In this document: positions 1 to 61,044 of the stretch, one piece after another
Layout: the number at the start of each line of letters is the position of its first letter
Position numbering within the stretch: position 1 is the stretch's first letter
Source of the DNA: an uncultured Bacilli bacterium
Lineage (GTDB): Bacteria > Bacillota_I > Bacilli_A > RF39 > UBA660
Reading direction: 5' to 3'
DNA length: 61,044 nt
NCBI GenBank assembly: GCA_947626695.1
Contig: CANQTE010000002.1
Span: forward strand, 1 to 61,044
Notes under the pieces: generated by a model
What the model saw: the letters and a program-made list of their open reading frames with translations, nothing else
What the model was told of the DNA's origin: nothing
Databases searched by the model: none
Position numbers and translations under genes: made by a program

Positions 1-269
1 AGATAAAATTTAATAAAAAAGCAAGTATTTATAATACTTTGCAGTCATTTTTTAACTTACAAGTGACAAACTCGGGTGCCGTTGTTAATGGGAAAGATGT
101 TGGTTTAAATTATATTTTAAGGAATGAAGATGTTATTGAAGTTATTGTAAATGAAAGTAAGTTAAGCCAAGATATAAGTGCTCTTGAGTTTGTTGTAACA
201 GCTTTAGCTAAAAAGAAAATAAGAGATGGAGTTACTAGACTTACAAGAAATAAGTTTAAAAATTCTTGA
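1..269 (+). CDS. 3' part of an unidentified protein, with the frame open to the window edge
   Basis: The frame of the 39..269 ORF has no stop back to nt 3, so the TTG at 39 is probably internal. It ends at TGA 267-269. No recognisable motif. Confidence 0.35.
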   Translation, partial: IKFNKKASIYNTLQSFFNLQVTNSGAVVNGKDVGLNYILRNEDVIEVIVNESKLSQDISALEFVVTALAKKKIRDGVTRLTRNKFKNS

Positions 270-318
270 AAATATATAAGAATTAAAGTATAATTAAGAG
301 TAAGAATAGGTGGGGACT

Positions 319-1563
319 ATGAGGAAGATTATAGCTAGTTTAGATATAGGAAGCTCTGGTGTTAAACTAATCGTGGGAGAATTTATTAAAAATTCTTTAA
401 ATGTTCTTTGTGCATCAGAAGTTCAAAGTAAAGGAATAAAAAAAGGTTTAATTAGTAGCATTAATGATTTAATACCAGTATTAAAAGAAGTATTTCATAA
501 GTCAGAAGAAATGCTTGGCTTACCCATTAAAGAAGTAGTTTTAGCAGTTCCAGCTTATTATACTGAGGTAGTATCAAGTGTTGGGTCTAGTACTATTACA
601 AATGAAGATAAAGTCATTGGACATCAAGATTTAATTAGAGCTATGCAGGGAGCAAGTTATAATAAAATAGATGAAAGTTTAGATTTAATTAGTATTATTC
701 CAACAAGATATAAAATTAATGATGATGAAATAGTTAAAAATCCTATTAATATGATAGGTAATAAATTAACAGTTAAAGCAGTATTAATAACTGTTCCTAA
801 AGCAAATATTAATCCTTTTATAAGTGCTCTTGAAAAAATAGGAGTAAAAGTATTAGATGTTGTAACTACTTCTTTAGGAGATTTTGAAGCAAATAGAAAT
901 AAAGAAATGCTTGGTACTTTAGGGGCAGTTATAAATATTGGAGGAGAGACAACAACAGTATCTATATTTAATAAAGGAATATTAATGAAATCAGAAGTTA
1001 TTGAACTTGGTGGGACATCTATTGATAATGATATTGCTTATATTTATAAAATAACTAAAAAAGATGCGAGAGATTTAAAAATAAATCTTGGACTTGCTAC
1101 ACCAGATATGGCTAATGCTAATGAAAGAGTAAGTATTACAGACCGTCTTGGAGATACAATAGTTATTAATCAAAAAGATTTAAGTGAGATAATAGAAAGT
1201 AGATTAGAAGAAATATTAGAATTATCTAAAAAGCAAATAAATTTATTAACTAAGAAAAATATAGATTATGTAGTTGTAACTGGTGGAACAACAGAATTAG
1301 GAGATTTTAATATTTTGCTAGATAAAGTCTTTACTAAATCGCATATTCTTGGTAAAATAGATATTGTAGGTGTTAGAAATAATAAATTTAGTACTAGCAT
1401 TGGGACCATTAAATATTATAATGGCAGATTAAAATTAAAAAATAAAGAATATTCAGTTTTTAATTTAGATGAATTAGAAGTATTAAGTGGTAATCATAAA
1501 AAGATTAATATAAATGAAAATTCAATATTAGGAAAGTTGTTTGGATATTTTTTTGATAATTAA
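319..1563 (+). CDS. ftsA: cell division protein FtsA
   Basis: Actin-fold N-terminus [17 protein letters not shown], then [10 protein letters not shown] and [12 protein letters not shown]. It lies directly upstream of ftsZ. ATG 319 follows GGTGGGG; the track start at GTG 310 is also possible. Confidence 0.9.
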
Positions 1564-1574
1564 GGAGAGTGCGT

Positions 1575-2651
1575 ATGAACGGGTTACAGATGGACCAAAT
1601 TGCAAAGATTAAAGTTGTAGGCGTTGGTGGAGGCGGAATGAATGCCGTCAATAGAATGATAGAAGAGGGTGTAAAAGGTGTTGAGTTTATTGTCGTCAAT
1701 ACTGATTTACAAGTCCTTAATGCCTCGACGTGTGAAAATAAAGTTCAGATAGGTGCAACTATAACAGATGGTTTAGGTGCAGGGGCTAATCCTGAGATAG
1801 GACGGGCTGCAGCGATAGAGTCTAAAGCAGATTTAGAAGAAATAATTAAAGGCGCTGATATGGTTTTCATTGCCTGTGGTATGGGTGGTGGAACTGGAAC
1901 GGGGGCTGCTCCTGTTATTGCCGAGATAGCTCAAGAGTCTGGTGCTTTAACTGTTGGTATTGTAACTAAGCCATTTAGATTTGAAGGCAAAAAAAGAATG
2001 GAAAATGCTTTATTAGGCCTTGAAGAATTAAAAAAACACGTTGATACGTTAATTGTTATTCCAAACGATAAATTAAGAGATATAATTGATAGAAATACTT
2101 CATTTAAAGATGCATTTAAAGAAGTAGATAATGTTTTACATAGGGGAGTTCAATCTATATCAGATTTAATCGCAGTTACAGGAATTATTAACCTAGATTT
2201 TGCCGATGTTAAGACTGTTATGCAAAAGAGTGGTTCGGCAATAATTGGAATTGGTTGTAATGCTGGTGAAAATAGAGCTATTGAAGCGGCTAGACAAGCT
2301 GTTGCTAATTCCCTTCTTGAAGCTACAATTGAGGGAGCTACAAATGCGATAGTTAATGTAACAGGTGGTTCTAATTTAACTTTATTTGAAATAGAAGATG
2401 CAGTTGAAACAGTTAGAGCAGCTGCGAATAATGATGTTAATATTATCTTTGGTGCTATTCAAAATGATAATTTAACTGATGAAGTAATAGTTACCGTTAT
2501 AGCAACAGGCTTTGAAGACGAAGGACAAGCAGATGAAATGTTATTCTCTGATAGTACTGTAATGCCAAGAAGAAGAAATCCTGAGCCAACACCAACTGTA
2601 GATAATGAATATGATATACCACCATTTTTAAGAAATAAAGAGAGATTTTAA
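1575..2651 (+). CDS. ftsZ: cell division GTPase FtsZ
   Basis: [16 protein letters not shown] and the tubulin signature [23 protein letters not shown] sits 6 nt before ATG 1575. Confidence 0.97.
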
Positions 2652-2653
2652 AG

Positions 2654-2675
2654 AGCTAAATAATTAGCTTTTTTT
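2654..2675 (+). terminator. rho-independent terminator after ftsZ
   Basis: Hairpin AGCTAA-ATAA-TTAGCT followed by TTTTTT. Confidence 0.7.
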
Positions 2676-2694
2676 CTAGTAAAGGAGAGTTTTT

Positions 2695-3837
2695 ATGAAT
2701 GTCTTAGTAATTCCTGCTTGGTATCCGAGTGGCAAAGATAAACTAATGGGAATTTATCATAAAGAATTTTGTCAAGCTTTAGGTAATATAAAAAATATTA
2801 AGGTTGATATGTTATTTGTTGATAGACAAAGAATTAAAGCACCAATTAAATATTTATTTATGAAGAAAAAAGAAATAATTAAAGAAAAAAATTATAATGT
2901 TTATATAACTAAAATGCTTGATTTAGATAAAATAAGTAGAACTTTAAGTACCAAAAATTATGTTAAAAAATTAGAAAAAATTTATTTAGATTATATTAAA
3001 ACTAATAATAAACCAGATATTATTCATGCTGAGGAAATATTTCCTTCTGGCTATGCCGCGTGTGTTTTAGGAAAAAAATATCATATTCCTGTTGTAGTTA
3101 CAGAACATGCGACATATTTTGAAAGATTTTTTAAAGGAGAATATAAAGAATATGGAAATTTTGTCTTAAATAATGCTTATATTACAACAGTAAGTAAATT
3201 TATGTTAGATAAAATACCCCTTAGTAATGATAAAAAAAGTGTTCTACCTAATTTAGTTGATACTGAAATATTTAAAAAGAAAAGAAATAAAATTAAAGGA
3301 CTTAGAATAGTTAGAGCAACTGCTTTAAGAGAAGGTAAAAGAATAGACGATTTATTTAAAGCTGTAAAAATATTAATAGATAATAATATTAAAGATGTTC
3401 ATATTACTATTATTGGTGATGGTTTTTTAGAAAAATATTATAAAGATAAATGTCATGAACTTGGTATGGATGATTATGTTGATTTTATAGGAAGAAAAAC
3501 AAAGGAAGAAATCGCCGAGATTTTAAATAAAAATAATATGACTGTTATTACTTCAGATATGGAAACTTTTTGTATTCCTGTAATTGAAGCTTTAGCAAGT
3601 GGTATGCCTGTTGTATCTACCAAATGTTTAGGACCAGAAGAGTATCTTGACGAAAAATGTGGAAAATTAGTAGAATTTGGTAATATTGAAAAGTTAGCTC
3701 AGGCAATTAAAGAAGTATATGATAATATAGATAATTATGATATTAATTATCTAAGAAGTGTTGCAGATAGATATTCTTCTAAAAATATTACAGATATGGC
3801 TCTTAAAATTTATAAAGAAATATTGTCAAAAAAATAG
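2695..3837 (+). CDS. glycosyltransferase, GT4 / group-1 family
   Basis: C-terminal Glycos_transf_1-type motif ETFCIPVIEALASGMPVVST, with a length and layout typical of GT4 enzymes. Confidence 0.75.
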   Translation: MNVLVIPAWYPSGKDKLMGIYHKEFCQALGNIKNIKVDMLFVDRQRIKAPIKYLFMKKKEIIKEKNYNVYITKMLDLDKISRTLSTKNYVKKLEKIYLDYIKTNNKPDIIHAEEIFPSGYAACVLGKKYHIPVVVTEHATYFERFFKGEYKEYGNFVLNNAYITTVSKFMLDKIPLSNDKKSVLPNLVDTEIFKKKRNKIKGLRIVRATALREGKRIDDLFKAVKILIDNNIKDVHITIIGDGFLEKYYKDKCHELGMDDYVDFIGRKTKEEIAEILNKNNMTVITSDMETFCIPVIEALASGMPVVSTKCLGPEEYLDEKCGKLVEFGNIEKLAQAIKEVYDNIDNYDINYLRSVADRYSSKNITDMALKIYKEILSKK

Positions 3838-3868
3838 AGCTTTGATATAATTTGGATGGTGATTAAAA

Positions 3869-4999
3869 TTGATATATTTAGATTATAGTGCGACAACACC
3901 AGTTGGTTTTGAAGTATTAGATACATATAATAAGACTAGTAAAGATTTTTTTGGTAATCCTAATTCTTTGCATAGTTTAGGAGTTAAAACTAAAAATTTA
4001 ATGAATAGTGCAACAAAACAAATAGCCGAGATATTTAATATAATGGAAAGTGAAATAATTTATACTTGTGGAGCAACTGAGGCTAATAACATTGCTTTAA
4101 TTGGGGCAGCACTTTTTTATCATAATAAAGGAAAACATATTATTACATCTAAGCTTGAACACCCAAGTGTATATGCAATATGTGATTATTTAGAAAGTCT
4201 TGGATTTGAAATAAGTTATGTTAATAATGATAAAGAAGGGTTAGTAGATTTTGAAGATTTAAAAAATTTAATAAGACCTGATACGATTTTAGTAAGTATT
4301 TGTGCTGTTAATAGTGAAGTAGGTATTAGACAACCTTTAAAAATGATTAGACAAATAATAAAGAAAGAAAATAATGATACTATATTACATAGTGATATGA
4401 CTCAAGCAGTAGGAAAAGTAAGTGTTAATTTTCATGATGTAGATATGGCTACTTTTACAGGTCATAAAATATATGGTCCTAAAGGAATAGGAGTTTTATA
4501 TAAAAGTAATAGTGTTAATTTAAAGCCAATTTTATATGGTTCAGGTAAAACTAATATGCTTAATCCTGGAACACCAGCAGTTCCTTTAATTGTCGCATTA
4601 TCTAAAGCTGTGAGACTTTCAACAACAGATATAGAGAAAAGAGAAAGATTTATTGAAAGACTTAATAATCGGTTAGTTGATGCGTTAAGTAAGTATGAAG
4701 GAGTATTAATAAATAAAACTAAATATTCTATTCCTCATATTTTAAATATTAGTTTAAGAAATATTAAAAGTGAAACTTTTTTACATGCTCTAGAAGAGTA
4801 TGAAGTATATGTTAGTTCTAATACAGCTTGTTCTAGTGGTAATTTATCTTTAAGTGTTTTAGCTATATATGATGATAGAGTTAGAGCATCTTCTACGATA
4901 AGAATTAGTCTATCACATTTAACTACGACTGATGAAGTTAATAAATTTATAGAATATTTTGATATTATATATAAAAAATTAAGTGGGTTACATAGATAA
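3869..4999 (+). CDS. cysteine desulfurase (NifS/IscS/NifZ-like, class V aminotransferase)
   Basis: IYLDYSATTP N-terminus, PLP-lysine region TFTGHKIYGPKGIGVLY, and active-site loop SSNTACSSG. It is adjacent to thiI, as in Firmicute nifZ-thiI pairs. Confidence 0.88.
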   Translation: MIYLDYSATTPVGFEVLDTYNKTSKDFFGNPNSLHSLGVKTKNLMNSATKQIAEIFNIMESEIIYTCGATEANNIALIGAALFYHNKGKHIITSKLEHPSVYAICDYLESLGFEISYVNNDKEGLVDFEDLKNLIRPDTILVSICAVNSEVGIRQPLKMIRQIIKKENNDTILHSDMTQAVGKVSVNFHDVDMATFTGHKIYGPKGIGVLYKSNSVNLKPILYGSGKTNMLNPGTPAVPLIVALSKAVRLSTTDIEKRERFIERLNNRLVDALSKYEGVLINKTKYSIPHILNISLRNIKSETFLHALEEYEVYVSSNTACSSGNLSLSVLAIYDDRVRASSTIRISLSHLTTTDEVNKFIEYFDIIYKKLSGLHR

Positions 5000-5029
5000 A
5001 TAGTAAGAGAAAATCTTGCTTTTTTAAGT

Positions 5030-5071
5030 ATAATTTTTCTTAAAATTGATATAATTTTTCTTAAAATTGAT
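5030..5071. repeat. perfect 21-nt tandem duplication (ATAATTTTTCTTAAAATTGAT x2) in the thiI upstream region
   Basis: 5030-5050 and 5051-5071 are identical. Each unit carries TTGAT and TATAAT-like hexamers. Confidence 0.9.
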
Positions 5072-5121
5072 AAACTATTTACATAATAAATGGTTTTTAG
5101 TATAATATTTTTGTGATTTAT

Positions 5122-6306
5122 ATGGAAAAAGTTATATTAATTAAATATGGAGAATTATCTACTAAAAAAGATAATATTAATTTCTTTTTAAGTAAATTAA
5201 AGCAAAATTTATTATATGCTCTAAAAGATTTAGATGTAGATATTACTTATGATTTAGGAAGAATGTTTATCCATACTAAAAACTTTGATGAAGTAATAGA
5301 TAAAGTTGTGAATGTTTTTGGTATTCATGAAATTAATATTTGTTATATAATAGATAGTATAGATGTAACTTGTGTTTCTTTAGAGGTAATAAATTTACTT
5401 AAAAATAAAGATTTTAAAACATTTAAAGTAGAAACAAAAAGAAGTAATAAAAAAATAGAAGATACAAGTGTAAATTTAAGTAAAAAGATGGGAGCTTTAA
5501 TATTAAAAAATATTCCTGAGAAAAGCGTACAAGTAAATAATCCTGATATACTTGTAAATGTAGAATATAGGAAAGATAACAGTTTAGTTTATTTTGATAA
5601 AATTAAAGGGCTTGGAGGTTATCCGGTAGGAACACTTGGAAAAGGGTTATTAATGTTAAGTGGAGGAATAGATTCTCCTGTTGCCGGATTTTTAACTATT
5701 AAAAGAGGAGTTAAGTTAGAAGCTATTTATTTTGAAAGTCCTCCTCATACAAGTATGGAAGCTAAAGAAAAAGTTATTAAACTGGCTAGAATACTTGCTA
5801 AATATAATGGGGGAGTTATTTTACATATTATTAATTTTACAGAAATTCAAGAAGAAATATATAAAAATATTCCCCATGAGTATTTAATAACAATTATGAG
5901 ACGAATGATGTATAGAATAAGTGCTATTATTGCGAGCAGGAAAAATGCCAAAATTCTCGTAAATGGAGAGTCAATAGGGCAAGTTGCAAGTCAGACTTTA
6001 ACTAGCATGTCTGCGATTAATGAAGTAGTTAAAATACCTGTTATAAGGCCTCTTGCGTGCTTTGATAAATTAGATATTATAGATATAGCAAATAAAATTA
6101 AAACATATGAGACAAGTATTTTACCATATGAAGATTGTTGTACTATCTTTGTTCCTAAACACCCCGTTATTAATCCTGATAAAGAAAAATGTTTAGAATA
6201 TGAAAAATTAATTAATTATGAAGATATGATATATAGAGCTGTTAAAACTCATGAAGTATTAAAAATAGAAGAGAAAGAAGAAAATATATATGAAGATTTA
6301 TTATAG
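5122..6306 (+). CDS. thiI: tRNA 4-thiouridine(8) synthase ThiI
   Basis: MEKVILIKYGELSTK THUMP-type N-terminus and PP-loop SGGIDSPVA. The neighbouring gene is a cysteine desulfurase. Confidence 0.92.
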   Translation: MEKVILIKYGELSTKKDNINFFLSKLKQNLLYALKDLDVDITYDLGRMFIHTKNFDEVIDKVVNVFGIHEINICYIIDSIDVTCVSLEVINLLKNKDFKTFKVETKRSNKKIEDTSVNLSKKMGALILKNIPEKSVQVNNPDILVNVEYRKDNSLVYFDKIKGLGGYPVGTLGKGLLMLSGGIDSPVAGFLTIKRGVKLEAIYFESPPHTSMEAKEKVIKLARILAKYNGGVILHIINFTEIQEEIYKNIPHEYLITIMRRMMYRISAIIASRKNAKILVNGESIGQVASQTLTSMSAINEVVKIPVIRPLACFDKLDIIDIANKIKTYETSILPYEDCCTIFVPKHPVINPDKEKCLEYEKLINYEDMIYRAVKTHEVLKIEEKEENIYEDLL

Positions 6307-7743
6307 TTTAACAAAATTAATATATTTCTTATAATCTTTTATTAATTCTGTTACAAATGGAGATATATTTTTCTTGTTTATATATAAATAACAATTATTT
6401 TTAGTTCTAGTTATAGCAACATAAAATAATCTTCTTTCTTCTTCGTATGGATATATATCTTTATATACTAAACAATAATTTAGTATTTTTTCATTTTTTA
6501 TTTTAGAGGGAAGAGAGTTTGTATCATTAGTTAAATTAATAATTAAAATATTATCTTCTTCTAATCCTTTAGATTTATGAATAGTTTTATAATAGATATT
6601 ATAATTATAATATTTAATGTAATTATTAGTAATTAAATTAGGGTAACAGACATTATAGATATCTAAATTATTACGACCAAGTACCATAAGATTTTCACTA
6701 TTAATATAAGATAAAGCTTTTAAAAAGTCTTTTTTTTCATCTTTATAATAAAGAATAGTTATAGGTTTTGCTATTCTTTTAGATGAAGTTAAATTCTTTT
6801 TTATTTGCCTTGGATTTTGCATAACAAAAGAACCGGCAACATTTATTAATTCTAAACTATTTCTATAAGTACTTGTAAGATATAGTTTTTTAACAGGTTT
6901 AAAATTATTAGGGAAGTCTAAAAAGTTATTTAAATCACAGCCTGAGAAGCGATAAATAGACTGGAAATCATCACCTACAACTGTTATATAAGCATGAGTT
7001 TTATTAATTATTTCTTTAACAAGATTTTCTCGAACTCTGGAGGTATCTTGATATTCATCAATAATTATATATTTATAATTCTTTTTAATACCTTTAGTTT
7101 TAACTAAATTAGTTGCTTTATAAATCATATCATCAAAATCTATTAGGCCTTGAGATTCTTTTTCTAACTTATATATTTCATAAATTTTTTTAATAATTAA
7201 TAAATAGGGAATATCTTTAGATTTAGCATTACTAATCATTTTATCAAATTCTTTTGCATTATAATAAGTAGATATATATAATCTAATAAAACGAATGATA
7301 GTTTTTTTATAATTTTTAAATTCATTAGAGGTTGCAACATTTTTAGTAAAGAATAATTTCTTAAAATAACTTAAATCAGTTATAGAAGAAAATATTTCTT
7401 CAACTAAATAATCAAGTAAATCATCTTCAGCGATATTAAATTTTATATGATGAGATTTAATTATTTCTAAAGCTAGTTTATGAAAAGTATATACTTTATT
7501 ATCTAAATTTAATTCTTTTTTTATTTTTGCTTCTAAACTTAAGGCGGCATCATTAGTAAAAGTAATACATAATATTTCTTCTAATTTAATATGTTTATAC
7601 ATTACTAAATATTTAATTTTACCAACCATAGTTAAACTTTTACCAGAGCCTGCTCCTGCGATTATCATAGTATTTTCATCATTTGTTATGGCCGCATCTC
7701 TTTGTTCTTCATCAAGGGTATTATTTAGTACGTCTATTTTCAT
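6301..7743 (-). CDS. UvrD/Rep-family superfamily-1 DNA helicase (short, 480 aa)
   Basis: Walker A AGAGSGKSLT, then DEYQDTS, VVGDDFQSIYRFSG, TSTYRNS, TIHKSKGLEEDNILI and YVAITRTK. AAGGAG precedes ATG at 7743; the longer track ORF runs into the promoter. Confidence 0.85.
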   Translation of the reverse strand: MKIDVLNNTLDEEQRDAAITNDENTMIIAGAGSGKSLTMVGKIKYLVMYKHIKLEEILCITFTNDAALSLEAKIKKELNLDNKVYTFHKLALEIIKSHHIKFNIAEDDLLDYLVEEIFSSITDLSYFKKLFFTKNVATSNEFKNYKKTIIRFIRLYISTYYNAKEFDKMISNAKSKDIPYLLIIKKIYEIYKLEKESQGLIDFDDMIYKATNLVKTKGIKKNYKYIIIDEYQDTSRVRENLVKEIINKTHAYITVVGDDFQSIYRFSGCDLNNFLDFPNNFKPVKKLYLTSTYRNSLELINVAGSFVMQNPRQIKKNLTSSKRIAKPITILYYKDEKKDFLKALSYINSENLMVLGRNNLDIYNVCYPNLITNNYIKYYNYNIYYKTIHKSKGLEEDNILIINLTNDTNSLPSKIKNEKILNYCLVYKDIYPYEEERRLFYVAITRTKNNCYLYINKKNISPFVTELIKDYKKYINFVKL

Positions 7744-7897
7744 GTTAGTCTCCTTTTCTTGTAATTTTATTTTACAACAAACTCTTAAAAAAAGGCAAGA
7801 AAAACAGTTCGACAAAATTTGCAAGAAGATTATCACAAAAATAAGTTGCAAAATTAAAGAAAATAAATTACAATATTAATATTGAGGGTGATATCTT

Positions 7898-8752
7898 TTG
7901 AAAAGAATTATAAGAATTGGTATTTTAATATTATTTACTTTTTGTTTAACTAGTTGTTTTAAAAGTACAGAGTTAAGTAATGATAATGTATATACAACAA
8001 TATATCCCATAGAATATTTAACAAAATATTTATATGGTGATGAAAAAGATGTTTATAGTATATATCCTAATGGGGCAGATGTATCTACATATAAATTAAC
8101 TAATAAACAGAAAAGTACATATAAAAGAGGCTCTTTATTTGTTTATAATGGTCTTACTAATGAAAAGGAACTGGCAAGAGAGTTTTTAAATGAAAATGAA
8201 AAGTTATTATTAATAGATGTATCTTATGGCTTAAATTATGAATATGATATTGAAGAATTATGGCTTAGTCCTAATAATTATTTAATGCTTGCTAAAAATA
8301 TTAAAAATAATTTAATAGATTATACAAATAGTAAATTAGTAATAGATAAAATAAATGAAAATTATAAAAATTTAGAAGAAACATTATCTTATATGGACGC
8401 GGATTTAAGAAATATTGCGAATATGGCTAGTAAAGATGGTAATACTACTTTAGTAGTGTCTTCTAATAAGCTTAAATTTTTAGAAAAATATGGGTTTAAT
8501 GTTGTTGTTTTAGATAATGATACTACTACGATTAAGAGTAATTTTAAGAGTGAAAAATATAAAGATATATATTTATGTAGTAGTGATACCAAAACTGATT
8601 TAATCGCGGATTTAGAAAGTGAATATGATGCCAATGTTATAAGAGTTAATATGCTTTATACTTTAAGTGAAGAAGAAAGTAGTTCTAATGAGACATATTT
8701 AACTATTATGCAGGATTTAATAGATAATATTAGAAATACCGCGTTAAGTTAA
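7898..8752 (+). CDS. lipoprotein with a ZnuA/TroA-like solute-binding fold (degenerate metal site)
   Basis: Lipobox FCLTSC. YTTIYPIEYLTKYLYGD...LFVYNGL...ELWLSPNNYL resembles cluster-9 metal SBPs, but the usual His ligands are absent. Confidence 0.55.
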   Translation: MKRIIRIGILILFTFCLTSCFKSTELSNDNVYTTIYPIEYLTKYLYGDEKDVYSIYPNGADVSTYKLTNKQKSTYKRGSLFVYNGLTNEKELAREFLNENEKLLLIDVSYGLNYEYDIEELWLSPNNYLMLAKNIKNNLIDYTNSKLVIDKINENYKNLEETLSYMDADLRNIANMASKDGNTTLVVSSNKLKFLEKYGFNVVVLDNDTTTIKSNFKSEKYKDIYLCSSDTKTDLIADLESEYDANVIRVNMLYTLSEEESSSNETYLTIMQDLIDNIRNTALS

Positions 8753-8769
8753 AAATTAGTAGGTAAAGT

Positions 8770-9675
8770 ATGAAAAAGGGTTTGAAAGTAATAAGTTTAA
8801 TTATTTGCTTATTTTTTCTAAGTGGTTGTATAAATAGTGATATCTATATGAGTATAGATGAGTTTAAAAGTGTTGATTTTAAAATGAGTTCAAGTTTAGA
8901 CATATTAGGTTTTATGGAAAATATGCTAAAAAATGAAGAATTAGCCCAATCTTTTAAAGAGGAAATAGCAAATATAAATTGTAGGAATATTTGTGAGGAA
9001 GAAGATACAAATTGTATAGATTCTTGTGTTAGTAGTGAAGTATTAAAAATAAAAGAAATATCAAAAGAAGATATAAAAAAATATTTAGATAATAATTTTG
9101 GCAGTGATATTTTAAGTGAAGAAAACGAAGATATTGAAATTTATAAAAAAGCAGGATTTAATGTAGATACTAAAAAAGATGAAGAAAATTTTAAAGTAAC
9201 AGTTGACATATCTAAACATTTTAATAATATAGACGAAATTACTACAGATAATGATAAAGAAATTAATATTACAGATTTTCTTAAGGGAAATAGTAAATAT
9301 TTATTTATAAAAAATGCAAATGGTAATTATAAATGTAATTTAAAAGTAGATTCTAAAGGAGAAAATTTAGACTATTTAACTATTGATACATATAGTTTAA
9401 GTAATTTATTTAACTATACTTATAAGGTTACTTTACCTGTAAAGGCTATTAATAATAATGCAAATAAAATATCTAGTGATGGAAAAACACTTAATTGGAC
9501 TTTAGAACCTTTTAAAGAAAATAATATAACATATGAATTTAATTTAAATAATATAAATAAAGAGAAAATAACTAAAAATACTCCTTTAAAAATAATGGCT
9601 TATGCTTTAATTGGAGGAGGAACTTTTATTGGTTTAGTAACAATCATAATTTATTCAACAACTAATAAAAAATAA
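8770..9675 (+). CDS. hypothetical lipoprotein with a C-terminal membrane anchor
   Basis: Lipobox FFLSGC, a Cys-rich acidic ectodomain, and the C-terminal hydrophobic helix MAYALIGGGTFIGLVTIIIY. Confidence 0.6.
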   Translation: MKKGLKVISLIICLFFLSGCINSDIYMSIDEFKSVDFKMSSSLDILGFMENMLKNEELAQSFKEEIANINCRNICEEEDTNCIDSCVSSEVLKIKEISKEDIKKYLDNNFGSDILSEENEDIEIYKKAGFNVDTKKDEENFKVTVDISKHFNNIDEITTDNDKEINITDFLKGNSKYLFIKNANGNYKCNLKVDSKGENLDYLTIDTYSLSNLFNYTYKVTLPVKAINNNANKISSDGKTLNWTLEPFKENNITYEFNLNNINKEKITKNTPLKIMAYALIGGGTFIGLVTIIIYSTTNKK

Positions 9676-9742
9676 ATACTTCATTTAATTAGATAAAATA
9701 GAGTGACATTTTGTAACTTTTAATAATATAAAATTTTAAGGA

Positions 9743-9762
9743 GTAAATAAGGGGTAAAATTA
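9743..9762. repeat. 20-nt repeat GTAAATAAGGGGTAAAATTA, copy 1 (47 nt beyond the tRNA-Thr 3' end)
   Basis: Identical 20-mer at 45999-46018, at the equivalent position beyond tRNA-Asn. Confidence 0.85.
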
Positions 9763-9774
9763 ATCAAATATAAG

Positions 9775-9796
9775 AAAAACCCCGATAAATTCAGGG
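9775..9796 (-). terminator. terminator of tRNA-Thr
   Basis: Minus strand CCCTGA-ATTTA-TCGGGG followed by TTTTT. Confidence 0.6.
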
Positions 9797-9809
9797 CTCA
9801 ATAACAAAA

Positions 9810-9883
9810 TGGTGCTGAATGACTGAATTGAACAGTCCTCTGATGCTTACCATGCATCTGTTTTACCACTAAACTAAATCAGC
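9810..9883 (-). tRNA. tRNA-Thr (anticodon GGU)
   Basis: The reverse complement folds as a cloverleaf: GCTGATT/TA/GTTT-AGTGGTA-AAAC/A/GATGC-ATGGTAA-GCATC/AGAG/GACTG-TTCAATT-CAGTC/ATTCAGC/A-CCA. There is one T-T mismatch in the acceptor stem. Confidence 0.85.
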
Positions 9884-9958
9884 ATATAAAAATTATAGCA
9901 ATAAACTAGCAATAAAGCAATAACTATGTTATAATTTTAAATGAAAGTAGGTGGATAT

Positions 9959-10666
9959 ATGAATATTCCAAATCATGTTGCAATTATCATGGACGGCAAT
10001 GGACGTTGGGCAACAAAAAGAGGACTTGACCGGAGCATGGGACATCTAGAGGGAAGTAAAACTCTTGAAAAGTTAGCTATTCATGCCCTAGACCGTGGTG
10101 TTAAAGTTTTAAGTGTTTATGCTTTTTCAACTGATAATTTTAAAAGAAGTCAAAAAGAAGTAGATTATTTAATGAATTTAATTGTTAAATATTTTAATAC
10201 TAAATTTGAAAAAATATCTAAAAAGGGTATAAAAGTATTAGTTTCGGGACGTAAAACTAACTTGCGAGAAGATGTTTTAAAAGCAATAGATAATATAGAA
10301 GAAAAAACTAAAAATAATACAGCCGGTATACTTAATATTTGTTTAAATTATGGAGGTCAAGAAGAAATAATTGATGGTGCTATAAAACTTGCTAAAGATA
10401 TTAATAATGGTCTTGATATTAGTAATTTTAAAAGAGAAGATTTTTATAAATATTTATATCATGAATTACCTCCAATAGATTTACTTATAAGAACAGGAGG
10501 AGAATTACGTGTAAGTAATTTTATGCTTTATGAATTAAGTTACAGTGAGTTTTATTTTACGAATACATATTTTCCTGATTTTGATAAATCAGAATTTAAT
10601 AAGGCCTTATTTATGTATGAAAATAGAGACCGAAGATTTGGTGGTATAATTGAAAACTCTAAGTAA
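9959..10666 (+). CDS. uppS: isoprenyl transferase (undecaprenyl diphosphate synthase)
   Basis: HVAIIMDGNGRWA, YAFSTDNFKRS and IRTGGELRVSNFMLYE. AGGTGGA precedes ATG 9959. Confidence 0.93.
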   Translation: MNIPNHVAIIMDGNGRWATKRGLDRSMGHLEGSKTLEKLAIHALDRGVKVLSVYAFSTDNFKRSQKEVDYLMNLIVKYFNTKFEKISKKGIKVLVSGRKTNLREDVLKAIDNIEEKTKNNTAGILNICLNYGGQEEIIDGAIKLAKDINNGLDISNFKREDFYKYLYHELPPIDLLIRTGGELRVSNFMLYELSYSEFYFTNTYFPDFDKSEFNKALFMYENRDRRFGGIIENSK

Positions 10667-11102
10667 ATACTTAGATAAACATCGTCTTATTCTAACTTTA
10701 TTAATACTTTTAATAATTAGTATTATCTTTATATTAGTAAGTTTATTATTGTTTTTAAATCATGATTTTGAAGCTTATAAATGTACTAAAAATAAAGAAG
10801 AAGAAATATGTTTATATAAATCTTTAGAAATATTTAAAAATCCTAAAGAAAGTAAAGATAAATTCTTTCTAGAATATCAAGATGAAATAAAAAGTTTAGT
10901 AAAAGAATATAATCTTCCCGAGTTTAATTTTTATACAGCTTATTATTATGAATTAGCATCTAATTTTGATTATCAAAAAAATAAACGAAATGAAACTTTA
11001 AATAAATATTTTAAAATATATTCTAATACTTATAATTTAGAAAAGTTTTATAAAAGAAACAATCATTTTTTTAGTATTTTTTATCCTTATAAAATAATAT
11101 AA
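10650..11102 (+). CDS. hypothetical single-pass membrane protein
   Basis: N-terminal TM helix LILTLLILLIISIIFILVSLLLFL. It overlaps the uppS stop by 17 nt. No recognisable domain. Confidence 0.5.
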   Translation: MKTLSKYLDKHRLILTLLILLIISIIFILVSLLLFLNHDFEAYKCTKNKEEEICLYKSLEIFKNPKESKDKFFLEYQDEIKSLVKEYNLPEFNFYTAYYYELASNFDYQKNKRNETLNKYFKIYSNTYNLEKFYKRNNHFFSIFYPYKII

Positions 11103-11131
11103 AAAACTTTTACTTTTTATATTATTTGTAG

Positions 11132-11137
11132 TATAAT
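11132..11137 (+). promoter_or_regulatory. -10 box (TATAAT) of the coupling-protein gene, bracketed by the 8-bp inverted repeat TATTTGTA/TACAAATA (11123-11144)
   Basis: TATAAT lies 30 nt upstream of the RBS GGAGG, with TTTACT 17 nt upstream. Confidence 0.45.
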
Positions 11138-11167
11138 ACAAATAGTTTTGAAAACGGAGGAATACTT

Positions 11168-13435
11168 ATGAAATTTAAAATAACCCCAAAAGATTTTTTG
11201 ATTTTTTGTCTATATTGTGTTTTATTATTGTATTTGTGTTCTATTGCAGTACTTAATTTTTCTTCCTTTTTAAATGATGGAAAGTTTTATGGCTTAATTC
11301 CCTTTAAAGCTTTTACAAAAGATTATATTGGTATAACTTTATTTATGTTTGTAGCGTCTTTAATAATAGTTTTTACATCTGTTTCTAGTTATGTTTTTAA
11401 TAAAGAAAAAGGGAAAGGAATAGGACTTAAATTAGGAGAAAAAAGTGAAAATGGTTATGCTAGATGGAGTACAGATAAAGAAATTAAAACTGATACTGAT
11501 ATAGTTAAAATTAATCCTCGAGATGAAGTTTTAACTGCCGCGGGTATTCCTTTAATTAATAATGGTAAAGAAATATGGGTTGACAATGGTAGTTATCATA
11601 ATTTAGTAATTGGTTCTACTGGTTCTGGTAAAACTCAAACAATAGTAAAACCAATGGTTAATATATTAGCTAAAAAAGGTGAATCTATGATTATTACTGA
11701 CCCTAAAGGTGAAATATATAAATATGCTGCAGATGCCCTAAAAAAACAAGGGTATAAAATAGTTGTTTTAAATTTTAGAGAACCTAATCATGGTAATGCT
11801 TGGAACCCTTTAACTCTTCCATATAAGTATTTTAAAGCAGGTAATACTGATAAATCAACAGAATTATTAGATGACGTTGCCTTAAATATATTATATGACC
11901 AATCTAAAAAGGGAAATGATTCTGATTTCTGGGAAAAGAGTGCAGCCGATTATTTTTCAGGATTAGCTTTAGGTTTATTTTATGATGCAAAAGAAAAAGA
12001 AGTTAATTTAAATAGTATTAACTATATGAGTACAACCGGAGAAGAAAGATATGCTACATCGACTTATATTAAAGAATATTTCACAATGAAAGGTGAAGAT
12101 TCTAGCCCTTATATCTTTGCCTCTAATACTATAAATGCTCCAAGTGATACAAAAGGTGGTATTTTATCGACATTTAGACAAAAAATAAGGTTATTCTCAT
12201 CACGTGAAAGTTTAAGTGAAATGCTTGCTTATAGTGATTTTGATATGTCTAATATTGGTAAAGAAAAGACTGCCGTTTTTATGATTATTCATGACGAAAA
12301 AAAGACTTATCATGCTTTAATGACAATATTTATTAAACAATGTTATGAAACATTAATTGATGTAGCCCAAGAAAGTGGGGGAAAACTACCATTTAGAACT
12401 AATTTTATCTTAGATGAGTTTGCTAATATGCCTCCTTTAAAAGATGTTGATTCTATGGTCAGTGCCGCGCGTTCCAGAGATATTCGTTTTACATTTATTA
12501 TTCAAAACTTTGCCCAATTAAATGATGTTTATGGTAAAGAAGTAGGTGAGATTATTAAAGGCAACTGTGGTAATTTAATTTATTTAATTAGTACTGAACT
12601 TGCCGCGTTAGAAGAAATATCTAAAATGTGTGGAGAAGTTAAGTCAAAAGAAAAAGATAAAACGGCCTCTACTCCATTAATAACTGTCTCAGACCTTCAA
12701 AAATTAAAATTATTTGAAGCTATAATTATTAGATTAAGAAAAAACCCTTTTAGAACAAAATTAAAACCAGATTTTGAAATGGACTGGGGTATTGAAAGGG
12801 AAGAAGCACCTTACCCAGAAAGAAAAATAGAAAAAATAGAAATGTTTGATGTTAAAAAATATGTAACAGAAGAAAGACGTAAGCAAATGATGAGTAATTT
12901 AGAAAATAAGGATGCATCTAAAGATTTTAGTAATCCTTTTGCTAATCCTTTTGGAATGAGTTCACCTTTTGCGTCTCCTTTTGGAGGGATGGGTCTACCT
13001 ATGGGGGACAGTTTTAAACCAAGCACACCATCAAAACCTGCGATGCCTTTTAGTGATTCTCCAGCTTTTAATAAACCGATTGGTAGTCTAACAGACCAAG
13101 AAATAGATGCCATGATGAAAGATATTGATAAAAGACTTCAAGAGTTAGACGAAGAAGAAGCACGAAGTAAAGCAAAAAATAATGTAGCCAATCCAATTAA
13201 TACACCAGTAGATTTACCAAAAACGGTGGAAAAAGATAATATTATAAATGAAATAAAGGAAGAACCTAAAATAGAAGAAAGTAAGAAAGTAGAAGAAATA
13301 TCAAATATTGCAAATACACCAAAAACAAGTGAAATAAACGATAAACCAAAAATTAATGTTGATGCTGATAGTATCATAGTTAATGAAAATGTAGTTACCG
13401 ATGACGAATTTTTTGACGATTTCTTTAATGAATAA
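11168..13435 (+). CDS. type IV coupling protein, VirD4/TraG family, with a long low-complexity C-terminal tail
   Basis: Two N-terminal TM helices, Walker A VIGSTGSGKTQTIVKP, Walker B NFILDEFANMPPL, and IIQNFAQL. The roughly 200-aa tail has NPFANPFGMSSPFASPFGG repeats and the acidic-aromatic end DDEFFDDFFNE. Confidence 0.85.
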   Translation: MKFKITPKDFLIFCLYCVLLLYLCSIAVLNFSSFLNDGKFYGLIPFKAFTKDYIGITLFMFVASLIIVFTSVSSYVFNKEKGKGIGLKLGEKSENGYARWSTDKEIKTDTDIVKINPRDEVLTAAGIPLINNGKEIWVDNGSYHNLVIGSTGSGKTQTIVKPMVNILAKKGESMIITDPKGEIYKYAADALKKQGYKIVVLNFREPNHGNAWNPLTLPYKYFKAGNTDKSTELLDDVALNILYDQSKKGNDSDFWEKSAADYFSGLALGLFYDAKEKEVNLNSINYMSTTGEERYATSTYIKEYFTMKGEDSSPYIFASNTINAPSDTKGGILSTFRQKIRLFSSRESLSEMLAYSDFDMSNIGKEKTAVFMIIHDEKKTYHALMTIFIKQCYETLIDVAQESGGKLPFRTNFILDEFANMPPLKDVDSMVSAARSRDIRFTFIIQNFAQLNDVYGKEVGEIIKGNCGNLIYLISTELAALEEISKMCGEVKSKEKDKTASTPLITVSDLQKLKLFEAIIIRLRKNPFRTKLKPDFEMDWGIEREEAPYPERKIEKIEMFDVKKYVTEERRKQMMSNLENKDASKDFSNPFANPFGMSSPFASPFGGMGLPMGDSFKPSTPSKPAMPFSDSPAFNKPIGSLTDQEIDAMMKDIDKRLQELDEEEARSKAKNNVANPINTPVDLPKTVEKDNIINEIKEEPKIEESKKVEEISNIANTPKTSEINDKPKINVDADSIIVNENVVTDDEFFDDFFNE

Positions 13436-13491
13436 GAAAAATTCTAATTTATTACTTGCATTTTTAATAAAAATATGTATATAATATTAAT

Positions 13492-13612
13492 AGAAATTGC
13501 AAAGAAATTTCTTAAGGACAAAAAAGAGATGCCATTTGTCGGTGTTCTCTAGTCCAATTTATGAGCTTTTGAACACCTTATCAATGAAGATATGGTGTTC
13601 TAATTTTATTTG
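13492..13612 (+). ncRNA. candidate small RNA, copy A (promoter, 5' hairpin, terminator)
   Basis: TTGCAT-18-TATAAT (13456-13485). The 5' hairpin is AGAAATT/AATTTCT. The terminator is GAACACCTTATC-AATGAA-GATATGGTGTTC (13571-13600) followed by TAATTTTATTT. No plus-strand ORF. Confidence 0.45.
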
Positions 13613-13795
13613 CCAGTATGCTCTCGTTGAATTAGCACTAAAAGTACTACTAGAATAACTAAGTATTCCATAATTCTCCTTGACCATAGGACATCACCTC
13701 TTTCCAAATTAGTATTTATTTAATAATCAAAAATTTTTAATTAATATTTAATATAATAATTGGACTGAGGTAGAACACCAACCTTTGGCATCTCT
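13525..13795. repeat. imperfect inverted repeats (13525-13559 and 13758-13795) bounding the small ORF
   Basis: The left arm is AGAGATGCCATTTGTCGGTGTTCTCTAGTCCAATT. The reverse complement of the right arm is AGAGATGCCAAAGGTTGGTGTTCTACCTCAGTCCAATT. Confidence 0.8.
13559..13687 (-). CDS. 42-codon small ORF (MVKENYGILSYSSSTFSANSTRAYWQIKLEHHIFIDKVFKSS), not in the supplied track
   Basis: Strong SD AAAGAGGTGA 6 nt before the ATG. It lies between 35/38-nt inverted repeats, and its 3' third is antisense to the copy-A terminator. Confidence 0.35.
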   Translation of the reverse strand: MVKENYGILSYSSSTFSANSTRAYWQIKLEHHIFIDKVFKSS

Positions 13796-13919
13796 ATTTA
13801 ATATTATAATATATTTATTAGAAAAAAGCTATTAAAATTTATACATATTACAGTACTTTTTATATTAAAATTTTAATTTAATACTTGTATTTTTAATAAA
13901 AGTAGGTTATAGTATAAAT

Positions 13920-14035
13920 AGAAATCGCAAAGATTTCTAAAAGACAAAAAGAGATATCTTTGTTGGCGTTCTCTAGTCCAATATAATTGTAGCTTGAACA
14001 TCTTATCAATGAAGATATGGTGTTCCTTTTTATTC
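13920..14035 (+). ncRNA. candidate small RNA or leader, copy C (paralogue of copy A)
   Basis: TTGTAT-17-TATAGT (13885-13913). The 5' hairpin AGAAATC/GATTTCT shows a compensatory change relative to copy A. It has the same AGAGAT...GTTCTCTAGTCCAAT core and the terminator 13996-14025 followed by CTTTTT. Confidence 0.45.
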
Positions 14036-14054
14036 CTTTGGATGATTGTTGAAT

Positions 14055-14078
14055 TAGTAGTAGTAATACTACTATTTT
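14055..14078 (+). terminator. hairpin TAGTAGTA-GTAA-TACTACTA followed by TTTT
   Basis: An 8-bp perfect stem, a GNRA-type loop and a T run. Confidence 0.5.
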
Positions 14079-14089
14079 AATTTTCTTAG

Positions 14090-14112
14090 GGCCTTTATTA
14101 TAAAGCCTTTTT
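14090..14112 (+). terminator. hairpin GGC(C)TTTA-TTA-TAAAGCC followed by TTTTT, just upstream of the rhodanese gene
   Basis: A 7-bp stem with one bulge followed by a T run. Confidence 0.5.
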
Positions 14113-14134
14113 AAATTTTTTAATAATATATACT

Positions 14135-14401
14135 GTGATTACTATGAAAAGATTAGACATAAAAGATTATAATAAAAATAAAGGCATATTAATTGATATT
14201 CAAAATAAAATAGATTATAATGACTATCATCACCCAGATAGCATAAATATTCCTTATGAAACATTACTTCTTAATTATAAAACATTGCTTGATAAAAATA
14301 AAAAGTATTATATTGTTTGTAATAAAGGAGTTAAATCTCGTAAAGCAGTAGCCATATTAGAATTTTATGGTTATGATGTTACTCAAATGAGCTATGAGTA
14401 A
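14135..14401 (+). CDS. single-domain rhodanese-like sulfurtransferase
   Basis: Active-site loop CNKGVKSRKA and about 88 aa. The start is uncertain (GTG 14135 or ATG 14144) and there is no clear SD. Confidence 0.7.
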   Translation: MITMKRLDIKDYNKNKGILIDIQNKIDYNDYHHPDSINIPYETLLLNYKTLLDKNKKYYIVCNKGVKSRKAVAILEFYGYDVTQMSYE

Positions 14402-14501
14402 CTTTTTTTTTATAAAAACTAAAAAATATCTTGCTATATTTTAAAACTTATGCTATATTTTAATTGTACTAGTGCATATAATACAGTTTGGAGGAAAATA
14501 T

Positions 14502-15401
14502 ATGATTGAGATTAAAAACTTAAGTAAAAGTTTTGATAAGAAAAATTATGTTTTAGAAAATCTTAATTGCACCATTAAAGATAACGCGATATACGGTCTA
14601 GTCGGTGCTAATGGGGCAGGTAAATCTACTTTACTTAGGTTAATTAATAGCATTTATAATGCTGATAAAGGAACTATATTTATAGATAATGAAGATGTTT
14701 ATGATAATGCGACTTTAAAAGCAAATATGGCTTTTGTCCCTGACGATTTATTTTTCTATAATAATTATAGTTTACTAGATATGATTTATTATTATGATGC
14801 TTTATATCCTAATTTTGATATTAACTATGTCTTAAAAATCGCGGATAAATTACATCTTAATAAAAATGCTAAAATAAGTTCCTTTAGTAAAGGAATGAAA
14901 AGACAATGTGCTTTACTCTGTGCTTTAGGAACTAAGAGCAAATATTTATTTTTTGATGAAACATTTGATGGCTTAGACCCTGTTGTCCGTAAGTTTTTTA
15001 AATCATTACTTGTTGATGCTTTAGAACAAAATAATGCAACTATTATTATGACTAGCCATAATTTAAGAGAATTAGAAGATATATGTGATAACTTAGGTTT
15101 ATTATATAAAGGAAATATCTTATTTGAAAGTGATATTGATACCTTAAAAACAACGATGTTTAAAGTTCAAATATCTCTAAAAGAAGATTTTAATAAAAAT
15201 ACTTTTAAAGAACTTAAATTATTATCTTATAAAAAATTAGGAAGTGTTGCTACTTTAATAATAGATGAAAATGGTAAAGATAGTAAAAAAATATTAGAGA
15301 AACTAAATCCTGTAATATTAGATTATTTACCACTTACTTTAGAAGAAGTATTTATATATCAAATGGAGGCCTTAGGTTATGAATTCAATGAAATTATTTA
15401 A
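14502..15401 (+). CDS. ABC transporter ATP-binding protein
   Basis: Walker A GANGAGKST, signature FSKGMKRQ, Walker B LFFDETFDGLD. GGAGG precedes ATG 14502. Confidence 0.9.
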   Translation: MIEIKNLSKSFDKKNYVLENLNCTIKDNAIYGLVGANGAGKSTLLRLINSIYNADKGTIFIDNEDVYDNATLKANMAFVPDDLFFYNNYSLLDMIYYYDALYPNFDINYVLKIADKLHLNKNAKISSFSKGMKRQCALLCALGTKSKYLFFDETFDGLDPVVRKFFKSLLVDALEQNNATIIMTSHNLRELEDICDNLGLLYKGNILFESDIDTLKTTMFKVQISLKEDFNKNTFKELKLLSYKKLGSVATLIIDENGKDSKKILEKLNPVILDYLPLTLEEVFIYQMEALGYEFNEII

Positions 15402-17304
15402 TATTAATTATTTTAAAGAAAATTTAAGGAAATCAAAGTCAGTTTTAGCATTCTTTTTTGGAGTAATACCTTTATTAAATGTTTTATTATTAGTTATTTC
15501 TATTATAAATAGAAATAATAATATAGAAGTTATAGATTTTTCGGCAATAAGTACTATAACATATATAGGTATGTATATCTTACCATTTGTTCTTTCTGTT
15601 AGTTTATTTGGTTTTGTCTTTAAAAGAAAAAGTGTTGACTTTGTAATGTCAAAGCCCTTAAGTAGAAAAACTATTTATTTTACTAATATATTTGGAGGTT
15701 TAATAGTCCTTTCCATTTTTATCCTCTTAAATACAATTATTTATTTATTATTTAGTTTATTTGCTCCCTTAGTTTTACCTATTTCTTTAGTAATAGATTA
15801 TATGTTATTCTGGCTTGTATCTTATATTTTCATGTTTATTGTAAGTACTTTAGGTATAAGTATAAGTGGTAATTTAATAAGTAGTATTGTTATAATGTTT
15901 ATTATTATTTGTTTCTTTCCTTTTTTAAATATTACATCTACTGTTTTTAATGCGATGAAAAGTAATGATTATATTAAATATAATGATAATTTAGAGGCAA
16001 GTATTTATTGCCAAACAACAGATTGTGAGAAACACTTAGATAATCATGAGTATTATTTAGAATATAATAAATTACCTAACTCTAATAATGTTGCCCCTTT
16101 ATTATTCTTAAATAATGAGGGAATGAATTATAATCTTAGTAGTATAATTAAAATGTTAATATTAAGTTTAATTTATATAATCATAGGATTTTATACCTTT
16201 ACGCATCGTAAAATGGAAAATAATGAAATAAGTTTTAGAAATGAATTAGTCCATTATGTAGTTAAAACAATTACTATTTTTCCAATTTGTCTTATTACTT
16301 ATTTTTTAATATCAGAGGTTGGTCTAACAGGTTTACTTATTAGTATAACTCTCATTCTTATTTATAGTATAATATATGATTTAATAACGAGAAAAGAAAT
16401 ATATAAATTTTTAAAATCAAGTCTTATTTCTTTAATAGTCTTTGGTATATTCTCTGGTGGTTATGCTCTATATTATAATTTCCAAAAAACTCAAGTAATA
16501 GATATAGATAATATTAATAAAATAAGTGTTTATTCAAGTAAGTATGATGATGTAGTAGATATTATAAATAAAGATTTAATAAGTAAAATTATAAGAAGTG
16601 ACCTAACTCAAGATGGTGTATCATATATGCATATGTATATATATGTAGATAATAATAAATATGAATTATATTCTGATATTAGTAGTGAACTAGAAACAGA
16701 AATAAATAAATTATTAAAATTAAAAAAAGAAAGTGAATTAAAGAAATTAACTAATAAAGATATTCTTTATACAGATAAAATTTTAATAGATAAAAAACTC
16801 CAAGATTTAATTATTAAAACTGTAAGTGATACCAAGTTTAATTATGACACAGAAGATAGTCTTATTAAGTTTTTAATATATGATGAGCATAAATTTAAAG
16901 AATATAATATTTCTAAAAATACTAATCAAGAATTAGATAATTATGTTTTAGAAAAATACTCTAAAGAGGCCGTAGATTTTATAAAAAATGAAAAAAATAG
17001 AACAATTAATTTTGTTTACAGTGGCTCTAATTTTGACGATTTTGAAAAAGAAGTATTTAATTATGTTATTAATGAAAATATAGATAGCTTTATAAAATAT
17101 TTAAAGAATAATAATAAAGAATATAAAACAAATTCAAGTTATATCGCGATGTATGGAGCAAATGTTATGTATATACCTATTGGAGATGTCGATAGCTTTA
17201 AAAAAGAATTTCAAAGTTACCAAGAAAAACTTAAAAGTGATGAGACTTATTTAGAATTATTAAAAAATTATGAGAAAGAGTTAAAAGAAAAAAATGAATA
17301 TTAA
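15379..17304 (+). CDS. ABC-2-type permease-like polytopic membrane protein with a large C-terminal soluble domain
   Basis: Many hydrophobic helices in the first ~370 aa, then ~270 aa hydrophilic. It overlaps the ATPase gene stop. Confidence 0.6.
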   Translation: MNSMKLFNINYFKENLRKSKSVLAFFFGVIPLLNVLLLVISIINRNNNIEVIDFSAISTITYIGMYILPFVLSVSLFGFVFKRKSVDFVMSKPLSRKTIYFTNIFGGLIVLSIFILLNTIIYLLFSLFAPLVLPISLVIDYMLFWLVSYIFMFIVSTLGISISGNLISSIVIMFIIICFFPFLNITSTVFNAMKSNDYIKYNDNLEASIYCQTTDCEKHLDNHEYYLEYNKLPNSNNVAPLLFLNNEGMNYNLSSIIKMLILSLIYIIIGFYTFTHRKMENNEISFRNELVHYVVKTITIFPICLITYFLISEVGLTGLLISITLILIYSIIYDLITRKEIYKFLKSSLISLIVFGIFSGGYALYYNFQKTQVIDIDNINKISVYSSKYDDVVDIINKDLISKIIRSDLTQDGVSYMHMYIYVDNNKYELYSDISSELETEINKLLKLKKESELKKLTNKDILYTDKILIDKKLQDLIIKTVSDTKFNYDTEDSLIKFLIYDEHKFKEYNISKNTNQELDNYVLEKYSKEAVDFIKNEKNRTINFVYSGSNFDDFEKEVFNYVINENIDSFIKYLKNNNKEYKTNSSYIAMYGANVMYIPIGDVDSFKKEFQSYQEKLKSDETYLELLKNYEKELKEKNEY

Positions 17305-17656
17305 TATTGATTATCAAACAAGAATACCAATTTATGAACAAATAGTAAGAGAAATAGAAAACTTAGTAACTTTAGAAATATTAAAACCAGGAAGTCAAAT
17401 CATGAGTATTAGGGACCTTGCATGTAGTTTAAGTATTAATCCTAATACTGTTAAAAAAGCTTATGATATCTTAGAAAATAAAAAGATTATTGTCTCTAAA
17501 TCCACGAAAGGTTGTTTTATCGCTGATGATGTAACAAGTGCTAAAAATAGTAAAATAAATGAGATTGTAAGTAATATAAACGAACTTATAAAGGCCTTAG
17601 AAAATCTTGGCTTATCAAAAGAAGACATACTAAAAAAATTAGTTTTAAAAGACTAG
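17294..17656 (+). CDS. GntR-family (YtrA-like) transcriptional regulator
   Basis: PIYEQIVREIENLV...SIRDLACSLSINPNTVKKAYDILE winged-helix motif. Short at 120 aa and overlaps the permease stop. Confidence 0.85.
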   Translation: MNINIDYQTRIPIYEQIVREIENLVTLEILKPGSQIMSIRDLACSLSINPNTVKKAYDILENKKIIVSKSTKGCFIADDVTSAKNSKINEIVSNINELIKALENLGLSKEDILKKLVLKD

Positions 17657-17666
17657 TTTTTTTAAC

Positions 17667-17984
17667 TTAAAGATATAAACCAATCATAAATCCTACTATA
17701 TAACTAGTTATTAAAAAATATATTATAGGTAAAATTTTATTTTGATGGTATATTTCTTTTATCTTTAGATTATACCAAATAGCACTTATAAATAATAGAA
17801 TACTAATAACTAAACTATAAATATTATCTTTAAAATATAAGTAATATAATGGTAAAATAATAAGAAAAATAAAATTAATAATTATGACAAATAAATTATC
17901 ATGATTAATATTAAAATTGTAAAAAAAGTAATAAATAGTAATAAAAATTAAGTAAATAAATGTTAAGTAAAATAAATAAGACAT
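17667..17984 (-). CDS. hypothetical small polytopic membrane protein
   Basis: A 105-aa, almost entirely hydrophobic ORF, convergent with the GntR gene. Confidence 0.45.
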   Translation of the reverse strand: MSYLFYLTFIYLIFITIYYFFYNFNINHDNLFVIIINFIFLIILPLYYLYFKDNIYSLVISILLFISAIWYNLKIKEIYHQNKILPIIYFLITSYIVGFMIGLYL

Positions 17985-18044
17985 TTAATCACCCTTTACT
18001 AATTGTATGTTTTATTATAAAATATAATTACTTGAGGTGAAGAA

Positions 18045-19190
18045 ATGAATTTTAGTATTATTAATAAAAATGATGAAGCAGTCTTAGCTTTAGTGCATTA
18101 TTTTATTACAGAAGAAAATTATACTCCTATTATAGTTAAAGGAGTGAAAGATGAAATTTGGCTTGAGAATCTTGAGGGACCATATCGAATTATTAGAATT
18201 AACTCTAATTCTATTTATAATGAAGAACAATATAAAATAGATACTTTTAGAACAAAAAAAATAATTGAACAAATAAAAAAGAAAACTTTATCTTTAAAAG
18301 TTAATGCTTTAAATATTTTAATTAATGTTAATGAAAATGTTAAAAATCATGAAGATGCTAAAAATATAAATTCTTTAATATTATCTGATGTTAATGAAAT
18401 AGTAAATAATAAAGGTATTTTAGATGTTTTTCCGAATATAAAAAGTAAATTAATTAATAAAGAAGGCTTAGATTTAATTGTTAATGTTACTAATGATATA
18501 AATGCTAAAACATATAAAGATAATGTTACCTTTAGTGAGATTTTTCGCCCTAAAAAAAGTATTATTACTCCAATATTGATATTTATATGTATAATCATAT
18601 TTTTATTAATGTATATACTTGGAAATGGTAGTGAAGATACTTTAACTCTTATTATGTTTGGGGCTAATGTTAGAAGTTTAGTATTAAAAGGAGAGATTTG
18701 GCGACTTTTAACTTCGGTTTTTCTTCATATTGGAATTATGCATTTATTAGTTAATATGTATGCTTTATATATTATTGGTAAACAGTTAGAAGGTTTTTTA
18801 GGTAAGTTTAAATATTTACTAGTCTTTTTAGGAAGTGGCATTATAGGTTCTTTATTATCAGTAGTAATACATGATACTGTCTCGGCTGGAGCAAGTGGGG
18901 CTATATTTGGCCTTTTAGGTTCTTTACTTTATTTTGGCTATCATTACCGAGTTTACTTAGGAACTATCATAAGAACTCAAATTATACCTGTAATTGTTTT
19001 AAATTTAGCTATTGGTTTTCTTTTACCTGGTATAGATAATTTTGCTCATATTGGTGGTTTAGTTGGTGGTTATTTAATTACGATGGCTCTTGGAGTTCCT
19101 GGAAAAGCTAAAAAGAGCGAGCAAATAAATGGCTTTATTGTTCTAACTTTATTAGTGGTATTTTTAAGCTATATGCTATTTAGGTATTAA
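18045..19190 (+). CDS. rhomboid-family intramembrane serine protease with an N-terminal cytoplasmic domain
   Basis: WRLLTSVFLHIGIMHLLVNM, catalytic GASGAIFGLLG, and HIGGLVGG. Confidence 0.9.
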   Translation: MNFSIINKNDEAVLALVHYFITEENYTPIIVKGVKDEIWLENLEGPYRIIRINSNSIYNEEQYKIDTFRTKKIIEQIKKKTLSLKVNALNILINVNENVKNHEDAKNINSLILSDVNEIVNNKGILDVFPNIKSKLINKEGLDLIVNVTNDINAKTYKDNVTFSEIFRPKKSIITPILIFICIIIFLLMYILGNGSEDTLTLIMFGANVRSLVLKGEIWRLLTSVFLHIGIMHLLVNMYALYIIGKQLEGFLGKFKYLLVFLGSGIIGSLLSVVIHDTVSAGASGAIFGLLGSLLYFGYHYRVYLGTIIRTQIIPVIVLNLAIGFLLPGIDNFAHIGGLVGGYLITMALGVPGKAKKSEQINGFIVLTLLVVFLSYMLFRY

Positions 19191-19192
19191 AT

Positions 19193-19906
19193 ATGGAAAG
19201 ATTACAAAAGGTTATCGCGGCCTCTGGTTTAATATCAAGACGTAAAGCAGAAGAATTAATTAGTATGGGTAAAGTAAAAGTAAATGGCATTTTAGTAAAA
19301 GAATTAGGTACTAAAGTAGAATACAGTGATATCATAGAAGTAGATGGAAAAGTTATATTTAAAGATGTTCCTAAAGTCTATTATTTATTAAATAAGCCAA
19401 GTGGAGTTATTACATCAACTAAAGATGAAAAGGGTAGAACTACAGTCGTAGATTTAATAGATATTGAAAAAAGAGTATATCCAGTTGGAAGACTTGATTA
19501 TGATACCACAGGTTTACTTATTCTTACTAATGATGGAGAGCTTGCTAACATATTAATGCATCCCAAAAATAACATATCTAAAACATATCTTGCTAAAATT
19601 AAAGGTATATTAAATAAAGACGATATAGAAAGATTAAAAAATGGTATTATAATTGATGGAAGAAAAGTAGATACATCTAACTTTAAACTAAAAGAAAAAA
19701 ATAGAGAAAAAGATATGTCAATAATTGAAATAACTATTCATGAAGGAAGAAATCATATTGTTAAAAATATTTTTTCTTATTTAAATCATCCAGTTCTAAG
19801 ACTTAAAAGAACAAAAATAGCATTTTTAAATTTAGATAATTTACCAGTTGGAAAATATCGTGAGTTAAAGATTAAAGAAGTTAAAAGATTATATAGCTTA
19901 AAATAA
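19193..19906 (+). CDS. rluB: 23S rRNA pseudouridine synthase, RluB/RsuA family
   Basis: S4 domain RLQKVIAASGLISRRKAEELI and catalytic VGRLDYDTTGLLILTNDG. Confidence 0.9.
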   Translation: MERLQKVIAASGLISRRKAEELISMGKVKVNGILVKELGTKVEYSDIIEVDGKVIFKDVPKVYYLLNKPSGVITSTKDEKGRTTVVDLIDIEKRVYPVGRLDYDTTGLLILTNDGELANILMHPKNNISKTYLAKIKGILNKDDIERLKNGIIIDGRKVDTSNFKLKEKNREKDMSIIEITIHEGRNHIVKNIFSYLNHPVLRLKRTKIAFLNLDNLPVGKYRELKIKEVKRLYSLK

Positions 19907-19935
19907 TTTTATTTTTAAAAGAGAGGTTGAGTTAA

Positions 19936-20589
19936 ATGAAAGTAAATAAAGTTTTTTGTTATTCTAAAGAAGTAGCTAATAAAAATGGTAATAAATTTTC
20001 CATTGGAGCATCAATTTTTTATCTATTGTTGATGTCATTAATCATTTCTATTATTTGTGCTTTAACTGGAGATTATGATCAAGGATATATCTTAATGGCA
20101 GTGATAACTATTGGACTTATAACCGCGGTATTTAGTTCTATATATTATGTAATAGTAAAAATAGGCCCAACAGCATCAGGATATGCGATAACAGAAGATA
20201 ATCGTATATTTAAATTAACCATTTTTAATAGTAAAGTGGGATTTCATTATCCTACAATGATGTCTAGTAATAATTTAGCAAGCAAAGGAATAGGCACAGC
20301 AGGAGGTTTAGTTGTTATGTCAAATGAAATTAAAAGAACACAAGAACTTATGACAAATGAGGAATTTATTGCTAAAACAATAGAAGAAAATAGAAATGTT
20401 ACAAATGCAAATATAAGAGAAATATTAAAAGTATATTCTATAAATGAAAAAAAACGTTTTATAAACATTACTTGTGATTATAGATTAAAAAGAAATAATA
20501 AAATATATTATAAAAAAAATTTAAAATTAGATAAATCATATAATGAATTAAATGATTTAGTAAGTGCACTTAAAACTCATATTAATTAA
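19936..20589 (+). CDS. hypothetical membrane protein (two TM helices plus a soluble C-terminal part)
   Basis: Hydrophobic segments ASIFYLLLMSLIISIICAL and ILMAVITIGLITAVFSSIYYVIV. No recognisable domain. Confidence 0.5.
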   Translation: MKVNKVFCYSKEVANKNGNKFSIGASIFYLLLMSLIISIICALTGDYDQGYILMAVITIGLITAVFSSIYYVIVKIGPTASGYAITEDNRIFKLTIFNSKVGFHYPTMMSSNNLASKGIGTAGGLVVMSNEIKRTQELMTNEEFIAKTIEENRNVTNANIREILKVYSINEKKRFINITCDYRLKRNNKIYYKKNLKLDKSYNELNDLVSALKTHIN

Positions 20590-20631
20590 TATGTTTTTTA
20601 ATTTATCTAAAATATAGATTTAATCTAGTAA

Positions 20632-20668
20632 TTTAAACTAAAGTTTGTTATAATAGCATTAGTTTAAA
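20632..20668 (+). promoter_or_regulatory. promoter of the envelope operon: extended -10 (TGTTATAAT, -10 at 20649-20654) bracketed by the perfect 10-bp inverted repeat TTTAAACTAA/TTAGTTTAAA
   Basis: The repeat arms at 20632-20641 and 20659-20668 are exact reverse complements. The RBS GGAGG follows at 20677. Confidence 0.5.
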
Positions 20669-20686
20669 TATATTTTGGAGGAGTTT

Positions 20687-21163
20687 ATGAAGAACTTAAA
20701 ATATATATTATTTATATTTATTATAGGGTTTATTTCTTTAAATGTTGTTAATGCTAAAGAAGTAAATTATAATTCATATGAAGTTATAAATGTAGATAAT
20801 AACAGGGGAAGTGGCTTTACAAAAAATGATAATATAGATTTTTGTACAAAAGATAATGTCAAAGGGGTATTTAGAGCTATAGGGTGGTTAATAGTAATTA
20901 TAAAGATTATAGTACCTTTAGTAATTATTGCATTTGGAGTTATAGAATTTGCTAAAGCTATGGTATCTAGTAAAGAAGAAGAAATAAAAAAAGCTGGTAA
21001 AAATCTTGTTATAAGTTCAATTTTAGGAATATTTGTCTTTTTTATACCCGCTATAATAAGCTTTGTTACAGGCTTAGTTGGGGGAGAAGATATTTATAAT
21101 GAATCTTTTGGAGTGTGTACTAACTGTATGCTAAATCCAGGTAGTTGTGAAATAGGGAAGTGA
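20687..21163 (+). CDS. secreted or membrane protein with a VirB2/TrbC-like topology (signal peptide, two-helix hairpin, Cys-rich tail)
   Basis: Signal peptide MKNLKYILFIFIIGFISLNVVNA. The hairpin is WLIVIIKIIVPLVIIAFGVIEFAKAMVSSKEEEIKKAGKNLVISSILGIFVFFIPAIISF. GGAGG precedes ATG 20687. Confidence 0.5.
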   Translation: MKNLKYILFIFIIGFISLNVVNAKEVNYNSYEVINVDNNRGSGFTKNDNIDFCTKDNVKGVFRAIGWLIVIIKIIVPLVIIAFGVIEFAKAMVSSKEEEIKKAGKNLVISSILGIFVFFIPAIISFVTGLVGGEDIYNESFGVCTNCMLNPGSCEIGK

Positions 21164-21167
21164 TGAT

Positions 21168-22328
21168 ATGCAAAAGAAAATGTTATTAATTATGCTTTTA
21201 ACTTTTATTTTATGTCCAAGATTAGTATTAGCATCTGGTACTATTAAATTTACAAATGGTAAAGAAAGTATTAAAAGTGCAGTATGTAATTATAAAGTGA
21301 CAAATAATTCATATTTTAAAAATATGCCTCTTCCATCATCTTATGTAAAGATTAATTTTGCAAATGAAAAACTTGTAGGAGCGGAATCGGAACAAACATA
21401 TACTTATTTAGGCTCAGATGTTACTTATAATACATTCTTTAGTGGTGAAAAATTTGAGTGTCCAAATAAATTATCATTTAGAAAAGAATTAAATTCAGTT
21501 CAAGGCCATTATGTTCATCAACCTAAAAATGATGATGATATGGATGGAAATGATTTTCACTTAGTATTTGATAAAAATGGCTCTACTGTTACATATAATT
21601 ACACTCAAGGAAAAGATGATACTCCTAAAGTTACAGTTAAATCAGAGTGTGCTCTTACTAGAACTATATCAGATGGCCAAGCAACTAAATATCAAAAATT
21701 ATCTCCAAGTGAGCTAACATATACAACTTATAGTGATAATACAACTGCTTTTGTAGGAGGAGATGGAACTAAATATAAAATTAGTTCTGGAAGTATTAGT
21801 GATTGTTCAACATCAAATCTTATCTCTTTACATATGAATATAAAAGATAACAAAATAAGTGATTATACTATATCTAATTGTAATCCTAATACTGAACAAT
21901 ATTGTGTTGGTTATCGACTTAGTAAATATGTAAATGCTAACCCTAATATGAACGATGATGGTACAGTTAATAACTCTGGTGGAAGTACAACTCCAACAGA
22001 ATCAACAGATTCAACGATTGATTTTGATATTACCGACGAAAATAATTGTGAAAGTTATTTAGGAAAAATAACTGATAAAAACGCTCCTGCTTATTATTTA
22101 CATATAGTTTTTAATGTAATGAAATATATTGCTATATTATTACTAGGTGGTTTAACAGTTGCAGATATATTTAAAGCAATAACATCGCAAAAAGATGAAG
22201 GAGTAAAAAAAATAGTACCCCTTCTAGTTAAAAGATTAATTATTGTAGTAATTATATTCTTTATACCTGATTTAGTAGAATTTATGTTTGAGTTATTTGG
22301 AATAATTACTAGCACAAATTGTGTATAG
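21168..22328 (+). CDS. secreted Cys-rich protein ending in the same two-helix membrane hairpin
   Basis: Signal peptide LLIMLLTFILCPRLVLASG and a ~290-aa ectodomain with multiple Cys. The C-terminus VMKYIAILLLGGLTVADIFKAITSQKDEGVKKIVPLLVKRLIIVVIIFFIPDLVEF aligns without gaps to the upstream protein. Confidence 0.5.
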   Translation: MQKKMLLIMLLTFILCPRLVLASGTIKFTNGKESIKSAVCNYKVTNNSYFKNMPLPSSYVKINFANEKLVGAESEQTYTYLGSDVTYNTFFSGEKFECPNKLSFRKELNSVQGHYVHQPKNDDDMDGNDFHLVFDKNGSTVTYNYTQGKDDTPKVTVKSECALTRTISDGQATKYQKLSPSELTYTTYSDNTTAFVGGDGTKYKISSGSISDCSTSNLISLHMNIKDNKISDYTISNCNPNTEQYCVGYRLSKYVNANPNMNDDGTVNNSGGSTTPTESTDSTIDFDITDENNCESYLGKITDKNAPAYYLHIVFNVMKYIAILLLGGLTVADIFKAITSQKDEGVKKIVPLLVKRLIIVVIIFFIPDLVEFMFELFGIITSTNCV

Positions 22329-22351
22329 ATTGAGAAAGGAGGAATATAGAT

Positions 22352-24778
22352 ATGGATGTTATAAAATCAATTCAAGAGGCTATCTTTGGCTTTCTTCTAT
22401 CATTAGATGGAATTGTATATAGCCTTATCACCTGGGTATATCAAATTATCATGATACTTGCCGAGAGTTCTTCTAAATTGTTTAGTAATACAGACTTATT
22501 AGATAATTTTATGAATAGACTTTATGTTATTATTGGAGTAGTCATGATGTTTTTCTTAGCATACTCACTTTTAAGGTCAATGGTAAACCCAGACGAATTA
22601 ACTAAAGGGAAAAAATCTCCAGTAAAAATTATTAAAGATGTTATCATATCTATTGCCCTGATAGCATTTGTTCCAACTATTTTTGAATACGCTTATAATT
22701 TTCAAAGTGCTGTTTTAAGTCAAAATACTATTGGAAAAATAATATTAGGTAATAATGCTGGGACAAGTGATGGAAGTGTAACATCAACATCAAGCATAAT
22801 TGACCAAGGTGGAAATACTTTTGCCTCGGCTTTATTAGGTGGTTTTATTCATCCTAAAATTGGTGAAGGTGCCTGTGGCTATGAAAATGGAGAATATAAA
22901 TGTAATAATTCAATAAAAGTAGATGGAGTGGAATTTAATGAATTTTGGAAAAATTTAGAAACAACTGGTGATTTTGGAAGTATATCATCTCTTAATACTT
23001 TAGTTGTTGATGGAAAAATAGACTATATGTGGCTAATAAGTACAATTGCAGGAGTACTTACTTTATTAATATTAGTTGGTTATTGTTTTGATACAGCTCT
23101 TAGGATGGTAAAACTGGCAGTTTTTCAGTTAATAGCACCTATTCCTATATTATGTCGTGTAGCACCAGGTGAACAAGGAGGAAAAGTTTTTTCTAATTGG
23201 GTTAAAGGAACACTTTCCACTTATTTGGAAGTCTTTATTAGGATGGCTATATTATTCTTTGCGGTGTTTATTATCACAGTAGTTATTTCAAATTTAGGTT
23301 CGATATTTGTAAGTGGAGCAGATACTGTAACAGAAGACCCAACCAAAATACTCCTTTTCTTAATAGCCAAAGTACTTATGATTTTAGGAATAATTTTATT
23401 TGTTAAACAAGCTCCTCAAATTATTAAAGAAATAACTGGACTTGATGGAGGCAAGTACAGTCCACTTAAGTCTGCTAAACAAGCATTTAGTTTCTTTGGC
23501 GGAGGTATTGCAGGTGCCATGGCTGGCGGTGGAGTATTAGGAGCATTAAGAGGAAGCTACAATGCTTATAATGAAGCTGGAGAAGCAAAAAAACTAACTG
23601 ATTTCCATTCAATAGGAAATCAATATAAAAGAAGTCAGGCGGCAAGAGAAGCAAGAGAAATACAAGAAGATAATGGACTTAGAGGTATAAGAAGAGTTGC
23701 AACTAATGTAGATAACAGTATGCGCAGAACATTTGGGTTTGCCACTTTAAAAGAACGAGCAGATAGAAGACTAGAAAATTTTCAAGATTTAAATGGAAAT
23801 TATTTTACAGTTACTAATGATACTGGAGCAGCTATTATGGCTGAAAACGGACGTGACGTGGTGCTTGGTGCTGGAGATACTATGACACTTACTCCAGAAG
23901 CTAGAGCAAACTTGGAACGACTTAAAGCAAGTCGTGAAAGAGCAAAAGCACAGATTTCAGAACAAGCACGACAAGCAGAAGATGCAACAAAAGTAAATCA
24001 AGCGGCAATTCAGGCGGTTAAAGATATAGAAGCATTAGCAGAATCAGAAATAGAAACTAAAAATAAGGTAAATTTGGTTACTAGAGATGAAAGTAGTGGC
24101 CTTTATCATTTTTTAGAATTAACTGCTCAGAAAAAAGTTAGAAATGCAGATGGAACAGAAGGTAATGTAACAGTTACTTTTGGAGGCGACGGAAAAACAT
24201 TGCAACAATATAGAGATTGGCTTGAAGCAATGAAGTCAGACTTAGCCCCTGAAGCATATGAAGATTTAAAAACTCAAGTTGATAGAGCACAACGAGAAGA
24301 TACTAAAAGATTTTTTATTGATAACAATGGGCGCGGTCAAGTTATTAAAAGTGATGGAAGTACTGTAACCTATGGCGAAGAAAATGAAGAATTGAAACAT
24401 AAAAAGCAAATGTTAATGACGGAATATGACCGTAGTAAATTAAAACATGTTACAAGAAATGCGGACGGCAGTGTTGCTACTACTGATGCAACTGCTACTT
24501 CATTAACCGGAAAAAATTCTGATGCCCTTACTATAGCTGATTTAAAAGCATATAAAAAAGCGGCCGAGACTGAAAATTTCACAGCCGATACAGTAAAAGG
24601 TCAAATACAAGCAGAAGTTGCTACTCAAGATATACAAATCAAGGGAATTAATAGGGTTATTGAACAACAACCTAAAGAACAAGTTGCACAACATAAGGCT
24701 AGTACTGAATATAGGCAAGTTGAGGCAGCAGATAGAGCACACAATATAAATAAACAGGGTGGCAATGGAGGACATTAA
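22352..24778 (+). CDS. polytopic membrane protein (VirB6/TrbL-like architecture) with a ~400-aa charged coiled-coil tail
   Basis: At least six hydrophobic helices in residues 1-400, with a ~110-aa loop. The C-terminal half is rich in A/E/K/R/Q. Confidence 0.45.
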   Translation: MDVIKSIQEAIFGFLLSLDGIVYSLITWVYQIIMILAESSSKLFSNTDLLDNFMNRLYVIIGVVMMFFLAYSLLRSMVNPDELTKGKKSPVKIIKDVIISIALIAFVPTIFEYAYNFQSAVLSQNTIGKIILGNNAGTSDGSVTSTSSIIDQGGNTFASALLGGFIHPKIGEGACGYENGEYKCNNSIKVDGVEFNEFWKNLETTGDFGSISSLNTLVVDGKIDYMWLISTIAGVLTLLILVGYCFDTALRMVKLAVFQLIAPIPILCRVAPGEQGGKVFSNWVKGTLSTYLEVFIRMAILFFAVFIITVVISNLGSIFVSGADTVTEDPTKILLFLIAKVLMILGIILFVKQAPQIIKEITGLDGGKYSPLKSAKQAFSFFGGGIAGAMAGGGVLGALRGSYNAYNEAGEAKKLTDFHSIGNQYKRSQAAREAREIQEDNGLRGIRRVATNVDNSMRRTFGFATLKERADRRLENFQDLNGNYFTVTNDTGAAIMAENGRDVVLGAGDTMTLTPEARANLERLKASRERAKAQISEQARQAEDATKVNQAAIQAVKDIEALAESEIETKNKVNLVTRDESSGLYHFLELTAQKKVRNADGTEGNVTVTFGGDGKTLQQYRDWLEAMKSDLAPEAYEDLKTQVDRAQREDTKRFFIDNNGRGQVIKSDGSTVTYGEENEELKHKKQMLMTEYDRSKLKHVTRNADGSVATTDATATSLTGKNSDALTIADLKAYKKAAETENFTADTVKGQIQAEVATQDIQIKGINRVIEQQPKEQVAQHKASTEYRQVEAADRAHNINKQGGNGGH

Positions 24779-24803
24779 TAATTTAATATTTTAGGAGGTT
24801 TTT

Positions 24804-25637
24804 ATGTTTAAATTATATAAAGGTAAAATTAGTGATATAATAAAAGATGAAATTGCTCAAGCTTTTGGTTTTGGAACTAAAAAAGAAAGAATAGACCATA
24901 ATTTAGGCCAATATAGAATTAATGAAGTTAATAATATAAATTATATTATAGCTCAACGAAATATTCTAATTTCTAAGTTAAATACTCAATTAGCTAATTA
25001 TGATAGAATATTAAACCCACTTAAAGAATTTGAAACTCTTTATAAAAAAATAGAAGAATTATCCGAACAAGAAATAATTAAAAATGGCTCTGCTGTTTCA
25101 TTTACTTTAAAAAGAAAAAATGGAAGTATTTATGCAAATGGAAATTATGCCACTTTAAGAGATGCAATAAAATTGGAAAAAAATGCAGATGAAGCAATAT
25201 TTCTTTATGACAGTTTAGAAAAAATGAGAAATAAAGCAAAAACACTCCTAATTGAAAAAATAATTAATAATAATGGAACAATTTATTCTCGCTTAGGAGA
25301 AATATATATTCCTGAAATTTGTACAAATTTTCAAAGATTAAAACAGCTAGTTTCCTTAGGACTTATTTGTAATTCTAGTGGAAATCCATATATATTTAGC
25401 ATAAATAATTTTAATGATGCTACTCTATTAAGAGATAGTATAAGAAAAGATATGAATTCATTAGAATATAATAGAAATGCTATTTATTACAATTTAAATT
25501 CACTAAAAAGTGCTTCTGCTTCTGATGAAAGCACATTAAATTTAATAGAAAAGTCTAAAGAATTAATAAGAAAATCTCCAGAATATATCGCAGCATCTTT
25601 AAGTGACGAATATTTAAAAGGAAAGAAGAACAGATGA
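24804..25637 (+). CDS. soluble protein paralogous to the tail of the preceding membrane protein
   Basis: AQAFGFGTKKERIDHNLGQY matches RRTFGFATLKERADRRLENF. IEELSEQEI matches IEALAESEI. IINNNGTIYS matches FIDNNGRGQVIKS. Confidence 0.5.
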   Translation: MFKLYKGKISDIIKDEIAQAFGFGTKKERIDHNLGQYRINEVNNINYIIAQRNILISKLNTQLANYDRILNPLKEFETLYKKIEELSEQEIIKNGSAVSFTLKRKNGSIYANGNYATLRDAIKLEKNADEAIFLYDSLEKMRNKAKTLLIEKIINNNGTIYSRLGEIYIPEICTNFQRLKQLVSLGLICNSSGNPYIFSINNFNDATLLRDSIRKDMNSLEYNRNAIYYNLNSLKSASASDESTLNLIEKSKELIRKSPEYIAASLSDEYLKGKKNR

Positions 25638-25671
25638 TTAAGGCATCTTTTTTCTTTATGGTGGTGATTTT

Positions 25672-27036
25672 ATGTACAATAATATTTTAATTGAATCTTT
25701 AGATTCTTTTGGTAGAGGTATAGCTCATATAAATGGAAAAGTAATTTTTGTTAAAAATGCTTTACCTGAAGAAATAGTAGATATAAAAATTTTAATAAAT
25801 AAAAAAAGATATAGTGAAGCTATAGTATTAAAATATATTAAATTAAGTCCTAAAAGAGTTAAAAGTATATGCCCATATTTTAATAAATGTGGAGGGTGTC
25901 ATTTATTATATTATAATTATTTAGATAGTATAGATTTTAAATATAATAAAGTTAAAGATTTATTTATTAAAAATAAAATTAATGTTAAAAATATAGATGT
26001 TGTTGCTAATACTAATTATTTAGAATATCGCAATAAAATAAGTTTAAAGATAATAAATAAAAAAATAGGTTTTTATAAAGATAGTACTCATGAATTAGTA
26101 GAAATAGATAAATGTTTAATAGCAAATTCTTCTATTAATAAAGTAATTAAGTGTTATAAATTATTAAATATTAATAATGGTGAGTTAATAATTAGAGTAA
26201 ATAGTAATAATGAAATATTATTAATTATTAAAAGTAGTAATAATAATTATAATATAGAAATAGAAAAATTAAAAAAAGAAATTAAATTAGTAGGTATAGT
26301 ATATAATAATAAAGTTATTTATGGAAATGATTTTTATTATGAAAGAATTAATAATAAACTATTCAAAATAAGTTATGATTCTTTCTTTCAAGTTAACCCT
26401 TATATTACTAGTAAATTATTTAATTTAGTAAGCGATAATATAGACCAAGATAGTACTGTTTTAGATTTATATAGTGGTGTAGGTACTTTAGGTATTATAG
26501 CAAGTACTAAAGCTAAATATGTTTATAGTGTTGAAATAGTAAAAAATGCTGTTTTAAATGGTAATAAAAATGCTTTATTAAATAAAGTAAATAATATTAA
26601 GTTCTTTTTAGGAGACGTATCTAAAATAGTAAATAAATTAAATGTAGAGTTTAATACACTTATAATAGACCCTCCAAGATGTGGTTTAGATAAAGAAACT
26701 ATTAAATTTATTAAAGATAAGTTGTGTTAAACATAATTACTGATAAAGAAATATTAGACATAAATTTGCTATTATATGAAATCTCAATTGTGTTTAATTT
26801 TGTTGAAATAACCTGTTTTTATCATCTATCAGTCATAAAGTAAAACAGAACCTAAAGATAAAAAATTTCAAAAAATTATTTATATTTCCTGTGATATTTT
26901 TACCCTTATTAGAGATTTAAAATTATTAGATAATTATAGTATAAAAGAGTATAAAATTCTCGATATGTTCAGCTTCACGTATCATTTAGAATCTTTTTGT
27001 GTACTAAATTTAAATAAAGATTTAAAAGAAAAATAA
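25672..27036 (+). pseudogene. 23S rRNA (uracil-5-)-methyltransferase, RumA/RlmD family, interrupted in frame by a 133-nt insertion
   Basis: TRAM N-terminus, Fe-S Cys cluster CPYFNKCGGCHLLY, SAM motif VLDLYSGVGTLG, and DPPRCGL. The C-terminal KIIYISCDIFTLIRDL...DMFSFTYHLESFCVL resumes at 26854 in the same frame after several stop codons. Confidence 0.8.
26721..26853. mobile_element. MITE-like 133-nt insertion with the 8-bp target-site duplication AAAGATAA
   Basis: AAAGATAA occurs at 26713-26720 and 26854-26861 in the same codon phase. The imperfect terminal inverted repeat is GTTGTGTTAAAC against GTTCTGTTTTAC (reverse complement of the end), matching 9 of 12. There is no ORF inside. Confidence 0.55.
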
Positions 27037-27040
27037 TGAA

Positions 27041-27100
27041 AATCCAAGTGTTGGAATTATATTATGTACCAACAAAACTAAAAAGTAGTAGAAATGTAAT
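27041..27100 (+). pseudogene. remnant of a YhcG/DUF1016-type PDDEXK nuclease gene
   Basis: NPSVGIILCTNKTKK, then after a 1-nt frameshift VVEM, resembles the conserved ...GIILC..KN..VVEYAL C-terminal block. Only a fragment remains. Confidence 0.35.
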
Positions 27101-27212
27101 GAGTAAATTAAAAGAAATATCTATTATGGTAGAAGAAAATAGAAAATTATCTAACCAATAATGAGGTAATTAAAATAAAACAAATATTTGTCAAGGGATT
27201 TATAGTGAAAAT

Positions 27213-27241
27213 TTGACAAGATGTATAAAATATGGTATAAT
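27213..27241 (+). promoter_or_regulatory. consensus sigma-A promoter TTGACA-17-TGGTATAAT (extended -10) for coiled-coil gene 1
   Basis: Exact -35 and -10 hexamers, a 17-nt spacer and a TG at -15/-14. The RBS AGAGGGAG follows. Confidence 0.8.
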
Positions 27242-27268
27242 CTAAGCATCGAAAGAGGGAGATTGGAT

Positions 27269-29731
27269 ATGAATATTAATGAATTAAATCAAAAAATTGA
27301 AAATATTGAGTCTAGACTAAGAGACTGGGTTTATCTAGAATCAAGTGGTTCAATTGCTTATGACGATTTATTTAAATTATCAGAAGAAATTTTAACAGAA
27401 AAAGAAAAATTAAATAATGGAGAAGTAGATGCTGATTTGTCTGATGTAGCACCAAATTTATTAGAGGCTTTAGATAGATTAGACAGTATTCAAAAAAGAA
27501 TAAACGAGGAGATAATAAGTAGAACTAAAACAGCGAAAACTCTTCCTTATTGTAAAATTTTAGAACAAAATGTTAAACAAAATATTGCTACGATGGAAGT
27601 TTTAATTAAAGCAAAAAGTAGCGATAGATTTATAGCTAAATTAAGCGAAATGTCTGAACTTGAAGCAGAAATAGTAGCTACTTTAAGTGCAGTAGAAAAA
27701 GATGAAAAAGAACGTGAAAAGGCTGGCTATAAAGATTTTAGTCATACTGTTTCAAAAACTGTTTTGCAAAATGCCCTTGATGAGTGGCAAGAAATTAAGT
27801 CACAACTACCAGAACAGTATAGAAATAGGGAAACTACAAAAGATACAATAGAACAACCTATCATTGAAGATAAGCCTATTGATATAAATGCTGAGATTAG
27901 ACAAATAACTTTAGAAGTAAATGAAATATACTCAAATTTTAGAAATAATAATGCTAAATCTGAATCTGATAAACCAGAAGAAGAAATTAGTATCAAATTA
28001 GCAGAATTAAAGAAAATTTCAAGCTTAAAAGAACGTATGCTTAAACTTGCATCAGCAACAAAAGATGACTTTATAAAAATTGGTGTTTTAGATCAACTTG
28101 AAAAAATTGAAAAAGTTGAGACAAAAGTATCAGAAAGTGCAAAGACAATAAGTGAAACTCTAGGTAGCAATGTAAAATTAAGTGCTGAAAGTTCAAGAAT
28201 AATAATGGAAATAAGTCAAAAACTTTCGGCAATTGGAATTTTAAGAGCAGCAGGAAAAGCAGCTGCTATTACTGAAGATGAAATTTCAGCAAGAATAAAA
28301 GAATTAAAACGTTTAGAAAAAGAGCTATCTGATATAAAAGAAAAATTACAAAAAGAATTACAAGAAACTAAATCAGAAGAAAATCAAAAAGCAATAAACA
28401 GTATATTAAAAAATATAGGAAATAGTGAAAATAGCTTAAAAGACTTCAAGAAAAGTGAATTAAGTCGTAAAACATTAGAAACTATTAGTTTAGAGGAATT
28501 GGATGAAATTGATTTAGAAAATGCTCTACGTTTATTTGGACTAAAAGAGGGCTTTGATAGAAATGCGTTAGAAGAAAGAAATAGTGAGTTATTAAGCAAA
28601 TATGATGCTTATGATACAGAGGGAACAGAAGAATTTGAGAAAGCAAAAGAAACAGAGCAAAAAATTGGTAAATTAAGGGCAAAATTACTTGAAGAATTAA
28701 AACAAAGACAGGCAAAAGAACATTATGATAATTTAACTTTTGATAGCATGACAGAAGAAGATTTACAAAAAATTAAAGATGATAATGATATAAAAACAGC
28801 TTTACATTTATACGGTTTAGAAGAAAACTATACTGAAGAAGAATTAAAAGCTAAAAAAGAGGAATTATTTATAAAATATCGCCAAAATACAAAATTAACT
28901 CCAGACCAAAGAAGTAGCATAATTGATAACATATTAGCTATAAATGATATTTTAGAAATAGAATTATCAAAGAAACAATCAATTGAACAACAAAATAATA
29001 CTAATAATGGTAATACCGCTGTAGATAATCAAGATATAGAAACTTTAAATAGTGAAGATTCACTAGAGGATGAAATGCCTGTTAAAGTTGTTGCTTCAAG
29101 AGTATGGAATTATGTAAAAGATCATAAGAAACAAATATTAATAGGTATTGGTATTGCTGCTTTACTTACTGTATCATTTATTAGTCTTTATAATTTAGGC
29201 ATTGTAGCTCAGATGGCTGCAAATGGTAGTGCTTGGTTTACAACAGAAGTTGCTAAGCGCGAAGCTTTACACGTTGCAAATAGTCAATTAGCTGAAAAGT
29301 TATTATTTATAAGTCATAGTTTTGAACAAATTAATGGTGTTTGGACTATTGGAGGTCAAAAACTTTTAACTGGTAAATTAATTAATACTTTAAGTGGTAT
29401 TTCTTTAGCAACAGGTGCTCTTGGTGTAAGTGGACTTGTACTAACTAATTTAATTAAAAAGAGATCTCAAGCTTATAAAGAGATAAAAAATGAAATTAGA
29501 GTTTTAAATTCTGACATTAACATTGAACTTATTAGACCTAGTAGTATTAGCAATGCAGAAGAGAGATTTAAGGATTTAGTAAATAAAATAAATAATTCTA
29601 CAGAATTATCAAAAGATGAACAGAAAATTTTATTAACTAAATTAAAAAATGTAGAGAAAAATAGGTTACGTTTTGTAGGAAGAAATCAAGAACCTGATGA
29701 ATTAGATTTAGAAGGAAGGAGTAGGGCTTAA
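27269..29731 (+). CDS. large coiled-coil protein with two degenerate J-domain-like repeats and a C-terminal two-TM membrane domain (paralogue 1)
   Basis: 820 aa from ATG 27269; the track start at 27221 lies inside the promoter. About 620 aa are heptad-rich. Motifs include ALRLFGLKEGFDRNALEERNSELLSKY and ALHLYGLEENYTEEELKAKKEELFIKY. The TM helices are ILIGIGIAALLTVSFISLY and LSGISLATGALGVSGLVLTNL. Confidence 0.75.
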   Translation: MNINELNQKIENIESRLRDWVYLESSGSIAYDDLFKLSEEILTEKEKLNNGEVDADLSDVAPNLLEALDRLDSIQKRINEEIISRTKTAKTLPYCKILEQNVKQNIATMEVLIKAKSSDRFIAKLSEMSELEAEIVATLSAVEKDEKEREKAGYKDFSHTVSKTVLQNALDEWQEIKSQLPEQYRNRETTKDTIEQPIIEDKPIDINAEIRQITLEVNEIYSNFRNNNAKSESDKPEEEISIKLAELKKISSLKERMLKLASATKDDFIKIGVLDQLEKIEKVETKVSESAKTISETLGSNVKLSAESSRIIMEISQKLSAIGILRAAGKAAAITEDEISARIKELKRLEKELSDIKEKLQKELQETKSEENQKAINSILKNIGNSENSLKDFKKSELSRKTLETISLEELDEIDLENALRLFGLKEGFDRNALEERNSELLSKYDAYDTEGTEEFEKAKETEQKIGKLRAKLLEELKQRQAKEHYDNLTFDSMTEEDLQKIKDDNDIKTALHLYGLEENYTEEELKAKKEELFIKYRQNTKLTPDQRSSIIDNILAINDILEIELSKKQSIEQQNNTNNGNTAVDNQDIETLNSEDSLEDEMPVKVVASRVWNYVKDHKKQILIGIGIAALLTVSFISLYNLGIVAQMAANGSAWFTTEVAKREALHVANSQLAEKLLFISHSFEQINGVWTIGGQKLLTGKLINTLSGISLATGALGVSGLVLTNLIKKRSQAYKEIKNEIRVLNSDINIELIRPSSISNAEERFKDLVNKINNSTELSKDEQKILLTKLKNVEKNRLRFVGRNQEPDELDLEGRSRA

Positions 29732-29997
29732 TGAAGGTTGATACAGTAGTGACACTAGCAAATAATAAAGAATATTTATTATTATTGGAATCTAAATTAG
29801 TAGGAGAAGATTATTTCTTAGCAGTATTATTAGATTCTAGAGGAGAGCCAACCGTTGATTATGCAGTATTAAAAAAAGTTATAAAAGACGGTGAAGAGTA
29901 TGCTCAAAAAATAAATAACGTTGAAATATTAAAAGAATTGCTAGAAGATTATGGAGAACAATATGCCGATTTATATGGAGACGGCGAGGAAGTTTAG
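29731..29997 (+). CDS. small acidic DUF1292-like protein, translationally coupled (TAATG) to the coiled-coil gene
   Basis: 88 aa: VTLANNKEYLLLLESKLVGEDYFLAVLL...EEYAQKINNVEILKELLEDY. Its ATG overlaps the upstream TAA. Confidence 0.55.
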   Translation: MKVDTVVTLANNKEYLLLLESKLVGEDYFLAVLLDSRGEPTVDYAVLKKVIKDGEEYAQKINNVEILKELLEDYGEQYADLYGDGEEV

Positions 29998-30008
29998 GCT
30001 TCCTTTTT
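29988..30008 (+). terminator. rho-independent terminator
   Basis: GGAAG-TTTAGG-CTTCC followed by TTTTT. Confidence 0.65.
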
Positions 30009-30021
30009 AAATTGCAAAAAT

Positions 30022-30050
30022 TTGACAAAACATACAAAATATGCTATAAT
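30022..30050 (+). promoter_or_regulatory. consensus sigma-A promoter TTGACA-17-TGCTATAAT (extended -10) for coiled-coil gene 2
   Basis: Same architecture and near-identical 5' UTR as at 27213: CTAGGCATTGAAAGAGGGATAGTTTGGATATG against CTAAGCATCGAAAGAGGGAGATTGGATATG. Confidence 0.8.
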
Positions 30051-30079
30051 CTAGGCATTGAAAGAGGGATAGTTTGGAT

Positions 30080-32434
30080 ATGGCAATTGAAGATTTAAAG
30101 AAAAATATACAAGAATTTAAAGAAGAATTAACAAAGATAAAATCTATGACAGGCAAAACTTATATTAATAATTCTATATTATATATTACTAAAAAAATAT
30201 TAGAATTAACACAAAATTTAGAACAAGAAGTAACAGATGAATTAATAGAAAATTTAGAAACTTTAGATGTGATTTATGAAGAAGCAATTACTATTGCTAA
30301 AAAAAATGACGAATATGGATATTGTGAATTATTACATAATTTTATGATGCAAAAACTTTGGACAATAAAAGTTATGCTTAAATCTATTAATAAAGACAAT
30401 TTAAAGAATAAAATTACTAAAAATTTAGCAAGTTTAGAAGATATAAAAAAGGAGACTGAATTAGAAATTAATTCTTTAGAACAAAGTATAGGGGAATATA
30501 ATGATTATAATACTTATTATGATACAGAAAGTTTAAAAGTATTACGACAAGATATTAAGGCTTATAATTCATTTATAATTGAACTACCAAAAGAATATAG
30601 AAAAACATCAAGTTCTACTATTGAAGGAGTAACTTCTATTGAAGATACTATAGAAATTAAACAAATAACTTCAGAAGTAGAAGAAATTTGTATGAATTTC
30701 CAAAATAATAGTCTTAAATCTAAATCTGGAAGAATAGAAGAAGAAATAAGCATAAGATTAGAAGAATTATCTAAAATTGCAAAATTAAAAAATCGTATGT
30801 TTAAACTTATTTCAAAATCATCAGAAAGAGATATAAAACTCTCAGTTTTAGAGCAACTTAAAAAAATAGAAAAAGTTACGACTGAAATTTTAGAAGATAT
30901 AAAGAGTGTAAATGAATCTTTAAGTGATGAAGCATTAAAATTAAGTGTTGAAAGTTCAAGAATAGTAAATGAAATAAAGCAAAAACAATCTGCGATAAAA
31001 ATTTTAAGTGCAGTTGAAAACAAAAGCAATTTAGATGAAGCAAGACTTGCAATAAAATTAAAAGATTTAGATCGCTTAGAGCAAGATTTATTAAACATAC
31101 AAGCTAAATTACAAGAAAAACTAAAAAAGGTTAAATCTATTGAAGATCAAAAAATAATTAGCGGCATATTAAAAAATATAGAGTATTTTCAAACAGATTT
31201 AACAGATTTTAAGAAAAATAGATTAAATAGTAGGACATTAGAAAGTATTAGTTTAGCAGATTTAGATGACATTGATTTAGAAAGTGCATTACGTTTATTT
31301 GCTCTAAATAAAGATTTCGATAGATATGCTTTAGAGGCAAGATGCAGTGAATTATTAGAGAAATATGAACCTCTTGATGCTCAAGGAATAGAAGAACGTG
31401 AAAAAGCAGATGAAATGACTCATAAAGTAATAAAATTAAAAGCAAGATTACTTACAAACTTAAGAGAAAGACATGAAGAAAGCAAAATTCTTACTCTTGA
31501 TGATATGACAGAAGAAGATTTACAAAAAATTCAAGTTAATAATGATATAAAAACAGCATTACATTTATTTGGATTAAAAGAAGGATATACTAGAGAAGAG
31601 TTAGAAAATAAAAAATATGAATTATATACGAAATATCGTGAAAATCCTGAATTAACACATGATAAAAAAAGTAGTTTAATTGACAAAGTACTAGCTATAA
31701 ATACTATCTTAGAAACAGAATTAAACAGAAATAAACAAAAAAGTCGAAATTCTGAAATTATAAATAATAGTTCAAAAGATACTACTTCTAGTACTAGAGA
31801 GTATATTGATAATTCAAATCCAGTTAAAGTAGTTGCCACGAGGGCATGGAATTGGGTAAAAGATCATAAAAAACAAATTTTAATTGGAATTGGTATCCTA
31901 GCTATTTCCTTATCAATGGTAAGTATGTTAAACCTATCTATGGCATCACAAATGGTTGCAAGTGGAGCAGCACGGCTCCATGCTGGTAGTGCAGTCCAAC
32001 TTGCTTTGCATGATGCAAACATTACTATATCTAAGCAATTACTAGGTTTAAGAGCTAGTTATGAAGCTGGTCTTGGAGTTTGGACAATCGGAGGTCAAAA
32101 AATCTTAACTAGTAACTTAATTAATATGCTAACAGGTGTTACTTTAGTATCACAATTTGCTGGACTTGGAGTATCTTTTGCAGGTTTAATTTCTAAAAAA
32201 AGTAATGTTTATAAAGATATTAGTGAGCAAATTAAAGACTTTAGACGTATTCCTTTAGATGAAAGCAATGGAATAACTAGAGGTAGATATCTTTCTCTTG
32301 CAGATACTATAAAAAATTCTAATGATTTATCAAATTCAGAAAAAAATGAATTATCTAATGATTTAATAAATGCCTACAAATATTTATCTTCAAATCAAAG
32401 ACAAATATTTGAAGAAGAAAGAATAAGAAGATAA
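30080..32434 (+). CDS. large coiled-coil protein with two J-domain-like repeats and a C-terminal two-TM domain (paralogue 2)
   Basis: 784 aa. It is collinear with paralogue 1 from about residue 190 onward, for example ALRLFALNKDFDRYALEARCSELLEKY, ALHLFGLKEGYTREELENKKYELYTKY and VKVVATRAWNWVKDHKKQILIGIG. Confidence 0.75.
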   Translation: MAIEDLKKNIQEFKEELTKIKSMTGKTYINNSILYITKKILELTQNLEQEVTDELIENLETLDVIYEEAITIAKKNDEYGYCELLHNFMMQKLWTIKVMLKSINKDNLKNKITKNLASLEDIKKETELEINSLEQSIGEYNDYNTYYDTESLKVLRQDIKAYNSFIIELPKEYRKTSSSTIEGVTSIEDTIEIKQITSEVEEICMNFQNNSLKSKSGRIEEEISIRLEELSKIAKLKNRMFKLISKSSERDIKLSVLEQLKKIEKVTTEILEDIKSVNESLSDEALKLSVESSRIVNEIKQKQSAIKILSAVENKSNLDEARLAIKLKDLDRLEQDLLNIQAKLQEKLKKVKSIEDQKIISGILKNIEYFQTDLTDFKKNRLNSRTLESISLADLDDIDLESALRLFALNKDFDRYALEARCSELLEKYEPLDAQGIEEREKADEMTHKVIKLKARLLTNLRERHEESKILTLDDMTEEDLQKIQVNNDIKTALHLFGLKEGYTREELENKKYELYTKYRENPELTHDKKSSLIDKVLAINTILETELNRNKQKSRNSEIINNSSKDTTSSTREYIDNSNPVKVVATRAWNWVKDHKKQILIGIGILAISLSMVSMLNLSMASQMVASGAARLHAGSAVQLALHDANITISKQLLGLRASYEAGLGVWTIGGQKILTSNLINMLTGVTLVSQFAGLGVSFAGLISKKSNVYKDISEQIKDFRRIPLDESNGITRGRYLSLADTIKNSNDLSNSEKNELSNDLINAYKYLSSNQRQIFEEERIRR

Positions 32435-32439
32435 ATATT

Positions 32440-32520
32440 ATGAAAGTTGATAATGTAAAAATACTTATTAAGGGTGATGAATATAATTTTGTCACTCTTT
32501 TTGTATACCAAATTAATTAA
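32440..32520 (+). pseudogene. truncated copy (26 codons) of the DUF1292-like partner gene
   Basis: MKVDNVKILIKGDEYNFVTLF... matches the start of the 88-aa protein (MKVDTVVTLANNKEYLLLL) and then stops. Confidence 0.5.
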
Positions 32521-32581
32521 TAATTTTAAAGTCATGCATATCTCTAGTTTTTAAACATACAATTTTCTAGGAGATGATTAG

Positions 32582-33325
32582 ATGAACTGTAAAATACCCT
32601 TTACTAAAGATATTGATTTTGAAAAAAAGTTATACGAAATAACAAGTATTAGCCTAGAGCATGAAATAAAAGTAGAAGATAATACTTTAAAAGGTAATTT
32701 TATAATATCAGGAGATTTTAAAAGTCATGAAGTAAGTGTAAATAAAGAGCCATTTTCTTATATTTTACCTTTTGAAATAGCTTTAATAGATAATATAGAT
32801 GAAAATACTATTGAATTTATGATTGAAGATTTTACTTATGAAGTTATTAAAAATAGTATTCTTCGGGTTAATATTGACTTTAATGTTATAGGAAGTATTA
32901 AGGAAGAAACAGAAGAAAAAGTAGAAGATTTATTTCGTATACCGACAGATGATGATATAACTTTAAATAAAGAAATTCCTAAAATAGAAGAAGAAGTAGA
33001 AGAAATAAAAGAAATAGAAGAAATTAAAGAAGTTCCTGAAATAACTTTAAAGAAAGAAGAAAAAGAAATGATTAACCCTCCAAAAGAAATAATTATAAAT
33101 GAAGAAAAAGAAATAAAAAAAGAAACTGAAGATACTATAATTGATAGTATTGATTCTACAACTGACGAATATGCGACATATCATATTCATATGGTAACAG
33201 ATGGTGAATCAGCTGAAACAATATGTACTATGTATAATTCTAATATAAATACTTTATCAGATTATAATGATTTAACGAATGTTATTCCCGGAGATAAATT
33301 AATTATACCTGATAAAGATGAATAA
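32582..33325 (+). CDS. SpoVID-like spore coat morphogenetic protein (N-terminal SpoVID domain, acidic linker, C-terminal LysM)
   Basis: LYEITSISLEHEIKVEDNTLKGNFIISGDF N-terminus, E/K-rich repeats, and the LysM YHIHMVTDGESAETICTMYNSNINTLSDYNDLTNVIPGDKLIIP. Confidence 0.65.
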   Translation: MNCKIPFTKDIDFEKKLYEITSISLEHEIKVEDNTLKGNFIISGDFKSHEVSVNKEPFSYILPFEIALIDNIDENTIEFMIEDFTYEVIKNSILRVNIDFNVIGSIKEETEEKVEDLFRIPTDDDITLNKEIPKIEEEVEEIKEIEEIKEVPEITLKKEEKEMINPPKEIIINEEKEIKKETEDTIIDSIDSTTDEYATYHIHMVTDGESAETICTMYNSNINTLSDYNDLTNVIPGDKLIIPDKDE

Positions 33326-34217
33326 CCCAATAGAAGAAGTTAAAACTACATATAAACCATATCGTTTTACTAAAAAGAAAAATGTTACTATAATAGATTC
33401 TACAACTGGTTCTTTTGTTATTAAAGAAAAAAAAGATAATAAAGTTAAAGATGTTTATAATTATCTTATTAGTCGTAATTTTGATTATTTCCCTAAATTA
33501 GAAGAAGAGACACGAAATGATATTAATATATTTCAATATATCGAAGAAATAAAAGAACCTAAAGAACAAAAAGCAAGTGACCTAATAGATTTAGTATCAC
33601 TTCTCCATAATAAAACAACTTATTATAAAGAAATAACAGAAGATAAATATAAAGAAATATATGATAATTTAAAAAATAATATTTTATATACTAAAAACTA
33701 TTATGATAATCTTTATAATATTATGATTGAAGAAGTTTATCCTAGTCCTAGTAATTATTTACTTTTAAGAAATATTTATAAAATATTCTCTGCCTTAGAC
33801 TATACCGAAGATTCTCTTGATAATTGGTATGATAATACTAAAAATGATTTAAAAATAAGAGTAGCTTTAATTCATAATAATTTAGAAACAGAACATTTTA
33901 TTAAAGGGGACAGAGATTATTTAGTTAGTTGGGAAAAAGCTAAATTAGATTCTCCTATCTTAGATTTAATAACTTTTTATCAAAAAGAATACTTTTCTTT
34001 AGATTTTAAAACATTACTTGAAAGATACTTAAAAAAATATCCTTTAAGTACTAATGAATTAGATTTATTTTTAATAGTAATTAGTATACCTCCTATAATT
34101 AATATAACAGATAATATTTGGGAATCTACTAAAGAAATAAGAAAAAAACTAGATTATATATTTAAAACAGAGGAATTAGTTTCTAATTTAAAATCTAATA
34201 ATTCTTTGGATAAATAA
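33318..34217 (+). CDS. CotS/YsxE-like spore-coat kinase-fold protein
   Basis: LIHNNLETEHFIKGDRDYLVSWEKAKLDSPILDLITFY corresponds to the HGD...DWE...DL core of the CotS family. It lies downstream of the spoVID-like gene, as ysxE does in Bacillus. Confidence 0.6.
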   Translation: MNNPIEEVKTTYKPYRFTKKKNVTIIDSTTGSFVIKEKKDNKVKDVYNYLISRNFDYFPKLEEETRNDINIFQYIEEIKEPKEQKASDLIDLVSLLHNKTTYYKEITEDKYKEIYDNLKNNILYTKNYYDNLYNIMIEEVYPSPSNYLLLRNIYKIFSALDYTEDSLDNWYDNTKNDLKIRVALIHNNLETEHFIKGDRDYLVSWEKAKLDSPILDLITFYQKEYFSLDFKTLLERYLKKYPLSTNELDLFLIVISIPPIINITDNIWESTKEIRKKLDYIFKTEELVSNLKSNNSLDK

Positions 34218-34395
34218 TTCTAAATAATAAATAAAAGAATATAAATGTTTCAATTAATAAAATAAATAAATTAAATCTAAGAGGGAGAATAAGAGTAATA
34301 ATTATTTGATAAAATATAAGGATAGAAAGAGCAAATAAAGCTAAAATAGTAAAAAATCCTCCATGAAAATTATGATTTGGATACATATATATCAC
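34195..34395 (-). CDS. hypothetical 66-aa two-TM membrane peptide
   Basis: Hydrophobic ORF overlapping the 3' end of the ysxE-like gene. Coding status is uncertain. Confidence 0.3.
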   Translation of the reverse strand: MIYMYPNHNFHGGFFTILALFALSILIFYQIIITLILPLRFNLFILLIETFIFFYLLFRIIYPKNY

Positions 34396-34502
34396 CTAAT
34401 TTATATTATGAATTAATAATTTTTATGTTTAAGTTTTTGCCTAATTTTAAAATTAATCAAAAAGTTGTTGACTATTACTGAGAGTAAATATAAAATATAA
34501 CT

Positions 34503-34592
34503 AGTACAGAAATTTTCTGTATCGAAAGGGAACACTTTTTCTTCCCAAGCTCTCTAGGTTATATGCCTATTTCTGGAAAGGTGTTCCTTTTG
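34503..34592 (+). ncRNA. candidate structured small RNA 1 upstream of the Panacea gene
   Basis: TTGACT-17-TAAAAT (34468-34496). The 5' hairpin is ACAGA/TCTGT. The 11-bp closing helix AAAGGGAACAC/GTGTTCCTTTT runs into a T tract. No ORF with an SD. Confidence 0.35.
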
Positions 34593-34871
34593 AATTTTAA
34601 GAATAAAAATAAAATAAATACAAATATATTATAAATCGAGTAGTGCCTGGGAAACTTTTGAAACCCTAGGTTATTTATATACTTGAGTTTTTAATTTTAA
34701 ATTAAAAGTTAAACATTATTTATGGCTTAATATCTAAATTGAACAGTCTATGGAATATGAAAGTATTTTTAATTGATTTATAGGTTAAATTGATATATAA
34801 TATAAACTATCTCAATTATTTACATCAGATTATTTTTTGGTAAAATATAAATAGAATAGGAGAGTGATAAT

Positions 34872-35354
34872 ATGTTAACAGCAAAACATGTTGCGGAATA
34901 TTTTCTTTCAAAATATTCAGAAAGAAAGCTTTTTAACTATAATGTAGTTTCATATAATGGTAGGAAATTCTATGAAGGCAATGCAAGAATAAATAAATAT
35001 TTATTTTTAGCTCAAGTAGTTCATTTGGCTAAGTATAATTCAAAATTGTTTTCTGATGATTTTGTAGCGTATGATAATGGTCCAGTTGTTGAATCAATAA
35101 TGAATTCATATGGAAGACTTGCAGGTCATTACGACGATGAAAATATCAATGAAGTAGAAAAAAATTTTTTAGATAAAATATATTTTTCTTTAGAAAATGC
35201 AACCTATGAAGAATTAATAGAAATAACTCACGAAGACCCTGAATGGCAAATTTTAAGTAAAGATACATATAATGCTCCAATAATGAATTTAGAAAAAAAT
35301 ATCGCGGAATATAAGAAAAGATATAAAGGATTAATTGAAGCATTAAAAATATGA
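34872..35354 (+). CDS. Panacea (DUF4065, SocA/PanA-like) antitoxin-domain protein
   Basis: VAEYFLSK...NKYLFLAQVVHLAKYNSKLFSDDFVAYDNGPVVESI matches the KLQKLLYYAQ...F.AW..GPV pattern. Promoter TTGATT-17-TATAAT at 34773-34801. Confidence 0.7.
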   Translation: MLTAKHVAEYFLSKYSERKLFNYNVVSYNGRKFYEGNARINKYLFLAQVVHLAKYNSKLFSDDFVAYDNGPVVESIMNSYGRLAGHYDDENINEVEKNFLDKIYFSLENATYEELIEITHEDPEWQILSKDTYNAPIMNLEKNIAEYKKRYKGLIEALKI

Positions 35355-35513
35355 AATATTTAAATTAAATAATGTTAATTAAGTAATAACTTTAATATTT
35401 TATAACAATAATCATTTAATAAATCTGAATTTTTAGAAATTATTTTGAGCAAACTAAAAATTTTTACATATACTATAATTGACAAATATTGCCATTTATA
35501 ATAAAATTTAAGT

Positions 35514-35616
35514 AGTGAGTGAGTAGTTCGCTGAGTTACTGGAGGGGTTAGTTTAATACTTTCCCAGCAAGCATTGACTTGTGGGTTCCTCTAGTCAGGG
35601 GAAAGCTCACTTTTTA
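35514..35616 (+). ncRNA. candidate structured small RNA 2 downstream of the Panacea gene
   Basis: TTGACA-17-TAAAAT (35479-35507). Nested helices are AGTGAG/CTCACT, CTGGAGG/CCTCTAG and CCCA(G)CAAG/CTTGTGGG, followed by TTTTTATTT. Confidence 0.4.
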
Positions 35617-35719
35617 TTTACTATAAAAAATTATCACAAATACATAAAAAGAATATCCTAAAATATTGTCAATCTCCAAATTATTATATATAATTATATT
35701 ATAGAAAAGGGGAATAAAA

Positions 35720-36160
35720 ATGCAGTTATATAAAGGTAAAACATGGGAAATAATTTTTGCCGACTATTCACAAGAATTTATAGGTTATTCCATCATAAGT
35801 AGTAATAAAGAAACTTTAAGCGATTTAACAAATGAGGATTGGATAGAACTAGGAATTCTTGAAAAAGAACTAGAACGAGTATGTAAAAAGTTATTTAAAG
35901 CGACTATGTTTAATTTTGTATGTCTTATGAATAATGCCTATCGTGATAATGAAAAACCCCATGTTCACTTTCATTTTATTCCTCGCTATAAAAATAAATT
36001 TGTTATTTTTGATAAACCTTACTCTGATAAACACTTTGGCTATAATTTTTATAAATGGGATTTAAATAAATTTAAAAAACAAAAAGATATTTTCTCTAAA
36101 GAAGAAAAATTAGCTATATTTAATATGCTAAAAGAAGAATTTAAAACTAATAATTTATAA
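35720..36160 (+). CDS. HIT (histidine triad) family protein
   Basis: Histidine-triad motif KPHVHFHFIPRY. Confidence 0.75.
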   Translation: MQLYKGKTWEIIFADYSQEFIGYSIISSNKETLSDLTNEDWIELGILEKELERVCKKLFKATMFNFVCLMNNAYRDNEKPHVHFHFIPRYKNKFVIFDKPYSDKHFGYNFYKWDLNKFKKQKDIFSKEEKLAIFNMLKEEFKTNNL

Positions 36161-36214
36161 TTTACTAATTAGGATTACTCGTGCTATAATAAAAAAACAA
36201 AGAAGGTATCAAAC

Positions 36215-38536
36215 ATGGAAAATATAATACTTATAACTAGTAATTCTAAAAAAATTAAAATATTAAAAAAATTAAGTGAGAAAAAATTGCTATATAACAT
36301 AAAGTTTTATACTTTAGATACACTCAAAAAAGAATTATTCTTTGATTATAATAATGATACTATCGCCTATATTATAAAAAACTATCATGTAAATATTGAT
36401 ATTGCTAAAGTATTTCTTGATAATTTATATTTTCTTAAAAATATCCCCGATGAAAAAATAATATTTTTAAATAACTTAAAAAAAGAACTAGAGGATAATA
36501 ATCTTTTAATTAAAAATAATGCCTTTAAAACATATGTAAGAAATAAAAAAATAATTTTATATGACTTAAAATATTTATTACCAGAAGAAGAATTAATATT
36601 AAAAGAATTAGATACTAATATAATTATTAAAAATGAAGAATTAGAAGAGTATTTACCAACCGTTTATGAAGCTCAAAATACCGAAGAAGAAGTAGAGTTT
36701 GTTATATATAAAATATGTGAATTATTAAATTCTAATATAGATATTAATAAAATTAAAATAATTGCAAGTAAAGAATATTATACTACTTTAAAAAGATACG
36801 CCAAAATATATAATATACCTATAAATATTCCTAGTAATAATAGTTTTTATAGTACCTTTATTGCTAAAGAATTTTTAACTAATTATGATAATTATTCTCT
36901 AGAAGATAACATTATAAATTTAAGTGAAAAATATACTAATGTTAATGATTTAATAAAAATAATAAATAAAAGTGCAACAGTAGATTATGATATTAGAAAA
37001 GAATTTATAATTCATGATTTAAAAAATACTTATCTTGAAAATCCTAGATTTAAAAAGGGAGTAGAAGTAGTATCTTTCTATGATAATCTAGAAAAAGATG
37101 ATTATATCTTTTTACTCGGATTTAATATTAATTCTTATCCTAAAATAGTAAAAGATGAAGAATATTTAAGTGATGAATTAAAACTTAAATTAGGTATTAG
37201 TACTAGTACTATTAAAAATCGTCTTCTAAAATCTAAAATAAAAGAAAAAATAACTTCTTTTAAAAATATATGTTTAACTTATAAATTAACTAGTAGAACA
37301 GGAGTTTTTTATCCTTCATTATTAATTAAAGAGATGGATTTAAATGTTGTTAAAATAGATATTAATCGTACTGTTAGTTATTCTAAATTAATGACTAATC
37401 TAGAGTACGCCAAAACTCTCGATAATCTTTATAAATATAATACAATATCTCCTTTACTTAGCTTATATAAAAATAATCTTAATATCCCATATCGCGAATA
37501 TAATAATACTTTTACTAATCTAAATAAAGAACTATTTAAAAAAAGCCTAGATAATAATTTAACTCTATCTTATACTAATATTGAAATGTATAATGAATGT
37601 AGTTTTAAATATTATTTAAGCAAAATATTAAAAATAGATAAATATGAAGAGAATTTTAAAACTATTTTAGGTACTATTACCCATCATATTTTAGAATTAT
37701 CTCTTACATGTGATATAAATATCCCTGAGGAAATAATTAAATTCACCAAAGAAAAAGAAATAGTTTTAAATAAAAAAGAATATTTTTACTTAGATAAATT
37801 AAGTGAAGAATTAAATGAAGTTATAAAAATTATTAAAGAGCAAGCTACTCATACAAAATTAAATAAATATTTATTTGAAGAAGAATTATATGTATATAAA
37901 GATTTAGATAACTTTAATATTACTATTAAAGGTTTAATTGATAAAGTAATGTATAATGAATATTTTGGTAAAGAAGTAATCGCCGTGGTAGATTATAAAA
38001 CAGGTAATACTAAAATAGATTTAAATAATATTTCTTATGGCCTAGATATTCAATTACCAATTTATTTATATTTACTTAAAAAAAGTACTAAGTTTAAAGA
38101 CGCTCTTATCGCTGGCTTTTATATTCAAAAAGTCTTAGATAAAGTACCAAATATTAGTAATAAAACGATTAAAGAAGTGCGAGTAGATAACTTAAAATTA
38201 CAAGGATTTTCTAATAAAGATAACCGTCTATTAGAATTATTAGATGATAATTATACTGAAAGTACAGTTATAAAAGATTTAAAATATAAAAAGAATGGTG
38301 AATTTAGTAGTAAAGCTAAAATATTATCAACTAAAGAAATGGAAGAATTAACAATTAAAGTAGAAGATATTATAGATAAAACAATTAATAATATCTTAAA
38401 TGCCGAATTTAAAATTAATCCTAAAATAATTAATAATAAAGACCATGCTTGTAGTTATTGTAAATTTAAAGATATATGCTATAAAACTAAAAAAGATGAA
38501 GTAATACTTGGAGGTGAAGAAAATGACATGGACTGA
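36215..38536 (+). CDS. addB: helicase-nuclease AddAB subunit AddB/RexB (short form, 773 aa)
   Basis: Fe-S nuclease domain Cys pattern YNECSFKYYL ... DHACSYCKFKDIC, and VVDYKTG. It lies directly upstream of addA and overlaps it. There is no Walker A at the N-terminus. Confidence 0.85.
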   Translation: MENIILITSNSKKIKILKKLSEKKLLYNIKFYTLDTLKKELFFDYNNDTIAYIIKNYHVNIDIAKVFLDNLYFLKNIPDEKIIFLNNLKKELEDNNLLIKNNAFKTYVRNKKIILYDLKYLLPEEELILKELDTNIIIKNEELEEYLPTVYEAQNTEEEVEFVIYKICELLNSNIDINKIKIIASKEYYTTLKRYAKIYNIPINIPSNNSFYSTFIAKEFLTNYDNYSLEDNIINLSEKYTNVNDLIKIINKSATVDYDIRKEFIIHDLKNTYLENPRFKKGVEVVSFYDNLEKDDYIFLLGFNINSYPKIVKDEEYLSDELKLKLGISTSTIKNRLLKSKIKEKITSFKNICLTYKLTSRTGVFYPSLLIKEMDLNVVKIDINRTVSYSKLMTNLEYAKTLDNLYKYNTISPLLSLYKNNLNIPYREYNNTFTNLNKELFKKSLDNNLTLSYTNIEMYNECSFKYYLSKILKIDKYEENFKTILGTITHHILELSLTCDINIPEEIIKFTKEKEIVLNKKEYFYLDKLSEELNEVIKIIKEQATHTKLNKYLFEEELYVYKDLDNFNITIKGLIDKVMYNEYFGKEVIAVVDYKTGNTKIDLNNISYGLDIQLPIYLYLLKKSTKFKDALIAGFYIQKVLDKVPNISNKTIKEVRVDNLKLQGFSNKDNRLLELLDDNYTESTVIKDLKYKKNGEFSSKAKILSTKEMEELTIKVEDIIDKTINNILNAEFKINPKIINNKDHACSYCKFKDICYKTKKDEVILGGEENDMD

Positions 38537-41500
38537 GGAACAACTAAAAGCTATTAATGAAGAAGGAAGTAATATTATTGTCTCCGCGGGTGCCGGTTCT
38601 GGCAAAACAGCCGTCTTATCTGAAAGAGTTCTTCGTAAAGTAAAAGAAGGAGTAGATATAAGAAAAATTTTAATCTTAACCTTTACTAATGAAGCAGCCG
38701 GAGAAATGAAAAACCGTATTCGTAAAAAATTAATTAAAGCAAATCTTAAAAAAGATTTAGAATACTTAGATACCGCCTATATTACAACTTTTGATGCTTA
38801 TGCCTTATCCTGTGTTAAAAAGTATCACTATCTTTTAAATATTAGTCCTAATATAACTATTATAGATTCTTCTTGTCTAGATTTAGAAAAAAATAAAATT
38901 TTAGATGATATTTTCTTAGAAATGTATAATAAAAAAGATTACCATTTTTTAAAATTAGTTGGAGATTTTACTAATCGTGATGATGCTTTAATTAAAGACG
39001 CTATCTTATCTATTAAAAGCTCTTTAGATTTAAAGTATGATATGGAAGAATATTTGAATACTTACCTATCTAAGTTTTACTCTGATACTTATATATCTAG
39101 TTTATTTAATGAATATTTTCTTTATTTAAAAGATATCTCAAATGGTATCGCCGATGATTTATCTTGTCTTGAAAATTATTTAGACGAAAAAGTATATATG
39201 AAAGTTTATGATAATTATAGTAAATTAACTAATATTAAAAGTTATGAAGATTTACATAAGGTAAAAAATTTAGACCGTGTTATCTTTAAAGATTTAGATG
39301 AAGAAGCTCTAAATATTAAAGAACATTTAAAAGAATCTGCTAAACTTATCATGGAATTATCTAAATATAGTAAAGAAGAATTAAAAGAAGAGTATTTATC
39401 AACAAAAGATTATGTTATAGCAATCATTACTATTATTTTAGAATTAGAAAAACGTATTCAAAAATATAAAAAAGAAAAAGAAGCTTTTGAATTTACAGAT
39501 ATTGCTAAAATGGCTATTAAAATAGTTAAAGAAAATAAAAACATTCAAGAAGAATTAAAATATAATTATAATGAAATATTAATAGATGAATATCAAGATA
39601 CTAATGATTTACAAGAAATGTTTATTAAGGCAATTGAAAATAATAATGTTTATATGGTCGGAGATATTAAACAATCTATATATCGCTTTAGAAATGCTAA
39701 TCCTAATATTTTTAAAACTAAATATGATAATTATAGTAAAAATAATGGAGGTAAAAAAATAGATTTATTAAAAAATTTTCGTTCTAGGAAAGAAGTATTA
39801 GATAATATTAATGAAATATTTAGTTTAATTATGACAGAAGAAATCGGGGGAGTTAATTATAAAGAAAATCATGAAATGGTCTATGGTAATTTATCTTATA
39901 TAAATGAGGGTAAAACAAATTATAATAATAATTTAGAAATATTAAAATATGATAATGAAAATAAAGAATATAAAGATAAAGAAATAGAAGCTTTTATTAT
40001 TGCTAAAGATATTAAAGATAAAATAGATAATAACTATCAAGTATTTGATTTTGATTTACAAAAAACACGTAATGTATGCTTTAATGACTTTTGTATTATC
40101 TTAGATAGAGGAACAGATATGCCTTTATATAAAAAGATATTTGAATATTTAAATATTCCTATGGAAGTTTATAAAGATAGTAATCTAACCGAAGAAAAAG
40201 ATATCTTAGTTATTAAAAATATTCTTAATATGATATTATGTATTAAAAATAAAGATTTTGGTATTAATTTAAGATATTCTTTTGTAAGTATAGCTCGTAG
40301 TTTTATTTATAATTTATCTGACGAATATATCTTTAATAGTCTTAAAAATAATAGTTTTTATGAAAGTGATATCTTTAAAAAATGTTTAGAATTATCAAAT
40401 ACTGATAATAAAACTCCCACTAGTATATTAGAAGAGATTATTGATACATTTAATTTTTATGAAAATTATATAAAAATAGGTTCTATCGAAGCTTCTATGA
40501 TGCGTATTGATAATTTATTAGATATTGCCCATAATTTAGAAGATTTAGGCTTCACATTAAATGATTTTTTAGAATATTTAGATATAACAACAAAAGAAAA
40601 TAAAGAAATAAGATATAAAGAAAAAAGAAGTAATTCTAACTGTGTTAAAATAATGAATATTCATAAATCTAAAGGCTTAGAATTTCCTCTTTGTTATTTT
40701 GCAGGATTTAATAGAACTTTTAATTTACAAGATTTACAAAGTCGTTTTATGTTTGATAAAAAATATGGTATTTTAACTCCTTTTTATAAAGATGGTATAG
40801 GAACTTTATTTACAAAAGAATTAATTAAAAATAATTATTATCAAGAAGAAATATCTGAAAAAATAAGACTTTTCTATGTTGCTTTAACTAGAGCTAAAGA
40901 AAAAATGTTTATTGTCTTACCAAACTTTAAAGAAGAAAAAGAAATAAAAGAAAAGTTAGATTATTTAGATGGTCTTAAGTTTCGTTCCTTTTATGATTTT
41001 ATTAATGCTATATCTCTTAATTTAAATAAATATATGAAATTAATTGATTTAAATTCTCTTAACTTAACTAAAGATTATGAATTTGAAAGTATGATTAATA
41101 ATAATAAAATTATTGATAATAAAGATAATATCGAGTTTTTAAATCTAAAGTTAGAACAAGAATTAATAACTAAAAAACATGCTTCAAAAGAAATAAAAAC
41201 AATTTTAAAAAAAGAAGATACTAAACTCTTAAATTATGGAACTAAAATTCATCAAATGTTAGAATATACTGATTTAACTAATCCAAGTTCTAATAATATA
41301 ATTATGAATTTAGAAGCTCTATTTGATTTTAAAAATGCTCATATTTATCAAGAATTAGAGTTTATTTATTTAGATAAAGATGAAGAATATCATGGTATAA
41401 TCGATTTATTATTAGAATATCATGATGTTATTAAAATAATTGATTATAAATTAAAAAATTTATCAGATACTAATTATCAAAAACAATTAGAAATATATTA

Positions 41501-41591
41501 TAAATATATAAAAAGTATTAAAGATAAACCTATTAAAGTATATTTATATTCTATTATAGATAATAAATGTTTAGAAATAGATGTCAAATAA
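38523..41591 (+). CDS. addA: helicase-nuclease AddAB subunit AddA
   Basis: VSAGAGSGKTAVL, IDEYQDTN, MVGDIKQSIYRFRNA, NFRSRKEV, MNIHKSKGLEFP, YVALTRAKEKM, and the C-terminal nuclease GIIDLLL...IIDYK. GGAGGTG precedes ATG 38523. Confidence 0.93.
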   Translation: MTWTEEQLKAINEEGSNIIVSAGAGSGKTAVLSERVLRKVKEGVDIRKILILTFTNEAAGEMKNRIRKKLIKANLKKDLEYLDTAYITTFDAYALSCVKKYHYLLNISPNITIIDSSCLDLEKNKILDDIFLEMYNKKDYHFLKLVGDFTNRDDALIKDAILSIKSSLDLKYDMEEYLNTYLSKFYSDTYISSLFNEYFLYLKDISNGIADDLSCLENYLDEKVYMKVYDNYSKLTNIKSYEDLHKVKNLDRVIFKDLDEEALNIKEHLKESAKLIMELSKYSKEELKEEYLSTKDYVIAIITIILELEKRIQKYKKEKEAFEFTDIAKMAIKIVKENKNIQEELKYNYNEILIDEYQDTNDLQEMFIKAIENNNVYMVGDIKQSIYRFRNANPNIFKTKYDNYSKNNGGKKIDLLKNFRSRKEVLDNINEIFSLIMTEEIGGVNYKENHEMVYGNLSYINEGKTNYNNNLEILKYDNENKEYKDKEIEAFIIAKDIKDKIDNNYQVFDFDLQKTRNVCFNDFCIILDRGTDMPLYKKIFEYLNIPMEVYKDSNLTEEKDILVIKNILNMILCIKNKDFGINLRYSFVSIARSFIYNLSDEYIFNSLKNNSFYESDIFKKCLELSNTDNKTPTSILEEIIDTFNFYENYIKIGSIEASMMRIDNLLDIAHNLEDLGFTLNDFLEYLDITTKENKEIRYKEKRSNSNCVKIMNIHKSKGLEFPLCYFAGFNRTFNLQDLQSRFMFDKKYGILTPFYKDGIGTLFTKELIKNNYYQEEISEKIRLFYVALTRAKEKMFIVLPNFKEEKEIKEKLDYLDGLKFRSFYDFINAISLNLNKYMKLIDLNSLNLTKDYEFESMINNNKIIDNKDNIEFLNLKLEQELITKKHASKEIKTILKKEDTKLLNYGTKIHQMLEYTDLTNPSSNNIIMNLEALFDFKNAHIYQELEFIYLDKDEEYHGIIDLLLEYHDVIKIIDYKLKNLSDTNYQKQLEIYYKYIKSIKDKPIKVYLYSIIDNKCLEIDVK

Positions 41592-41693
41592 TATGGTCAA
41601 AGAAAAATTAAATGATTTAGATTACTATTATGAAAATATATTTTTTGATATGAATTAAGTAAATAAATTATAAATTTACTTTATAAAAAAATG

Positions 41694-41722
41694 TTTACAA
41701 TCCTAGATAAAAATGCTAAAAT
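41694..41722 (+). promoter_or_regulatory. abiE promoter TTTACA-17-TGCTAAAAT
   Basis: Hexamers with a 17-nt spacer and an extended -10 TG. Confidence 0.55.
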
Positions 41723-41768
41723 GTTCCTGTGATGAGGAAAAAGTGAAAAAAATCCTCATGGGAGGAAC
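41723..41768 (+). promoter_or_regulatory. 16-nt imperfect inverted repeat (GTTCCTGTGATGAGGA / TCCTCATGGGAGGAAC) spanning the transcription start and the abiEi RBS
   Basis: The arms at 41723-41738 and 41753-41768 match at 13 of 16 positions. The right arm contains the SD GGAGG, 3 nt before the ATG. Confidence 0.55.
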
Positions 41769-41770
41769 AT

Positions 41771-42364
41771 ATGAATTACGAAAATAAGTTAATTAATTAC
41801 ATGAAAAATAATTGTGATACAATAACTATTGAAGAAGTAAATAATTTAAATATTCCAAGAGTAGTTTTGACTAGACTAATTAAAAAAAATCTAATAGAAA
41901 GAGTTAAAAATGGATTATATGTATTAAATGGTTGTTGGGGAGATGAATATTTTAATTTTATTTATAAAAATAGTGGTGCTGTATATTCTCATCTAACGTC
42001 ACTTTATTTTTATGATTTATGTGAGAGAGTTCCAATGGAATATGATATTACTGTAAAGAAAAATTATAGTGGTAATTTAAGAAATAATAAAAATGTTAAG
42101 TTATATTATACAAGTGATGATACTTATGAATTAGGTTTAACTAAAATTAAAAGCCCTCAAGGGAAAATTGTTCCATGTTATGATGTTGAAAGGTGCCTTT
42201 GTGATTTAATAAAATATAAAGATAAAATATATATTGAATATATAAAATATGCTTTTCATGAGTATTACAAAGTAGAAAAAAATGATATAAAAAAGTTATA
42301 TGAATATGCTAAAAAATTAAATGTTTATGAAGCATTAAAAGAATTTATGGAGATTTTTTTATAA
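41771..42364 (+). CDS. abiEi: AbiEi-family type IV toxin-antitoxin antitoxin / transcriptional regulator
   Basis: N-terminal wHTH ITIEEVNNLNIPRVVLTRLIKKNLIERVKNGLYVL. Its stop overlaps the downstream AbiEii ATG (TAATG). Confidence 0.75.
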   Translation: MNYENKLINYMKNNCDTITIEEVNNLNIPRVVLTRLIKKNLIERVKNGLYVLNGCWGDEYFNFIYKNSGAVYSHLTSLYFYDLCERVPMEYDITVKKNYSGNLRNNKNVKLYYTSDDTYELGLTKIKSPQGKIVPCYDVERCLCDLIKYKDKIYIEYIKYAFHEYYKVEKNDIKKLYEYAKKLNVYEALKEFMEIFL

Positions 42365-43200
42365 TGAATATTACTAGTATTAAAGCAAAAATAAATAATA
42401 AAGCCAAAAAATATAATTTATCACCTCAAGATTTGATGCAAATGTATTTTTTTGAAAGAATATTATATAGAATTTCTATAAGTGAATATAAATATAATTT
42501 TATTATTAAAGGTGGGTTACTACTATCGTCAATGTTTGAAGATGAAAGTAGAACAACTCAAGATATGGATACGATGGTTAAAGGTATAGAAATTAGTGAA
42601 ACAAAATTAATTCAAGTATTAACAAATATATTTAAAATTGATGGAAATGATGGAATTAATTTTGAAATATTAAGCCTAAAAAATATTAGAGAAGAAGATT
42701 TATACGGTGGTTATAGGGTTGCAATTAAAGCAAGTTTAGATACATTAACTGTAAGTTTAAAAATTGATATAACAACAGGTGACCCAATAATCCCAAGAGA
42801 AATAGAATATAGCTATAAATGCTTAATAGATGATAAAAATATTAAGATAATGGCATTTAGCAAATTTTCCATTATTGCAGAGAAATTTCAGACTTTGATA
42901 GAAACACTAGAAACTGATACAAGAGCAAAAGACTTTTATGATATTTATAAATTAACAAGTAATGATTTAGATAGTAAAAAATTGTATAGAGCAATTTATA
43001 ATACTTTTAAAAGAAGGAATACCCTTAATTTATTAGATGATTTAAATGATAGATTTAATATTATAAAGGAAAGTTCAATATTAAGAGAATATTGGAATAA
43101 TTATCAAAGAAAACATTATTATGCTAAAAATATTAATTATGAAGATTTTGTTAGTTCTCTAAATTATATTATTAAAATTATAGAAACAAATAAACAATAA
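42364..43200 (+). CDS. abiEii: AbiEii/AbiGii-family nucleotidyltransferase toxin (DUF1814)
   Basis: FIIKGGLLLS, TQDMD and RAKDFYDIY motifs characteristic of DUF1814. Confidence 0.8.
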   Translation: MNITSIKAKINNKAKKYNLSPQDLMQMYFFERILYRISISEYKYNFIIKGGLLLSSMFEDESRTTQDMDTMVKGIEISETKLIQVLTNIFKIDGNDGINFEILSLKNIREEDLYGGYRVAIKASLDTLTVSLKIDITTGDPIIPREIEYSYKCLIDDKNIKIMAFSKFSIIAEKFQTLIETLETDTRAKDFYDIYKLTSNDLDSKKLYRAIYNTFKRRNTLNLLDDLNDRFNIIKESSILREYWNNYQRKHYYAKNINYEDFVSSLNYIIKIIETNKQ

Positions 43201-43311
43201 TATGAAATGTTATCATTTTAATATTAAATACTAAAATAACTGTCAAATAGTCTAAAAAAACTTGAGTTAAAAATTAAATTATGCTAATATAATTATATAG
43301 GAGATGATTAT

Positions 43312-43857
43312 ATGCTATGGATAATACTTGGAATAATTTTAGTTATAGTAATATGGGTATTTGCAACTTATAACACTTTAGTATCCCTTCGTAATCGTGT
43401 AAAAGATTCTTGGAGTCAAATTGATGTTCAATTAAAAAGAAGATTTGATTTAATTCCTAATTTAGTTGAAACAGTAAAAGGCTATACTAAACATGAAAAA
43501 GATACTTTAAAAGAAGTAGTAGAAGCAAGAAATACTTATTTAAGCGCTACTTTACCAGAAGAACAAATGAAAGCTGATGGAGAACTTACTAAAGCGGTCA
43601 GTAAATTATTTGCTTTATCAGAAAGTTATCCCGACTTAAAAGCTAATACTAACTTTACTGAATTACAAAATGAATTAAATGAAACTGAAAATAAGATTGC
43701 TATTTCTCGTCAATTTTATAATGATGTTGTTATGCAATATAATAATAAAGTTGAAATGGTACCATCAAACATTGTAGCAAGTATTTTCAAATTTACTAAA
43801 GAAACTTTCTTTCAAGCAAATGAAACAGAAAGAGAAAATGTTAAAGTTAAATTTTAG
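43312..43857 (+). CDS. lemA: LemA family membrane protein
   Basis: N-terminal TM helix, then YNTLVSLRNRVKDSWSQIDVQLKRRFDLIPNLVETVKGY, a typical LemA sequence. Confidence 0.9.
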   Translation: MLWIILGIILVIVIWVFATYNTLVSLRNRVKDSWSQIDVQLKRRFDLIPNLVETVKGYTKHEKDTLKEVVEARNTYLSATLPEEQMKADGELTKAVSKLFALSESYPDLKANTNFTELQNELNETENKIAISRQFYNDVVMQYNNKVEMVPSNIVASIFKFTKETFFQANETERENVKVKF

Positions 43858-43900
43858 AGCAATAGCTCTTTTTTTAAAAGAATTTGAAAGGAAATTTAAA

Positions 43901-45763
43901 ATGAAAAAACTTATTTTTATCTTAATCTTATTTATTCCTCTTACTGTTAATGCCACGGAGGTTAGTATTACAGATTTTTTGGTGGATTCTACCATACTTG
44001 AAAATGGCGATATGGAAGTAAAAGAGTTAATCGTGGCCGATGGTACATTTAATTGGTATGAAAGAGACCTTTTATATAAAAATAGTGCTTTAACCTCTAG
44101 TGATAATTATGATAATAATAGTATTTATAATGCTAGTGATATAGAAGTATTAGAATTAAAAGCTAAAAATATAAGTAATGTATCTTTTAATACTTTTAAT
44201 GAAAATTTCGATATCTTAAGTTATAATATGCATGCATCTAATGGTGATAAGGGTTATTATGGGAGGACACAACTTACTGATGGATATCGTTATCGTATGT
44301 ATTATTATACAAATAATGATAAAACAGCTTTTTATCTTAGATATATCGTTCATGATGTTGTAGTAGCCCATAAAGATGTCGCCGAAGTTTATTGGACTTT
44401 TGTTCCCGATGGCTTTGAAGAAGATTTACATAATATTAAAATAAGAGTTAATTTACCAAAAGAAGATAATACTGATAATTATCGCGTTTGGGCTCACGGC
44501 CATATAAGTGGGGAAGTTAAAAAAGAAAATAATAAAAGCATTTTTGCTAGTATTAATTCTGTTTTTAAAGGAGATACTGTTGATATTAGATTAATATTTG
44601 ATAAGAGTTTAATTACAAATGCCTCTAAAACAAGAGATGATTATGCCAAAGATAGTATTATTGAAGTTGAAACTAAAAGAGCAGAAGAAGCTAATAATTT
44701 AAGAGAAATGTATGCTAAAAAAGAAAAATTTTGTATAGTTAGTTCTAGTTTAATGATAATTGTTATTCTAATATTATTTGCCTATACTTATTATAAATAT
44801 GGTAAAAGTCCTAAATCAGATTATTATTCTAAATATAATCGGGAATTTATTGATGATTATAATGTCGAAGTAGTAGATTATTTAATGAATAGAAGCATAA
44901 CACCAAACGCGATGAGTGCATCAATATTAAATCTAATTTATAAAAAAAATATTACCGTTGAAGAAATACCTACATCTAAACGTAAAGAATATAAATTTAC
45001 TTTAAAAAATACTGATAATATAAATGAAAGTGAAAGACTATTAATTGCCTTTTTATTCGATAAAGTAGGTAATAAAGAAACAAAAGAATTTACGACTATT
45101 GAATTAAAAAATTATGCTAAAAGTGTTAAAACATGTGATACTTTCCTCACTAATTATAAAGATTGGGAAAATGAAGTAAAAAAGACTGCCCTTAATGAAA
45201 ACTTTTATGTTAAATCTCATAAACCTGTAATAATCGGAGTAATTACTTTACTAATATCTTATTTTATATTTACATATGGTATAGCAACTTACCCAAATGG
45301 CGCAATTCTTTATACATTATTACTTATCTTAACAGTCCTTTATTTTATTTATTCTATCGTAGTTATTAAAAAGACCCAAAAAGGAATAGACCATTATACT
45401 AAATGGCAAGCATTTAAAAATTTCTTAAAAGACTTTGGTACTTTTGAATTAAAAGAATTACCAGAAATAGCTTTATGGGAAAGATATTTAGTATATGCAA
45501 CTGTCTTTGGTCTTGCTGATAAAGTAAAACAAAGTATGAATGTTAAAATAAAAGAGATAGATATGTATAATGATTATTATCCATCATTTATCTATTTAGA
45601 TTTTGGACCATCTATTAATAGTAGTATTACAAGTTCTATTAATACCGCGCGAGCAACATCTAGTAATTATCATACAACAAGTTCAAGTGGAAGTGGCTTT
45701 GGAGGTGGCTTTTCATCAGGCGGAGGCTTTGGTGGAGGTGGCGGAGGTGGTCGCTTTGGATAA
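43901..45763 (+). CDS. DUF2207-family membrane protein (LemA partner) with a Gly-rich C-terminus
   Basis: Signal peptide MKKLIFILILFIPLTVNA, central TM helices, and the C-terminus SSGSGFGGGFSSGGGFGGGGGGGRFG. The start is moved to ATG 43901, after the lemA stop. Confidence 0.8.
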   Translation: MKKLIFILILFIPLTVNATEVSITDFLVDSTILENGDMEVKELIVADGTFNWYERDLLYKNSALTSSDNYDNNSIYNASDIEVLELKAKNISNVSFNTFNENFDILSYNMHASNGDKGYYGRTQLTDGYRYRMYYYTNNDKTAFYLRYIVHDVVVAHKDVAEVYWTFVPDGFEEDLHNIKIRVNLPKEDNTDNYRVWAHGHISGEVKKENNKSIFASINSVFKGDTVDIRLIFDKSLITNASKTRDDYAKDSIIEVETKRAEEANNLREMYAKKEKFCIVSSSLMIIVILILFAYTYYKYGKSPKSDYYSKYNREFIDDYNVEVVDYLMNRSITPNAMSASILNLIYKKNITVEEIPTSKRKEYKFTLKNTDNINESERLLIAFLFDKVGNKETKEFTTIELKNYAKSVKTCDTFLTNYKDWENEVKKTALNENFYVKSHKPVIIGVITLLISYFIFTYGIATYPNGAILYTLLLILTVLYFIYSIVVIKKTQKGIDHYTKWQAFKNFLKDFGTFELKELPEIALWERYLVYATVFGLADKVKQSMNVKIKEIDMYNDYYPSFIYLDFGPSINSSITSSINTARATSSNYHTTSSSGSGFGGGFSSGGGFGGGGGGGRFG

Positions 45764-45836
45764 TAAAATAAATATTGAAGATAATTTACTTGAATTTTTA
45801 CTCACGAAGAATTATTGTAAAACCCTCAAAAACAAG

Positions 45837-45867
45837 TGTTGATGTAAAAAATATATCAACATTTTTT
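45837..45867 (+). terminator. rho-independent terminator
   Basis: TGTTGAT-(11 nt)-ATCAACA followed by TTTTTT. Confidence 0.65.
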
Positions 45868-45884
45868 AATGTTTACTTATTTAA

Positions 45885-45995
45885 AAAAGTAAAAACTTTG
45901 GTAATACAGTCGAAACAATTGAAAAAACATATATTCATATGTTCCTAAAAAAGAAAGAAAAAACAATTTCTGCACTAAATGATTTTGTAAAATAA
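45885..45995 (+). pseudogene. C-terminal remnant of a tyrosine recombinase/integrase gene
   Basis: KNFGNTVETIEKTYIHMFLKKKEKTISALNDFVK* resembles the LGH....T...Y.H catalytic-Tyr block. A stop lies immediately upstream, and it is adjacent to tRNA-Asn. Confidence 0.4.
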
Positions 45996-45998
45996 GGG

Positions 45999-46018
45999 GT
46001 AAATAAGGGGTAAAATTA
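45999..46018. repeat. 20-nt repeat GTAAATAAGGGGTAAAATTA, copy 2 (46 nt beyond the tRNA-Asn 3' end), preceded by a partial extra unit AATAAGGG
   Basis: Identical to 9743-9762. Confidence 0.85.
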
Positions 46019-46029
46019 TTTAAAGCATG

Positions 46030-46052
46030 AAAAAACTCCCTAAATAAGGGAG
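46030..46052 (-). terminator. terminator of tRNA-Asn
   Basis: Minus strand CTCCCT-TATTT-AGGGAG followed by TTTTTT. Confidence 0.7.
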
Positions 46053-46064
46053 ATTATTTCTTAA

Positions 46065-46140
46065 TGGCGCCCAATGTAGGACTCGAACCTACGACCTAAC
46101 GGTTAACAGCCGTGCGCTCTACCGACTGAGCTAATTGGGC
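46065..46140 (-). tRNA. tRNA-Asn (anticodon GUU)
   Basis: The reverse complement is GCCCAAT/TA/GCTC-AGTCGGTA-GAGC/G/CACGG-CTGTTAA-CCGTT/AGGTC/GTAGG-TTCGAGT-CCTAC/ATTGGGC/G-CCA. Confidence 0.92.
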
Positions 46141-46151
46141 AGTACTATTAA

Positions 46152-46180
46152 AGTATAATAAATATTATACTTAATGTCAA
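46152..46180 (-). promoter_or_regulatory. tRNA-Asn promoter TTGACA-17-TATACT
   Basis: Minus-strand hexamers with a 17-nt spacer, with the -10 box ending 11 nt upstream of the tRNA 5' end. Confidence 0.6.
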
Positions 46181-46492
46181 GTTTTTTATACTTATATTTA
46201 TTATTTTATGTAATCTTTTTCAATTACAGTTTATATTGTATCTTATTTTTTAGAATTTTGCAACACTTTTTAAGAATTTAGTTGAAAAATTTAAACAAAA
46301 TATATCAAAAAGATTTACTTTATCAAGAAAAATGTCTATTTTAATAATTGTCTTTTATTTTTTTACAATATAAATATAAATACTGTTATTTATACTTTAG
46401 TAGTAACTAAATTGTAATGAAGTTTTAGGAAGTTACATTTTTTGATTGTCATATTAATCATTTTTGTGTTATAATAGATTAGGTGAACTAGT

Positions 46493-47329
46493 ATGAGAGA
46501 AGATTATTTTGTTAATATTGCTTTTACAGAAGGTATTAAGCTATATCTTTCATCTAAAAATAATCCTGATAGTATTACATATAATTCATTTTTAGTTGTT
46601 ATAATAAGAGTTTTAGCTTTAATATATGGGGAACCTGATATATTAAATCCCTATTATTTAAATAATAAAGTTGCATTTTTAAATAATCTTGCTAGATATG
46701 GTATGAATAAATCTGATGTTGCATTATTTAAAGATGAAGTATTAAATTATTATGAATATGAAATTAAAAATAATAGTGAAACAGTAAAAGTAGTTAATCC
46801 TTATTTTGAAAGTATTCTTAAATATTTAATAGATATGTTTGCTTTAAAAAAGAAAAATGCTAGTATATCATTTGTCGAAGAAGAAAATTTTTTAAAGCTA
46901 ATTTATACTACTCATACTACTAATAGTTATATGTTATCATATAGTTATTTAATGAATAATGATGTTAATTTTTTAGAGAAATATTATTATTCTAAAATAA
47001 ATGAATTAGATGTTACTAAAGAGTTAAATGAAACTATTAGTATGAATCTTAATTTAGAAGCTTTAAATTATGTAGGAGTTAATTTATCAAATATAAATAA
47101 TTTAAATGAAAAAGAGCTTGCAAATGCAAGTAATGCCGCATATAAATATTTTAATGTTGATGCTAGTAAAGTAAGTAGAGATGTTGATTTAAATTCTAAA
47201 TTAAAAGGGGTAAAAAATAATAAGTTATCTTTAAGTACAGGGAATGGTTATGTTGATATATTACTGCTTATGAGTGTTATTGTTACATCTTTAAGTGTTG
47301 TTGCTATATTTGCATTTACGGTATTTTAG
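46493..47329 (+). CDS. hypothetical protein with a C-terminal membrane anchor
   Basis: 278-aa ORF with the C-terminal helix VDILLLMSVIVTSLSVVAIFAFTVF. No recognisable domain. Confidence 0.5.
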   Translation: MREDYFVNIAFTEGIKLYLSSKNNPDSITYNSFLVVIIRVLALIYGEPDILNPYYLNNKVAFLNNLARYGMNKSDVALFKDEVLNYYEYEIKNNSETVKVVNPYFESILKYLIDMFALKKKNASISFVEEENFLKLIYTTHTTNSYMLSYSYLMNNDVNFLEKYYYSKINELDVTKELNETISMNLNLEALNYVGVNLSNINNLNEKELANASNAAYKYFNVDASKVSRDVDLNSKLKGVKNNKLSLSTGNGYVDILLLMSVIVTSLSVVAIFAFTVF

Positions 47330-47340
47330 GAGGGTTTTAA

Positions 47341-47622
47341 ATGGAGGTTATAACATTAAATAATCGGAAATATAAAGTAATAGAAAACTATAAAGATGCT
47401 CTAAATATTCCAGGTTTAGAAGAATCTCTTACAGATTATTTTGATGATTTTGATTATATTCTAGGAGACATTGCATATAATAAATTACGATTAAAAGGGT
47501 TTAATGATAAGAATAATAAAAATTTTCGACCCCTTAATGATATAGCAACCTATAAAGATTATTTAAAAAATAATTGTGCCTATGGGTGTCGATGGTTTTT
47601 AATAAGTGAAATAAAAGATTGA
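47341..47622 (+). CDS. YutD-like protein (DUF1027)
   Basis: YILGDIAYNKLRLKGF and GCRWFLI resemble the YutD family. The size is about 93 aa. Confidence 0.6.
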   Translation: MEVITLNNRKYKVIENYKDALNIPGLEESLTDYFDDFDYILGDIAYNKLRLKGFNDKNNKNFRPLNDIATYKDYLKNNCAYGCRWFLISEIKD

Positions 47623-47675
47623 TTAGTGAAGATTATTTTGATATAATATAAGAAGAATAAAGAGAGGGAATTACC

Positions 47676-48821
47676 ATGACAAAGATTAATATAACAACTC
47701 CAACGGGAGTAGAAAGTTTAAGTTTACTTAGTGCTTTTAAAGTAGATGATAATAAATATGTCGTTTTTGACAGTGAAAAAACAAGTTCAATGGGCTTGCC
47801 ACTTATATATGTAAGTAAATTTACTACTAAATTAGAACAAATAATTGATAAAGCAGAATGGGAGAAAGTAAAGAGTTATTTAAAGGGAATTATTAATGGA
47901 ACTAGTTTTGAATATATTAAATTAGAAGAAAATTTAACTAGTAATGAAGTTTATTATACACCACTTACACTGCCATCAACAAATGCTTTTGATGCGATAA
48001 AAAATGGCTATGTACTTCCAAGTCCAAGTGCACAAAATATAGATGTGCCAACACCTCCAAGTATTACACCCGAAGTTGCACCTCCAGTTGAGGTAAAGCC
48101 AGTAGAACCCGCTATTCCAAATATAGTGCCACCTGCTCCAAGTATGCCAGAAGCACCACAGATTACACCACCTTTAAATATTCCAACTCCACCAGTTGTA
48201 AATGAAAATGTTATTCCAACAACCCCAATTATGCCTGAGGCTCCCGCGATTAGTAACGAGGTTGTAAATAGAACTCCTGTTGTTCCAGAAGTTCCAAGTG
48301 CACCTATAGTAGAACCTATTACACCAGAGCCCCCAAAAGTGCCTAATGTAGTACCAAGTATTCAAGAAGTACCTCAAGAAGAAGTAAAACCACTTGATAA
48401 TGATATGTTTAAAACTGATAAAGAAACTTTCTTAAAAGCTTGTGAGAATATGTTTGACGCTCTTGCTTCTAAATATCAAAAAGAATTAGAAAATTTACAA
48501 AAAAGAGAGATGGAGATTAAACGTCAAGAAACAGAAATAGCAAATAAGATGGCTTCAGCAAGTGAACATTTAGCAAATGCTGAGGCAAGAGAACAAGTTG
48601 CTAATATAGCTCATGATAATGCCCAAAAAATCATGGATATTAATAATTTAATGCCTAATATGAATAATACAACAACAATTCCAAGTTCGTTTAATCCAAG
48701 TGTAAATACACCTTCTGTAGGTGTAGCTACTCCTCAAGTAAATGCTATTCCAAGTATAGTCCCAAATGGCATACCTAGTGCTATACCAAATCAAGTACCT
48801 CCTCAAACTGGTGTTATATAA
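47676..48821 (+). CDS. proline-rich protein with a DUF1292-like N-terminal domain and a coiled-coil segment
   Basis: N-terminus FKVDDNKYVVFDSEKTS...IDKAEWEKVKSYL, then ~130 aa of P/V/E-rich repeats (PPSITPEVAPPVEVKPVEP...), then a coiled coil KELENLQKREMEIKRQETEIANK. Confidence 0.5.
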   Translation: MTKINITTPTGVESLSLLSAFKVDDNKYVVFDSEKTSSMGLPLIYVSKFTTKLEQIIDKAEWEKVKSYLKGIINGTSFEYIKLEENLTSNEVYYTPLTLPSTNAFDAIKNGYVLPSPSAQNIDVPTPPSITPEVAPPVEVKPVEPAIPNIVPPAPSMPEAPQITPPLNIPTPPVVNENVIPTTPIMPEAPAISNEVVNRTPVVPEVPSAPIVEPITPEPPKVPNVVPSIQEVPQEEVKPLDNDMFKTDKETFLKACENMFDALASKYQKELENLQKREMEIKRQETEIANKMASASEHLANAEAREQVANIAHDNAQKIMDINNLMPNMNNTTTIPSSFNPSVNTPSVGVATPQVNAIPSIVPNGIPSAIPNQVPPQTGVI

Positions 48822-48856
48822 ACATCAGTTTTTTCATATATATAACTAGTGATAAT

Positions 48857-49780
48857 ATGAAAGAGAGTATTAATTATTATTATAATTTAACAATTAAAAC
48901 AGTTGAAAAAAGAAATAATATTTATTATTTTACTTTAAATAATGAAGAATTTTATTTTGTTCCTCTAAAAAGAATTAAAGATGAATTAAATGATATAATT
49001 GAAGTAACAAAAGAATTAAAAAACAATAATATTCCAGTTCATGATTTAATTTTAAATCGTTTTAATTCTTTAATTACTAATATATATAATACTAATTATA
49101 TTCTTTTAAAACCAATTGGTAATGCTTATCAAATATATGAAATAAATTCTTTAATTAATTTTAGTCATAACTTAACATTAAATAGTACTAAAAGTAATTT
49201 ATATCGCTTAAATTGGAATAATCTTTGGAGTTCTAAAATAGATTATTTTGAATATCAAATAAGAGAACTAGGCCAAAATAAACCTATAATTCTAAATAGT
49301 TTTAGTTATTATGTTGGACTTGCCGAGAATGCTATTACTTATGTTACTAGTACTCTTTTAAATTATAAGAGAAGTTCTTTAGATAAAATAACTTTATCCC
49401 ATAGAAGAATTAATTATCCTAATTATAAACTAAATTACTTAAATCCTTTAAGCTTTATTTTTGATTTAGAAGTAAGAGATATCGCGGAATATTTAAAAAG
49501 TGCTTTTTGGAATAATGCTCCTGCTTTAGAAATATTAAAAGAAGTATTAAAAAATAATAAATATACTATTTATAGTTTACAGTTACTATACGCGAGACTT
49601 TTATATCCTACTTATTATTTTGATAAATATGAAGAAATAATGAATAATGATTTAGATGAAGAAGTATTAATACCTATATTAGAAAAAGCACAAGTTTATG
49701 AAAATTTTTTAAAAGAAGCTTATAATGAAATAAGTAAATATGCCCCAATAGAAAGAATAGAATGGCTTTTAAAATCATAA
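48857..49780 (+). CDS. YutH/CotS-like spore-coat kinase-fold protein
   Basis: SHRRINYPNYKLNYLNPLSFIFDLEVRDIAEYLK resembles the YutH family core. Its neighbours are yutD-like and nifU-like (yutI-like) genes. Confidence 0.55.
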   Translation: MKESINYYYNLTIKTVEKRNNIYYFTLNNEEFYFVPLKRIKDELNDIIEVTKELKNNNIPVHDLILNRFNSLITNIYNTNYILLKPIGNAYQIYEINSLINFSHNLTLNSTKSNLYRLNWNNLWSSKIDYFEYQIRELGQNKPIILNSFSYYVGLAENAITYVTSTLLNYKRSSLDKITLSHRRINYPNYKLNYLNPLSFIFDLEVRDIAEYLKSAFWNNAPALEILKEVLKNNKYTIYSLQLLYARLLYPTYYFDKYEEIMNNDLDEEVLIPILEKAQVYENFLKEAYNEISKYAPIERIEWLLKS

Positions 49781-50008
49781 TTCCACATTTATAACACCTT
49801 CTATTTCAGGTATTTGTTCTTTTAAATATGCTTCTATTCCAAAGTTTAAAGTTTCATCTTGATAAAAACAATGAGCACAAGCCCCACTTAATTTAATAAA
49901 AACATAATTATCTTCATATCTAATAAACTCAATATCTCCACCATCTTGATTAATTAATGGCCTTAAATCCTCAATTATATCTTTTATTTTTTGTTCCATT
50001 TCTAACAC
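49775..50008 (-). CDS. NifU C-terminal-domain (Nfu/YutI-like) Fe-S scaffold protein
   Basis: LRPLINQDGGDIEFI...IKLSGACAHC motif. Confidence 0.85.
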   Translation of the reverse strand: MLEMEQKIKDIIEDLRPLINQDGGDIEFIRYEDNYVFIKLSGACAHCFYQDETLNFGIEAYLKEQIPEIEGVINVEL

Positions 50009-50079
50009 CTAATTAATTATAAGTTAAAAAAATATCAAATGTCAAGAAAAATGTGTTATAATTATATGTGGTGAGGTCT

Positions 50080-50439
50080 ATGAAAAAAGGAGACATTATT
50101 AAATGTACAATCACAGGATTTAAAAACTATGGTATCTTTGTGCAAATAAATGAAGAATATAATGGTTTAATCCATATCTCAGAAATATCTGAAAGTTTTG
50201 TCCGTAATGTCGCGGACTATGGTGATTATAAAGAAGAAATATATGCAAGAATTATTGGGATAAATGAAAAAGAAAAACATCTTAAATTATCTATTAAAAA
50301 TCTTAATTATAAAGTAGATGGTAAAAATATGGAAGAAGTTGCTAAAAATGGTTTTCTACCTTTAAAAGAACATTTAAATACTTGGGTAAATGAAAAAGTA
50401 AAAGAAATTAATATTACAAAAATAAATAAATGTAAGTAG
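50080..50439 (+). CDS. S1 RNA-binding domain protein (YugI/GSP13-like)
   Basis: GDIIKCTITGFKNYGIFVQINEEYNGLIHISEISESFV is an S1 fold motif. Confidence 0.8.
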   Translation: MKKGDIIKCTITGFKNYGIFVQINEEYNGLIHISEISESFVRNVADYGDYKEEIYARIIGINEKEKHLKLSIKNLNYKVDGKNMEEVAKNGFLPLKEHLNTWVNEKVKEINITKINKCK

Positions 50440-50446
50440 GGGGTTT

Positions 50447-52183
50447 ATGAAAAGTTTAACAGAATTTAAATATGTTTGGGAGTTTTTAAAAAAAGAAAAG
50501 AAAAAACTATTATTTGCAAGTATTCTTATCTTTATTGGGGAATTATCAGAGATTTTTACAGGCTTTTTAAATGGTTCCGCGGTAAATGCTATATCTACTC
50601 TAAAGGTGAAAGAAGCAATTATTTTTTTAGGTATTTATTTAATTATGCGCTTAGTTGTAGATTCTTTAATACTTCCTAAATCTTATCGCATGTTACAAGA
50701 AATAGAAAATGTTATCTCAAGAAAATTAGGCTATTTTACTTATAAAAAAGCACTAGATTTACCAGCCTATGATTATGAAAAATTATCAAGTGGAGAAGTA
50801 ATTAATAGAATAGTTGATGATACTGATACTTTAAGTTATACATTTGAACAATTATTAGAAATGTTTACTTCTTTAGTAGGTTCCCTTATTTTAATTATTC
50901 ATATCTTCCTAAATTCTTGGATAATTGGCTTCGAAATAATTATTTTTCTTATTATAATAGTTTTTCTTATTAAAAAATATAATCCTATCTTAAAGCAAAT
51001 AAAAAAAGAAATAAAAAAAGAAAATGATAAATATACCTCTCTTATAACAGAATCTATAAGAGGAGTTCGTGAAATAAAAACTTTAGGTATCAAAAATAGT
51101 TTATTAAGTGATATCAAAAAAATTATCAGAAATCTATTTAATAAAAACAAAGAAGAAATAGATGAAAGAGTAGAATTTGAAGTAATTACTAAAACTCTAA
51201 AAACTATTTTAGAGTGTGGTGTCTTTTTTACTTGTATAATATTACTTTTTTATGGTAAGACTACTTTAACATTTTTTGTTGCTATGACTTATTATATATA
51301 CCGTTATATGTGGTTAATTGAAAATATAAATAGTTTTACTAAAACTTATCAATCAGTTTCTAATTTTTTAGAAAGAGTAAATGAAATATTAGAAAATAAA
51401 TTATATAAAGATGAATATTTTGGGAATAATACTATTAAAGATGTTAAAGGTGTAATTGAATTTAAAGATGTAACTTTTGGATATCCTAATGAAAAAAAAA
51501 TTTTAGAAAACTTTAATTTAAAACTTGAACCCAATAAAAAAATTGCTATCGTGGGCAAATCTGGTCAAGGCAAAACTACTTTATTTAACTTACTTACAAG
51601 AGTATTTGACCCTACAAGTGGGGAGATTTTACTTGATGGGGTAAATATTTCTTCTTTAAAGGAAGATTTCTTAAGAAAAGAAATAGCTATTATAAGACAA
51701 GAACCATTTATTTTTAATCGTTCTATTATCGATAATTTTAAATTAATTAATAAAGATATAGATTTAAAAACAATAAAAAAATATACTAAATTAGTGTATT
51801 TAGATGATTATATAATGAGTTTACCAAATAATTATGATACTTTAATAGGAGAGGGTGGAGTAAACTTATCAGGTGGACAAAAACAAAGACTATCTATTGC
51901 CAGAGCTTTAGCTAAAGAAAGTAAAGCAATATTATTTGATGAAGCGACAAGTGCTTTAGATAATAGTAGCCAAGAATATATTAAAAAAGCTATAGATAAT
52001 TTAGTAAAGGATCATACAGTTATAATTGTTGCCCATAGATTATCTACTATTATAGATGCTGATATAATTTATGTAGTAAATGAAGGAAAGATTGTGGCAA
52101 GTGGAACTCATAAAGAATTATTAAAATATAGTACTATTTATAAAAATTTATATGAAATGGAAGATTTAGATATTAGTAATTAA
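50447..52183 (+). CDS. ABC exporter, fused permease/ATPase (MsbA/LmrA-like)
   Basis: N-terminal six-TM domain, Walker A GKSGQGKTT, signature LSGGQKQRLSIARAL, Walker B ILFDEATSALD. Confidence 0.9.
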   Translation: MKSLTEFKYVWEFLKKEKKKLLFASILIFIGELSEIFTGFLNGSAVNAISTLKVKEAIIFLGIYLIMRLVVDSLILPKSYRMLQEIENVISRKLGYFTYKKALDLPAYDYEKLSSGEVINRIVDDTDTLSYTFEQLLEMFTSLVGSLILIIHIFLNSWIIGFEIIIFLIIIVFLIKKYNPILKQIKKEIKKENDKYTSLITESIRGVREIKTLGIKNSLLSDIKKIIRNLFNKNKEEIDERVEFEVITKTLKTILECGVFFTCIILLFYGKTTLTFFVAMTYYIYRYMWLIENINSFTKTYQSVSNFLERVNEILENKLYKDEYFGNNTIKDVKGVIEFKDVTFGYPNEKKILENFNLKLEPNKKIAIVGKSGQGKTTLFNLLTRVFDPTSGEILLDGVNISSLKEDFLRKEIAIIRQEPFIFNRSIIDNFKLINKDIDLKTIKKYTKLVYLDDYIMSLPNNYDTLIGEGGVNLSGGQKQRLSIARALAKESKAILFDEATSALDNSSQEYIKKAIDNLVKDHTVIIVAHRLSTIIDADIIYVVNEGKIVASGTHKELLKYSTIYKNLYEMEDLDISN

Positions 52184-52193
52184 TGTTAAAAAA

Positions 52194-53231
52194 TTATTTA
52201 ATAAATATAATTAATATAAATTCTATAAGTAATCTTTTAGTTTCTTTATCTAATTTTTTAAAACTCTTAATTAATTTAAAAATACTTCCAATTTTAATAT
52301 CTTTTGTATCTTTAATATTATTATTTCTAAATATTTTAAATAAATCATTAACTAGTTTTAATTTTTCTTCATTTGATAATTGTTCTAATTTTTCTGTTAA
52401 TTTATATTCTAAATTTTTACTTCTTTTATTTAGTTTAGATTTAATAAATTCTTTACTATTACATCTCCAATTAAAAGCATCATGTTGTAAGATACTAAAA
52501 CTTTTAGCTTTAACTACTTCATAATCTTTTGAGTGATATAAAATCATTCCTATAATACTTTGTTCAGGAACAAACATTTTTATTTTATTTTTAATTTTAA
52601 TATAATTTTTACTATTTATTTGGGCCTTTAAAAAGCCTGGTCCATCATTATTATAGATAGCTATAATTTTTCTTTTATAAAAACTTTTAGCACTTAGAGC
52701 CGCGCATATAGCTAAATTACCACCTTTAGAGTGTCCTCCAACTCTAATATTTTTAGTAAATAAACCTAAAGCTTTATTAAAATATATTCCGGCATATTTT
52801 TGACTTACTCCAGGATATAGATAAGCCATTTTAAAATCTTCTTCCCAACCTATAATAGATGTATCAGTCCCAGCATAAGCAATATAAATACTTTTATCAT
52901 TTAATTTAATAGTTATAGCCCCAAATTGCATTTCTTCATTAACAACTTTCATATAATTATATAATAGGGCATCACCATATCTTTTAGTATCTTTCATTAT
53001 ATTTAACATTTTAAAAGTATTACCAACAAATAATCCTTGATATTTTGTTTTATTTTTATTTATTTCTAAAACGGCATTATAAAGAGTAATTTTATTTTTT
53101 TTAAACGCGGGTACTATACCGGTAAAGTCTATATAAGGAATACAAGCGAAAATTAAATTATCTACATCTGTAAAAGGAAATGTTTTAAAATCTTCATCTT
53201 TATGTAATTTTATATAGTCAATTATATTCAT
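52194..53231 (-). CDS. Mbeg1-like / DUF2974 alpha/beta-hydrolase (lipase-like)
   Basis: Nucleophile elbow VGGHSKGGNLAICAAL preceded by IAYAGTDTSIIGWEEDF. Confidence 0.7.
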   Translation of the reverse strand: MNIIDYIKLHKDEDFKTFPFTDVDNLIFACIPYIDFTGIVPAFKKNKITLYNAVLEINKNKTKYQGLFVGNTFKMLNIMKDTKRYGDALLYNYMKVVNEEMQFGAITIKLNDKSIYIAYAGTDTSIIGWEEDFKMAYLYPGVSQKYAGIYFNKALGLFTKNIRVGGHSKGGNLAICAALSAKSFYKRKIIAIYNNDGPGFLKAQINSKNYIKIKNKIKMFVPEQSIIGMILYHSKDYEVVKAKSFSILQHDAFNWRCNSKEFIKSKLNKRSKNLEYKLTEKLEQLSNEEKLKLVNDLFKIFRNNNIKDTKDIKIGSIFKLIKSFKKLDKETKRLLIEFILIIFIK

Positions 53232-53260
53232 GAAAATTCACCTATAAAATTATATCACAC

Positions 53261-54529
53261 TTATTTAAAAGTTATAATATCATTTTCTAGTCTATAATTA
53301 ATTTTATAAAATTTATCCATAGCAAGAGATAATAAATATATATCATTAATACCTATTAATTCCATACTAGAGTGCATAGCAAGCATAGAAAGAGCTATAT
53401 CTAAAGAGTTAATACTTAAATGTTTCAAATTAGCCCCAGCTTGAGTAGAACCAGTTTGAAAATCATTTCTTGAAGTATAATAAGTATATTTAATATTATT
53501 ATCTTCACATATTTTTTTAAATATTGAAGAAGTAATACTATTAGTAGTACCATTAGTTTCTTTAGTAATAAGTATGCCATCATTTAAAATAGGACTATTA
53601 GTATGGTCTGATAATTCATTATGATTAGGGTGTCTTGCATGAGTATTGTCGGCACTTATAATTAAGCTATTTGCCAGTGTTTGTCCTAAATTTAAGTTTA
53701 ATAGTTTAGTTATTTTTTTTATTGTATCAATTAAAAAATTAGAATCTGCTCCTTCAAATGTATTAGAACCTATTTCTTCACTGTTAAATATAGCAAGAAC
53801 ATTAATACTTGTTGAAAAATTATTAATAAAAGCTTCTAGGGCAGAATAAGTACAAGTTATATTATCTATTCTTGGAGATAATAAAAATTCATTATTAATT
53901 ATTTGAGGGACTTCAGTATTATATAAAAATAAATCATAATCAAATATTTCTTCTTTTATATTTAAAATACTCTTTATAAGTTTATTTAAACTTAAAGATT
54001 TATCTAAAGAAATAATAGGCATTAAATCTATCTCCGTATTTATATCTAAATTAGTATTTGCTTTATCATTTTGATGTATAGCAATACTTGGAATAACCGC
54101 GCAAGGTACTTTTAAATCAATTATTTTTTTCATTAAATTATCTTTATTTTTTAAGATAACTCTTCCTGCGATACTTAAGGGTCTATCCATAAAACTATAA
54201 TTTAAAATACCTCCATAAGGAGCAACATTAAGTTTTAAATAACTATTTTCATAATAATCTGAATTAGGTTTAATACTAAATGAAGGAGTATCACTATGGG
54301 TACAAATAATTTTAAATTGGGGGTTAATTTTTTTAGGTATATTAAAAGCAATAAGAGAAGCATCATTTCTAATAATAAAATATTTATTATAATCAAGTGT
54401 CCAAGTATCACTTTCATTTAAGGGTTTATAACCATTATTTAATAAAATTTCTTTAATTTCTTTAATGCAAGTAAAGGGGCAAGTTCCACTCCTTAATAAG
54501 TTTATTAATCCTTCATTAAAATCTTTCAC
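53261..54529 (-). CDS. M18-family aminopeptidase
   Basis: ICTHSDTPSFSIKPN, FNSEEIGS, ISADNTHARHPN and SMLAMHS blocks typical of M18 aspartyl aminopeptidases. Confidence 0.8.
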   Translation of the reverse strand: MKDFNEGLINLLRSGTCPFTCIKEIKEILLNNGYKPLNESDTWTLDYNKYFIIRNDASLIAFNIPKKINPQFKIICTHSDTPSFSIKPNSDYYENSYLKLNVAPYGGILNYSFMDRPLSIAGRVILKNKDNLMKKIIDLKVPCAVIPSIAIHQNDKANTNLDINTEIDLMPIISLDKSLSLNKLIKSILNIKEEIFDYDLFLYNTEVPQIINNEFLLSPRIDNITCTYSALEAFINNFSTSINVLAIFNSEEIGSNTFEGADSNFLIDTIKKITKLLNLNLGQTLANSLIISADNTHARHPNHNELSDHTNSPILNDGILITKETNGTTNSITSSIFKKICEDNNIKYTYYTSRNDFQTGSTQAGANLKHLSINSLDIALSMLAMHSSMELIGINDIYLLSLAMDKFYKINYRLENDIITFK

Positions 54530-54608
54530 GTATAATCACCATTTATAGTATGCTTATATTTAAATATTTAATACTTGTACTATAATTTTTTTTTAAGAAT
54601 ATATTTTA

Positions 54609-54956
54609 ATGGTGATACATATGGATAAAAAAGATTCTTTTAAAGTTTTTGCAAGAAATCACCCCGAGCTTGTTACAAGTGTTAAAAATGGTGATGCAAC
54701 ATGGCAAAAATTATATGAAATATATGATATTTATGGGGAAAATAGTGAAGCATGGAAAAACTATTTTAATAAGGGTACTAATACTTTTGGTATAACAGAT
54801 ATTATGAAAAATATTGATGTTAAAAGTATTCAAAAACATATTAATACTGCCCAAAAAGCTTTGGATATAGTAGAAGAGTTAACGGGTAAAGAGAAAATTA
54901 GTCCTATTAAAGGGCCAACAACTCCAAGACCAATAAATAAATTTTTTGAGGATTAA
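54609..54956 (+). CDS. YlbD-like (putative coat) protein
   Basis: FKVFARNHPELVTSVKNGDATWQKLYEIYDIYGE resembles YlbD. The alternative start is ATG 54621. Confidence 0.55.
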   Translation: MVIHMDKKDSFKVFARNHPELVTSVKNGDATWQKLYEIYDIYGENSEAWKNYFNKGTNTFGITDIMKNIDVKSIQKHINTAQKALDIVEELTGKEKISPIKGPTTPRPINKFFED

Positions 54957-55179
54957 TATGCTTTTAGTGAGTTTAATTGAATTAAAAAAAGATAAGAAAA
55001 TGTGGGATTTATTAAAATATAATTCTTATTGGATAAAAAATTTAAATCGTAATCCTGATAATATTAAATTATATAAAGAGAATATGAAAGTTAAATATAA
55101 ACTTAGAGTAACTGATAAAATTAATGATTTTGTTGATAATATGGATATAATTAGTAATGTTTTACAAGTATTAAAATAA
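54946..55179 (+). CDS. YlbE-like protein
   Basis: LLKYNSYWIKNLNRNPDNIKLYKENMKVKY resembles YlbE. It overlaps the ylbD-like stop. Confidence 0.5.
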   Translation: MRINMLLVSLIELKKDKKMWDLLKYNSYWIKNLNRNPDNIKLYKENMKVKYKLRVTDKINDFVDNMDIISNVLQVLK

Positions 55180-55234
55180 AAATTACTTTACTAGCTTTAG
55201 TTTTTTTGTTATAATCATTATAGGAAGTGGAAAA

Positions 55235-55801
55235 ATGAAGAAATTATTTTTTATTGTTTTAATATTAATAGGTATTACTAGTATGCCCATAAATTCTTAT
55301 GCAAGTGAAGATATAACAATCTATTTTTTTAGGGGAGATACTTGTCCTCATTGTGAAAGTTCTCTAAATTATTTAAATGAGCATAAAGAAGAAATACCAG
55401 ATAATATAAAGATAGTTACTTATGAAGTTTATAATAATAGTAATAATGAGAAATTACATGAGGAAGTTGCCAAGAAATTAGGTGTTACAGGTGATGATTT
55501 AGAAAATGTTCCATTTATCGCGGTTGGAAATAAATATCGCATTGGTATGGACGGCATTAAGTCTGATTTTGATGAATTAATGAGTTTAGCACAGTCTGTA
55601 GATAATTCTGATTATACTGATGTTGTTGCAAGTACAATTAAAGAAATGAAGAAAGAAGATAAATCATTTAAAGTAAAAGCTATTACTTTAGAAAAATTAT
55701 ATGCTGGACCTAATAAAACAGTAACAATTGTTGCTTTTACAATCTTTGGAGTAATCATAATTGGTTTCTTAGCGATGGTATTATTTCCTAAAAAGAGTTA
55801 A
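55235..55801 (+). CDS. exported thioredoxin-fold protein (CPHC) with a C-terminal membrane anchor
   Basis: Signal peptide, YFFRGDTCPHCES redox motif, and the C-terminal helix VTIVAFTIFGVIIIGFLAMVLF. Confidence 0.7.
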   Translation: MKKLFFIVLILIGITSMPINSYASEDITIYFFRGDTCPHCESSLNYLNEHKEEIPDNIKIVTYEVYNNSNNEKLHEEVAKKLGVTGDDLENVPFIAVGNKYRIGMDGIKSDFDELMSLAQSVDNSDYTDVVASTIKEMKKEDKSFKVKAITLEKLYAGPNKTVTIVAFTIFGVIIIGFLAMVLFPKKS

Positions 55802-55852
55802 ACTACTTTAATTAGTAGTTTTTTTTTGGTATAATTTTAAATGGAGGTACTC

Positions 55853-56293
55853 ATGAAAGTAATAATGTTAGAAAATGTTCGTAAAGTAGGAAATAAAGAT
55901 GAGATAGTAGATGTAAGTGCAGGATATGCGACAAATTATTTATTTAAAAATAAACTCGCAGTTCCTCTAACTAAAAGAAGTAATGAAGTATTAAATAGAG
56001 AACTTGATAAAAGAAAGTTAGAAGAACAAGAAAAAATTGCCGAATTTAATGAAATTAAGAAAAAACTTGAAAATAAAATATTAACATTTAAAGTTAAAAC
56101 AGGGTTAGAAGATAAAGTTTTTGGTAAAATATCGACAAAACAAATAGCCGAGAAATTAAAAGAAGAGGGCTATAATATAGATAAAAAATGCATTAATTTA
56201 GACTATGATATCGATACTTTAGGTATTCATGAAGTTTTAATAGTTTTACATAAAATGGTAAAGTTTAAAATAAGAATAAGTTTAAGTAAATAA
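55853..56293 (+). CDS. rplI: 50S ribosomal protein L9
   Basis: MKVIMLENVRKVGNKDEIVDVSAGYATNYLFKNKLAV, with ISTKQIAEKL. It lies upstream of dnaB. GGAGG precedes ATG 55853. Confidence 0.93.
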   Translation: MKVIMLENVRKVGNKDEIVDVSAGYATNYLFKNKLAVPLTKRSNEVLNRELDKRKLEEQEKIAEFNEIKKKLENKILTFKVKTGLEDKVFGKISTKQIAEKLKEEGYNIDKKCINLDYDIDTLGIHEVLIVLHKMVKFKIRISLSK

Positions 56294-56307
56294 AAGTAGG
56301 TGAAAAA

Positions 56308-57666
56308 ATGGCAAATAGAGTTCTTCCACATGATAATGAAGCAGAAATGAGTGTTTTAGGAGTTGCTTTTTTAAGTAAGGCCGCACTTGAGACGATAAGC
56401 GATGAAGTAACTGAAGATTTATTTTATAATGATAAAAATAGAATTATATTTAAAGCAATTATAAATTTATATAAAGATAATAATCCGATTGATGCTACTA
56501 CTGTTAAAGCAGAATTAGATAAAAGAAAAGAATTTAATGAAATTGGTGGTTTAAATTATTTAATGGAAGTTATTGATTCTGTTGCAACGACTGCTAATTT
56601 AAGTTATTATATTAAAATATTAAAAGACCATGCGATAAGACGTAATTTAATTAATACGGCAACCGATATTATAACAAATACTTATAATGAGGAAAATATA
56701 AATGGAATTTTAGATGATGCTGAAAGGAATATATTAAATGTTGTAAAGGTGCGGGAAACAAGTGAGTTTGTTCCTATTCATGAAATACTTAAAAGAGCAA
56801 GAGAAAGATTAGAGGAACTTGCTAAAAATAAAAGTGATATTACAGGTATTAGAACAGGATTTTATGATTTAGATAGGGTAACTGCTGGGCTTCATGGAGG
56901 AGAACTAATTATCCTCGCGGCTCGTCCTGGTATGGGTAAAACAGCTTTTGCTCTTAATATCGCGACTAACGCGGCTTTTTCAACTAATAAAGCTATTGCC
57001 ATATTTAATCTTGAAATGTCCGCGGAAATGCTTGTTAATCGTATGCTTGCAAGTATTGGAGGAATAGATTCTTATAAATTAAATACAGGTAAATTAGAAC
57101 ATAATGATTGGAAAAGATATAATGAAGCAATAAGTAAACTTAGTAATACTAATATTTATATTGAAGATAATGCAAGTATTACAGCCCCAGAAATTAAAGC
57201 TAAATGTCGAAGACTTGCAAGTACTAAAGAGGGTTTAGGACTTGTTGTTATTGATTATTTACAACTTGTTACAACGGGTTCTAAAAGAGTAGAATCAAGA
57301 CAAGTAGAAGTATCGGAAATATCTCGAAGTCTAAAAACAATGGCTTTAGAATTAGATGTTCCTGTAATAGCTCTTGCTCAATTATCAAGAAGTGTTGATA
57401 AAAGAGAAAATAAAGAGCCCGCTTTAGTTGACTTAAGAGAATCTGGTTCCCTAGAGCAAGATGCTGATTTAGTTTTATTTTTAAATAGGAAAGATTATTA
57501 TGAAAATAAAACTGATAAAAAAGAAACAATTGTCCCAATAGATGTTATTATTGCTAAACATCGTAAAGGTTCAACTGGTTTATATCGTTTGCTTTTTGAA
57601 CTTAATATGAGTAATTTTAAAAATTATTTAAATCCTGAAAATATAAAAGAGGTAAGTTATGAATAA
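56308..57666 (+). CDS. dnaB: replicative DNA helicase (DnaB family; DnaC in Bacillus nomenclature)
   Basis: PHDNEAEMSVLG, Walker A AARPGMGKTAFALN, VIDYLQL, and ALAQLSRSVDKR. Confidence 0.95.
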   Translation: MANRVLPHDNEAEMSVLGVAFLSKAALETISDEVTEDLFYNDKNRIIFKAIINLYKDNNPIDATTVKAELDKRKEFNEIGGLNYLMEVIDSVATTANLSYYIKILKDHAIRRNLINTATDIITNTYNEENINGILDDAERNILNVVKVRETSEFVPIHEILKRARERLEELAKNKSDITGIRTGFYDLDRVTAGLHGGELIILAARPGMGKTAFALNIATNAAFSTNKAIAIFNLEMSAEMLVNRMLASIGGIDSYKLNTGKLEHNDWKRYNEAISKLSNTNIYIEDNASITAPEIKAKCRRLASTKEGLGLVVIDYLQLVTTGSKRVESRQVEVSEISRSLKTMALELDVPVIALAQLSRSVDKRENKEPALVDLRESGSLEQDADLVLFLNRKDYYENKTDKKETIVPIDVIIAKHRKGSTGLYRLLFELNMSNFKNYLNPENIKEVSYE

Positions 57667-59152
57667 AAAAAATAGTATAATTATATTAATATCAGTATTT
57701 ATAGGTATCTTATTATTACTTGCAAATACTAAAACTAAATTACAAGAAAATATTAATACTTTTTATCAAGTATATTTAAATGGGGAAAAAATAGGGATAA
57801 TAAATAAAAAAGAAGAATTATATGAATTAATAGATAATAATCAAAGTTCTATTAAAAATGAATATTCTGTTAAAAATGTTTATCCCCCTACTGATTTAAA
57901 AATAGTACCTATTAATTCTTATGTAGAAGTACCAAATAAAGTAGAAGATGTTTATAAATTAATTGAAGCTAAAGATGATTTTACAATTAAGGGTTATAAA
58001 GTAACTATTAGAGGTGAAGATGATGCTTATACCATTAATGTACTTAAAAAGGAAGTATTTTATGATGCTGCCAAAAGATTTGTTCAAGCATTTTTAGACC
58101 AAAATGAATATGAAAAATATATTAATAATGAACAAGAAGAAATAGTTGAAACAGGACGTATTATAAAAGATATGAAGTTTTTAGAAAATATTTCAATTAA
58201 AGAAGATTATTTAAGTGTTAATGAAAAAATATATACAGAAGAACAAGATTTAAGTCATTTCTTATTATTTGGAAGTAATCCTGAAAATGAAGAATATACT
58301 GTTAAAGTAGGAGATACTATTAAATCTGTTTCAGAAGATAATAAGTTAAGTGTCGAAGAATTTTTAATTGCTAATGCAAATTATAAATCAGAAAATAATT
58401 TACTTAGAGTAGGAGATAAAGTTAATGTTACTTTAATTGACCCTCAGTTAACATTTATATATGATTTATATGAGGTATATAATCAAGTAGATTATTATAG
58501 TAAAGAGACAAAAGAAGATTCTAGTAAAAATGTCGGGTTTTCTGAGATTACTACTCGAGGACAAAATGGTTTAATAAGATTTTCTGAAACTTATACTGTA
58601 ACTAATGGAGTTCGTCCTCAAGGTGCGGAACCAGTAGTAGAAGAAGTGTTATTAGATACAATTAATCAAGTAACAACAATCGGAACACGTAATCCAGACC
58701 CAAGTGTACCAATTAATCCAGTTGTAATTGAAGGAAACTGGGGTTGGCCAACTAATAAAGGTTATGTTATTACAAGTCCACGTGGTTGGCGTTGGGGAAG
58801 ATTACACGCTGGGATTGATATATCTGGTGCTGGTAATTATAATTCACCAATATATGCCGCGGCTGATGGGGTAGTTATTTATACCTATAATGGTTGTCCA
58901 TCAAAAGGAGGTTATCTTGGTAATACTTGTGGAGGAGGCTTAGGTAATCAAATAAAAATTGACCATGAAAATGGTTATACATCAAGATATGGGCATATGA
59001 CTAGTAATATAAAAGTTAAAGTTGGAGATAGAGTTAAAAAAGGCCAGATTATTGGGTATATGGGTTCAAGTGGAGATTCATCAGGAACACATTTACATTA
59101 TGAAGTTGCATATAATAATGCTACTTTTGACCCATTAGAGTTGTATCGCTAA
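57659..59152 (+). CDS. membrane-anchored M23 peptidoglycan endopeptidase with LysM and G5-like domains
   Basis: N-terminal TM helix, LysM YTVKVGDTIKSVSEDNKLSVEEFLIAN, and M23 motifs HAGIDIS ... GTHLHYEV. Confidence 0.85.
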   Translation: MNKKNSIIILISVFIGILLLLANTKTKLQENINTFYQVYLNGEKIGIINKKEELYELIDNNQSSIKNEYSVKNVYPPTDLKIVPINSYVEVPNKVEDVYKLIEAKDDFTIKGYKVTIRGEDDAYTINVLKKEVFYDAAKRFVQAFLDQNEYEKYINNEQEEIVETGRIIKDMKFLENISIKEDYLSVNEKIYTEEQDLSHFLLFGSNPENEEYTVKVGDTIKSVSEDNKLSVEEFLIANANYKSENNLLRVGDKVNVTLIDPQLTFIYDLYEVYNQVDYYSKETKEDSSKNVGFSEITTRGQNGLIRFSETYTVTNGVRPQGAEPVVEEVLLDTINQVTTIGTRNPDPSVPINPVVIEGNWGWPTNKGYVITSPRGWRWGRLHAGIDISGAGNYNSPIYAAADGVVIYTYNGCPSKGGYLGNTCGGGLGNQIKIDHENGYTSRYGHMTSNIKVKVGDRVKKGQIIGYMGSSGDSSGTHLHYEVAYNNATFDPLELYR

Positions 59153-59916
59153 TGAAAGTATGTATTTTAGCAAGTGGTTCAACAGGTAATTCTACTTATA
59201 TTGAAACTAATAATTATAAAATATTAGTAGATATAGGAAGAAATAGAAAATATATTGTTGACAAATTAAAAGAAATTAATGTAGATGCAAGTGAGATAAA
59301 TTATATATTTATAAGTCATTTACATAAAGACCATATCTCTGCTTTAACAACATTTATTAAAAAATATAAACCTACGATTGTTATATCAAAATCGATGTTT
59401 CAAGAGTTAGATAGTATTCATGATTATGAGCATATATTAATTTATGAAGATGAAATAATTTTAAATAATTTAAAAGTTTCTTGTTTTCATTCTAGTCATG
59501 ATGCGACAGATTCTCGTAATTTTCTTTTTGAAAGTGAAGGACACTCTATTGTCTATGTTACTGATACAGGTTATATAAATCAGAAAAATTTTAAATATTT
59601 ACAAAATAAAGAAGTATATCTTTTTGAAAGTAATCATGATATTGAAAAATTACAACATGGTAAATATCCTGATTGGTTAAAAAAAAGAGTATTATCCGAC
59701 TATGGACATTTAAGTAATAATGCTTGCAGTGTTTATTTATCTAAATTAATAGGAAATAATACGAAAAAAATATATTTAATGCATTTGTCACAAGAAAATA
59801 ATACTGAAGATTTAGCTTTAAAAGAAATTCATGAAGTATTTAATAGTTATAATATTAAATTTAATGATATAGCTTGTGCTAAAGCAAGTGAGATAAGTGA
59901 GCTCGTTACTTTATGA
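59152..59916 (+). CDS. MBL-fold metallo-hydrolase (YycJ/WalJ-like)
   Basis: ISHLHKDH metal motif and DYGHLSN. It is adjacent to rlmH, as yycJ is in Bacilli. Confidence 0.8.
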   Translation: MKVCILASGSTGNSTYIETNNYKILVDIGRNRKYIVDKLKEINVDASEINYIFISHLHKDHISALTTFIKKYKPTIVISKSMFQELDSIHDYEHILIYEDEIILNNLKVSCFHSSHDATDSRNFLFESEGHSIVYVTDTGYINQKNFKYLQNKEVYLFESNHDIEKLQHGKYPDWLKKRVLSDYGHLSNNACSVYLSKLIGNNTKKIYLMHLSQENNTEDLALKEIHEVFNSYNIKFNDIACAKASEISELVTL

Positions 59917-60350
59917 TTAAAATAATAGCTTTAGGAAAATTAAAAGAAAGATATATGATAGATTTAGTTAATGATTATTTAACAAGAATTAGTAAATATC
60001 ATAAAATAGAGTTAATAGAATTAAAAGATGAAGAAAGTTTAGAAAAGAGTGCTTTAAATATTAATAAATATATATCTTCTTCTGATTATGTTATTTCTTT
60101 AGTAATTGAAGGAAAAAGTTTAGATAGTTTAGAGTTTGCAAGTATGATAGATAAAACATTTATTAATTATAGTACTATTACTTTTATAATTGGAGATTCA
60201 AATGGATTATCTGATACAATTAAAAATAGAAGTAATTTAAAATTATCTTTTTCAAAAATGACTTTTCCTCATGGTCTTTTTAGGGGAATATTATTAGAAC
60301 AGATATATAGAGCATTTAAGATAATTAATCATGAAAGTTATCATAAATAA
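59913..60350 (+). CDS. rlmH: 23S rRNA (pseudouridine1915-N3)-methyltransferase RlmH
   Basis: SPOUT knot motifs FIIGDSNGLSD and LSFSKMTFPHGLFRGILLEQIYRAF. Confidence 0.9.
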   Translation: MIKIIALGKLKERYMIDLVNDYLTRISKYHKIELIELKDEESLEKSALNINKYISSSDYVISLVIEGKSLDSLEFASMIDKTFINYSTITFIIGDSNGLSDTIKNRSNLKLSFSKMTFPHGLFRGILLEQIYRAFKIINHESYHK

Positions 60351-60371
60351 AATTAAATAGGAGTGGTTATA

Positions 60372-61028
60372 ATGATAGGAAATGATTGGGACGAAAAATT
60401 AGAGCTTATATGGAATAGTGAGGGTTTTAAAAAGTTTTATCATATCGTGGAAAATGAATATAATACTAAAACTATATATCCCCCGAAAGACCATATTTTT
60501 GAAGCTTTAAAATTAACAAGCTATAAAGATACTAGAGTTGTAATTGTAGGACAAGACCCATATCATGGGGAAGGGGAAGCACATGGTTTATCTTTTTCCG
60601 TCCAAAAAGGAGTAAAAGTTCCTCCATCACTACAAAATATATATAAAGAATTGTATGATGATTTAGGTATACCTCCTAAAGATAATGGAGATTTAACATC
60701 TTGGGCTAAAAATGGGGTTTTACTTTTAAATGCCGTTTTAACTGTAGTAAAAGATACACCAGCATCACACAGGAAGTTAGGCTGGGAAAGATTAACAGAT
60801 TATATAATTAGATTATTAAATGAAAAAGAAGAACCTGTTGTTTTTATTCTTTGGGGTAATTTTGCTAAAGAAAAAAGAAATTTAATAACTAATCAAAGAC
60901 ACCTAGTTTTGATGAGCCCTCACCCTAGTCCTTTTTCTGCTCGCTATGGGTTCTTTGGTTCTAAGCCTTTTAGTAAAACTAATGAATTTTTAAAGAAAAA
61001 TGGGTTAAAAGAAATAGACTGGAGTTAA
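60372..61028 (+). CDS. ung: uracil-DNA glycosylase
   Basis: VVIVGQDPYHG, GVLLLNAVLTV and SPHPSPFSA motifs. AGGAG precedes ATG 60372. Confidence 0.95.
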   Translation: MIGNDWDEKLELIWNSEGFKKFYHIVENEYNTKTIYPPKDHIFEALKLTSYKDTRVVIVGQDPYHGEGEAHGLSFSVQKGVKVPPSLQNIYKELYDDLGIPPKDNGDLTSWAKNGVLLLNAVLTVVKDTPASHRKLGWERLTDYIIRLLNEKEEPVVFILWGNFAKEKRNLITNQRHLVLMSPHPSPFSARYGFFGSKPFSKTNEFLKKNGLKEIDWS

Positions 61029-61044
61029 GCTTAACTAAAATTTA

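Follow-up and report, generated by a model that had tools for sequence, protein, structure and literature searches.

What do two short tandem modules resembling small RNA (sRNA) genes, found in a contig of an uncultured rabbit-gut Bacilli bacterium, belong to, and are they the whole of their locus? An earlier note on the window (the entire 61,044-nt stretch analysed) described modules A and C as paralogous, non-coding and sRNA-like, both equipped with a promoter-like site and a hairpin resembling an intrinsic terminator, and our analysis supports that description. As an account of the locus it was incomplete, having missed a minus-strand copy of the modules' core sequence (copy B) and a small ORF. 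With these included, the sequence points to an uncatalogued type I toxin–antitoxin cassette of Gram-positive layout accompanied by a partial tandem duplicate, a reading to which we assign a probability of roughly 0.6. We infer the transcripts, toxicity and mechanism of the cassette alike from sequence and structure models.

Layout of the locus

Copy A forms one half of a predicted convergent pair, an sRNA and, on the opposite strand, the mRNA of a small peptide. In the window the cassette is surrounded by housekeeping genes and stands beside a lone coupling-protein gene. Its features, and those of the duplicate, are the following (SD, Shine–Dalgarno sequence).

13456..13485, plus strand: promoter-like site of sRNA A (TTGCAT 13456-13461, 18-nt spacer, TATAAT 13480-13485)
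13492..13610, plus strand: predicted sRNA A, candidate antitoxin, ~115-120 nt with three hairpins
13492-13512, plus strand: 5′ hairpin of sRNA A (AGAAAUU/AAUUUCU), forming in the MFE fold
13516-13555, plus strand: central hairpin of sRNA A (GGAC...AGAGAUGCC/GGUGUUCUCU...GUCC)
13516..13565, minus strand: sequence antisense to the sRNA core, with a U6 run; may form the 3′ end of the peptide mRNA and pair with copy B
13559..13687, minus strand: upstream ORF1, 42 aa, hydrophilic, overlapping the peptide ORF in another frame, SD block GGAAAGAGGTGAT at 13705-13693
13571-13600, plus strand: terminator hairpin of sRNA A, with a U tract next to it at 13601-13612
13606..13671, minus strand: small ORF, candidate toxin MEYLVILVVLLVLIQREHTGK, 21 aa, SD AAGGAGA at 13681-13675
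13759..13795, minus strand: core copy B (AGAGATGCCAAAGGTTGGTGTTCTACCTCAGTCCAAT), predicted 5′ end of the peptide mRNA
13803..13835, minus strand: promoter-like site of the peptide mRNA (TATAAT 13808-13803, 7 nt ahead of the core; -35 box poor in the window)
13885..13913, plus strand: promoter-like site of sRNA C, within the duplication (TTGTAT 13885-13890, 17-nt spacer, TATAGT 13908-13913)
13920..14034, plus strand: predicted sRNA C (covariance model score 124.7 bits)
13920-13938, plus strand: 5′ hairpin of sRNA C (AGAAAUC/GAUUUCU), forming in the MFE fold
13943-13979, plus strand: central hairpin of sRNA C, weakened by an A x C mismatch and missing from the MFE fold
13996-14025, plus strand: terminator of sRNA C, with a U run next to it
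14030..14074, minus strand: second peptide-gene remnant (..IVVLLLLIQQSSKGI..; repeat D6), its similarity to the intact gene stopping at 14074

The promoter-like sites of A and C are present at the positions and spacings first reported for them; -35 boxes match at only 3 of 6 positions by the rule of the scan. Both modules lie in a direct duplication (13437-13652 versus 13866-14074; 209-216 nt, 87.7% identical) whose similarity ends at both edges, and in each copy a promoter-like site and a 5′ hairpin are joined by the conserved core and by a strong hairpin that leads into a T run. Given the duplication, the folding z-scores (-3.1 for A, whose three-hairpin MFE fold has -29.7 kcal/mol, and -3.2 for C) and the covariance model scores (132 bits for A, 125 for C), the resemblance of the two modules is not chance. 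The core, AGAGAT..GG(T/C)GTTCTCTAGTCCAAT, and the terminator hairpin, GAACA(C/T)CTTATCAATGAAGATATGGTGTTC, are found in both copies, as had been noted by eye; the 30-nt hairpin has exactly two occurrences in the 61 kb (0 expected by chance), which match at 29 of 30 positions with a stability of about -14.4 kcal/mol. A simple terminator scan flagged neither of these hairpins, of which an internal U x U mismatch may be the cause. Searching the 61 kb with the covariance model found no copies beyond A and C, and an extra motif match at 9495-9508, inside a coding region and without any other element, was rejected as chance.

Two details of the earlier description need amendment. The 5′ hairpins of A and C do differ in a structurally compensatory way, and the replacement of a U-A pair by C-G is genuine; because 2 nt are deleted alongside it and a G formerly in the loop is drawn into the pairing, the alignment columns do not simply swap. 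Contrary to the claim that neither copy has a plus-strand ORF, a 53-aa TTG ORF (13497-13658) overlaps copy A; because it has no SD and is missing from copy C, we still read copy A as non-coding. The absence of a known RNA family was borne out for both modules: at the gathering threshold an Rfam scan of the whole window gave only two tRNAs and DUF3800-VII, all elsewhere, and at E <= 10 the interval 13300-14250 gave only spurious eukaryotic miRNA and snoRNA matches to the terminator.

The core is present three times, on the plus strand in A and C and on the minus strand in B (13795 to 13759), where it forms with core A an inverted repeat (I1) of 28 nt and 82% complementarity. Unlike the sRNA copies, copy B contains an inserted CCUC; this anti-SD is paired to an SD in the MFE folds of both the window locus and its homologue L002 (described below).

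The small ORF that faces sRNA A has its homologue in the L002 peptide MEYLVIFAIILILVIRIIGEPKK, of 23 aa. The first six codons differ between the window and L002 at five nucleotides, all five of them synonymous. Both peptides are predicted to consist of one hydrophobic helix (mean hydropathy of residues 4-15, 3.4 in the window and 3.9 in L002) and a basic tail, and core and tail are kept. Searches against Pfam, NCBIfam, PADLOC and PHROGs gave no family match for the peptide, and in particular no toxin family in Pfam hmmscan at E <= 0.1 or in NCBIfam at E <= 10. Its SD-to-AUG spacing is short (4 nt), and a far stronger SD serves the overlapping, non-conserved ORF1. The GAGGTGA.GTCC block and the ATG of ORF1 are conserved in the homologues L001 and L002, the ORF1 peptides being only 26% identical, and a protein search with an ORF1 profile returned an L002-like protein only. 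ORF1 may serve as a leader or for coupling; alternatively, its SD block may be a partner in RNA structure.

The peptide-gene remnant at copy C lacks a start codon and an SD, and no stop codon in frame occurs at the position corresponding to that of the intact gene. Because only this start-less remnant accompanies it, copy C looks like an orphan antitoxin-like gene left by partial duplication. A strain variant from the same sample (13957 T>C and 13967 C>T) restores two Watson-Crick pairs in the central hairpin of sRNA C.

Homologous cassettes and possible mobility

The genome-contig scan yielded two true loci, L001 and L002, which place a homologous cassette in the prophages of two other rabbit-gut Bacilli MAGs; L003 (alphaproteobacterial MAG) and L004 (Anaerolineales MAG) were put aside as probable chance matches on source alone. 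The order of elements is kept between the window and L001/L002, running from sRNA promoter, 5′ hairpin, A-run, core and terminator to convergent ORF, SD blocks, inverted core and -10 box, and this architecture is intact in A and L001/L002 despite ~20-40% spacer divergence and divergence of the 5′ hairpin. The sRNA homologues keep the three-hairpin layout with a different 5′ hairpin sequence, and in the cassette alignment the sRNA A promoter is kept in its -35 TTGCAT, its AAAATATG block and its TATAAT. On the minus strand, the L001 site equivalent to the mRNA promoter combines TTGTAA and TATAAT with 17 nt between them, the -10 block being conserved, and both homologues have the CCUC arrangement of copy B. 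Core and terminator show no double compensatory change among these loci, which represent only two independent lineages and in which the pairs are invariant.

The L002 cassette is flanked by an HNH endonuclease gene on one side and by endolysin/holin genes on the other. Comparison of related prophages (L002 689-1147 versus L025) shows it as a discrete indel of 459 bp, and in a variant contig from the same sample the break falls at that junction too. None of five homologues of the HNH flank of L002 has the cassette, and on account of these relatives we read it as an insertion or deletion. In other genomes the cassette is found at the end of a prophage, and we regard it as accessory DNA. Accessory placement on mobile elements fits type I toxin–antitoxin modules, and the title of a study of the silencing of foreign toxin genes by RNase III points to mobile placement likewise (PMC3531473).

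Further searches produced only rejected candidates: all three matches of a metagenome-contig scan fell inside coding sequences of unrelated genes, viral-contig scans (core, SD1 block, core plus terminator, toxin start) gave chance matches only, and blastn of both cassettes against plasmids and phages gave nothing or AT-rich promoter noise only. The family is very rare in databases, its known independent lineages number only two, and it is so far confined to uncultured, very AT-rich gut Bacilli.

Proposed mechanism and alternatives

In the toxin–antitoxin reading, the minus-strand mRNA would start near 13795 with the core, continue through an AU-rich 5′ UTR and code for the 21-aa single-helix hydrophobic peptide, and sRNA A (~115-120 nt, 13492-13610) would be transcribed convergently from the 3′ side. 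After the shared hairpin the minus strand reads AAAAGCUCAUAAAUU; because the hairpin has no U tract on this strand, the peptide mRNA is predicted to run on into the gene of the sRNA, where the 3′ UTR of the mRNA would be perfectly complementary to the sRNA. Such perfect complementarity would arise only if the mRNA reads past 13600. The predicted end of sRNA A (~13608-13612) overlaps the peptide ORF only at its stop codon region (13606-13608), by <=5 nt. Binding of the sRNA would then yield a long duplex and mRNA decay of the RNase III type, refolding, or both.

At the 5′ end of the mRNA, the CCUC anti-SD would mask a Shine–Dalgarno sequence, and the 5′ core may also pair with the 3′ antisense core, closing the molecule. 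The core common to the sRNA and the mRNA 5′ end indeed predicts ~35 bp of 5′-3′ closure: the modelled duplex of the first 40 nt of the mRNA with 13516..13565 has -46.9 kcal/mol (shuffled sequences, -12.5 +/- 3.0, with 0 of 1000 reaching it) and -44.2 kcal/mol in L002, and whole-mRNA folds take up this pairing once the 3′ antisense-core segment is included. Possibly, then, the sRNA is a mimic of the toxin mRNA 5′ end that opens the closing helix by strand displacement. In that scheme sRNA and mRNA 5′ end, having the same ~35-nt core, would compete for the antisense core in the mRNA 3′ UTR, and the displaced 5′ segment, the sole carrier of the CCUC anti-SD, would switch SD accessibility. This logic would be new for type I systems, and we hold it to be doubtful.

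Other modes of contact between the two RNAs fared less well. Global prediction of the sRNA-mRNA duplex was uninformative, shuffled sequences scoring equally well. The sRNA 5′ hairpin can pair with the toxin SD and AUG over 13 bp in L002 (-15.7 kcal/mol, p about 0.014), and in the window its pairing with the toxin start region is not significant (p about 0.12); as a general mechanism this was dropped, being significant only in L002. A core-core ‘arm swap’ duplex (-18 to -21 kcal/mol) was rejected likewise, with no net gain over two intramolecular hairpins.

The same gene pair might also be something other than a toxin and its antitoxin. The ORF could be a small membrane-peptide gene under antisense-RNA control, for a phage lysis, immunity or superinfection-related peptide for example, the sRNA tuning peptide expression with no function in addiction or toxicity. 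The neighbours of the L002 cassette in its prophage and the lack of a toxin family match would suit such a role, but the window cassette has housekeeping genes around it, and no phage lysis genes were found in its vicinity. Moreover, tight repression of type I toxin mRNAs goes with features predicted for this mRNA, namely an anti-SD, a long and structured 5′ UTR and 5′-3′ closure, and a spare, orphan repressor RNA would make sense if the product has to be silenced. We consider this account unlikely, if deserving of some weight.

We think it improbable that A and C act without any connection to the minus-strand ORF, whether in trans as independent sRNAs or in cis as attenuators. The earlier note had proposed an antiterminator/terminator switch in copy A, and the segment GGUGUUC is present at 13541-13547, perfectly complementary to GAACACC in the terminator 5′ arm, in A and in L001/L002; this complementarity is automatic, because the core repeats the terminator 3′ arm. 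Downstream of copy A and of its L001/L002 homologues there are convergent genes only, the next feature being the convergent small ORF, and the attenuator idea is unsupported because no sense-strand gene is there to be regulated. Copy C does have a sense-strand rhodanese gene downstream, but a plus-strand terminator-like hairpin (14090-14112) parts the two, and the antiterminator pairing of this copy is weakened (GGCGUUC versus GAACAUC). Neither the conserved convergent ORF nor the inverted third core would be explained, and no riboswitch, leader or cis-regulatory family in Rfam matched.

The inverted cores (13521-13557 and 13759-13799) raise the thought of an inverton, in which they would be recombination sites and a segment of ~200 bp would flip, so that the stronger sRNA promoter would come to precede the peptide ORF and the other promoter the terminator. 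Inverted repeats do flank a short segment with an ORF and a one-directional terminator, in a nearly symmetrical layout conserved in L002. Yet the arms are only 82% complementary, with indels; what distinguishes one arm from the other (the CCUC insertion, the loops) recurs unchanged in two diverged loci; G-U pairs occur in both arms only in the transcribed sense, where the hairpin is more stable (-12.1 kcal/mol) than in antisense (-7.3); and no recombinase gene lies within ~9 kb. The flipped orientation is found in no assembled contig, a weak test as contigs drop rare variants. We consider an inverton very improbable. We give equally little credence to decaying repeats of no present function, such as remnants of a mobile element's ends, which the degeneration of copy C (damaged central hairpin, truncated ORF), the weak mRNA promoter of the window and the extreme rarity of the family might suggest, but which sit badly with the retention of every element in A and the L001/L002 cassette despite the spacer divergence and with the exclusively synonymous changes in the first six codons of the ORF.

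If the toxin–antitoxin reading is confirmed, the cassette would be a new type I family with toxins among the shortest in Gram-positives (21-23 aa), from uncultured gut Bacilli of low GC content, a lineage for which none is described, and it would show such cassettes moving between prophages and chromosomal sites in units of ~460 bp. The repeat that antitoxin and toxin mRNA 5′ end have in the same sense offers a clean test case for how 5′-3′ closure and antisense binding interact, and the covariance model and peptide motif could be used to annotate loci missed by gene callers and Rfam. The advance is modest, falling within a well-known class and adding no new principle.

Comparison with known type I systems

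Key determinants of type I mRNAs are SD/anti-SD pairs, 5′ (terminal) stem-loops and 5′-3′ long-distance interactions. T1TAdb defines a type I system by a toxin of 20-60 aa, usually hydrophobic, an antisense RNA of 60-200 nt that pairs with the toxin mRNA, and a toxin mRNA of 150-400 nt (PMC8594479). The cassette fits in its sizes, with peptides at the lower edge of the toxin range (21-23 aa) and a predicted convergent sRNA of ~115-125 nt, and the predicted mRNA (~190-310 nt) agrees in silico with what is expected of a type I mRNA.

Like hok/mok/sok and AapA1/IsoA1, the cassette has an anti-SD and a toxin mRNA that predicted 5′-3′ long-distance pairing would close, and ORF1, which lies upstream, overlaps the peptide ORF and has a strong SD, is reminiscent of mok; Hok/Sok and Ldr/Rdl are noted as having a leader ORF (PMC8594479). 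In those two systems the antisense RNA lies inside the 5′ part of the mRNA or the ORF, whereas that of the cassette lies on the 3′ side, and they differ from it further in host phylum and in having no sequence similarity to it.

With Fst/RNAII (par of pAD1) and SprA1/SprA1AS the cassette has in common convergent RNAs that would meet at a shared hairpin and repeated elements near the 5′ ends of both RNAs. The repeats of par are direct in the DNA, so that its two RNAs are complementary there; those of the cassette are inverted, so that its RNAs would carry the same sequence. Nor is the shared hairpin bidirectional as in par, there being no U tract on the toxin strand. No Fst-type toxin matched the peptide in Pfam (E <= 0.1) and no RNAII-type antitoxin matched the RNA in Rfam. 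In Fst/RNAII and SprA1/SprA1AS pairing outside the overlap is possible (PMC8594479), and the L002 pairing of sRNA 5′ hairpin with toxin SD and AUG resembles it, without being significant in the window.

The toxins of TxpA/RatA, BsrG/SR4, BsrE/SR5 and YonT type have ~30-59 aa, and the cassette peptide is much shorter than these. The cassette resembles those systems in its small hydrophobic peptide and in the convergence of mRNA and sRNA, the latter at the 3′ side, where Gram-positive type I families have their antisense RNA (PMC8594479). It shares with them, too, a place in prophage or accessory DNA, fitting the title of PMC3531473, and the expected outcome of a long duplex leading to decay. 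For SR4 a structure change around the SD is reported (PMC3834814), and something similar may happen in the cassette. Against these likenesses, neither RNA nor peptide of the cassette resembles those of TxpA/RatA, BsrG/SR4 and the others in sequence or model, and its sRNA would overlap the ORF by <=5 nt, T1TAdb recording an overlap with the ORF for the Bacillus-type families (PMC8594479). In a further difference from the Bacillus-type systems, and an unusual one, the predicted sRNA of the cassette repeats ~35 nt of the mRNA 5′ end in the same sense.

Paired sRNA-like modules and the convergent peptide ORF

The promoter-like sites, 5′ hairpins, core and terminators claimed by the earlier note for two tandem plus-strand sRNA-like modules, copies A and C, are all present on reading the sequence. 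A 7-bp hairpin begins each copy (copy A, AGAAAUU/AAUUUCU; copy C, AGAAAUC/GAUUUCU); the pair change described as compensatory does occur there but is accompanied by a 2-nt deletion. They share the core AGAGAT..GG(T/C)GTTCTCTAGTCCAAT and the 3′ hairpin GAACA(C/T)CTTATC-AATGAA-GATATGGTGTTC, after which comes a T-rich stretch; these terminators, said to be identical, are near-identical, matching at 29 of 30 positions.

Features of the modules and the peptide gene (promoter-like sites, SD elements and the 21-codon ORF as read in the sequence)
13456-13461 and 13480-13485, plus strand: copy A promoter-like site, TTGCAT, 18-nt spacer, TATAAT; presumed start 13492
13885-13890 and 13908-13913, plus strand: copy C promoter-like site, TTGTAT, 17-nt spacer, TATAGT; presumed start 13920
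13795 to 13759, minus strand: third core copy, AGAGATGCCAAAGGTTGGTGTTCTACCTCAGTCCAAT, starting 7 nt past a TATAAT (13808-13803)
13705-13693, minus strand: near-consensus SD block GGAAAGAGGTGAT, ATG at 13687
13681-13675, minus strand: second SD, AAGGAGA
13671 to 13606, minus strand: 21-codon ORF encoding MEYLVILVVLLVLIQREHTGK
14074 to 14030, minus strand: ORF remnant past copy C, ..IVVLLLLIQQSSKGI.., 3′ third only

The two-module pattern is not due to chance: the 30-nt 3′ hairpin has exactly two occurrences in 61 kb (0 expected), both modules lie in a direct duplication (13437-13652 and 13866-14074, 87.7% identity) with similarity ending at both sides, the two predicted RNAs fold with z = -3.1 and -3.2 against shuffles, and a covariance model built later scores copy A at 132 bits and copy C at 125 bits. 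The modelled fold has three hairpins, one at the 5′ end, one in the centre that contains G-U pairs (-12.1 kcal/mol sense versus -7.3 antisense) and the terminator. In copy C an A x C mismatch interrupts the central hairpin, which is absent from the MFE fold; a strain variant (13957 T>C with 13967 C>T) restores two of its Watson-Crick pairs.

The earlier note gave neither copy a plus-strand ORF; a mechanical 53-aa TTG ORF does overlap copy A on that strand, with neither an SD nor a counterpart in copy C. An Rfam 15 scan of both strands agrees that the modules match no known RNA family, and the proposed antiterminator/terminator switch finds no support, as copy A has no sense gene downstream. 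The earlier observation is confirmed, and its interpretation was right in part.

On the minus strand the third core, copy B, is followed by an AU-rich leader, the SD block with its ATG, the second SD and the 21-codon ORF, which runs head-on to sRNA A and has its stop codon (13608-13606) beneath the sRNA U tract. In the window the putative promoter of the peptide mRNA has a poor -35. Since the remnant past copy C has no start, SD or stop at the homologous place, copy C looks like a partial duplicate. Neither the peptide nor ORF1, an overlapping upstream frame behind the stronger SD (SD1), had a match in Pfam, NCBIfam, PADLOC or PHROGs, and the searchable literature contains no instance of the string MEYLVI.

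Relatives and genomic setting

The source is an uncultured rabbit-gut Bacilli genome (~25% GC). An exact-pattern scan for the core among 185,579 species genomes returned L001 and L002, both contigs of rabbit-gut Bacilli MAGs, in which the whole cassette is found with its element order unchanged.

Cassette elements in L001 and L002
sRNA promoter: TTGCAT, 18-nt spacer, TATAAT
5′ hairpin: AGAAAGAA/UUCUUUCU, unlike the window's in sequence
Next elements: A-run, then core AGAGATGCCGTTTTGATGGTGTTCTCAGTCCAAT
Terminator hairpin: GAACACC..GGTGTTC with T7 run
Convergent ORF: MEYLVIFAIILILVIRIIGEPKK
Far end: GAGGTGA.GTCC-ATG block, inverted core with CCTC insertion, TATAAT

The other two hits, one in an alphaproteobacterial MAG and one in an Anaerolineales MAG, were set aside as probable chance matches. 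The family was not found in metagenome contigs, viral contigs, plasmids, phages or, with ORF1 as query, a protein collection; with all these searches negative, it is very rare in current data.

Between the window and L001/L002 the first six codons of the peptide ORF differ at five nucleotides, all synonymous, and the remainder keeps a hydrophobic helix and basic tail, whereas ORF1 peptides share only 26% identity across loci; the comparison argues that it is the hydrophobic frame on which protein-level selection acts. Core and terminator pairs give no covariation, since with just two lineages known they are invariant. The evidence from natural variants is mixed; an L002-like one changes SD1 from GAGG to GGGG, keeping its pairing with CCUC through wobble. 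L002 (690-717, plus strand) and L001 also have a second promoter-like site of greater strength (TTGACT, 16-nt spacer, TATAAT), which precedes the sRNA promoter by ~65 nt and overlaps the HNH stop codon; it has no window counterpart and could yield a 5′-extended sRNA.

The L002 cassette is at one end of a prophage, flanked by an HNH endonuclease gene and endolysin/holin genes. The related prophage L025, whose flanks are 81-86% identical, lacks exactly L002 689-1147 (459 bp), and a variant contig from the same sample breaks at this junction too, so that the cassette forms a discrete accessory unit. A 378-aa reverse transcriptase-like ORF with a YMDD-like motif (L002 2684-3820, minus strand) adjoins tail-fibre-like genes and so may belong to a diversity-generating retroelement.

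In the window the neighbours of the cassette are a lone T4SS coupling-protein gene on one side and a rhodanese gene (14135-14401) on the other, amid housekeeping genes. The 755-aa coupling protein (11168-13435, plus strand; domains T4SS-DNA_transf, TraG-D_C and TrwB) has a long C-terminal tail, low-complexity, acidic and proline-rich, and its gene stands alone among uppS, znuA and thiI, with other conjugation genes absent within ~10 kb. Sequencing run X5, which belongs to a different study and organism, contains sequence related to 13344-13438, the 3′ end of this gene, and to 14060-14200, upstream of the rhodanese gene; it diverges after the coupling-protein gene, so that this relative appears to be without sRNA A there. 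A second terminator-like hairpin (14090-14112, plus strand), GGC(C)TTTAT-T-ATAAAGCC with T5, separates sRNA C from the rhodanese gene; near it, same-sample strains differ by G>T at 14051 and by 10 nt, TTAAAATTAA, inserted after 14076. Elsewhere, 35518-35616 (plus strand) matches DUF3800-VII RNA (RF02967; 56.3 bits, gathering score 36.2), a candidate structured RNA without relation to the cassette.

Predicted pairing and the type I toxin-antitoxin reading

A U tract follows the shared hairpin on the plus strand only, so that minus-strand transcription would be expected to run on into the sRNA gene, where the antisense core with U5-6 (window ~13520; L002 ~825) is the next terminator-like feature. 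If the mRNA reaches it, its 3′ UTR would be fully complementary to the sRNA, and its 5′ core and 3′ antisense core would form a duplex of -46.9 (window) or -44.2 kcal/mol (L002), shuffles averaging ~-13 +/- 3 with 0 of 1000 as low. Whole-molecule folds take up this 5′-3′ closure. A CCUC insertion distinguishes the mRNA core from the sRNA cores; in the MFE folds its partner is the first SD (window) or the toxin SD (L002). In L002 the loop and 3′ arm of the sRNA 5′ hairpin (789-810), UCCAUUUCUUUCU, can form 13 consecutive pairs (-15.7 kcal/mol) with GGAGGGAAAUGGA (967-979), the toxin SD plus start codon; the equivalent complementarity in the window is not significant.

From sequence and folding models we give a probability of roughly 0.6 that the cassette is a type I toxin-antitoxin locus, and much less to any particular pairing scheme. 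The sRNA would be the antitoxin, binding the mRNA 3′ UTR and causing decay and/or refolding, as reported for Bacillus systems (PMC3834814, PMC3531473). ORF1, with its strong SD, may be a leader or coupling frame like mok, or its SD block may merely pair with the 5′ CCUC..GUCC segment. Copy C would contribute an extra orphan antitoxin-like RNA.

That the gene encodes a non-toxic membrane peptide under antisense control is an unlikely alternative. An inverton, a segment invertible between the inverted cores, is very improbable despite their mutual inversion, as the arms are imperfect, arm-specific features are conserved in both loci, no recombinase gene lies within ~9 kb of the window cassette and no flipped contig was seen, a weak test because only assembled contigs were checked.

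Modules A (functional-looking) and C (an orphan) most probably represent antitoxin-type sRNAs from a type I toxin-antitoxin cassette that had not been catalogued before. T1TAdb lists, for the mRNAs of type I toxins, SD/anti-SD pairs, terminal stem-loops and 5′-3′ long-distance interactions as key determinants (PMC8594479), and the predicted cassette mRNA matches these features; the cassette also matches Gram-positive type I families in its sizes and 3′-side antisense RNA (PMC8594479). As for SprA1AS, trans pairing outside the overlap would be possible for the L002 sRNA 5′ hairpin. The unusual trait is a repeat occurring in the same sense in the sRNA and at the 5′ end of the predicted toxin mRNA.

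What the first reader, a model, noticed from the sequence alone, without database searches (positions are those of the whole stretch)
20632..25637. ATPase-less, T4SS-like envelope operon wedged between rluB and a rumA-type gene
Four same-strand genes sit behind one promoter, with gaps of 4, 23 and 25 nt. (A) is 158 aa: a signal peptide, a two-helix hairpin and a Cys-rich tail. (B) is 386 aa: a signal peptide, a Cys-rich ectodomain and the same hairpin. (C) is 808 aa: at least six TM helices with a ~110-aa loop, then a ~400-aa charged coiled-coil tail. (D) is a 277-aa soluble protein. The A/B topology is that of VirB2/TrbC-type pilins, and C has the layout of VirB6/TrbL/ConG/TcpH channel proteins. 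The window contains no VirB4/ConE ATPase, relaxase, cell-wall hydrolase or intact integrase, and no att-type repeats flank this locus. Both flanks are housekeeping genes. This does not look like an ordinary conjugative element and may be a domesticated or undescribed envelope/secretion apparatus. The only related ATPase is the VirD4-like gene 7 kb upstream.
Basis: partly seen in the sequence, partly recalled or inferred. Interest (0 to 1): 0.75.

Follow-up and report, generated by a model that had tools for sequence, protein, structure and literature searches.

The report
Chromosomal type IV secretion channel module
These four genes are the pilin-like and channel part of a type IV secretion machine that is inherited as a normal chromosomal feature across a whole group of uncultured, low-GC gut bacteria. 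Its motor ATPases exist but lie elsewhere in the same genome, so it is not ATPase-less.

Summary
The four genes are real and have the described topologies. A and B carry the same C-terminal two-helix hairpin, a divergent relative of Pfam T4SS_pilin. C has a six-helix VirB6-like membrane domain: its only NCBIfam matches are three conjugation-channel families, and its top five Foldseek hits are R388 TrwI/VirB6. D is a free-standing paralogue of C's cytoplasmic tail (hhalign 98.8%).

The cassette occurs in at least 63 species of uncultured gut Bacilli. In most it is followed directly by a VirB3-like gene, a VirB4-N-terminal-like gene and a 594-aa VirB4. In deeper lineages two more genes follow, then the coupling protein and a rhodanese.

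In the window's lineage this operon is split. The coupling protein at 11168-13435 is the operon's orthologue (64% identity, same rhodanese neighbour). The VirB3/VirB4 module sits on another contig found in exactly the same three assemblies at matching coverage.

So "ATPase-less" holds only locally, while "T4SS-like, not an ordinary ICE, domesticated" is supported. VirB4 is better conserved (median 87.5%) than a neighbouring Mur ligase (73%), whereas A, B and C are about 41-44% identical between species. The closest known analogue is the chromosomal, relaxase-less, pilin-array T4SS of Patescibacteria. The closest sequence relatives are mycoplasma ICE components. The substrate is unknown.

The parts
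20645..20674 (+). Promoter-like site (TTGTTA-18-TATATT) ahead of gene A. Weak, and not above chance.
   Evidence: 9 of 12 matches; 45 sites found in the region against 60 expected; sequence, with GGAGG before the ATG at 20687.
20687..21163 (+). Gene A, 158 aa: signal peptide, short ectodomain, VirB2/T4SS_pilin-like two-helix hairpin with a Lys-rich loop, and a tail with three Cys.
   Evidence: Pfam PF18895 at E 0.002-0.005, below the cut-off. NCBIfam Mbov_0395 pilin-like at 1.8e-4. The hairpin family matches PF18895 in 52 of 111 members.
21168..22328 (+). Gene B, 386 aa: signal peptide, Cys-rich ectodomain of about 280 aa that varies between species, and the same C-terminal pilin-like hairpin.
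   Evidence: The hairpin matches MMCAP2_0566 weakly. In relatives, only the hairpin part of B-like genes is conserved.
22352..23460 (+). Gene C, N-terminal VirB6-like channel domain (about aa 1-370): six TM helices, an outside loop at 116-222 with two invariant Cys (C175, C184), and an invariant ITGLD motif at the end.
   Evidence: Alignment A1. AF2 model with pLDDT about 80-90 in this part. Foldseek top five hits are TrwI/VirB6, best 8rt9_F at E 0.013, prob 1.0, TMt 0.51. NCBIfam matches MMCAP2_0566, pLS20_p028 and Mbov_0396 only.
23461..24778 (+). Gene C, variable charged coiled-coil tail (aa about 371-808). It is predicted to be cytoplasmic from the positive-inside rule and from its paralogy with D, which has no signal peptide.
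   Evidence: hhalign aligns the D family with C 446-796.
24804..25637 (+). Gene D, 277 aa, soluble: a free-standing paralogue of the C tail. It forms a long antiparallel coiled coil with small beta inserts and is present only in part of the clade.
   Evidence: hhalign prob 98.8%, E 7.3e-17. AF2 pLDDT 89.5. No specific fold match. Distribution.
11168..13435 (+). Type IV coupling protein (VirD4/TraG-like, 755 aa), the orthologue of the coupling protein that ends the complete operon in related species.
   Evidence: Pfam T4SS-DNA_transf 6e-53. NCBIfam conju_CD1115 at 290.8 bits, above the cut-off of 250. 64% identity over the full length to the L043 coupling protein.
14135..14401 (+). Rhodanese-domain gene (about 85 aa). 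It is a synteny marker that follows the coupling protein both here and in species with the complete operon.
   Evidence: 60% identity to the L043 rhodanese. Gene calls for L068. Pfam hit on the L043 copy.

Best explanation
A-D are the envelope module of a vertically inherited chromosomal type IV secretion system of the Gram-positive/mycoplasma-ICE (MPF-FATA) kind. The module holds two pilin-fold surface proteins, a VirB6-like channel with a cytoplasmic tail, and a free copy of that tail.

The system is conserved across a clade of uncultured low-GC gut Bacilli, which from memory I take to be GTDB order RF39. In this genome it is split into at least three places:
- A-D at 20.7-25.6 kb.
- The coupling protein at 11.2-13.4 kb.
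- A tripartite VirB3-like / VirB4-N-like / VirB4 ATPase module on another contig.

Inferred working model:
- A and B are exported by Sec and sit in, or are extracted from, the membrane through their hairpins. Their variable Cys-rich ectodomains face outward, acting as a pilus or as contact adhesins.
- C forms the membrane channel.
- C's cytoplasmic coiled-coil tail and its free paralogue D dock the VirB4 and coupling-protein ATPases or their cargo.
- The coupling protein feeds a macromolecular substrate to a neighbouring cell.

The identity of the parts is shown by homology, structure prediction and synteny. Assembly, the existence of a pilus and the substrate are all inferred.

My split for function:
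- about 0.4 for a fitness-critical, non-conjugative contact-dependent exchange, as in Patescibacteria;
- about 0.3 for relaxase-independent chromosomal DNA transfer, as in mycoplasma chromosomal transfer;
- about 0.1 for DNA uptake;
- the rest for adhesion only or a decaying system.
For: Component identity:
- Hairpin family: PF18895 T4SS_pilin is the top Pfam family (52 of 111 members, best 5.7e-7). A matches the Mbov_0395 pilin-like family.
- C family: it matches only MMCAP2_0566 (14 of 34 members, 4.7e-14), pLS20_p028 (13 of 34) and Mbov_0396 (6 of 34). The top five Foldseek hits are TrwI/VirB6.
- D is a paralogue of the C tail.

Synteny:
- 63 species loci carry the cassette.
- The commonest order is Mur ligase(-) | A-like | B-like | C | (D) | 104 aa | 181-189 aa | 594 aa.
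- Deeper lineages continue with an about 840-aa gene, an about 250-aa gene, the coupling protein and a rhodanese.

Tripartite VirB4:
- The three ORFs after C map to positions 2-96, 101-276 and 294-891 of the 894-aa mycoplasma VirB4 model, with E 9e-103 for the ATPase piece.
- The family matches PDB 4ag5 VirB4 at 4e-59.

ATPases in this genome:
- The window's coupling protein is 64% identical to the operon's coupling protein and has the same rhodanese neighbour.
- The VirB4 module P0128 is found only in ERZ27249467, ERZ27249462 and ERZ27060228 at coverage 4.2-5.0x. The window's contigs occur in the same three assemblies at 4.6-5.2x.
- GC is 25.6% against 24.8%, and the tetranucleotide correlation is r = 0.995.
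- In MAG CANRPK01, from the same subclade, the VirB4 module is on a different contig from the A-C cassette.

Vertical, constrained inheritance:
- VirB4 has a median identity of 87.5%, against 72.9% for the adjacent Mur ligase in the same loci. The coupling protein is at 65%, A/B/C at 41-44% and D at 30%.
- The nearest plasmid VirB4 is at most 28.5% identical. The nearest named relatives, in Thomasclavelia, Solobacterium and Mycoplasmatota, are 31-35% identical.
- There are no att repeats. Local GC (22-36% per kb across 20-26 kb) stays within the range seen elsewhere in the window.
Against: - Every profile match of the window's own A, B and C is below the curated cut-off, and the Foldseek E-value is only 0.013.
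- The VirB4 contig is assigned to this genome by co-occurrence, coverage and composition, not by a closed assembly.
- No VirB8-like or cell-wall-hydrolase component was recognised. The roughly 840-aa and 250-aa genes of the full operon have no informative matches and were not found in this lineage.
- No relaxase was seen next to any component. A whole-genome search was not possible, so conjugation cannot be excluded or shown.
- There are no expression data and no cultured representative.
- The promoter and operon structure are not statistically supported.
Confidence: 0.8

Rival explanations
1. The system is a working conjugation machine that moves chromosomal DNA between cells of the clade. 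This would be mycoplasma-chromosomal-transfer-like and distributive, with an unrecognised relaxase or none. A-D would form the mating pore and mating-pair contacts.
For: - The closest sequence families are all conjugative: mycoplasma ICE VirB4, CDS15-like and CDS16-like proteins, pLS20_p028 and the CD1115 coupling-protein family.
- In M. agalactiae ICEA, CDS5, 15, 16 and 17 are each required for transfer, and no canonical relaxase is known there (PMC6030558). MCT depends on that machinery (PMC12857230).
- The coupling protein is retained and well conserved.
Against: - No relaxase, oriT or transposase was seen near any module.
- VirB4 is more conserved than a cell-wall housekeeping gene. That fits a function needed in every generation better than occasional gene exchange.
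- Nothing here tests recombination patterns in these genomes.
Confidence: 0.3
2. The four genes are a decaying remnant of an integrated conjugative element that has lost its ATPase, relaxase and integrase.
For: No VirB4, relaxase or integrase lies in the 61-kb window. The neighbouring rumA-type gene is disrupted.
Against: - All four ORFs are intact, with ribosome-binding sites.
- Orthologous cassettes with the same order occur in 63 species.
- The ATPase module is retained elsewhere in the same subclade and, very probably, in the same genome.
- The coupling protein is intact and 64% identical to operon orthologues.
Confidence: 0.04
3. The system is a DNA-uptake (competence) T4SS like H. pylori ComB, or a surface-adhesion organelle that translocates no substrate.
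For: It is chromosomal and relaxase-less. The pilin-like proteins carry large variable ectodomains. In several lineages a GspE/PilB/ComGA-type ATPase gene lies divergently next to the pilin module or the VirB4 module.
Against: From my own knowledge, ComB-type uptake systems lack a coupling protein, whereas here the coupling protein is conserved and ends the ancestral operon. The neighbouring GspE-type ATPase is a type IV pilus or competence-pilus enzyme and may simply be a syntenic neighbour.
Confidence: 0.12

Closest known systems
Chromosomal T4SS of Patescibacteria/Saccharibacteria (Wang et al. 2023, PMC10633639; Quinonero-Coronel et al. 2025, PMC12102498)
   Same: - Both are monoderm, reduced-genome lineages.
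- The T4SS is a chromosomal, clade-wide feature with no adjacent relaxase.
- Both have arrays of 2 or more sequence-divergent VirB2/T4SS_pilin-like genes next to a VirB6-like gene.
- VirB3-like, a separate VirB4-N-terminal-like protein (TrsD there) and VirB4 are separate ORFs.
- The coupling protein is often encoded far from virB4.
   Different: - The host phylum differs (Bacillota, class Bacilli).
- By NCBIfam, the VirB4 is closest to the mycoplasma ICE VirB4. Its nearest named relatives are Erysipelotrichales and Mycoplasmatota at 31-35%.
- Membership of the Patescibacteria VirB4 clade was not tested.
- Many pilin-like proteins here carry ectodomains of 150-450 aa.
- C has a long cytoplasmic tail with a free paralogue, D.
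- Essentiality is unknown.
Mycoplasma ICE conjugation module (ICEA CDS5, CDS15, CDS16, CDS17; NCBIfam Mbov_0395/0396/0397 and MMCAP2_0565/0566)
   Same: - These are the best sequence-profile matches for A (pilin-like), C (polytopic TM) and VirB4.
- The gene order is the same: pilin-like, then VirB6-like, then VirB4.
- A coupling protein is present, and no VirB1 or VirB8 is recognised.
   Different: - All matches are below the curated cut-offs.
- VirB4 is one 894-aa protein in mycoplasma and three ORFs here.
- No DDE transposase or ICE borders were found (none in any scanned ORF or recorded gene call; no att-like repeats).
- The system is fixed in the chromosome across species rather than mobile.
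- The host has a cell wall, as Mur ligases are present.
VirB6-family channel proteins with C-terminal extensions (TrwI/VirB6 of R388; TcpH, pLS20 p028 and PrgH of Gram-positive systems)
   Same: The N-terminal domain is polytopic with a large outside loop. The fold resembles TrwI, and there is a profile match to pLS20_p028. From memory, the layout with a long C-terminal cytoplasmic domain is like TcpH.
   Different: Sequence similarity is marginal. The tail has no match to any known domain. Its duplication as a separate soluble protein (D) is not something I know from described systems.

Membership tests
Type IV secretion system, Gram-positive/MPF-FATA kind | VirB4-family ATPase | tested here: met
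   Not in the window. Adjacent to the cassette in 42 or more related loci. Matches Mbov_0397 VirB4 at 9e-103, CD1110 at 8e-50 and PDB 4ag5 at 4e-59. A copy (P0128) co-occurs with the window's contig in the same three assemblies at matching coverage and composition.
Type IV secretion system, Gram-positive/MPF-FATA kind | Type IV coupling protein (VirD4/TraG) | tested here: met
   Window 11168-13435. Pfam 6e-53. NCBIfam CD1115 family above its cut-off. Orthologous to the coupling protein that ends the operon in relatives.
Type IV secretion system, Gram-positive/MPF-FATA kind | VirB6-like polytopic channel protein encoded with VirB4 | tested here: met
   Six TM helices and a large loop. Only conjugation-channel NCBIfam families match, all below cut-off. 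Foldseek top five hits are TrwI/VirB6, E 0.013. Adjacent to VirB3/VirB4 in relatives.
Type IV secretion system, Gram-positive/MPF-FATA kind | VirB3-like small membrane partner of VirB4 | tested here: met
   The 103-104-aa ORF upstream of VirB4 matches positions 2-96 of the fused mycoplasma VirB4 model (E 1e-3) and TcpE (E 1e-4), both weak. It is present on the contig assigned to this genome.
Type IV secretion system, Gram-positive/MPF-FATA kind | VirB8-like scaffold and VirB1/CwlT-like cell-wall hydrolase | tested here: inconclusive
   The roughly 840-aa and 250-aa genes between VirB4 and the coupling protein in full operons have no informative Pfam or NCBIfam match. No homologue was found in the window. 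An M23/LysM peptidase at 57659-59152 is unlinked.
VirB2/TrbC/T4SS_pilin (PF18895) pilins | Signal peptide followed by two hydrophobic helices joined by a short basic loop | tested here: met
   Seen in A and B. The hairpin family alignment A3 has nearly invariant K, K/A, K and R in the loop.
VirB2/TrbC/T4SS_pilin (PF18895) pilins | Profile match at or above Pfam's gathering score (26.6 bits) | tested here: not met
   A scores 17.4-18.6 bits and B has no hit. Across the family, 52 of 111 members match at E <= 0.01, with a best of 5.7e-7. This makes it a divergent relative, not a curated member.
VirB2/TrbC/T4SS_pilin (PF18895) pilins | Polymerises into an extracellular pilus | not testable with these tools
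   Needs cryo-EM or cryo-ET, or multimer modelling. Large N-terminal ectodomains on many members (87-548 aa in total) make a classical pilus uncertain.
Integrative and conjugative element (ICE) | Integrase or transposase, relaxase, and flanking att repeats | tested here: not met
   None in the window's scanned ORFs or in the gene calls around relatives. The exceptions are unrelated elements (MobL in L075, serine recombinases in L078). No att-like repeats.
Integrative and conjugative element (ICE) | Variable presence and insertion site between related genomes | tested here: not met
   The same cassette sits next to the same Mur ligase gene in 34 or more species. Component identities track or exceed those of the housekeeping neighbour. 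The rearrangements seen are lineage-wide, not strain-level.
Patescibacteria-type domesticated T4SS | Chromosomal and clade-wide, with pilin arrays and VirB3 + TrsD-like + VirB4, and without a relaxase | tested here: met
   compared with the descriptions in PMC12102498.
Patescibacteria-type domesticated T4SS | VirB4 falls in the monophyletic Patescibacteria VirB4 clade | not tested
   No Patescibacteria VirB4 sequences were at hand. The nearest named relatives found are Erysipelotrichales and Mycoplasmatota at 31-35%.
Patescibacteria-type domesticated T4SS | Required for growth or the epibiotic lifestyle | not testable with these tools
   No cultured representative is known to me, and nothing linking RF39 to T4SS was found in the library. 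The only indirect hint is the very high VirB4 conservation.

The most novel reading that the evidence does not exclude
A whole order-level clade of reduced-genome animal-gut Bacilli carries a core, relaxase-less T4SS with arrays of diversifying VirB2-like pilin-fold proteins. This would be a second case, after Patescibacteria, of a T4SS turned into a housekeeping contact organelle in monoderm bacteria. It would imply a partner-dependent lifestyle for these uncultured gut bacteria. It might also represent the Firmicute lineage in which MPF-FATA machinery and VirB2-like pilins were first combined.
Probability: 0.25. Interest if true: 0.8.

Novelty: new variant of a known kind. Interest (0 to 1): 0.62.

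Why it matters
Recent reviews state that Gram-positive T4SSs lack VirB2-type pilins, with the Patescibacteria system as the single exception, and that this system is the first T4SS essential to its bearer (PMC12857230, PMC12102498). Here, a clade of uncultured gut Bacilli common in humans and animals shows the same syndrome:
- a chromosomal, vertically inherited T4SS;
- a VirB4 more conserved than a cell-wall enzyme;
- fast-evolving surface pilin-like proteins;
- no relaxase in sight.

If this reading is right, it points to cell-to-cell dependence or exchange as a central part of the biology of these gut bacteria. It also offers a Firmicute comparator for the origin of the Patescibacteria system. 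Finally, it adds a new architectural feature: a VirB6 tail duplicated as a soluble protein.

Tried and rejected
- VirB4 in or next to the window: tblastn found none. The 10 kb to the right of the window also has none. The left-edge look-up returned only contigs under 2 kb.
- The two large genes downstream (836 and 786 aa) are paralogous coiled-coil membrane proteins, not ATPases.
- D: there is no Pfam or NCBIfam hit. A PDB sequence-profile search gave nothing meaningful. Foldseek on a confident model returned only generic coiled coils.
- The idea that C's first helices are a fused pilin hairpin: hhalign of the hairpin family against the C family gave only 3.5% probability. The Pfam T4SS_pilin hit on C 47-113 is therefore not relied on.
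- The GspE/PilB-type ATPase next to T4SS modules in some lineages was considered as a VirB11 analogue. It was rejected because it matches GspE, PilB and ComGA, not VirB11.
- Literature: no paper in the library links RF39 to T4SS or VirB4, and none links RF39 to Candidatus Caccenecus. The RF39 label rests on my memory of GTDB.
- Plasmids: no close relative was found, with a maximum of 28.5% identity.

Full report
**Observation**

The window is a roughly 25% GC chromosome segment carrying ftsA, ftsZ, iscS, thiI, uppS, addAB, dnaB and similar genes.
- A at 20687-21163 (158 aa from the ATG that follows a GGAGG box; a TTG at 20675 would give 162 aa).
- B at 21168-22328 (386 aa).
- C at 22352-24778 (808 aa).
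- D at 24804-25637 (277 aa).

The gaps are 4, 23 and 25 nt, and each gene has a ribosome-binding site.

Hydropathy confirms the stated topologies:
- A has a signal peptide, two helices and a three-Cys tail.
- B has a signal peptide, a seven-Cys ectodomain and a C-terminal hairpin.
- C has about six TM helices, a 107-aa loop and a charged 400-aa tail.
- D is soluble.

The A and B hairpins are homologous. The proposed promoter is only a 9/12 consensus match in AT-rich DNA, where such matches are not enriched. The window holds no VirB4, relaxase or integrase and no att-like repeats.

**What the proteins are**

*A and B.* Taken alone, their database matches are all sub-threshold but point one way. 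A matches Pfam T4SS_pilin and the mycoplasma Mbov_0395 "pilin-like conjugal transfer protein". B's hairpin matches MMCAP2_0566. I collected 122 ORFs with this hairpin from related loci. There are 2-6 per locus, 87-548 aa long, and the hairpin is always C-terminal. Scanning 111 of them individually, T4SS_pilin is the top Pfam family (52 members, best E 5.7e-7). The family is therefore a divergent relative of the VirB2-like pilins and does not reach Pfam's cut-off.

*C.* The C family has more than 235 members, 700-900 aa long, unnamed and with no Pfam domain. It has a conserved 370-aa N-terminal domain, including two invariant loop cysteines and an ITGLD motif, and a variable tail. Scanned one by one, its members match only three NCBIfam models, all conjugation-channel proteins: MMCAP2_0566 (14 of 34, 4.7e-14), pLS20_p028 (13 of 34) and Mbov_0396 (6 of 34). 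An AlphaFold model (mean pLDDT 75, membrane domain 80-90) returns TrwI/VirB6 of plasmid R388 as its five best PDB matches (E 0.013, prob 1.0, target TM 0.51).

*C topology.* Three things place the N terminus and the tail in the cytoplasm. This is inference.
- Loop charges follow the positive-inside rule.
- The loop carries a Cys pair, which fits an outside location.
- D, the tail's paralogue, has no signal peptide.

*D.* D has no database match, but profile-profile comparison shows it is homologous to the C tail (D 10-270 against C 446-796, probability 98.8%, E 7e-17). Its confident model (pLDDT 89.5) is a long coiled-coil hairpin with small beta inserts and no specific structural relative.

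**Context in other genomes**

A scan of one genome per species found the C gene in 63 species. All are uncultured gut Bacilli, deposited as "uncultured Bacilli", "uncultured Tenericutes", "Mycoplasma sp. CAG:776" or "Candidatus Caccenecus". From memory these belong to GTDB order RF39; I could not verify that here.

A tblastn synteny map shows the commonest order: Mur ligase(-) | A-like | B-like | C | (D) | 104 aa | 181-189 aa | 594 aa. In deeper-branching species the operon continues with a gene of about 840 aa, one of about 250 aa, the coupling protein and an 84-aa rhodanese.

The three ORFs after C correspond to consecutive segments of the 894-aa mycoplasma ICE VirB4 model:
- positions 2-96, VirB3-like, with a weak TcpE match as well;
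- positions 101-276, Pfam "TraC-like";
- positions 294-891, E 9e-103.

The ATPase family matches the solved VirB4 4ag5 at 4e-59. This tripartite VirB3 / VirB4-N-like / VirB4 layout is also what has been described for Patescibacteria (VirB3/PrgI, TrsD, VirB4; PMC12102498).

**Is this genome ATPase-less?**

No, with high probability.
- *Coupling protein.* The protein at 11168-13435 is 64% identical over its full length to the coupling protein that ends the complete operon in L043. It is followed by the same rhodanese gene (60% identity). It is the system's own coupling protein, left behind by rearrangement.
- *Subclade.* The window belongs to a subclade (L005, L006, L019, L021, L031, L036, L037) in which A-B-C-(D) is followed by rumA instead of VirB4. 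In one such MAG (CANRPK01, which also gave L021) the VirB3-like/TraC-like/VirB4 module lies on a different contig. In L006 and L037, genes that flank that module elsewhere appear about 8 kb downstream of D, at the end of the fetched DNA.
- *Same assemblies.* VirB4 protein P0128, with its two upstream partners, occurs on contigs in exactly three assemblies: ERZ27249467, ERZ27249462 and ERZ27060228, at coverage 4.2-5.0x. The window's contigs occur in the same three at 4.6-5.2x. GC is 25.6% against 24.8%, and the tetranucleotide correlation is 0.995, the highest of the loci compared.

The apparatus is therefore dispersed over at least three chromosomal sites, not incomplete.

**Mobile element or core feature?**

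The evidence points to a core feature.
- The cassette keeps the same neighbours across dozens of species.
- It has no integrase, relaxase or att repeats nearby.
- It has native composition.
- Using one reference genome against the same loci, VirB4 is 80-99% identical (median 87.5%), while the adjacent Mur ligase is 69-95% (median 72.9%). The coupling protein is about 65%, A, B and C about 41-44%, and D about 30%.
- More than 7,000 90%-identity clusters of this VirB4 exist in public data.
- The nearest plasmid VirB4 is at most 28.5% identical.
- In a 1.8-billion-protein library, similarity falls from 68% to 46%, 43% and then 35% or less. The first named relatives are in Thomasclavelia ramosa, Solobacterium and a Mycoplasmatota plasmid.

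A cytoplasmic motor conserved more strongly than a cell-wall enzyme, joined to fast-evolving exposed parts, is the pattern of a constrained, vertically inherited machine with surface components under diversifying pressure.

**Mechanism (inferred)**
- A and B are Sec-exported hairpin proteins whose termini and ectodomains face outward, as in VirB2.
- C forms the channel.
- C's tail and D form a cytoplasmic platform for VirB4, the coupling protein or cargo.
- The conserved coupling protein argues for export of a macromolecule rather than ComB-like uptake.

Whether the cargo is DNA or something else cannot be decided here. Mycoplasma ICE machinery drives relaxase-obscure chromosomal transfer (PMC6030558, PMC12857230). 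In Patescibacteria, the T4SS is essential for epibiotic growth and is thought not to conjugate (PMC10633639, PMC12102498). I lean slightly towards the second option because of the extreme VirB4 conservation and the clade-wide fixation.

**Comparison and novelty**

By sequence, the system is nearest to the mycoplasma ICE module. By organisation and evolutionary status, it is nearest to the Patescibacteria T4SS. It is a member of the T4SS superfamily: VirB4, the coupling protein, VirB6-like and VirB3-like features are met. It does not meet the curated thresholds of any named pilin or VirB6 family, and it fails every ICE criterion tested.

I found no paper linking these bacteria to a T4SS. Current reviews say VirB2-type pilins are absent from Gram-positive T4SSs apart from Patescibacteria. 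I therefore rate it a new variant of a known kind. Its specific new features are pilin-fold proteins with large ectodomains and a VirB6 tail duplicated as a soluble protein.

**Verdict**

Interest is moderate to high (0.62). It is limited by sub-threshold matches for the window's own proteins, the lack of a closed genome, and the unknown substrate.

Noticed in passing
window 25672-27035: The rumA-type methyltransferase gene is interrupted. The ORF stops at 26730 and resumes in the same frame near 26860, after an insert of about 135 nt that contains several stop codons. The sequence is identical in a second independent assembly. Relatives have uninterrupted 402-405-aa genes.
   Followed up: partly
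window 13438-13660 and 13867-14085: Two tandem copies (82% identical, about 425 nt apart) of a non-coding unit of about 220 nt fill the 700-nt gap between the coupling-protein gene and the rhodanese gene; L043 has only 80 nt there. Each copy has a promoter-like TTGCAT-17-TATAAT, a conserved hairpin (GAACACC...GGTGTTC) and a terminator-like stem with a U run. The fold z-score is -3.1. No Rfam family matches. These are candidate duplicated small RNA genes.
   Followed up: partly
window 27221-29731, 29731-29997, 30074-32434: Two paralogous coiled-coil proteins (836 and 786 aa) with C-terminal TM segments flank an 88-aa gene. Homologues of the 836-aa and 88-aa genes sit directly upstream of the pilin-like/VirB6-like genes in locus L056. 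They may be accessory to the system or just syntenic neighbours.
   Followed up: partly
L001 66-4659; also L049 and L060: A Tad/VirB11-like operon lies a few kb upstream of the T4SS cassette in three lineages. In L001 it holds DUF5411, a CpaB-like gene, a 362-aa ATPase whose best match is VirB11/TadA, and two unannotated genes. It is followed there by a 120-aa protein with the same pilin-like hairpin as gene A (40% identity). It is absent from the window.
   Followed up: partly
L026 6730-7932(-), L074 7027-8232(-), L077 5800-7008(-), L006 and L037: A conserved 401-402-aa GspE/PilB/ComGA-type ATPase gene (78-84% identical between lineages) lies divergently next to the pilin module in one lineage and next to the VirB3/VirB4 module in others. 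This suggests an older arrangement with all parts at one site.
   Followed up: partly
L078 2969-10750; L075 18006-20083: On the contig assigned to the window's genome, VirB4 is followed by a collagen-like repeat protein, a Fic-domain gene and two large serine recombinases. In a related genome, a MobL relaxase and a second, different coupling protein lie about 8 kb from the VirB4 module. These look like separate mobile elements inserted nearby.
   Followed up: no
window 35518-35616 (+): An Rfam DUF3800-VII RNA match (56 bits against a gathering score of 36) lies upstream of a HIT-family gene. tRNAs are at 9813-9883(-) and 46068-46140(-).
   Followed up: no
window 48857-49780, 54609-54956; L069 7300-7521; L074 1927-2829: Genes with sporulation-associated Pfam domains (YutH spore coat, YlbD, YlbE; SpoIIP in a relative) occur in this small-genome, Mollicutes-like lineage.
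   Followed up: no
window 34872-35354, 41771-43200, 6301-7851(-): A SocA/Panacea antitoxin-domain gene and an AbiEi/AbiEii toxin-antitoxin pair are present, along with a short (516-aa) UvrD/PcrA-like helicase on the minus strand.
   Followed up: no

Follow-up and report, generated by a model that had tools for sequence, protein, structure and literature searches.

A two-gene module, present in tandem in the window (the whole stretch of 61,044 nucleotides analysed here, from an uncultured Bacilli bacterium), encodes a large membrane protein and a small acidic partner. Comparisons at the level of sequence show that the family is defined by the C-terminal ~220 amino acids of the large protein and that its long N-terminal arm, which is helical, evolves fast and varies between lineages. 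We call the two large proteins of the window BigA and BigB (Table 1). The two promoters, the genes for proteins of 820, 88 and 784 amino acids, the TAATG coupling and the truncated remnant of a second partner gene were all recovered as an earlier note on this DNA had placed them. The duplication of a two-gene module was likewise confirmed, with BigA and BigB being collinear and the second partner copy truncated.

Table 1. Features of the duplicated module, with positions counted from the first nucleotide of the window.
Feature	Position	Strand	Basis or remark
Unit 1 promoter	27213..27241	+	TTGACA, 17 nt, TG-TATAAT; 12/12 consensus match plus TG extension
BigA, 820 aa, helical N-terminal arm and C-terminal two-TM module	27269..29731	+	ORF; 42% identical to BigB
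BigA J-derived repeat 1, without HPD, reads KYDAYD	28478..28705	+	Four-repeat alignment
BigA J-derived repeat 2, without HPD, reads KYRQNT	28754..28981	+	Alignment to J domain of relative P0003
BigA TM1, basic motif VKDHKKQILIG just before	29126..29209	+	Hydropathy peak 2.31; residues 621-648
BigA inter-TM loop (helix, helix, beta-hairpin GVWTIGGQK), predicted extracytoplasmic	29210..29398	+	Conserved residues, AF2
BigA TM2, Gly-rich, weakly hydrophobic	29399..29455	+	Hydropathy 1.7; residues 712-730; AF2
BigA basic tail, predicted cytoplasmic, three helices, LS..E...L..KL motif	29456..29728	+	pI 9.5; AF2
Partner Shine-Dalgarno sequence GGAAGGAG, within last codons of BigA	29714-29721	+	DNA read
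Partner, 88-aa acidic soluble protein	29731..29997	+	ORF; one base in common with BigA stop codon (TAATG)
Terminator-like hairpin closing unit 1	29986..30005	+	
Unit 2 promoter	30022..30050	+	12/12 consensus match plus TG extension
BigB, 784-aa BigA paralogue, same architecture	30080..32434	+	ORF; start context same as BigA
Partner-gene 5' remnant, 26 codons, decayed, no upstream Shine-Dalgarno sequence	32440..32520	+	DNA alignment with partner 5' end
Terminator-like hairpin inside remnant, closing unit 2	32470..32499	+	

The two sigma-A promoters are the only perfect matches between 26.6 and 32.7 kb; the total of promoter-like sites was not above that of shuffled sequences, so that only these two stand out. 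Promoter and 5'UTR of unit 2 are 79% identical to their unit 1 counterparts over 92 nt, and the consensus promoters suggest constitutive expression. Within the remnant, the first ~45 nt align with the 5' end of the partner gene (ATGAARGTTGATA...). Metagenome contigs also carry an identical 820-aa BigA product, and the 784-aa BigB product is found on L001, a contig identical to the window.

BigA and BigB share 42% identity over 755 aa (E = 4e-163). Identity amounts to 15-28% in the first ~195 aa and to 42-62% in residues ~196-595, and beyond residue ~595 follow TM1, a loop of ~63 aa with GVWTIGGQK, TM2 and a tail of ~90 aa. The coding DNA of the two units is 70% identical and dS is ~0.67. Hence, the duplication is not recent, contrary to what had been considered possible. 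When calculated by the NG86 method, which is unreliable at this base composition, dN/dS between BigA and BigB was 0.50 in the TM-loop-TM segment, 0.5-0.65 in the middle and TM regions, and ~1 in the arm and tail. The last value, the decay of the second partner gene with loss of its Shine-Dalgarno sequence, and the interruption of a neighbouring rlmD-type gene would all be compatible with BigB, or both large genes, being decaying remnants without function in a zone of gene debris. We consider this very improbable, because open frames of 784 and 820 codons are intact at 24% GC (chance probability ~1e-31 for 784 codons, computed from composition), both copies have perfect promoters and a conserved 5'UTR, and both BigA and BigB have retained the family-invariant residues. 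The dN/dS of the middle and TM regions, with the same caveat on NG86, also argues against decay.

An exhaustive HMMER search among 1.84e9 proteins returned 81 representatives at E <= 1e-3, including BigB as P0002, and all 81 match profile positions ~600-815 only. This C-terminal module is composed of a basic motif, TM1, a small loop with G-x-W-T-x-G-G, a Gly-rich TM2 and a basic helical tail, and its identity between members is 20-44%. The basic juxtamembrane motif before TM1 is almost invariant across the family, the loop residues M, N, L-H, N and G-x-W are invariant or nearly so, TM2 has the consensus G-x-GGLG-xx-G-x-GL, and E196 and L200 in the tail (module numbering) are nearly invariant. 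The AF2 model of the module (pLDDT 80.8; all positions in module numbering) has TM1 as a helix at 32-68, the loop elements H73-89 and E95-106, TM2 as a helix at 114-140 with pLDDT <50 at residues 123-137, and tail helices at 146-217 with pLDDT up to 98. The core module has no significant match in Pfam, NCBIfam, PADLOC, PHROGs or PDB sequence profiles, and Foldseek of its model against PDB found nothing significant. In PDB profile searches, neither the module nor the partner nor the J-like repeats described below found anything below E = 0.1. With Foldseek of the partner model against PDB and BFVD also lacking a significant match, the earlier statement that no characterised family has this architecture still holds. 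Word-indexed homology searches performed poorly, because low-complexity helical words swamp the index: whole BigA retrieved only itself, the pair of C-terminal modules retrieved nothing, and a 44-sequence profile retrieved three proteins. Scanning genome contigs with an alignment of the TM-loop segment found six MAG loci; coiled-coil peptides found none. The module is duplicated in the window and at L014, and two short stand-alone forms occur without a partner.

Basic residues flank both TM helices and the J domains of relatives are cytoplasmic, from which the loop is predicted to be extracytoplasmic, although the topology is not secure because the hydrophobicity of TM2 is weak and its AF2 model poor. 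The TM-loop-TM segment has the lowest dN/dS and the loop contains invariant polar residues, suggesting that the segment works at the membrane or outside it and is not simply an anchor. The large protein could be a transmembrane envelope sensor or coupler, with a loop that would bind a lipid-linked precursor, a wall polymer or an ecto-protein, and with arm, tail and partner relaying or regulating. We regard this as unlikely, though its chances are appreciable. Most polar residues that are invariant are in the loop (M, N, H, N, G-x-W), and several loci have envelope genes nearby: a stand-alone short form is located between VanZ and UppP/BacA, adjoining polysaccharide synthesis genes, L009 and L013 have a PBP gene two genes downstream, and at L007 a MurJ/SpoVB-like flippase follows. 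An Ala-rich loop segment also has matches in 10 of 44 members to DUF1542, presumably a surface-protein repeat; all were sub-threshold, and membership in DUF1542 was rejected. Against a sensor, the loop has just ~63 aa in BigA and BigB, the neighbourhoods are heterogeneous, and no member contains a kinase, cyclase or DNA-binding output domain. Nor was a known ligand-binding or catalytic domain found. The large proteins also lack the marks of methyl-accepting chemoreceptors: BigA and BigB have no Pfam match to MCPsignal, HAMP or ligand-binding domains, and the 69 members yielded a single sub-threshold PilJ match.

The N-terminal arms belong to at least 19 BLAST groups of unrelated types. The earlier note described the large proteins as giant coiled coils. 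Heptad-like segments do exist, but they are patchy and restricted to residues ~50-370, and residues ~405-575 of the supposed coiled-coil middle region are two J-domain-derived repeats. DnaJ (PF00226) is present in 3 of 69 members, where it is a genuine J domain with HPD; P0003 and P0023 score 36.6 and 49.1 bits, respectively, against a Pfam threshold of 27.8, and their J domains read YHPD. Residues 515-574 of BigA align with residues 24-80 of P0003 (pairwise, 43% identity over 68 aa, E = 8e-9), repeat 1 of BigA weakly matches the segment preceding the J domain of P0003, and P0003 has the same two-repeat layout as BigA and BigB. The HPD tripeptide is missing at the aligned positions of the window repeats, not only in BigA (Table 1) but also in BigB (KYEPLD and KYRENP). 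The four window repeats gave no DnaJ match at E <= 10, and whole BigA and BigB gave none. Moreover, a profile built from just the window repeats found no J-domain structure in PDB, so that their link to J domains is only transitive. By this route through P0003, the window repeats appear to descend from a bona fide J domain.

J domains, which are found in Hsp70 co-chaperones, work only in the cytoplasm, and this would place the arm on the cytoplasmic side of the membrane. In one of the 69 members, which is neither BigA nor BigB, the arm has a WXG100 match (E = 1.3e-7). This match, the helical N-terminus and the small gene downstream would suit a Type VII-secreted polymorphic toxin of the LXG/WXG type followed by an immunity protein. 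Such an identity is exceedingly improbable, as the polarity is reversed, with a conserved C-terminus and a variable N-terminus, and the J domains of relatives imply a cytoplasmic arm. In addition, the loci lie among housekeeping genes, and no EssC/FtsK-type ATPase is among the Pfam matches of neighbouring genes at L001, L010, L013, L014 and L017.

At every one of the 13 long-form loci examined, namely the window, L003-L010, L013-L015 and L017, the partner gene begins <=15 nt downstream of the large gene. Stop and start codons overlap in four of them, and the Shine-Dalgarno sequence of the partner sits in the final codons of the large gene. A conserved G/R-rich 'motif' at the C-terminus of the large protein, considered as a peptide signal, was rejected because it is this Shine-Dalgarno sequence read in frame. 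Partner clusters were found on up to 81 contigs, and a metagenome scan with a 4-sequence partner alignment found one locus. With its counterparts at other loci the partner shares 42-69% identity, above the 20-44% of the membrane module, and it has a pI of 4.2 versus 9.5 for the tail. Its AF2 model (pLDDT 84.8, pTM 0.71) has five strands and a C-terminal helix. We found no significant match of the partner in Pfam, NCBIfam, PADLOC, PHROGs or PDB profiles, and Foldseek of the model against PDB (best E 0.083) and BFVD gave nothing significant. A Pur-alpha/PC4-like fold was rejected, with TM scores of 0.27-0.31 and rmsd values of 7.6-10.8 Å.

The partner had been called DUF1292-like, and it does resemble DUF1292 proteins (PF06949; YrzB-type) in its length of ~80-90 aa, its acidity and an N-terminal 'V-x-L-x-D/N-x-x-x-Y-h-h-h' strand motif. 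However, PF06949 matched none of eight partners (seven at E <= 10, the L014 partner at E <= 1), nor did it match a partner-like 81-aa ORF at L009 at E <= 10. Beside the module at L014 is a true DUF1292 protein, verified at 25.8 bits against a threshold of 24, and its alignment to the partner profile by hhalign had a probability of 1.7% (E = 0.028, 26 columns). The partner therefore differs from DUF1292 in both HMM match and profile similarity, and the name fails. At L009, the weakly partner-like ORF adjoins an arm paralogue without a membrane module; this arrangement and the stand-alone modules without partner suggest that the partner may serve the arm and not the tail.

The family is rare, chromosomal and confined to poorly known gut Bacilli that are uncultured and low in GC. 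Relatives are encoded after rplJ-rplL at five loci, before hisS-aspS at one, and in the pcrA...nfo-pbp2-efp region at two. Searching phages and plasmids by tblastn with the module and partner found nothing, IMG/VR and PHROGs contained no relatives of either, and PADLOC gave no defence match. The module had been read as compatible with accessory DNA, and a defence or mobile setting had been suggested for checking; neither is supported by these housekeeping neighbourhoods and the lack of phage, plasmid and IMG/VR matches, and homologues lie next to rplL, hisS and nfo-pbp2-efp rather than in defence or mobile regions. An insert does interrupt the nearby gene described as MITE-split; it is single-copy, ~140 nt long, and has an inverted repeat of 42 nt with 71% complementarity. 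A SocA/Panacea ORF and a DUF3800-VII RNA are found in the window ~2.5 kb downstream. SpoVID-like and YsxE-like genes downstream had raised a sporulation role, and an upstream 808-aa protein with weak T4SS/pLS20_p028 matches a possible link to the module; both were rejected, as such neighbourhoods occur at no other locus.

A conserved two-TM module with a Gly-rich TM2, variable N-termini and a small acidic protein encoded next to it could also make up a pore-forming effector (abortive-infection, toxin or holin-like), in which the arm would be the sensor and the partner the antidote. SLATT/Saf_2TM effectors of conflict systems are similar in having a two-TM module followed by helices and fused to variable N-terminal regions, and a few family members have sub-threshold matches to SLATT_1, Saf_2TM, SLATT_fungal and SLATT_6. 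The duplications in the window and at L014 indicate a module prone to duplication, and the SocA/Panacea ORF and DUF3800-VII RNA would also fit an effector. We nevertheless judge a pore to be improbable. SLATT membership was rejected, with SLATT_1 in 2 of 44 members and Saf_2TM in one, each at E ~0.03-0.04; SLATT_1 scores 14.4 bits in BigA against a threshold of 26.3, and matches of this type occur amid membrane-family noise (Peptidase_M48_N, DUF2207_C). Unlike SLATT/Saf_2TM effectors, the family has a housekeeping context, no defence or nucleotide-signalling partner and no PADLOC match. The absence of relatives from phages, plasmids and IMG/VR, the five loci after rplL and the common nfo-pbp2-efp synteny of two loci also count against an effector. 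BigB has kept its consensus promoter though its own partner has decayed, which is hard to square with the need for a cognate antidote. Finally, conservation is higher in the partner than in the supposed toxin, which would be unusual for an antitoxin.

The reading we tentatively favour, as possible rather than probable, is that the large protein of each unit is a scaffold or adaptor in the cytoplasm, tethered to the membrane, and that the partner is a co-translated soluble subunit. The points that we count for it are the family definition, the J domains, the adjacency, conservation and complementary charge of the partner, the AF2 models, the housekeeping loci, the lack of phage, plasmid and defence matches, and the promoters. 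In such a complex, the topology would be N-in/C-in, with arm and tail both facing the cytoplasm, and the acidic partner might bind the basic tail, as charge and gene coupling suggest. The hairpin would anchor the complex and probably oligomerise it, and the arm would hold cytoplasmic clients at the membrane, the client being DnaK where a working J domain exists. Having lost HPD, the window repeats would serve for passive binding or as spacers and would not activate Hsp70. With a J domain in only 3 of 69 members, and the window repeats lacking HPD and a DnaJ match, Hsp70 recruitment is not the common function of the family. The tandem duplication may have produced a second arm variant, BigB, which lost its own partner and would either use that of BigA or work without one.

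A scaffold of this kind would have partial counterparts in known systems. DjlA-type co-chaperones resemble P0003 and P0023 in their membrane-tethered cytoplasmic J domain, and BigA and BigB in so far as these have J-derived repeats. In DjlA, the TM helix is N-terminal and the J domain C-terminal. In our family, this order is reversed, the anchor is a two-TM hairpin without detectable homologue, and there is a dedicated small partner; furthermore, most members lack the J domain, and the window copies lack HPD. The septation-ring regulator EzrA of Firmicutes is likewise long, helical and cytoplasmic, and a single N-terminal TM helix holds it at the membrane, whereas the TM helices of BigA and BigB are C-terminal. 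EzrA (PF06160) was found in neither BigA nor BigB and gave one sub-threshold match (E = 0.025) among 44 C-terminal modules. Another comparison is with TopJ of the Mollicutes, which we take to be close relatives of the Bacilli carrying this family; TopJ is soluble and is not known to have a two-TM module. For TopJ (MPN119) and other Mycoplasma terminal-organelle proteins, one study describes J domain, coiled coil, acidic/proline-rich (APR) linkers and disorder in cytoskeletal scaffolds (PMC4923136). The likeness is in architecture only, with APR-like linkers before TM1 in several members (L006, L009); no EAGR box was seen in the family sequences inspected, and the partner is without a counterpart.

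More speculatively, and with little likelihood, the module could be a new membrane machine of Erysipelotrichales/RF39-type Bacilli, either a new pore that senses through interchangeable N-terminal arms and is held closed by the partner, or a membrane anchor for cytoskeletal or Hsp70-recruiting machinery specific to the lineage and comparable to the Mycoplasma terminal-organelle proteins. Either way, the tandem copies would provide two arm specificities with one partner.

Overall, our analysis delimits the module as a domain with clear boundaries, invariant residues and an obligate partner, which defines the family and makes no claim of new biology. The conserved membrane hairpin and small partner constitute a previously undescribed protein family pair without sequence or fold relatives in curated libraries. 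If the large proteins were pores, they would represent a new effector class. If they are scaffolds, DnaK or other clients would be placed at the membrane in a way undescribed in model Firmicutes, and the module would open a way into the cell biology and the envelope of a clade for which no genetic system exists.

Both units described in the earlier note (two promoters, an 820-aa and an 88-aa ORF joined through TAATG, and a 784-aa ORF followed by a 26-codon truncated partner) were found at 27213-32520. The window has a G+C content of ~24%, and the 6.1 kb around the units contain no excess of promoter-like sites over shuffled sequences (36 versus 37.6), so that only the two perfect matches, the only ones in this stretch, stand out. 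BigA and BigB, the large proteins of units 1 and 2, are collinear paralogues as claimed (42% identity over 755 aa, E = 4e-163), with 15-28% identity over the first ~195 aa and 42-62% over residues ~196-595. The proposed order of a divergent N-terminus, a conserved middle, TM1, a loop with GVWTIGGQK, TM2 and a tail was confirmed, with ~63 aa for the loop and ~90 aa for the tail (~75 and ~100 aa in the earlier note). The two-unit arrangement was also found on independent metagenome contigs.

Features of the two units and of the large proteins
Feature	Position	Strand	Remarks
Unit 1 promoter	27213-27241	+	TTGACA-17-TATAAT, perfect 12/12, TG extension
BigA	27269-29731	+	820-aa ORF, unit 1
Partner	29731-29997	+	88-aa ORF, unit 1; start codon shares one base with BigA stop (TAATG)
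Terminator-like hairpin, unit 1	29986-30005	+	3' of partner
Unit 2 promoter	30022-30050	+	TTGACA-17-TATAAT, perfect 12/12, TG extension
BigB	30080-32434	+	784-aa ORF, unit 2
Partner remnant	32440-32520	+	26-codon ORF after BigB; first ~45 nt align to partner 5' end
Second hairpin	inside 32440-32520		within the 26-codon ORF
TM1	residues 621-648		
Loop	between TM1 and TM2		~63 aa; carries GVWTIGGQK
TM2	residues 712-730		Gly-rich, weakly hydrophobic
Tail	after TM2		~90 aa

Between the two units, identity amounts to 69.8% in coding DNA (1532 nt aligned) and to 79% in the promoter/5'UTR (92 nt). Nei-Gojobori estimates, which are rough at this base composition, gave a dS of ~0.67 and a dN/dS of 0.72 overall; by region it was 0.50 in TM-loop-TM, 0.65 in the middle and ~1.0 in both the N-terminal arm and the tail. 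Hence, the duplication is old and not recent, as had been considered possible, and the copies diverged fast outside the membrane module. The last codons of BigA hold the Shine-Dalgarno sequence of the partner, GGAAGGAG (encoding G-R-S-R-A), which is lost from the 3' end of BigB (EEERIRR), in agreement with the decay of the second partner. That the units are non-functional debris is very improbable, since the ORFs are intact, the promoters are present and the invariant residues have been kept.

BigA, BigB and the partner have no match in Pfam, NCBIfam, PADLOC or PHROGs, in line with the earlier view that no characterized family has this architecture. An exhaustive HMMER search of 1.84 billion representative proteins with a BigA/BigB profile returned only 81 proteins with E ≤ 1e-3, 62 of them with E ≤ 1e-10. 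In all of them but BigB itself and an N-terminal fragment of 49 aa, the stretch with the best score was C-terminal in the profile, centred on ~600-815 (the two TM segments, loop and tail) and starting from ~425 in a few members. The arms of the 69 longer members fell into at least 19 BLAST groups, with BigA and BigB forming a separate one. It is thus the ~220-aa C-terminal module that defines the family. This polarity of conservation is wrong for a T7SS polymorphic toxin, which we consider scarcely credible.

The module consensus, drawn from an alignment of 44 sequences, consists of W-x-W-[IV]-K-x-H-K-K-Q-I-L-I-x-x-G followed by TM1, M-x-x-N-G-x-x-W, A-L-H-x-A-N, T-G-x-W-T-x-G-G, Ala-rich helices in most members (absent from BigA and BigB), G-x-G-G-L-G-x-x-G-x-G-L (TM2), K-K-S-x-x-Y-K-x-I and L-S-x-x-E-K-x-x-L-x-x-K-L-x-x-x-x-K-K. 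No Pfam domain covers the module in any of the 69 members, and a profile search of the PDB gave no match (best E = 0.11). The AlphaFold2 model built from the same alignment is of fair confidence (mean pLDDT 80.8, pTM 0.47): the long helix of TM1 is followed by another helix and a β-hairpin at G-x-W-T, TM2 is poorly defined, and the three C-terminal helices are well defined; Foldseek found no match to it in the PDB (best E = 1.1). The module might be an envelope sensor or coupler with the conserved loop as its working part, a reading that we regard as rather unlikely, although the invariant polar residues of the loop, the lowest dN/dS and the cell-envelope genes next to the short form are in its favour. 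Two loci, L011 (7104-7838) and L016 (408-1130), encode this short form, a stand-alone module of ~240 aa with a nearly absent arm and no partner. One short module sits between a VanZ-like gene and uppP/bacA, adjoining polysaccharide-synthesis genes.

The arm had been described as a giant coiled coil, which is only partly apt: heptad-like stretches occur, but they are patchy and confined to about residues 50-370. The Pfam DnaJ domain is present in 3 of the 69 members, and two of these were rechecked against the threshold of 27.8 bits: P0003, the closest relative of BigA (44% identity in the module), scored 36.6 bits and P0023 scored 49.1 bits, both with HPD. BigA residues 515-574 align to the J domain of P0003 (43% identity, E = 8e-9). 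P0003 has the same two-repeat layout, with HPD in one of its repeats and none in the other. Two repeats of this kind are present in each of BigA and BigB; at the HPD position those of BigA read KYDAYD and KYRQNT and those of BigB KYEPLD and KYRENP, and they match neither DnaJ in Pfam nor a J-domain structure in the PDB. The alignment without HPD or a DnaJ match is why we call them J-derived and degenerate; descent from a J domain is supported by sequence comparison, membership in DnaJ is not. J domains have cytosolic Hsp70 as their target, which places the arm of the J-domain-bearing relatives in the cytoplasm. This placement and the basic residues that precede TM1 and follow TM2 suggest an N-in/loop-out/C-in topology.

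At all 13 long-form loci (the window, L003-L010, L013-L015 and L017), a partner ORF of 81-90 aa starts no more than 15 nt from the stop codon of the large gene, overlapping it in four. The other partners are 42-69% identical to that of the window, compared with only 20-44% for the membrane module. The large proteins end in G/R-rich stretches (GRSRA, GRGGR, GKGK, KGRGM and others), which are the GGAGG-like Shine-Dalgarno sequence of the partner read in frame (29714-29731 in the window, ~2250-2275 in L014), indicating tight coupling of the two genes. These stretches thus reflect a constraint on the nucleotide sequence and not a peptide motif; BigB has lost the sequence at its end. The earlier label "DUF1292-like" is unsupported, since PF06949 (DUF1292) matched none of eight partners (seven searched at E ≤ 10, one at E ≤ 1) and hhalign gave 1.7% probability against a genuine DUF1292 protein adjoining the module in L014; only the N-terminal strand motif is similar. 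AlphaFold2 predicted five strands and a C-terminal helix from 10 partner sequences (pLDDT 84.8, pTM 0.71), and Foldseek found nothing significant in the PDB or BFVD. L014 has two copies, inverted relative to each other and almost 100% identical, of a segment made up of the ~17 final codons of the large gene, the partner and the terminator (2220-2560, +; 3590-3930, −). In the second copy, an unrelated 269-aa single-TM protein is fused in front, and the DUF1292 gene (3328-3555) separates the two.

The window partner is acidic (pI 4.2, net charge −11) and the BigA tail basic (pI 9.5). The best-supported reading, which we propose only tentatively, is a cytoplasmic scaffold or adaptor tethered to the membrane. 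Its conserved hairpin would anchor the large protein, the Gly-rich TM2 would probably mediate oligomerization, and the basic tail and co-translated acidic partner would form a cytoplasmic subcomplex. The variable arm would keep clients at the membrane, which in HPD-bearing relatives would be DnaK, and the J-derived repeats of BigA and BigB would be passive modules. Partner binding to the tail is complicated by the partner-less short modules (L011/L012, L016) and by an arm paralogue in L009. This 507-aa protein (12876-14693, +) lacks the two-TM module and has an arm and acidic/proline-rich linker as in the family member at 6319-7986 (61% identity over 310 aa); upstream are an 81-aa ORF that is weakly partner-like (hhalign E = 9.5e-4, 22% probability) and a type IV pilin-like ORF. 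The architecture would fit a pore-forming effector with two TM helices and its antidote, but this is quite improbable: SLATT-type matches are all sub-threshold, the context is housekeeping, and the BigB promoter is kept although its cognate partner is gone.

The relatives come from metagenome bins labelled uncultured Erysipelotrichaceae, Bacilli and Tenericutes, with Muribaculaceae in two. At five loci the module comes immediately after rplL, the last in a run of ribosomal-protein genes (rplJ-rplL on contigs that extend far enough); it precedes hisS-aspS in L010 and lies within a pcrA...nfo-pbp2-efp region in L009 and L013. Relatives of the module or partner were absent from IMG/VR, phage genomes and plasmids, which argues against a defence or mobile origin, and the clustering in such regions raised before was not seen.

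The window neighbours (a five-gene block, an rlmD-type gene, SpoVID-like and YsxE-like genes, a SocA/Panacea ORF and addBA, from SpoVID-like onwards downstream) do not recur at the other loci. The block (19936-25637, +) encodes consecutive products of 217, 162, 386, 808 and 277 aa with no Pfam matches on record; the 808-aa product has several apparent TM segments and sub-threshold matches to T4SS_pilin and the conjugation protein pLS20_p028, and the 277-aa product repeats an FGF-x-T-x-KER-x-D segment. The "MITE-split gene" of the earlier note is indeed an rlmD/RumA-type methyltransferase gene (25672-27035, +) with an in-frame interruption of ~140 nt (26727-26870) that has the arms of an imperfect 42-nt inverted repeat on either side (26704-26745 and 26827-26868, 71% complementary), but the insert is single-copy in the window and its identity as a MITE is plausible but unproven. 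The 160-aa ORF at 34872-35354 (+) has a SocA_Panacea domain, an antitoxin-type domain, with no obvious adjacent toxin gene in the ORF list. A DUF3800-VII RNA motif (35518-35616, +; 56.3 bits, gathering score 36.2) is followed ~100 nt 3' by a 146-aa ORF (35720-36160) with no Pfam match on record.

Among the nearest in architecture are DjlA-type membrane-anchored J proteins, which are not homologous: their domain order is the reverse and their anchor unrelated. EzrA is likewise near but not a homologue. The same holds for Mycoplasma terminal-organelle scaffolds such as TopJ, with J-domain, coiled-coil and acidic-proline-rich regions (PMC4923136). All membership tests that could be run for known families failed, the sole support being the repeats' descent from a J domain. 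As protein families, both the core and the partner are new. The system that they would form, a helical adaptor tethered to the membrane and accompanied by a small partner, we regard as a variation on a known kind, though it may be something more unusual. No feature so far marks the family as surprising biology; it is a cleanly delimited, rare and clade-restricted two-gene family with testable features.
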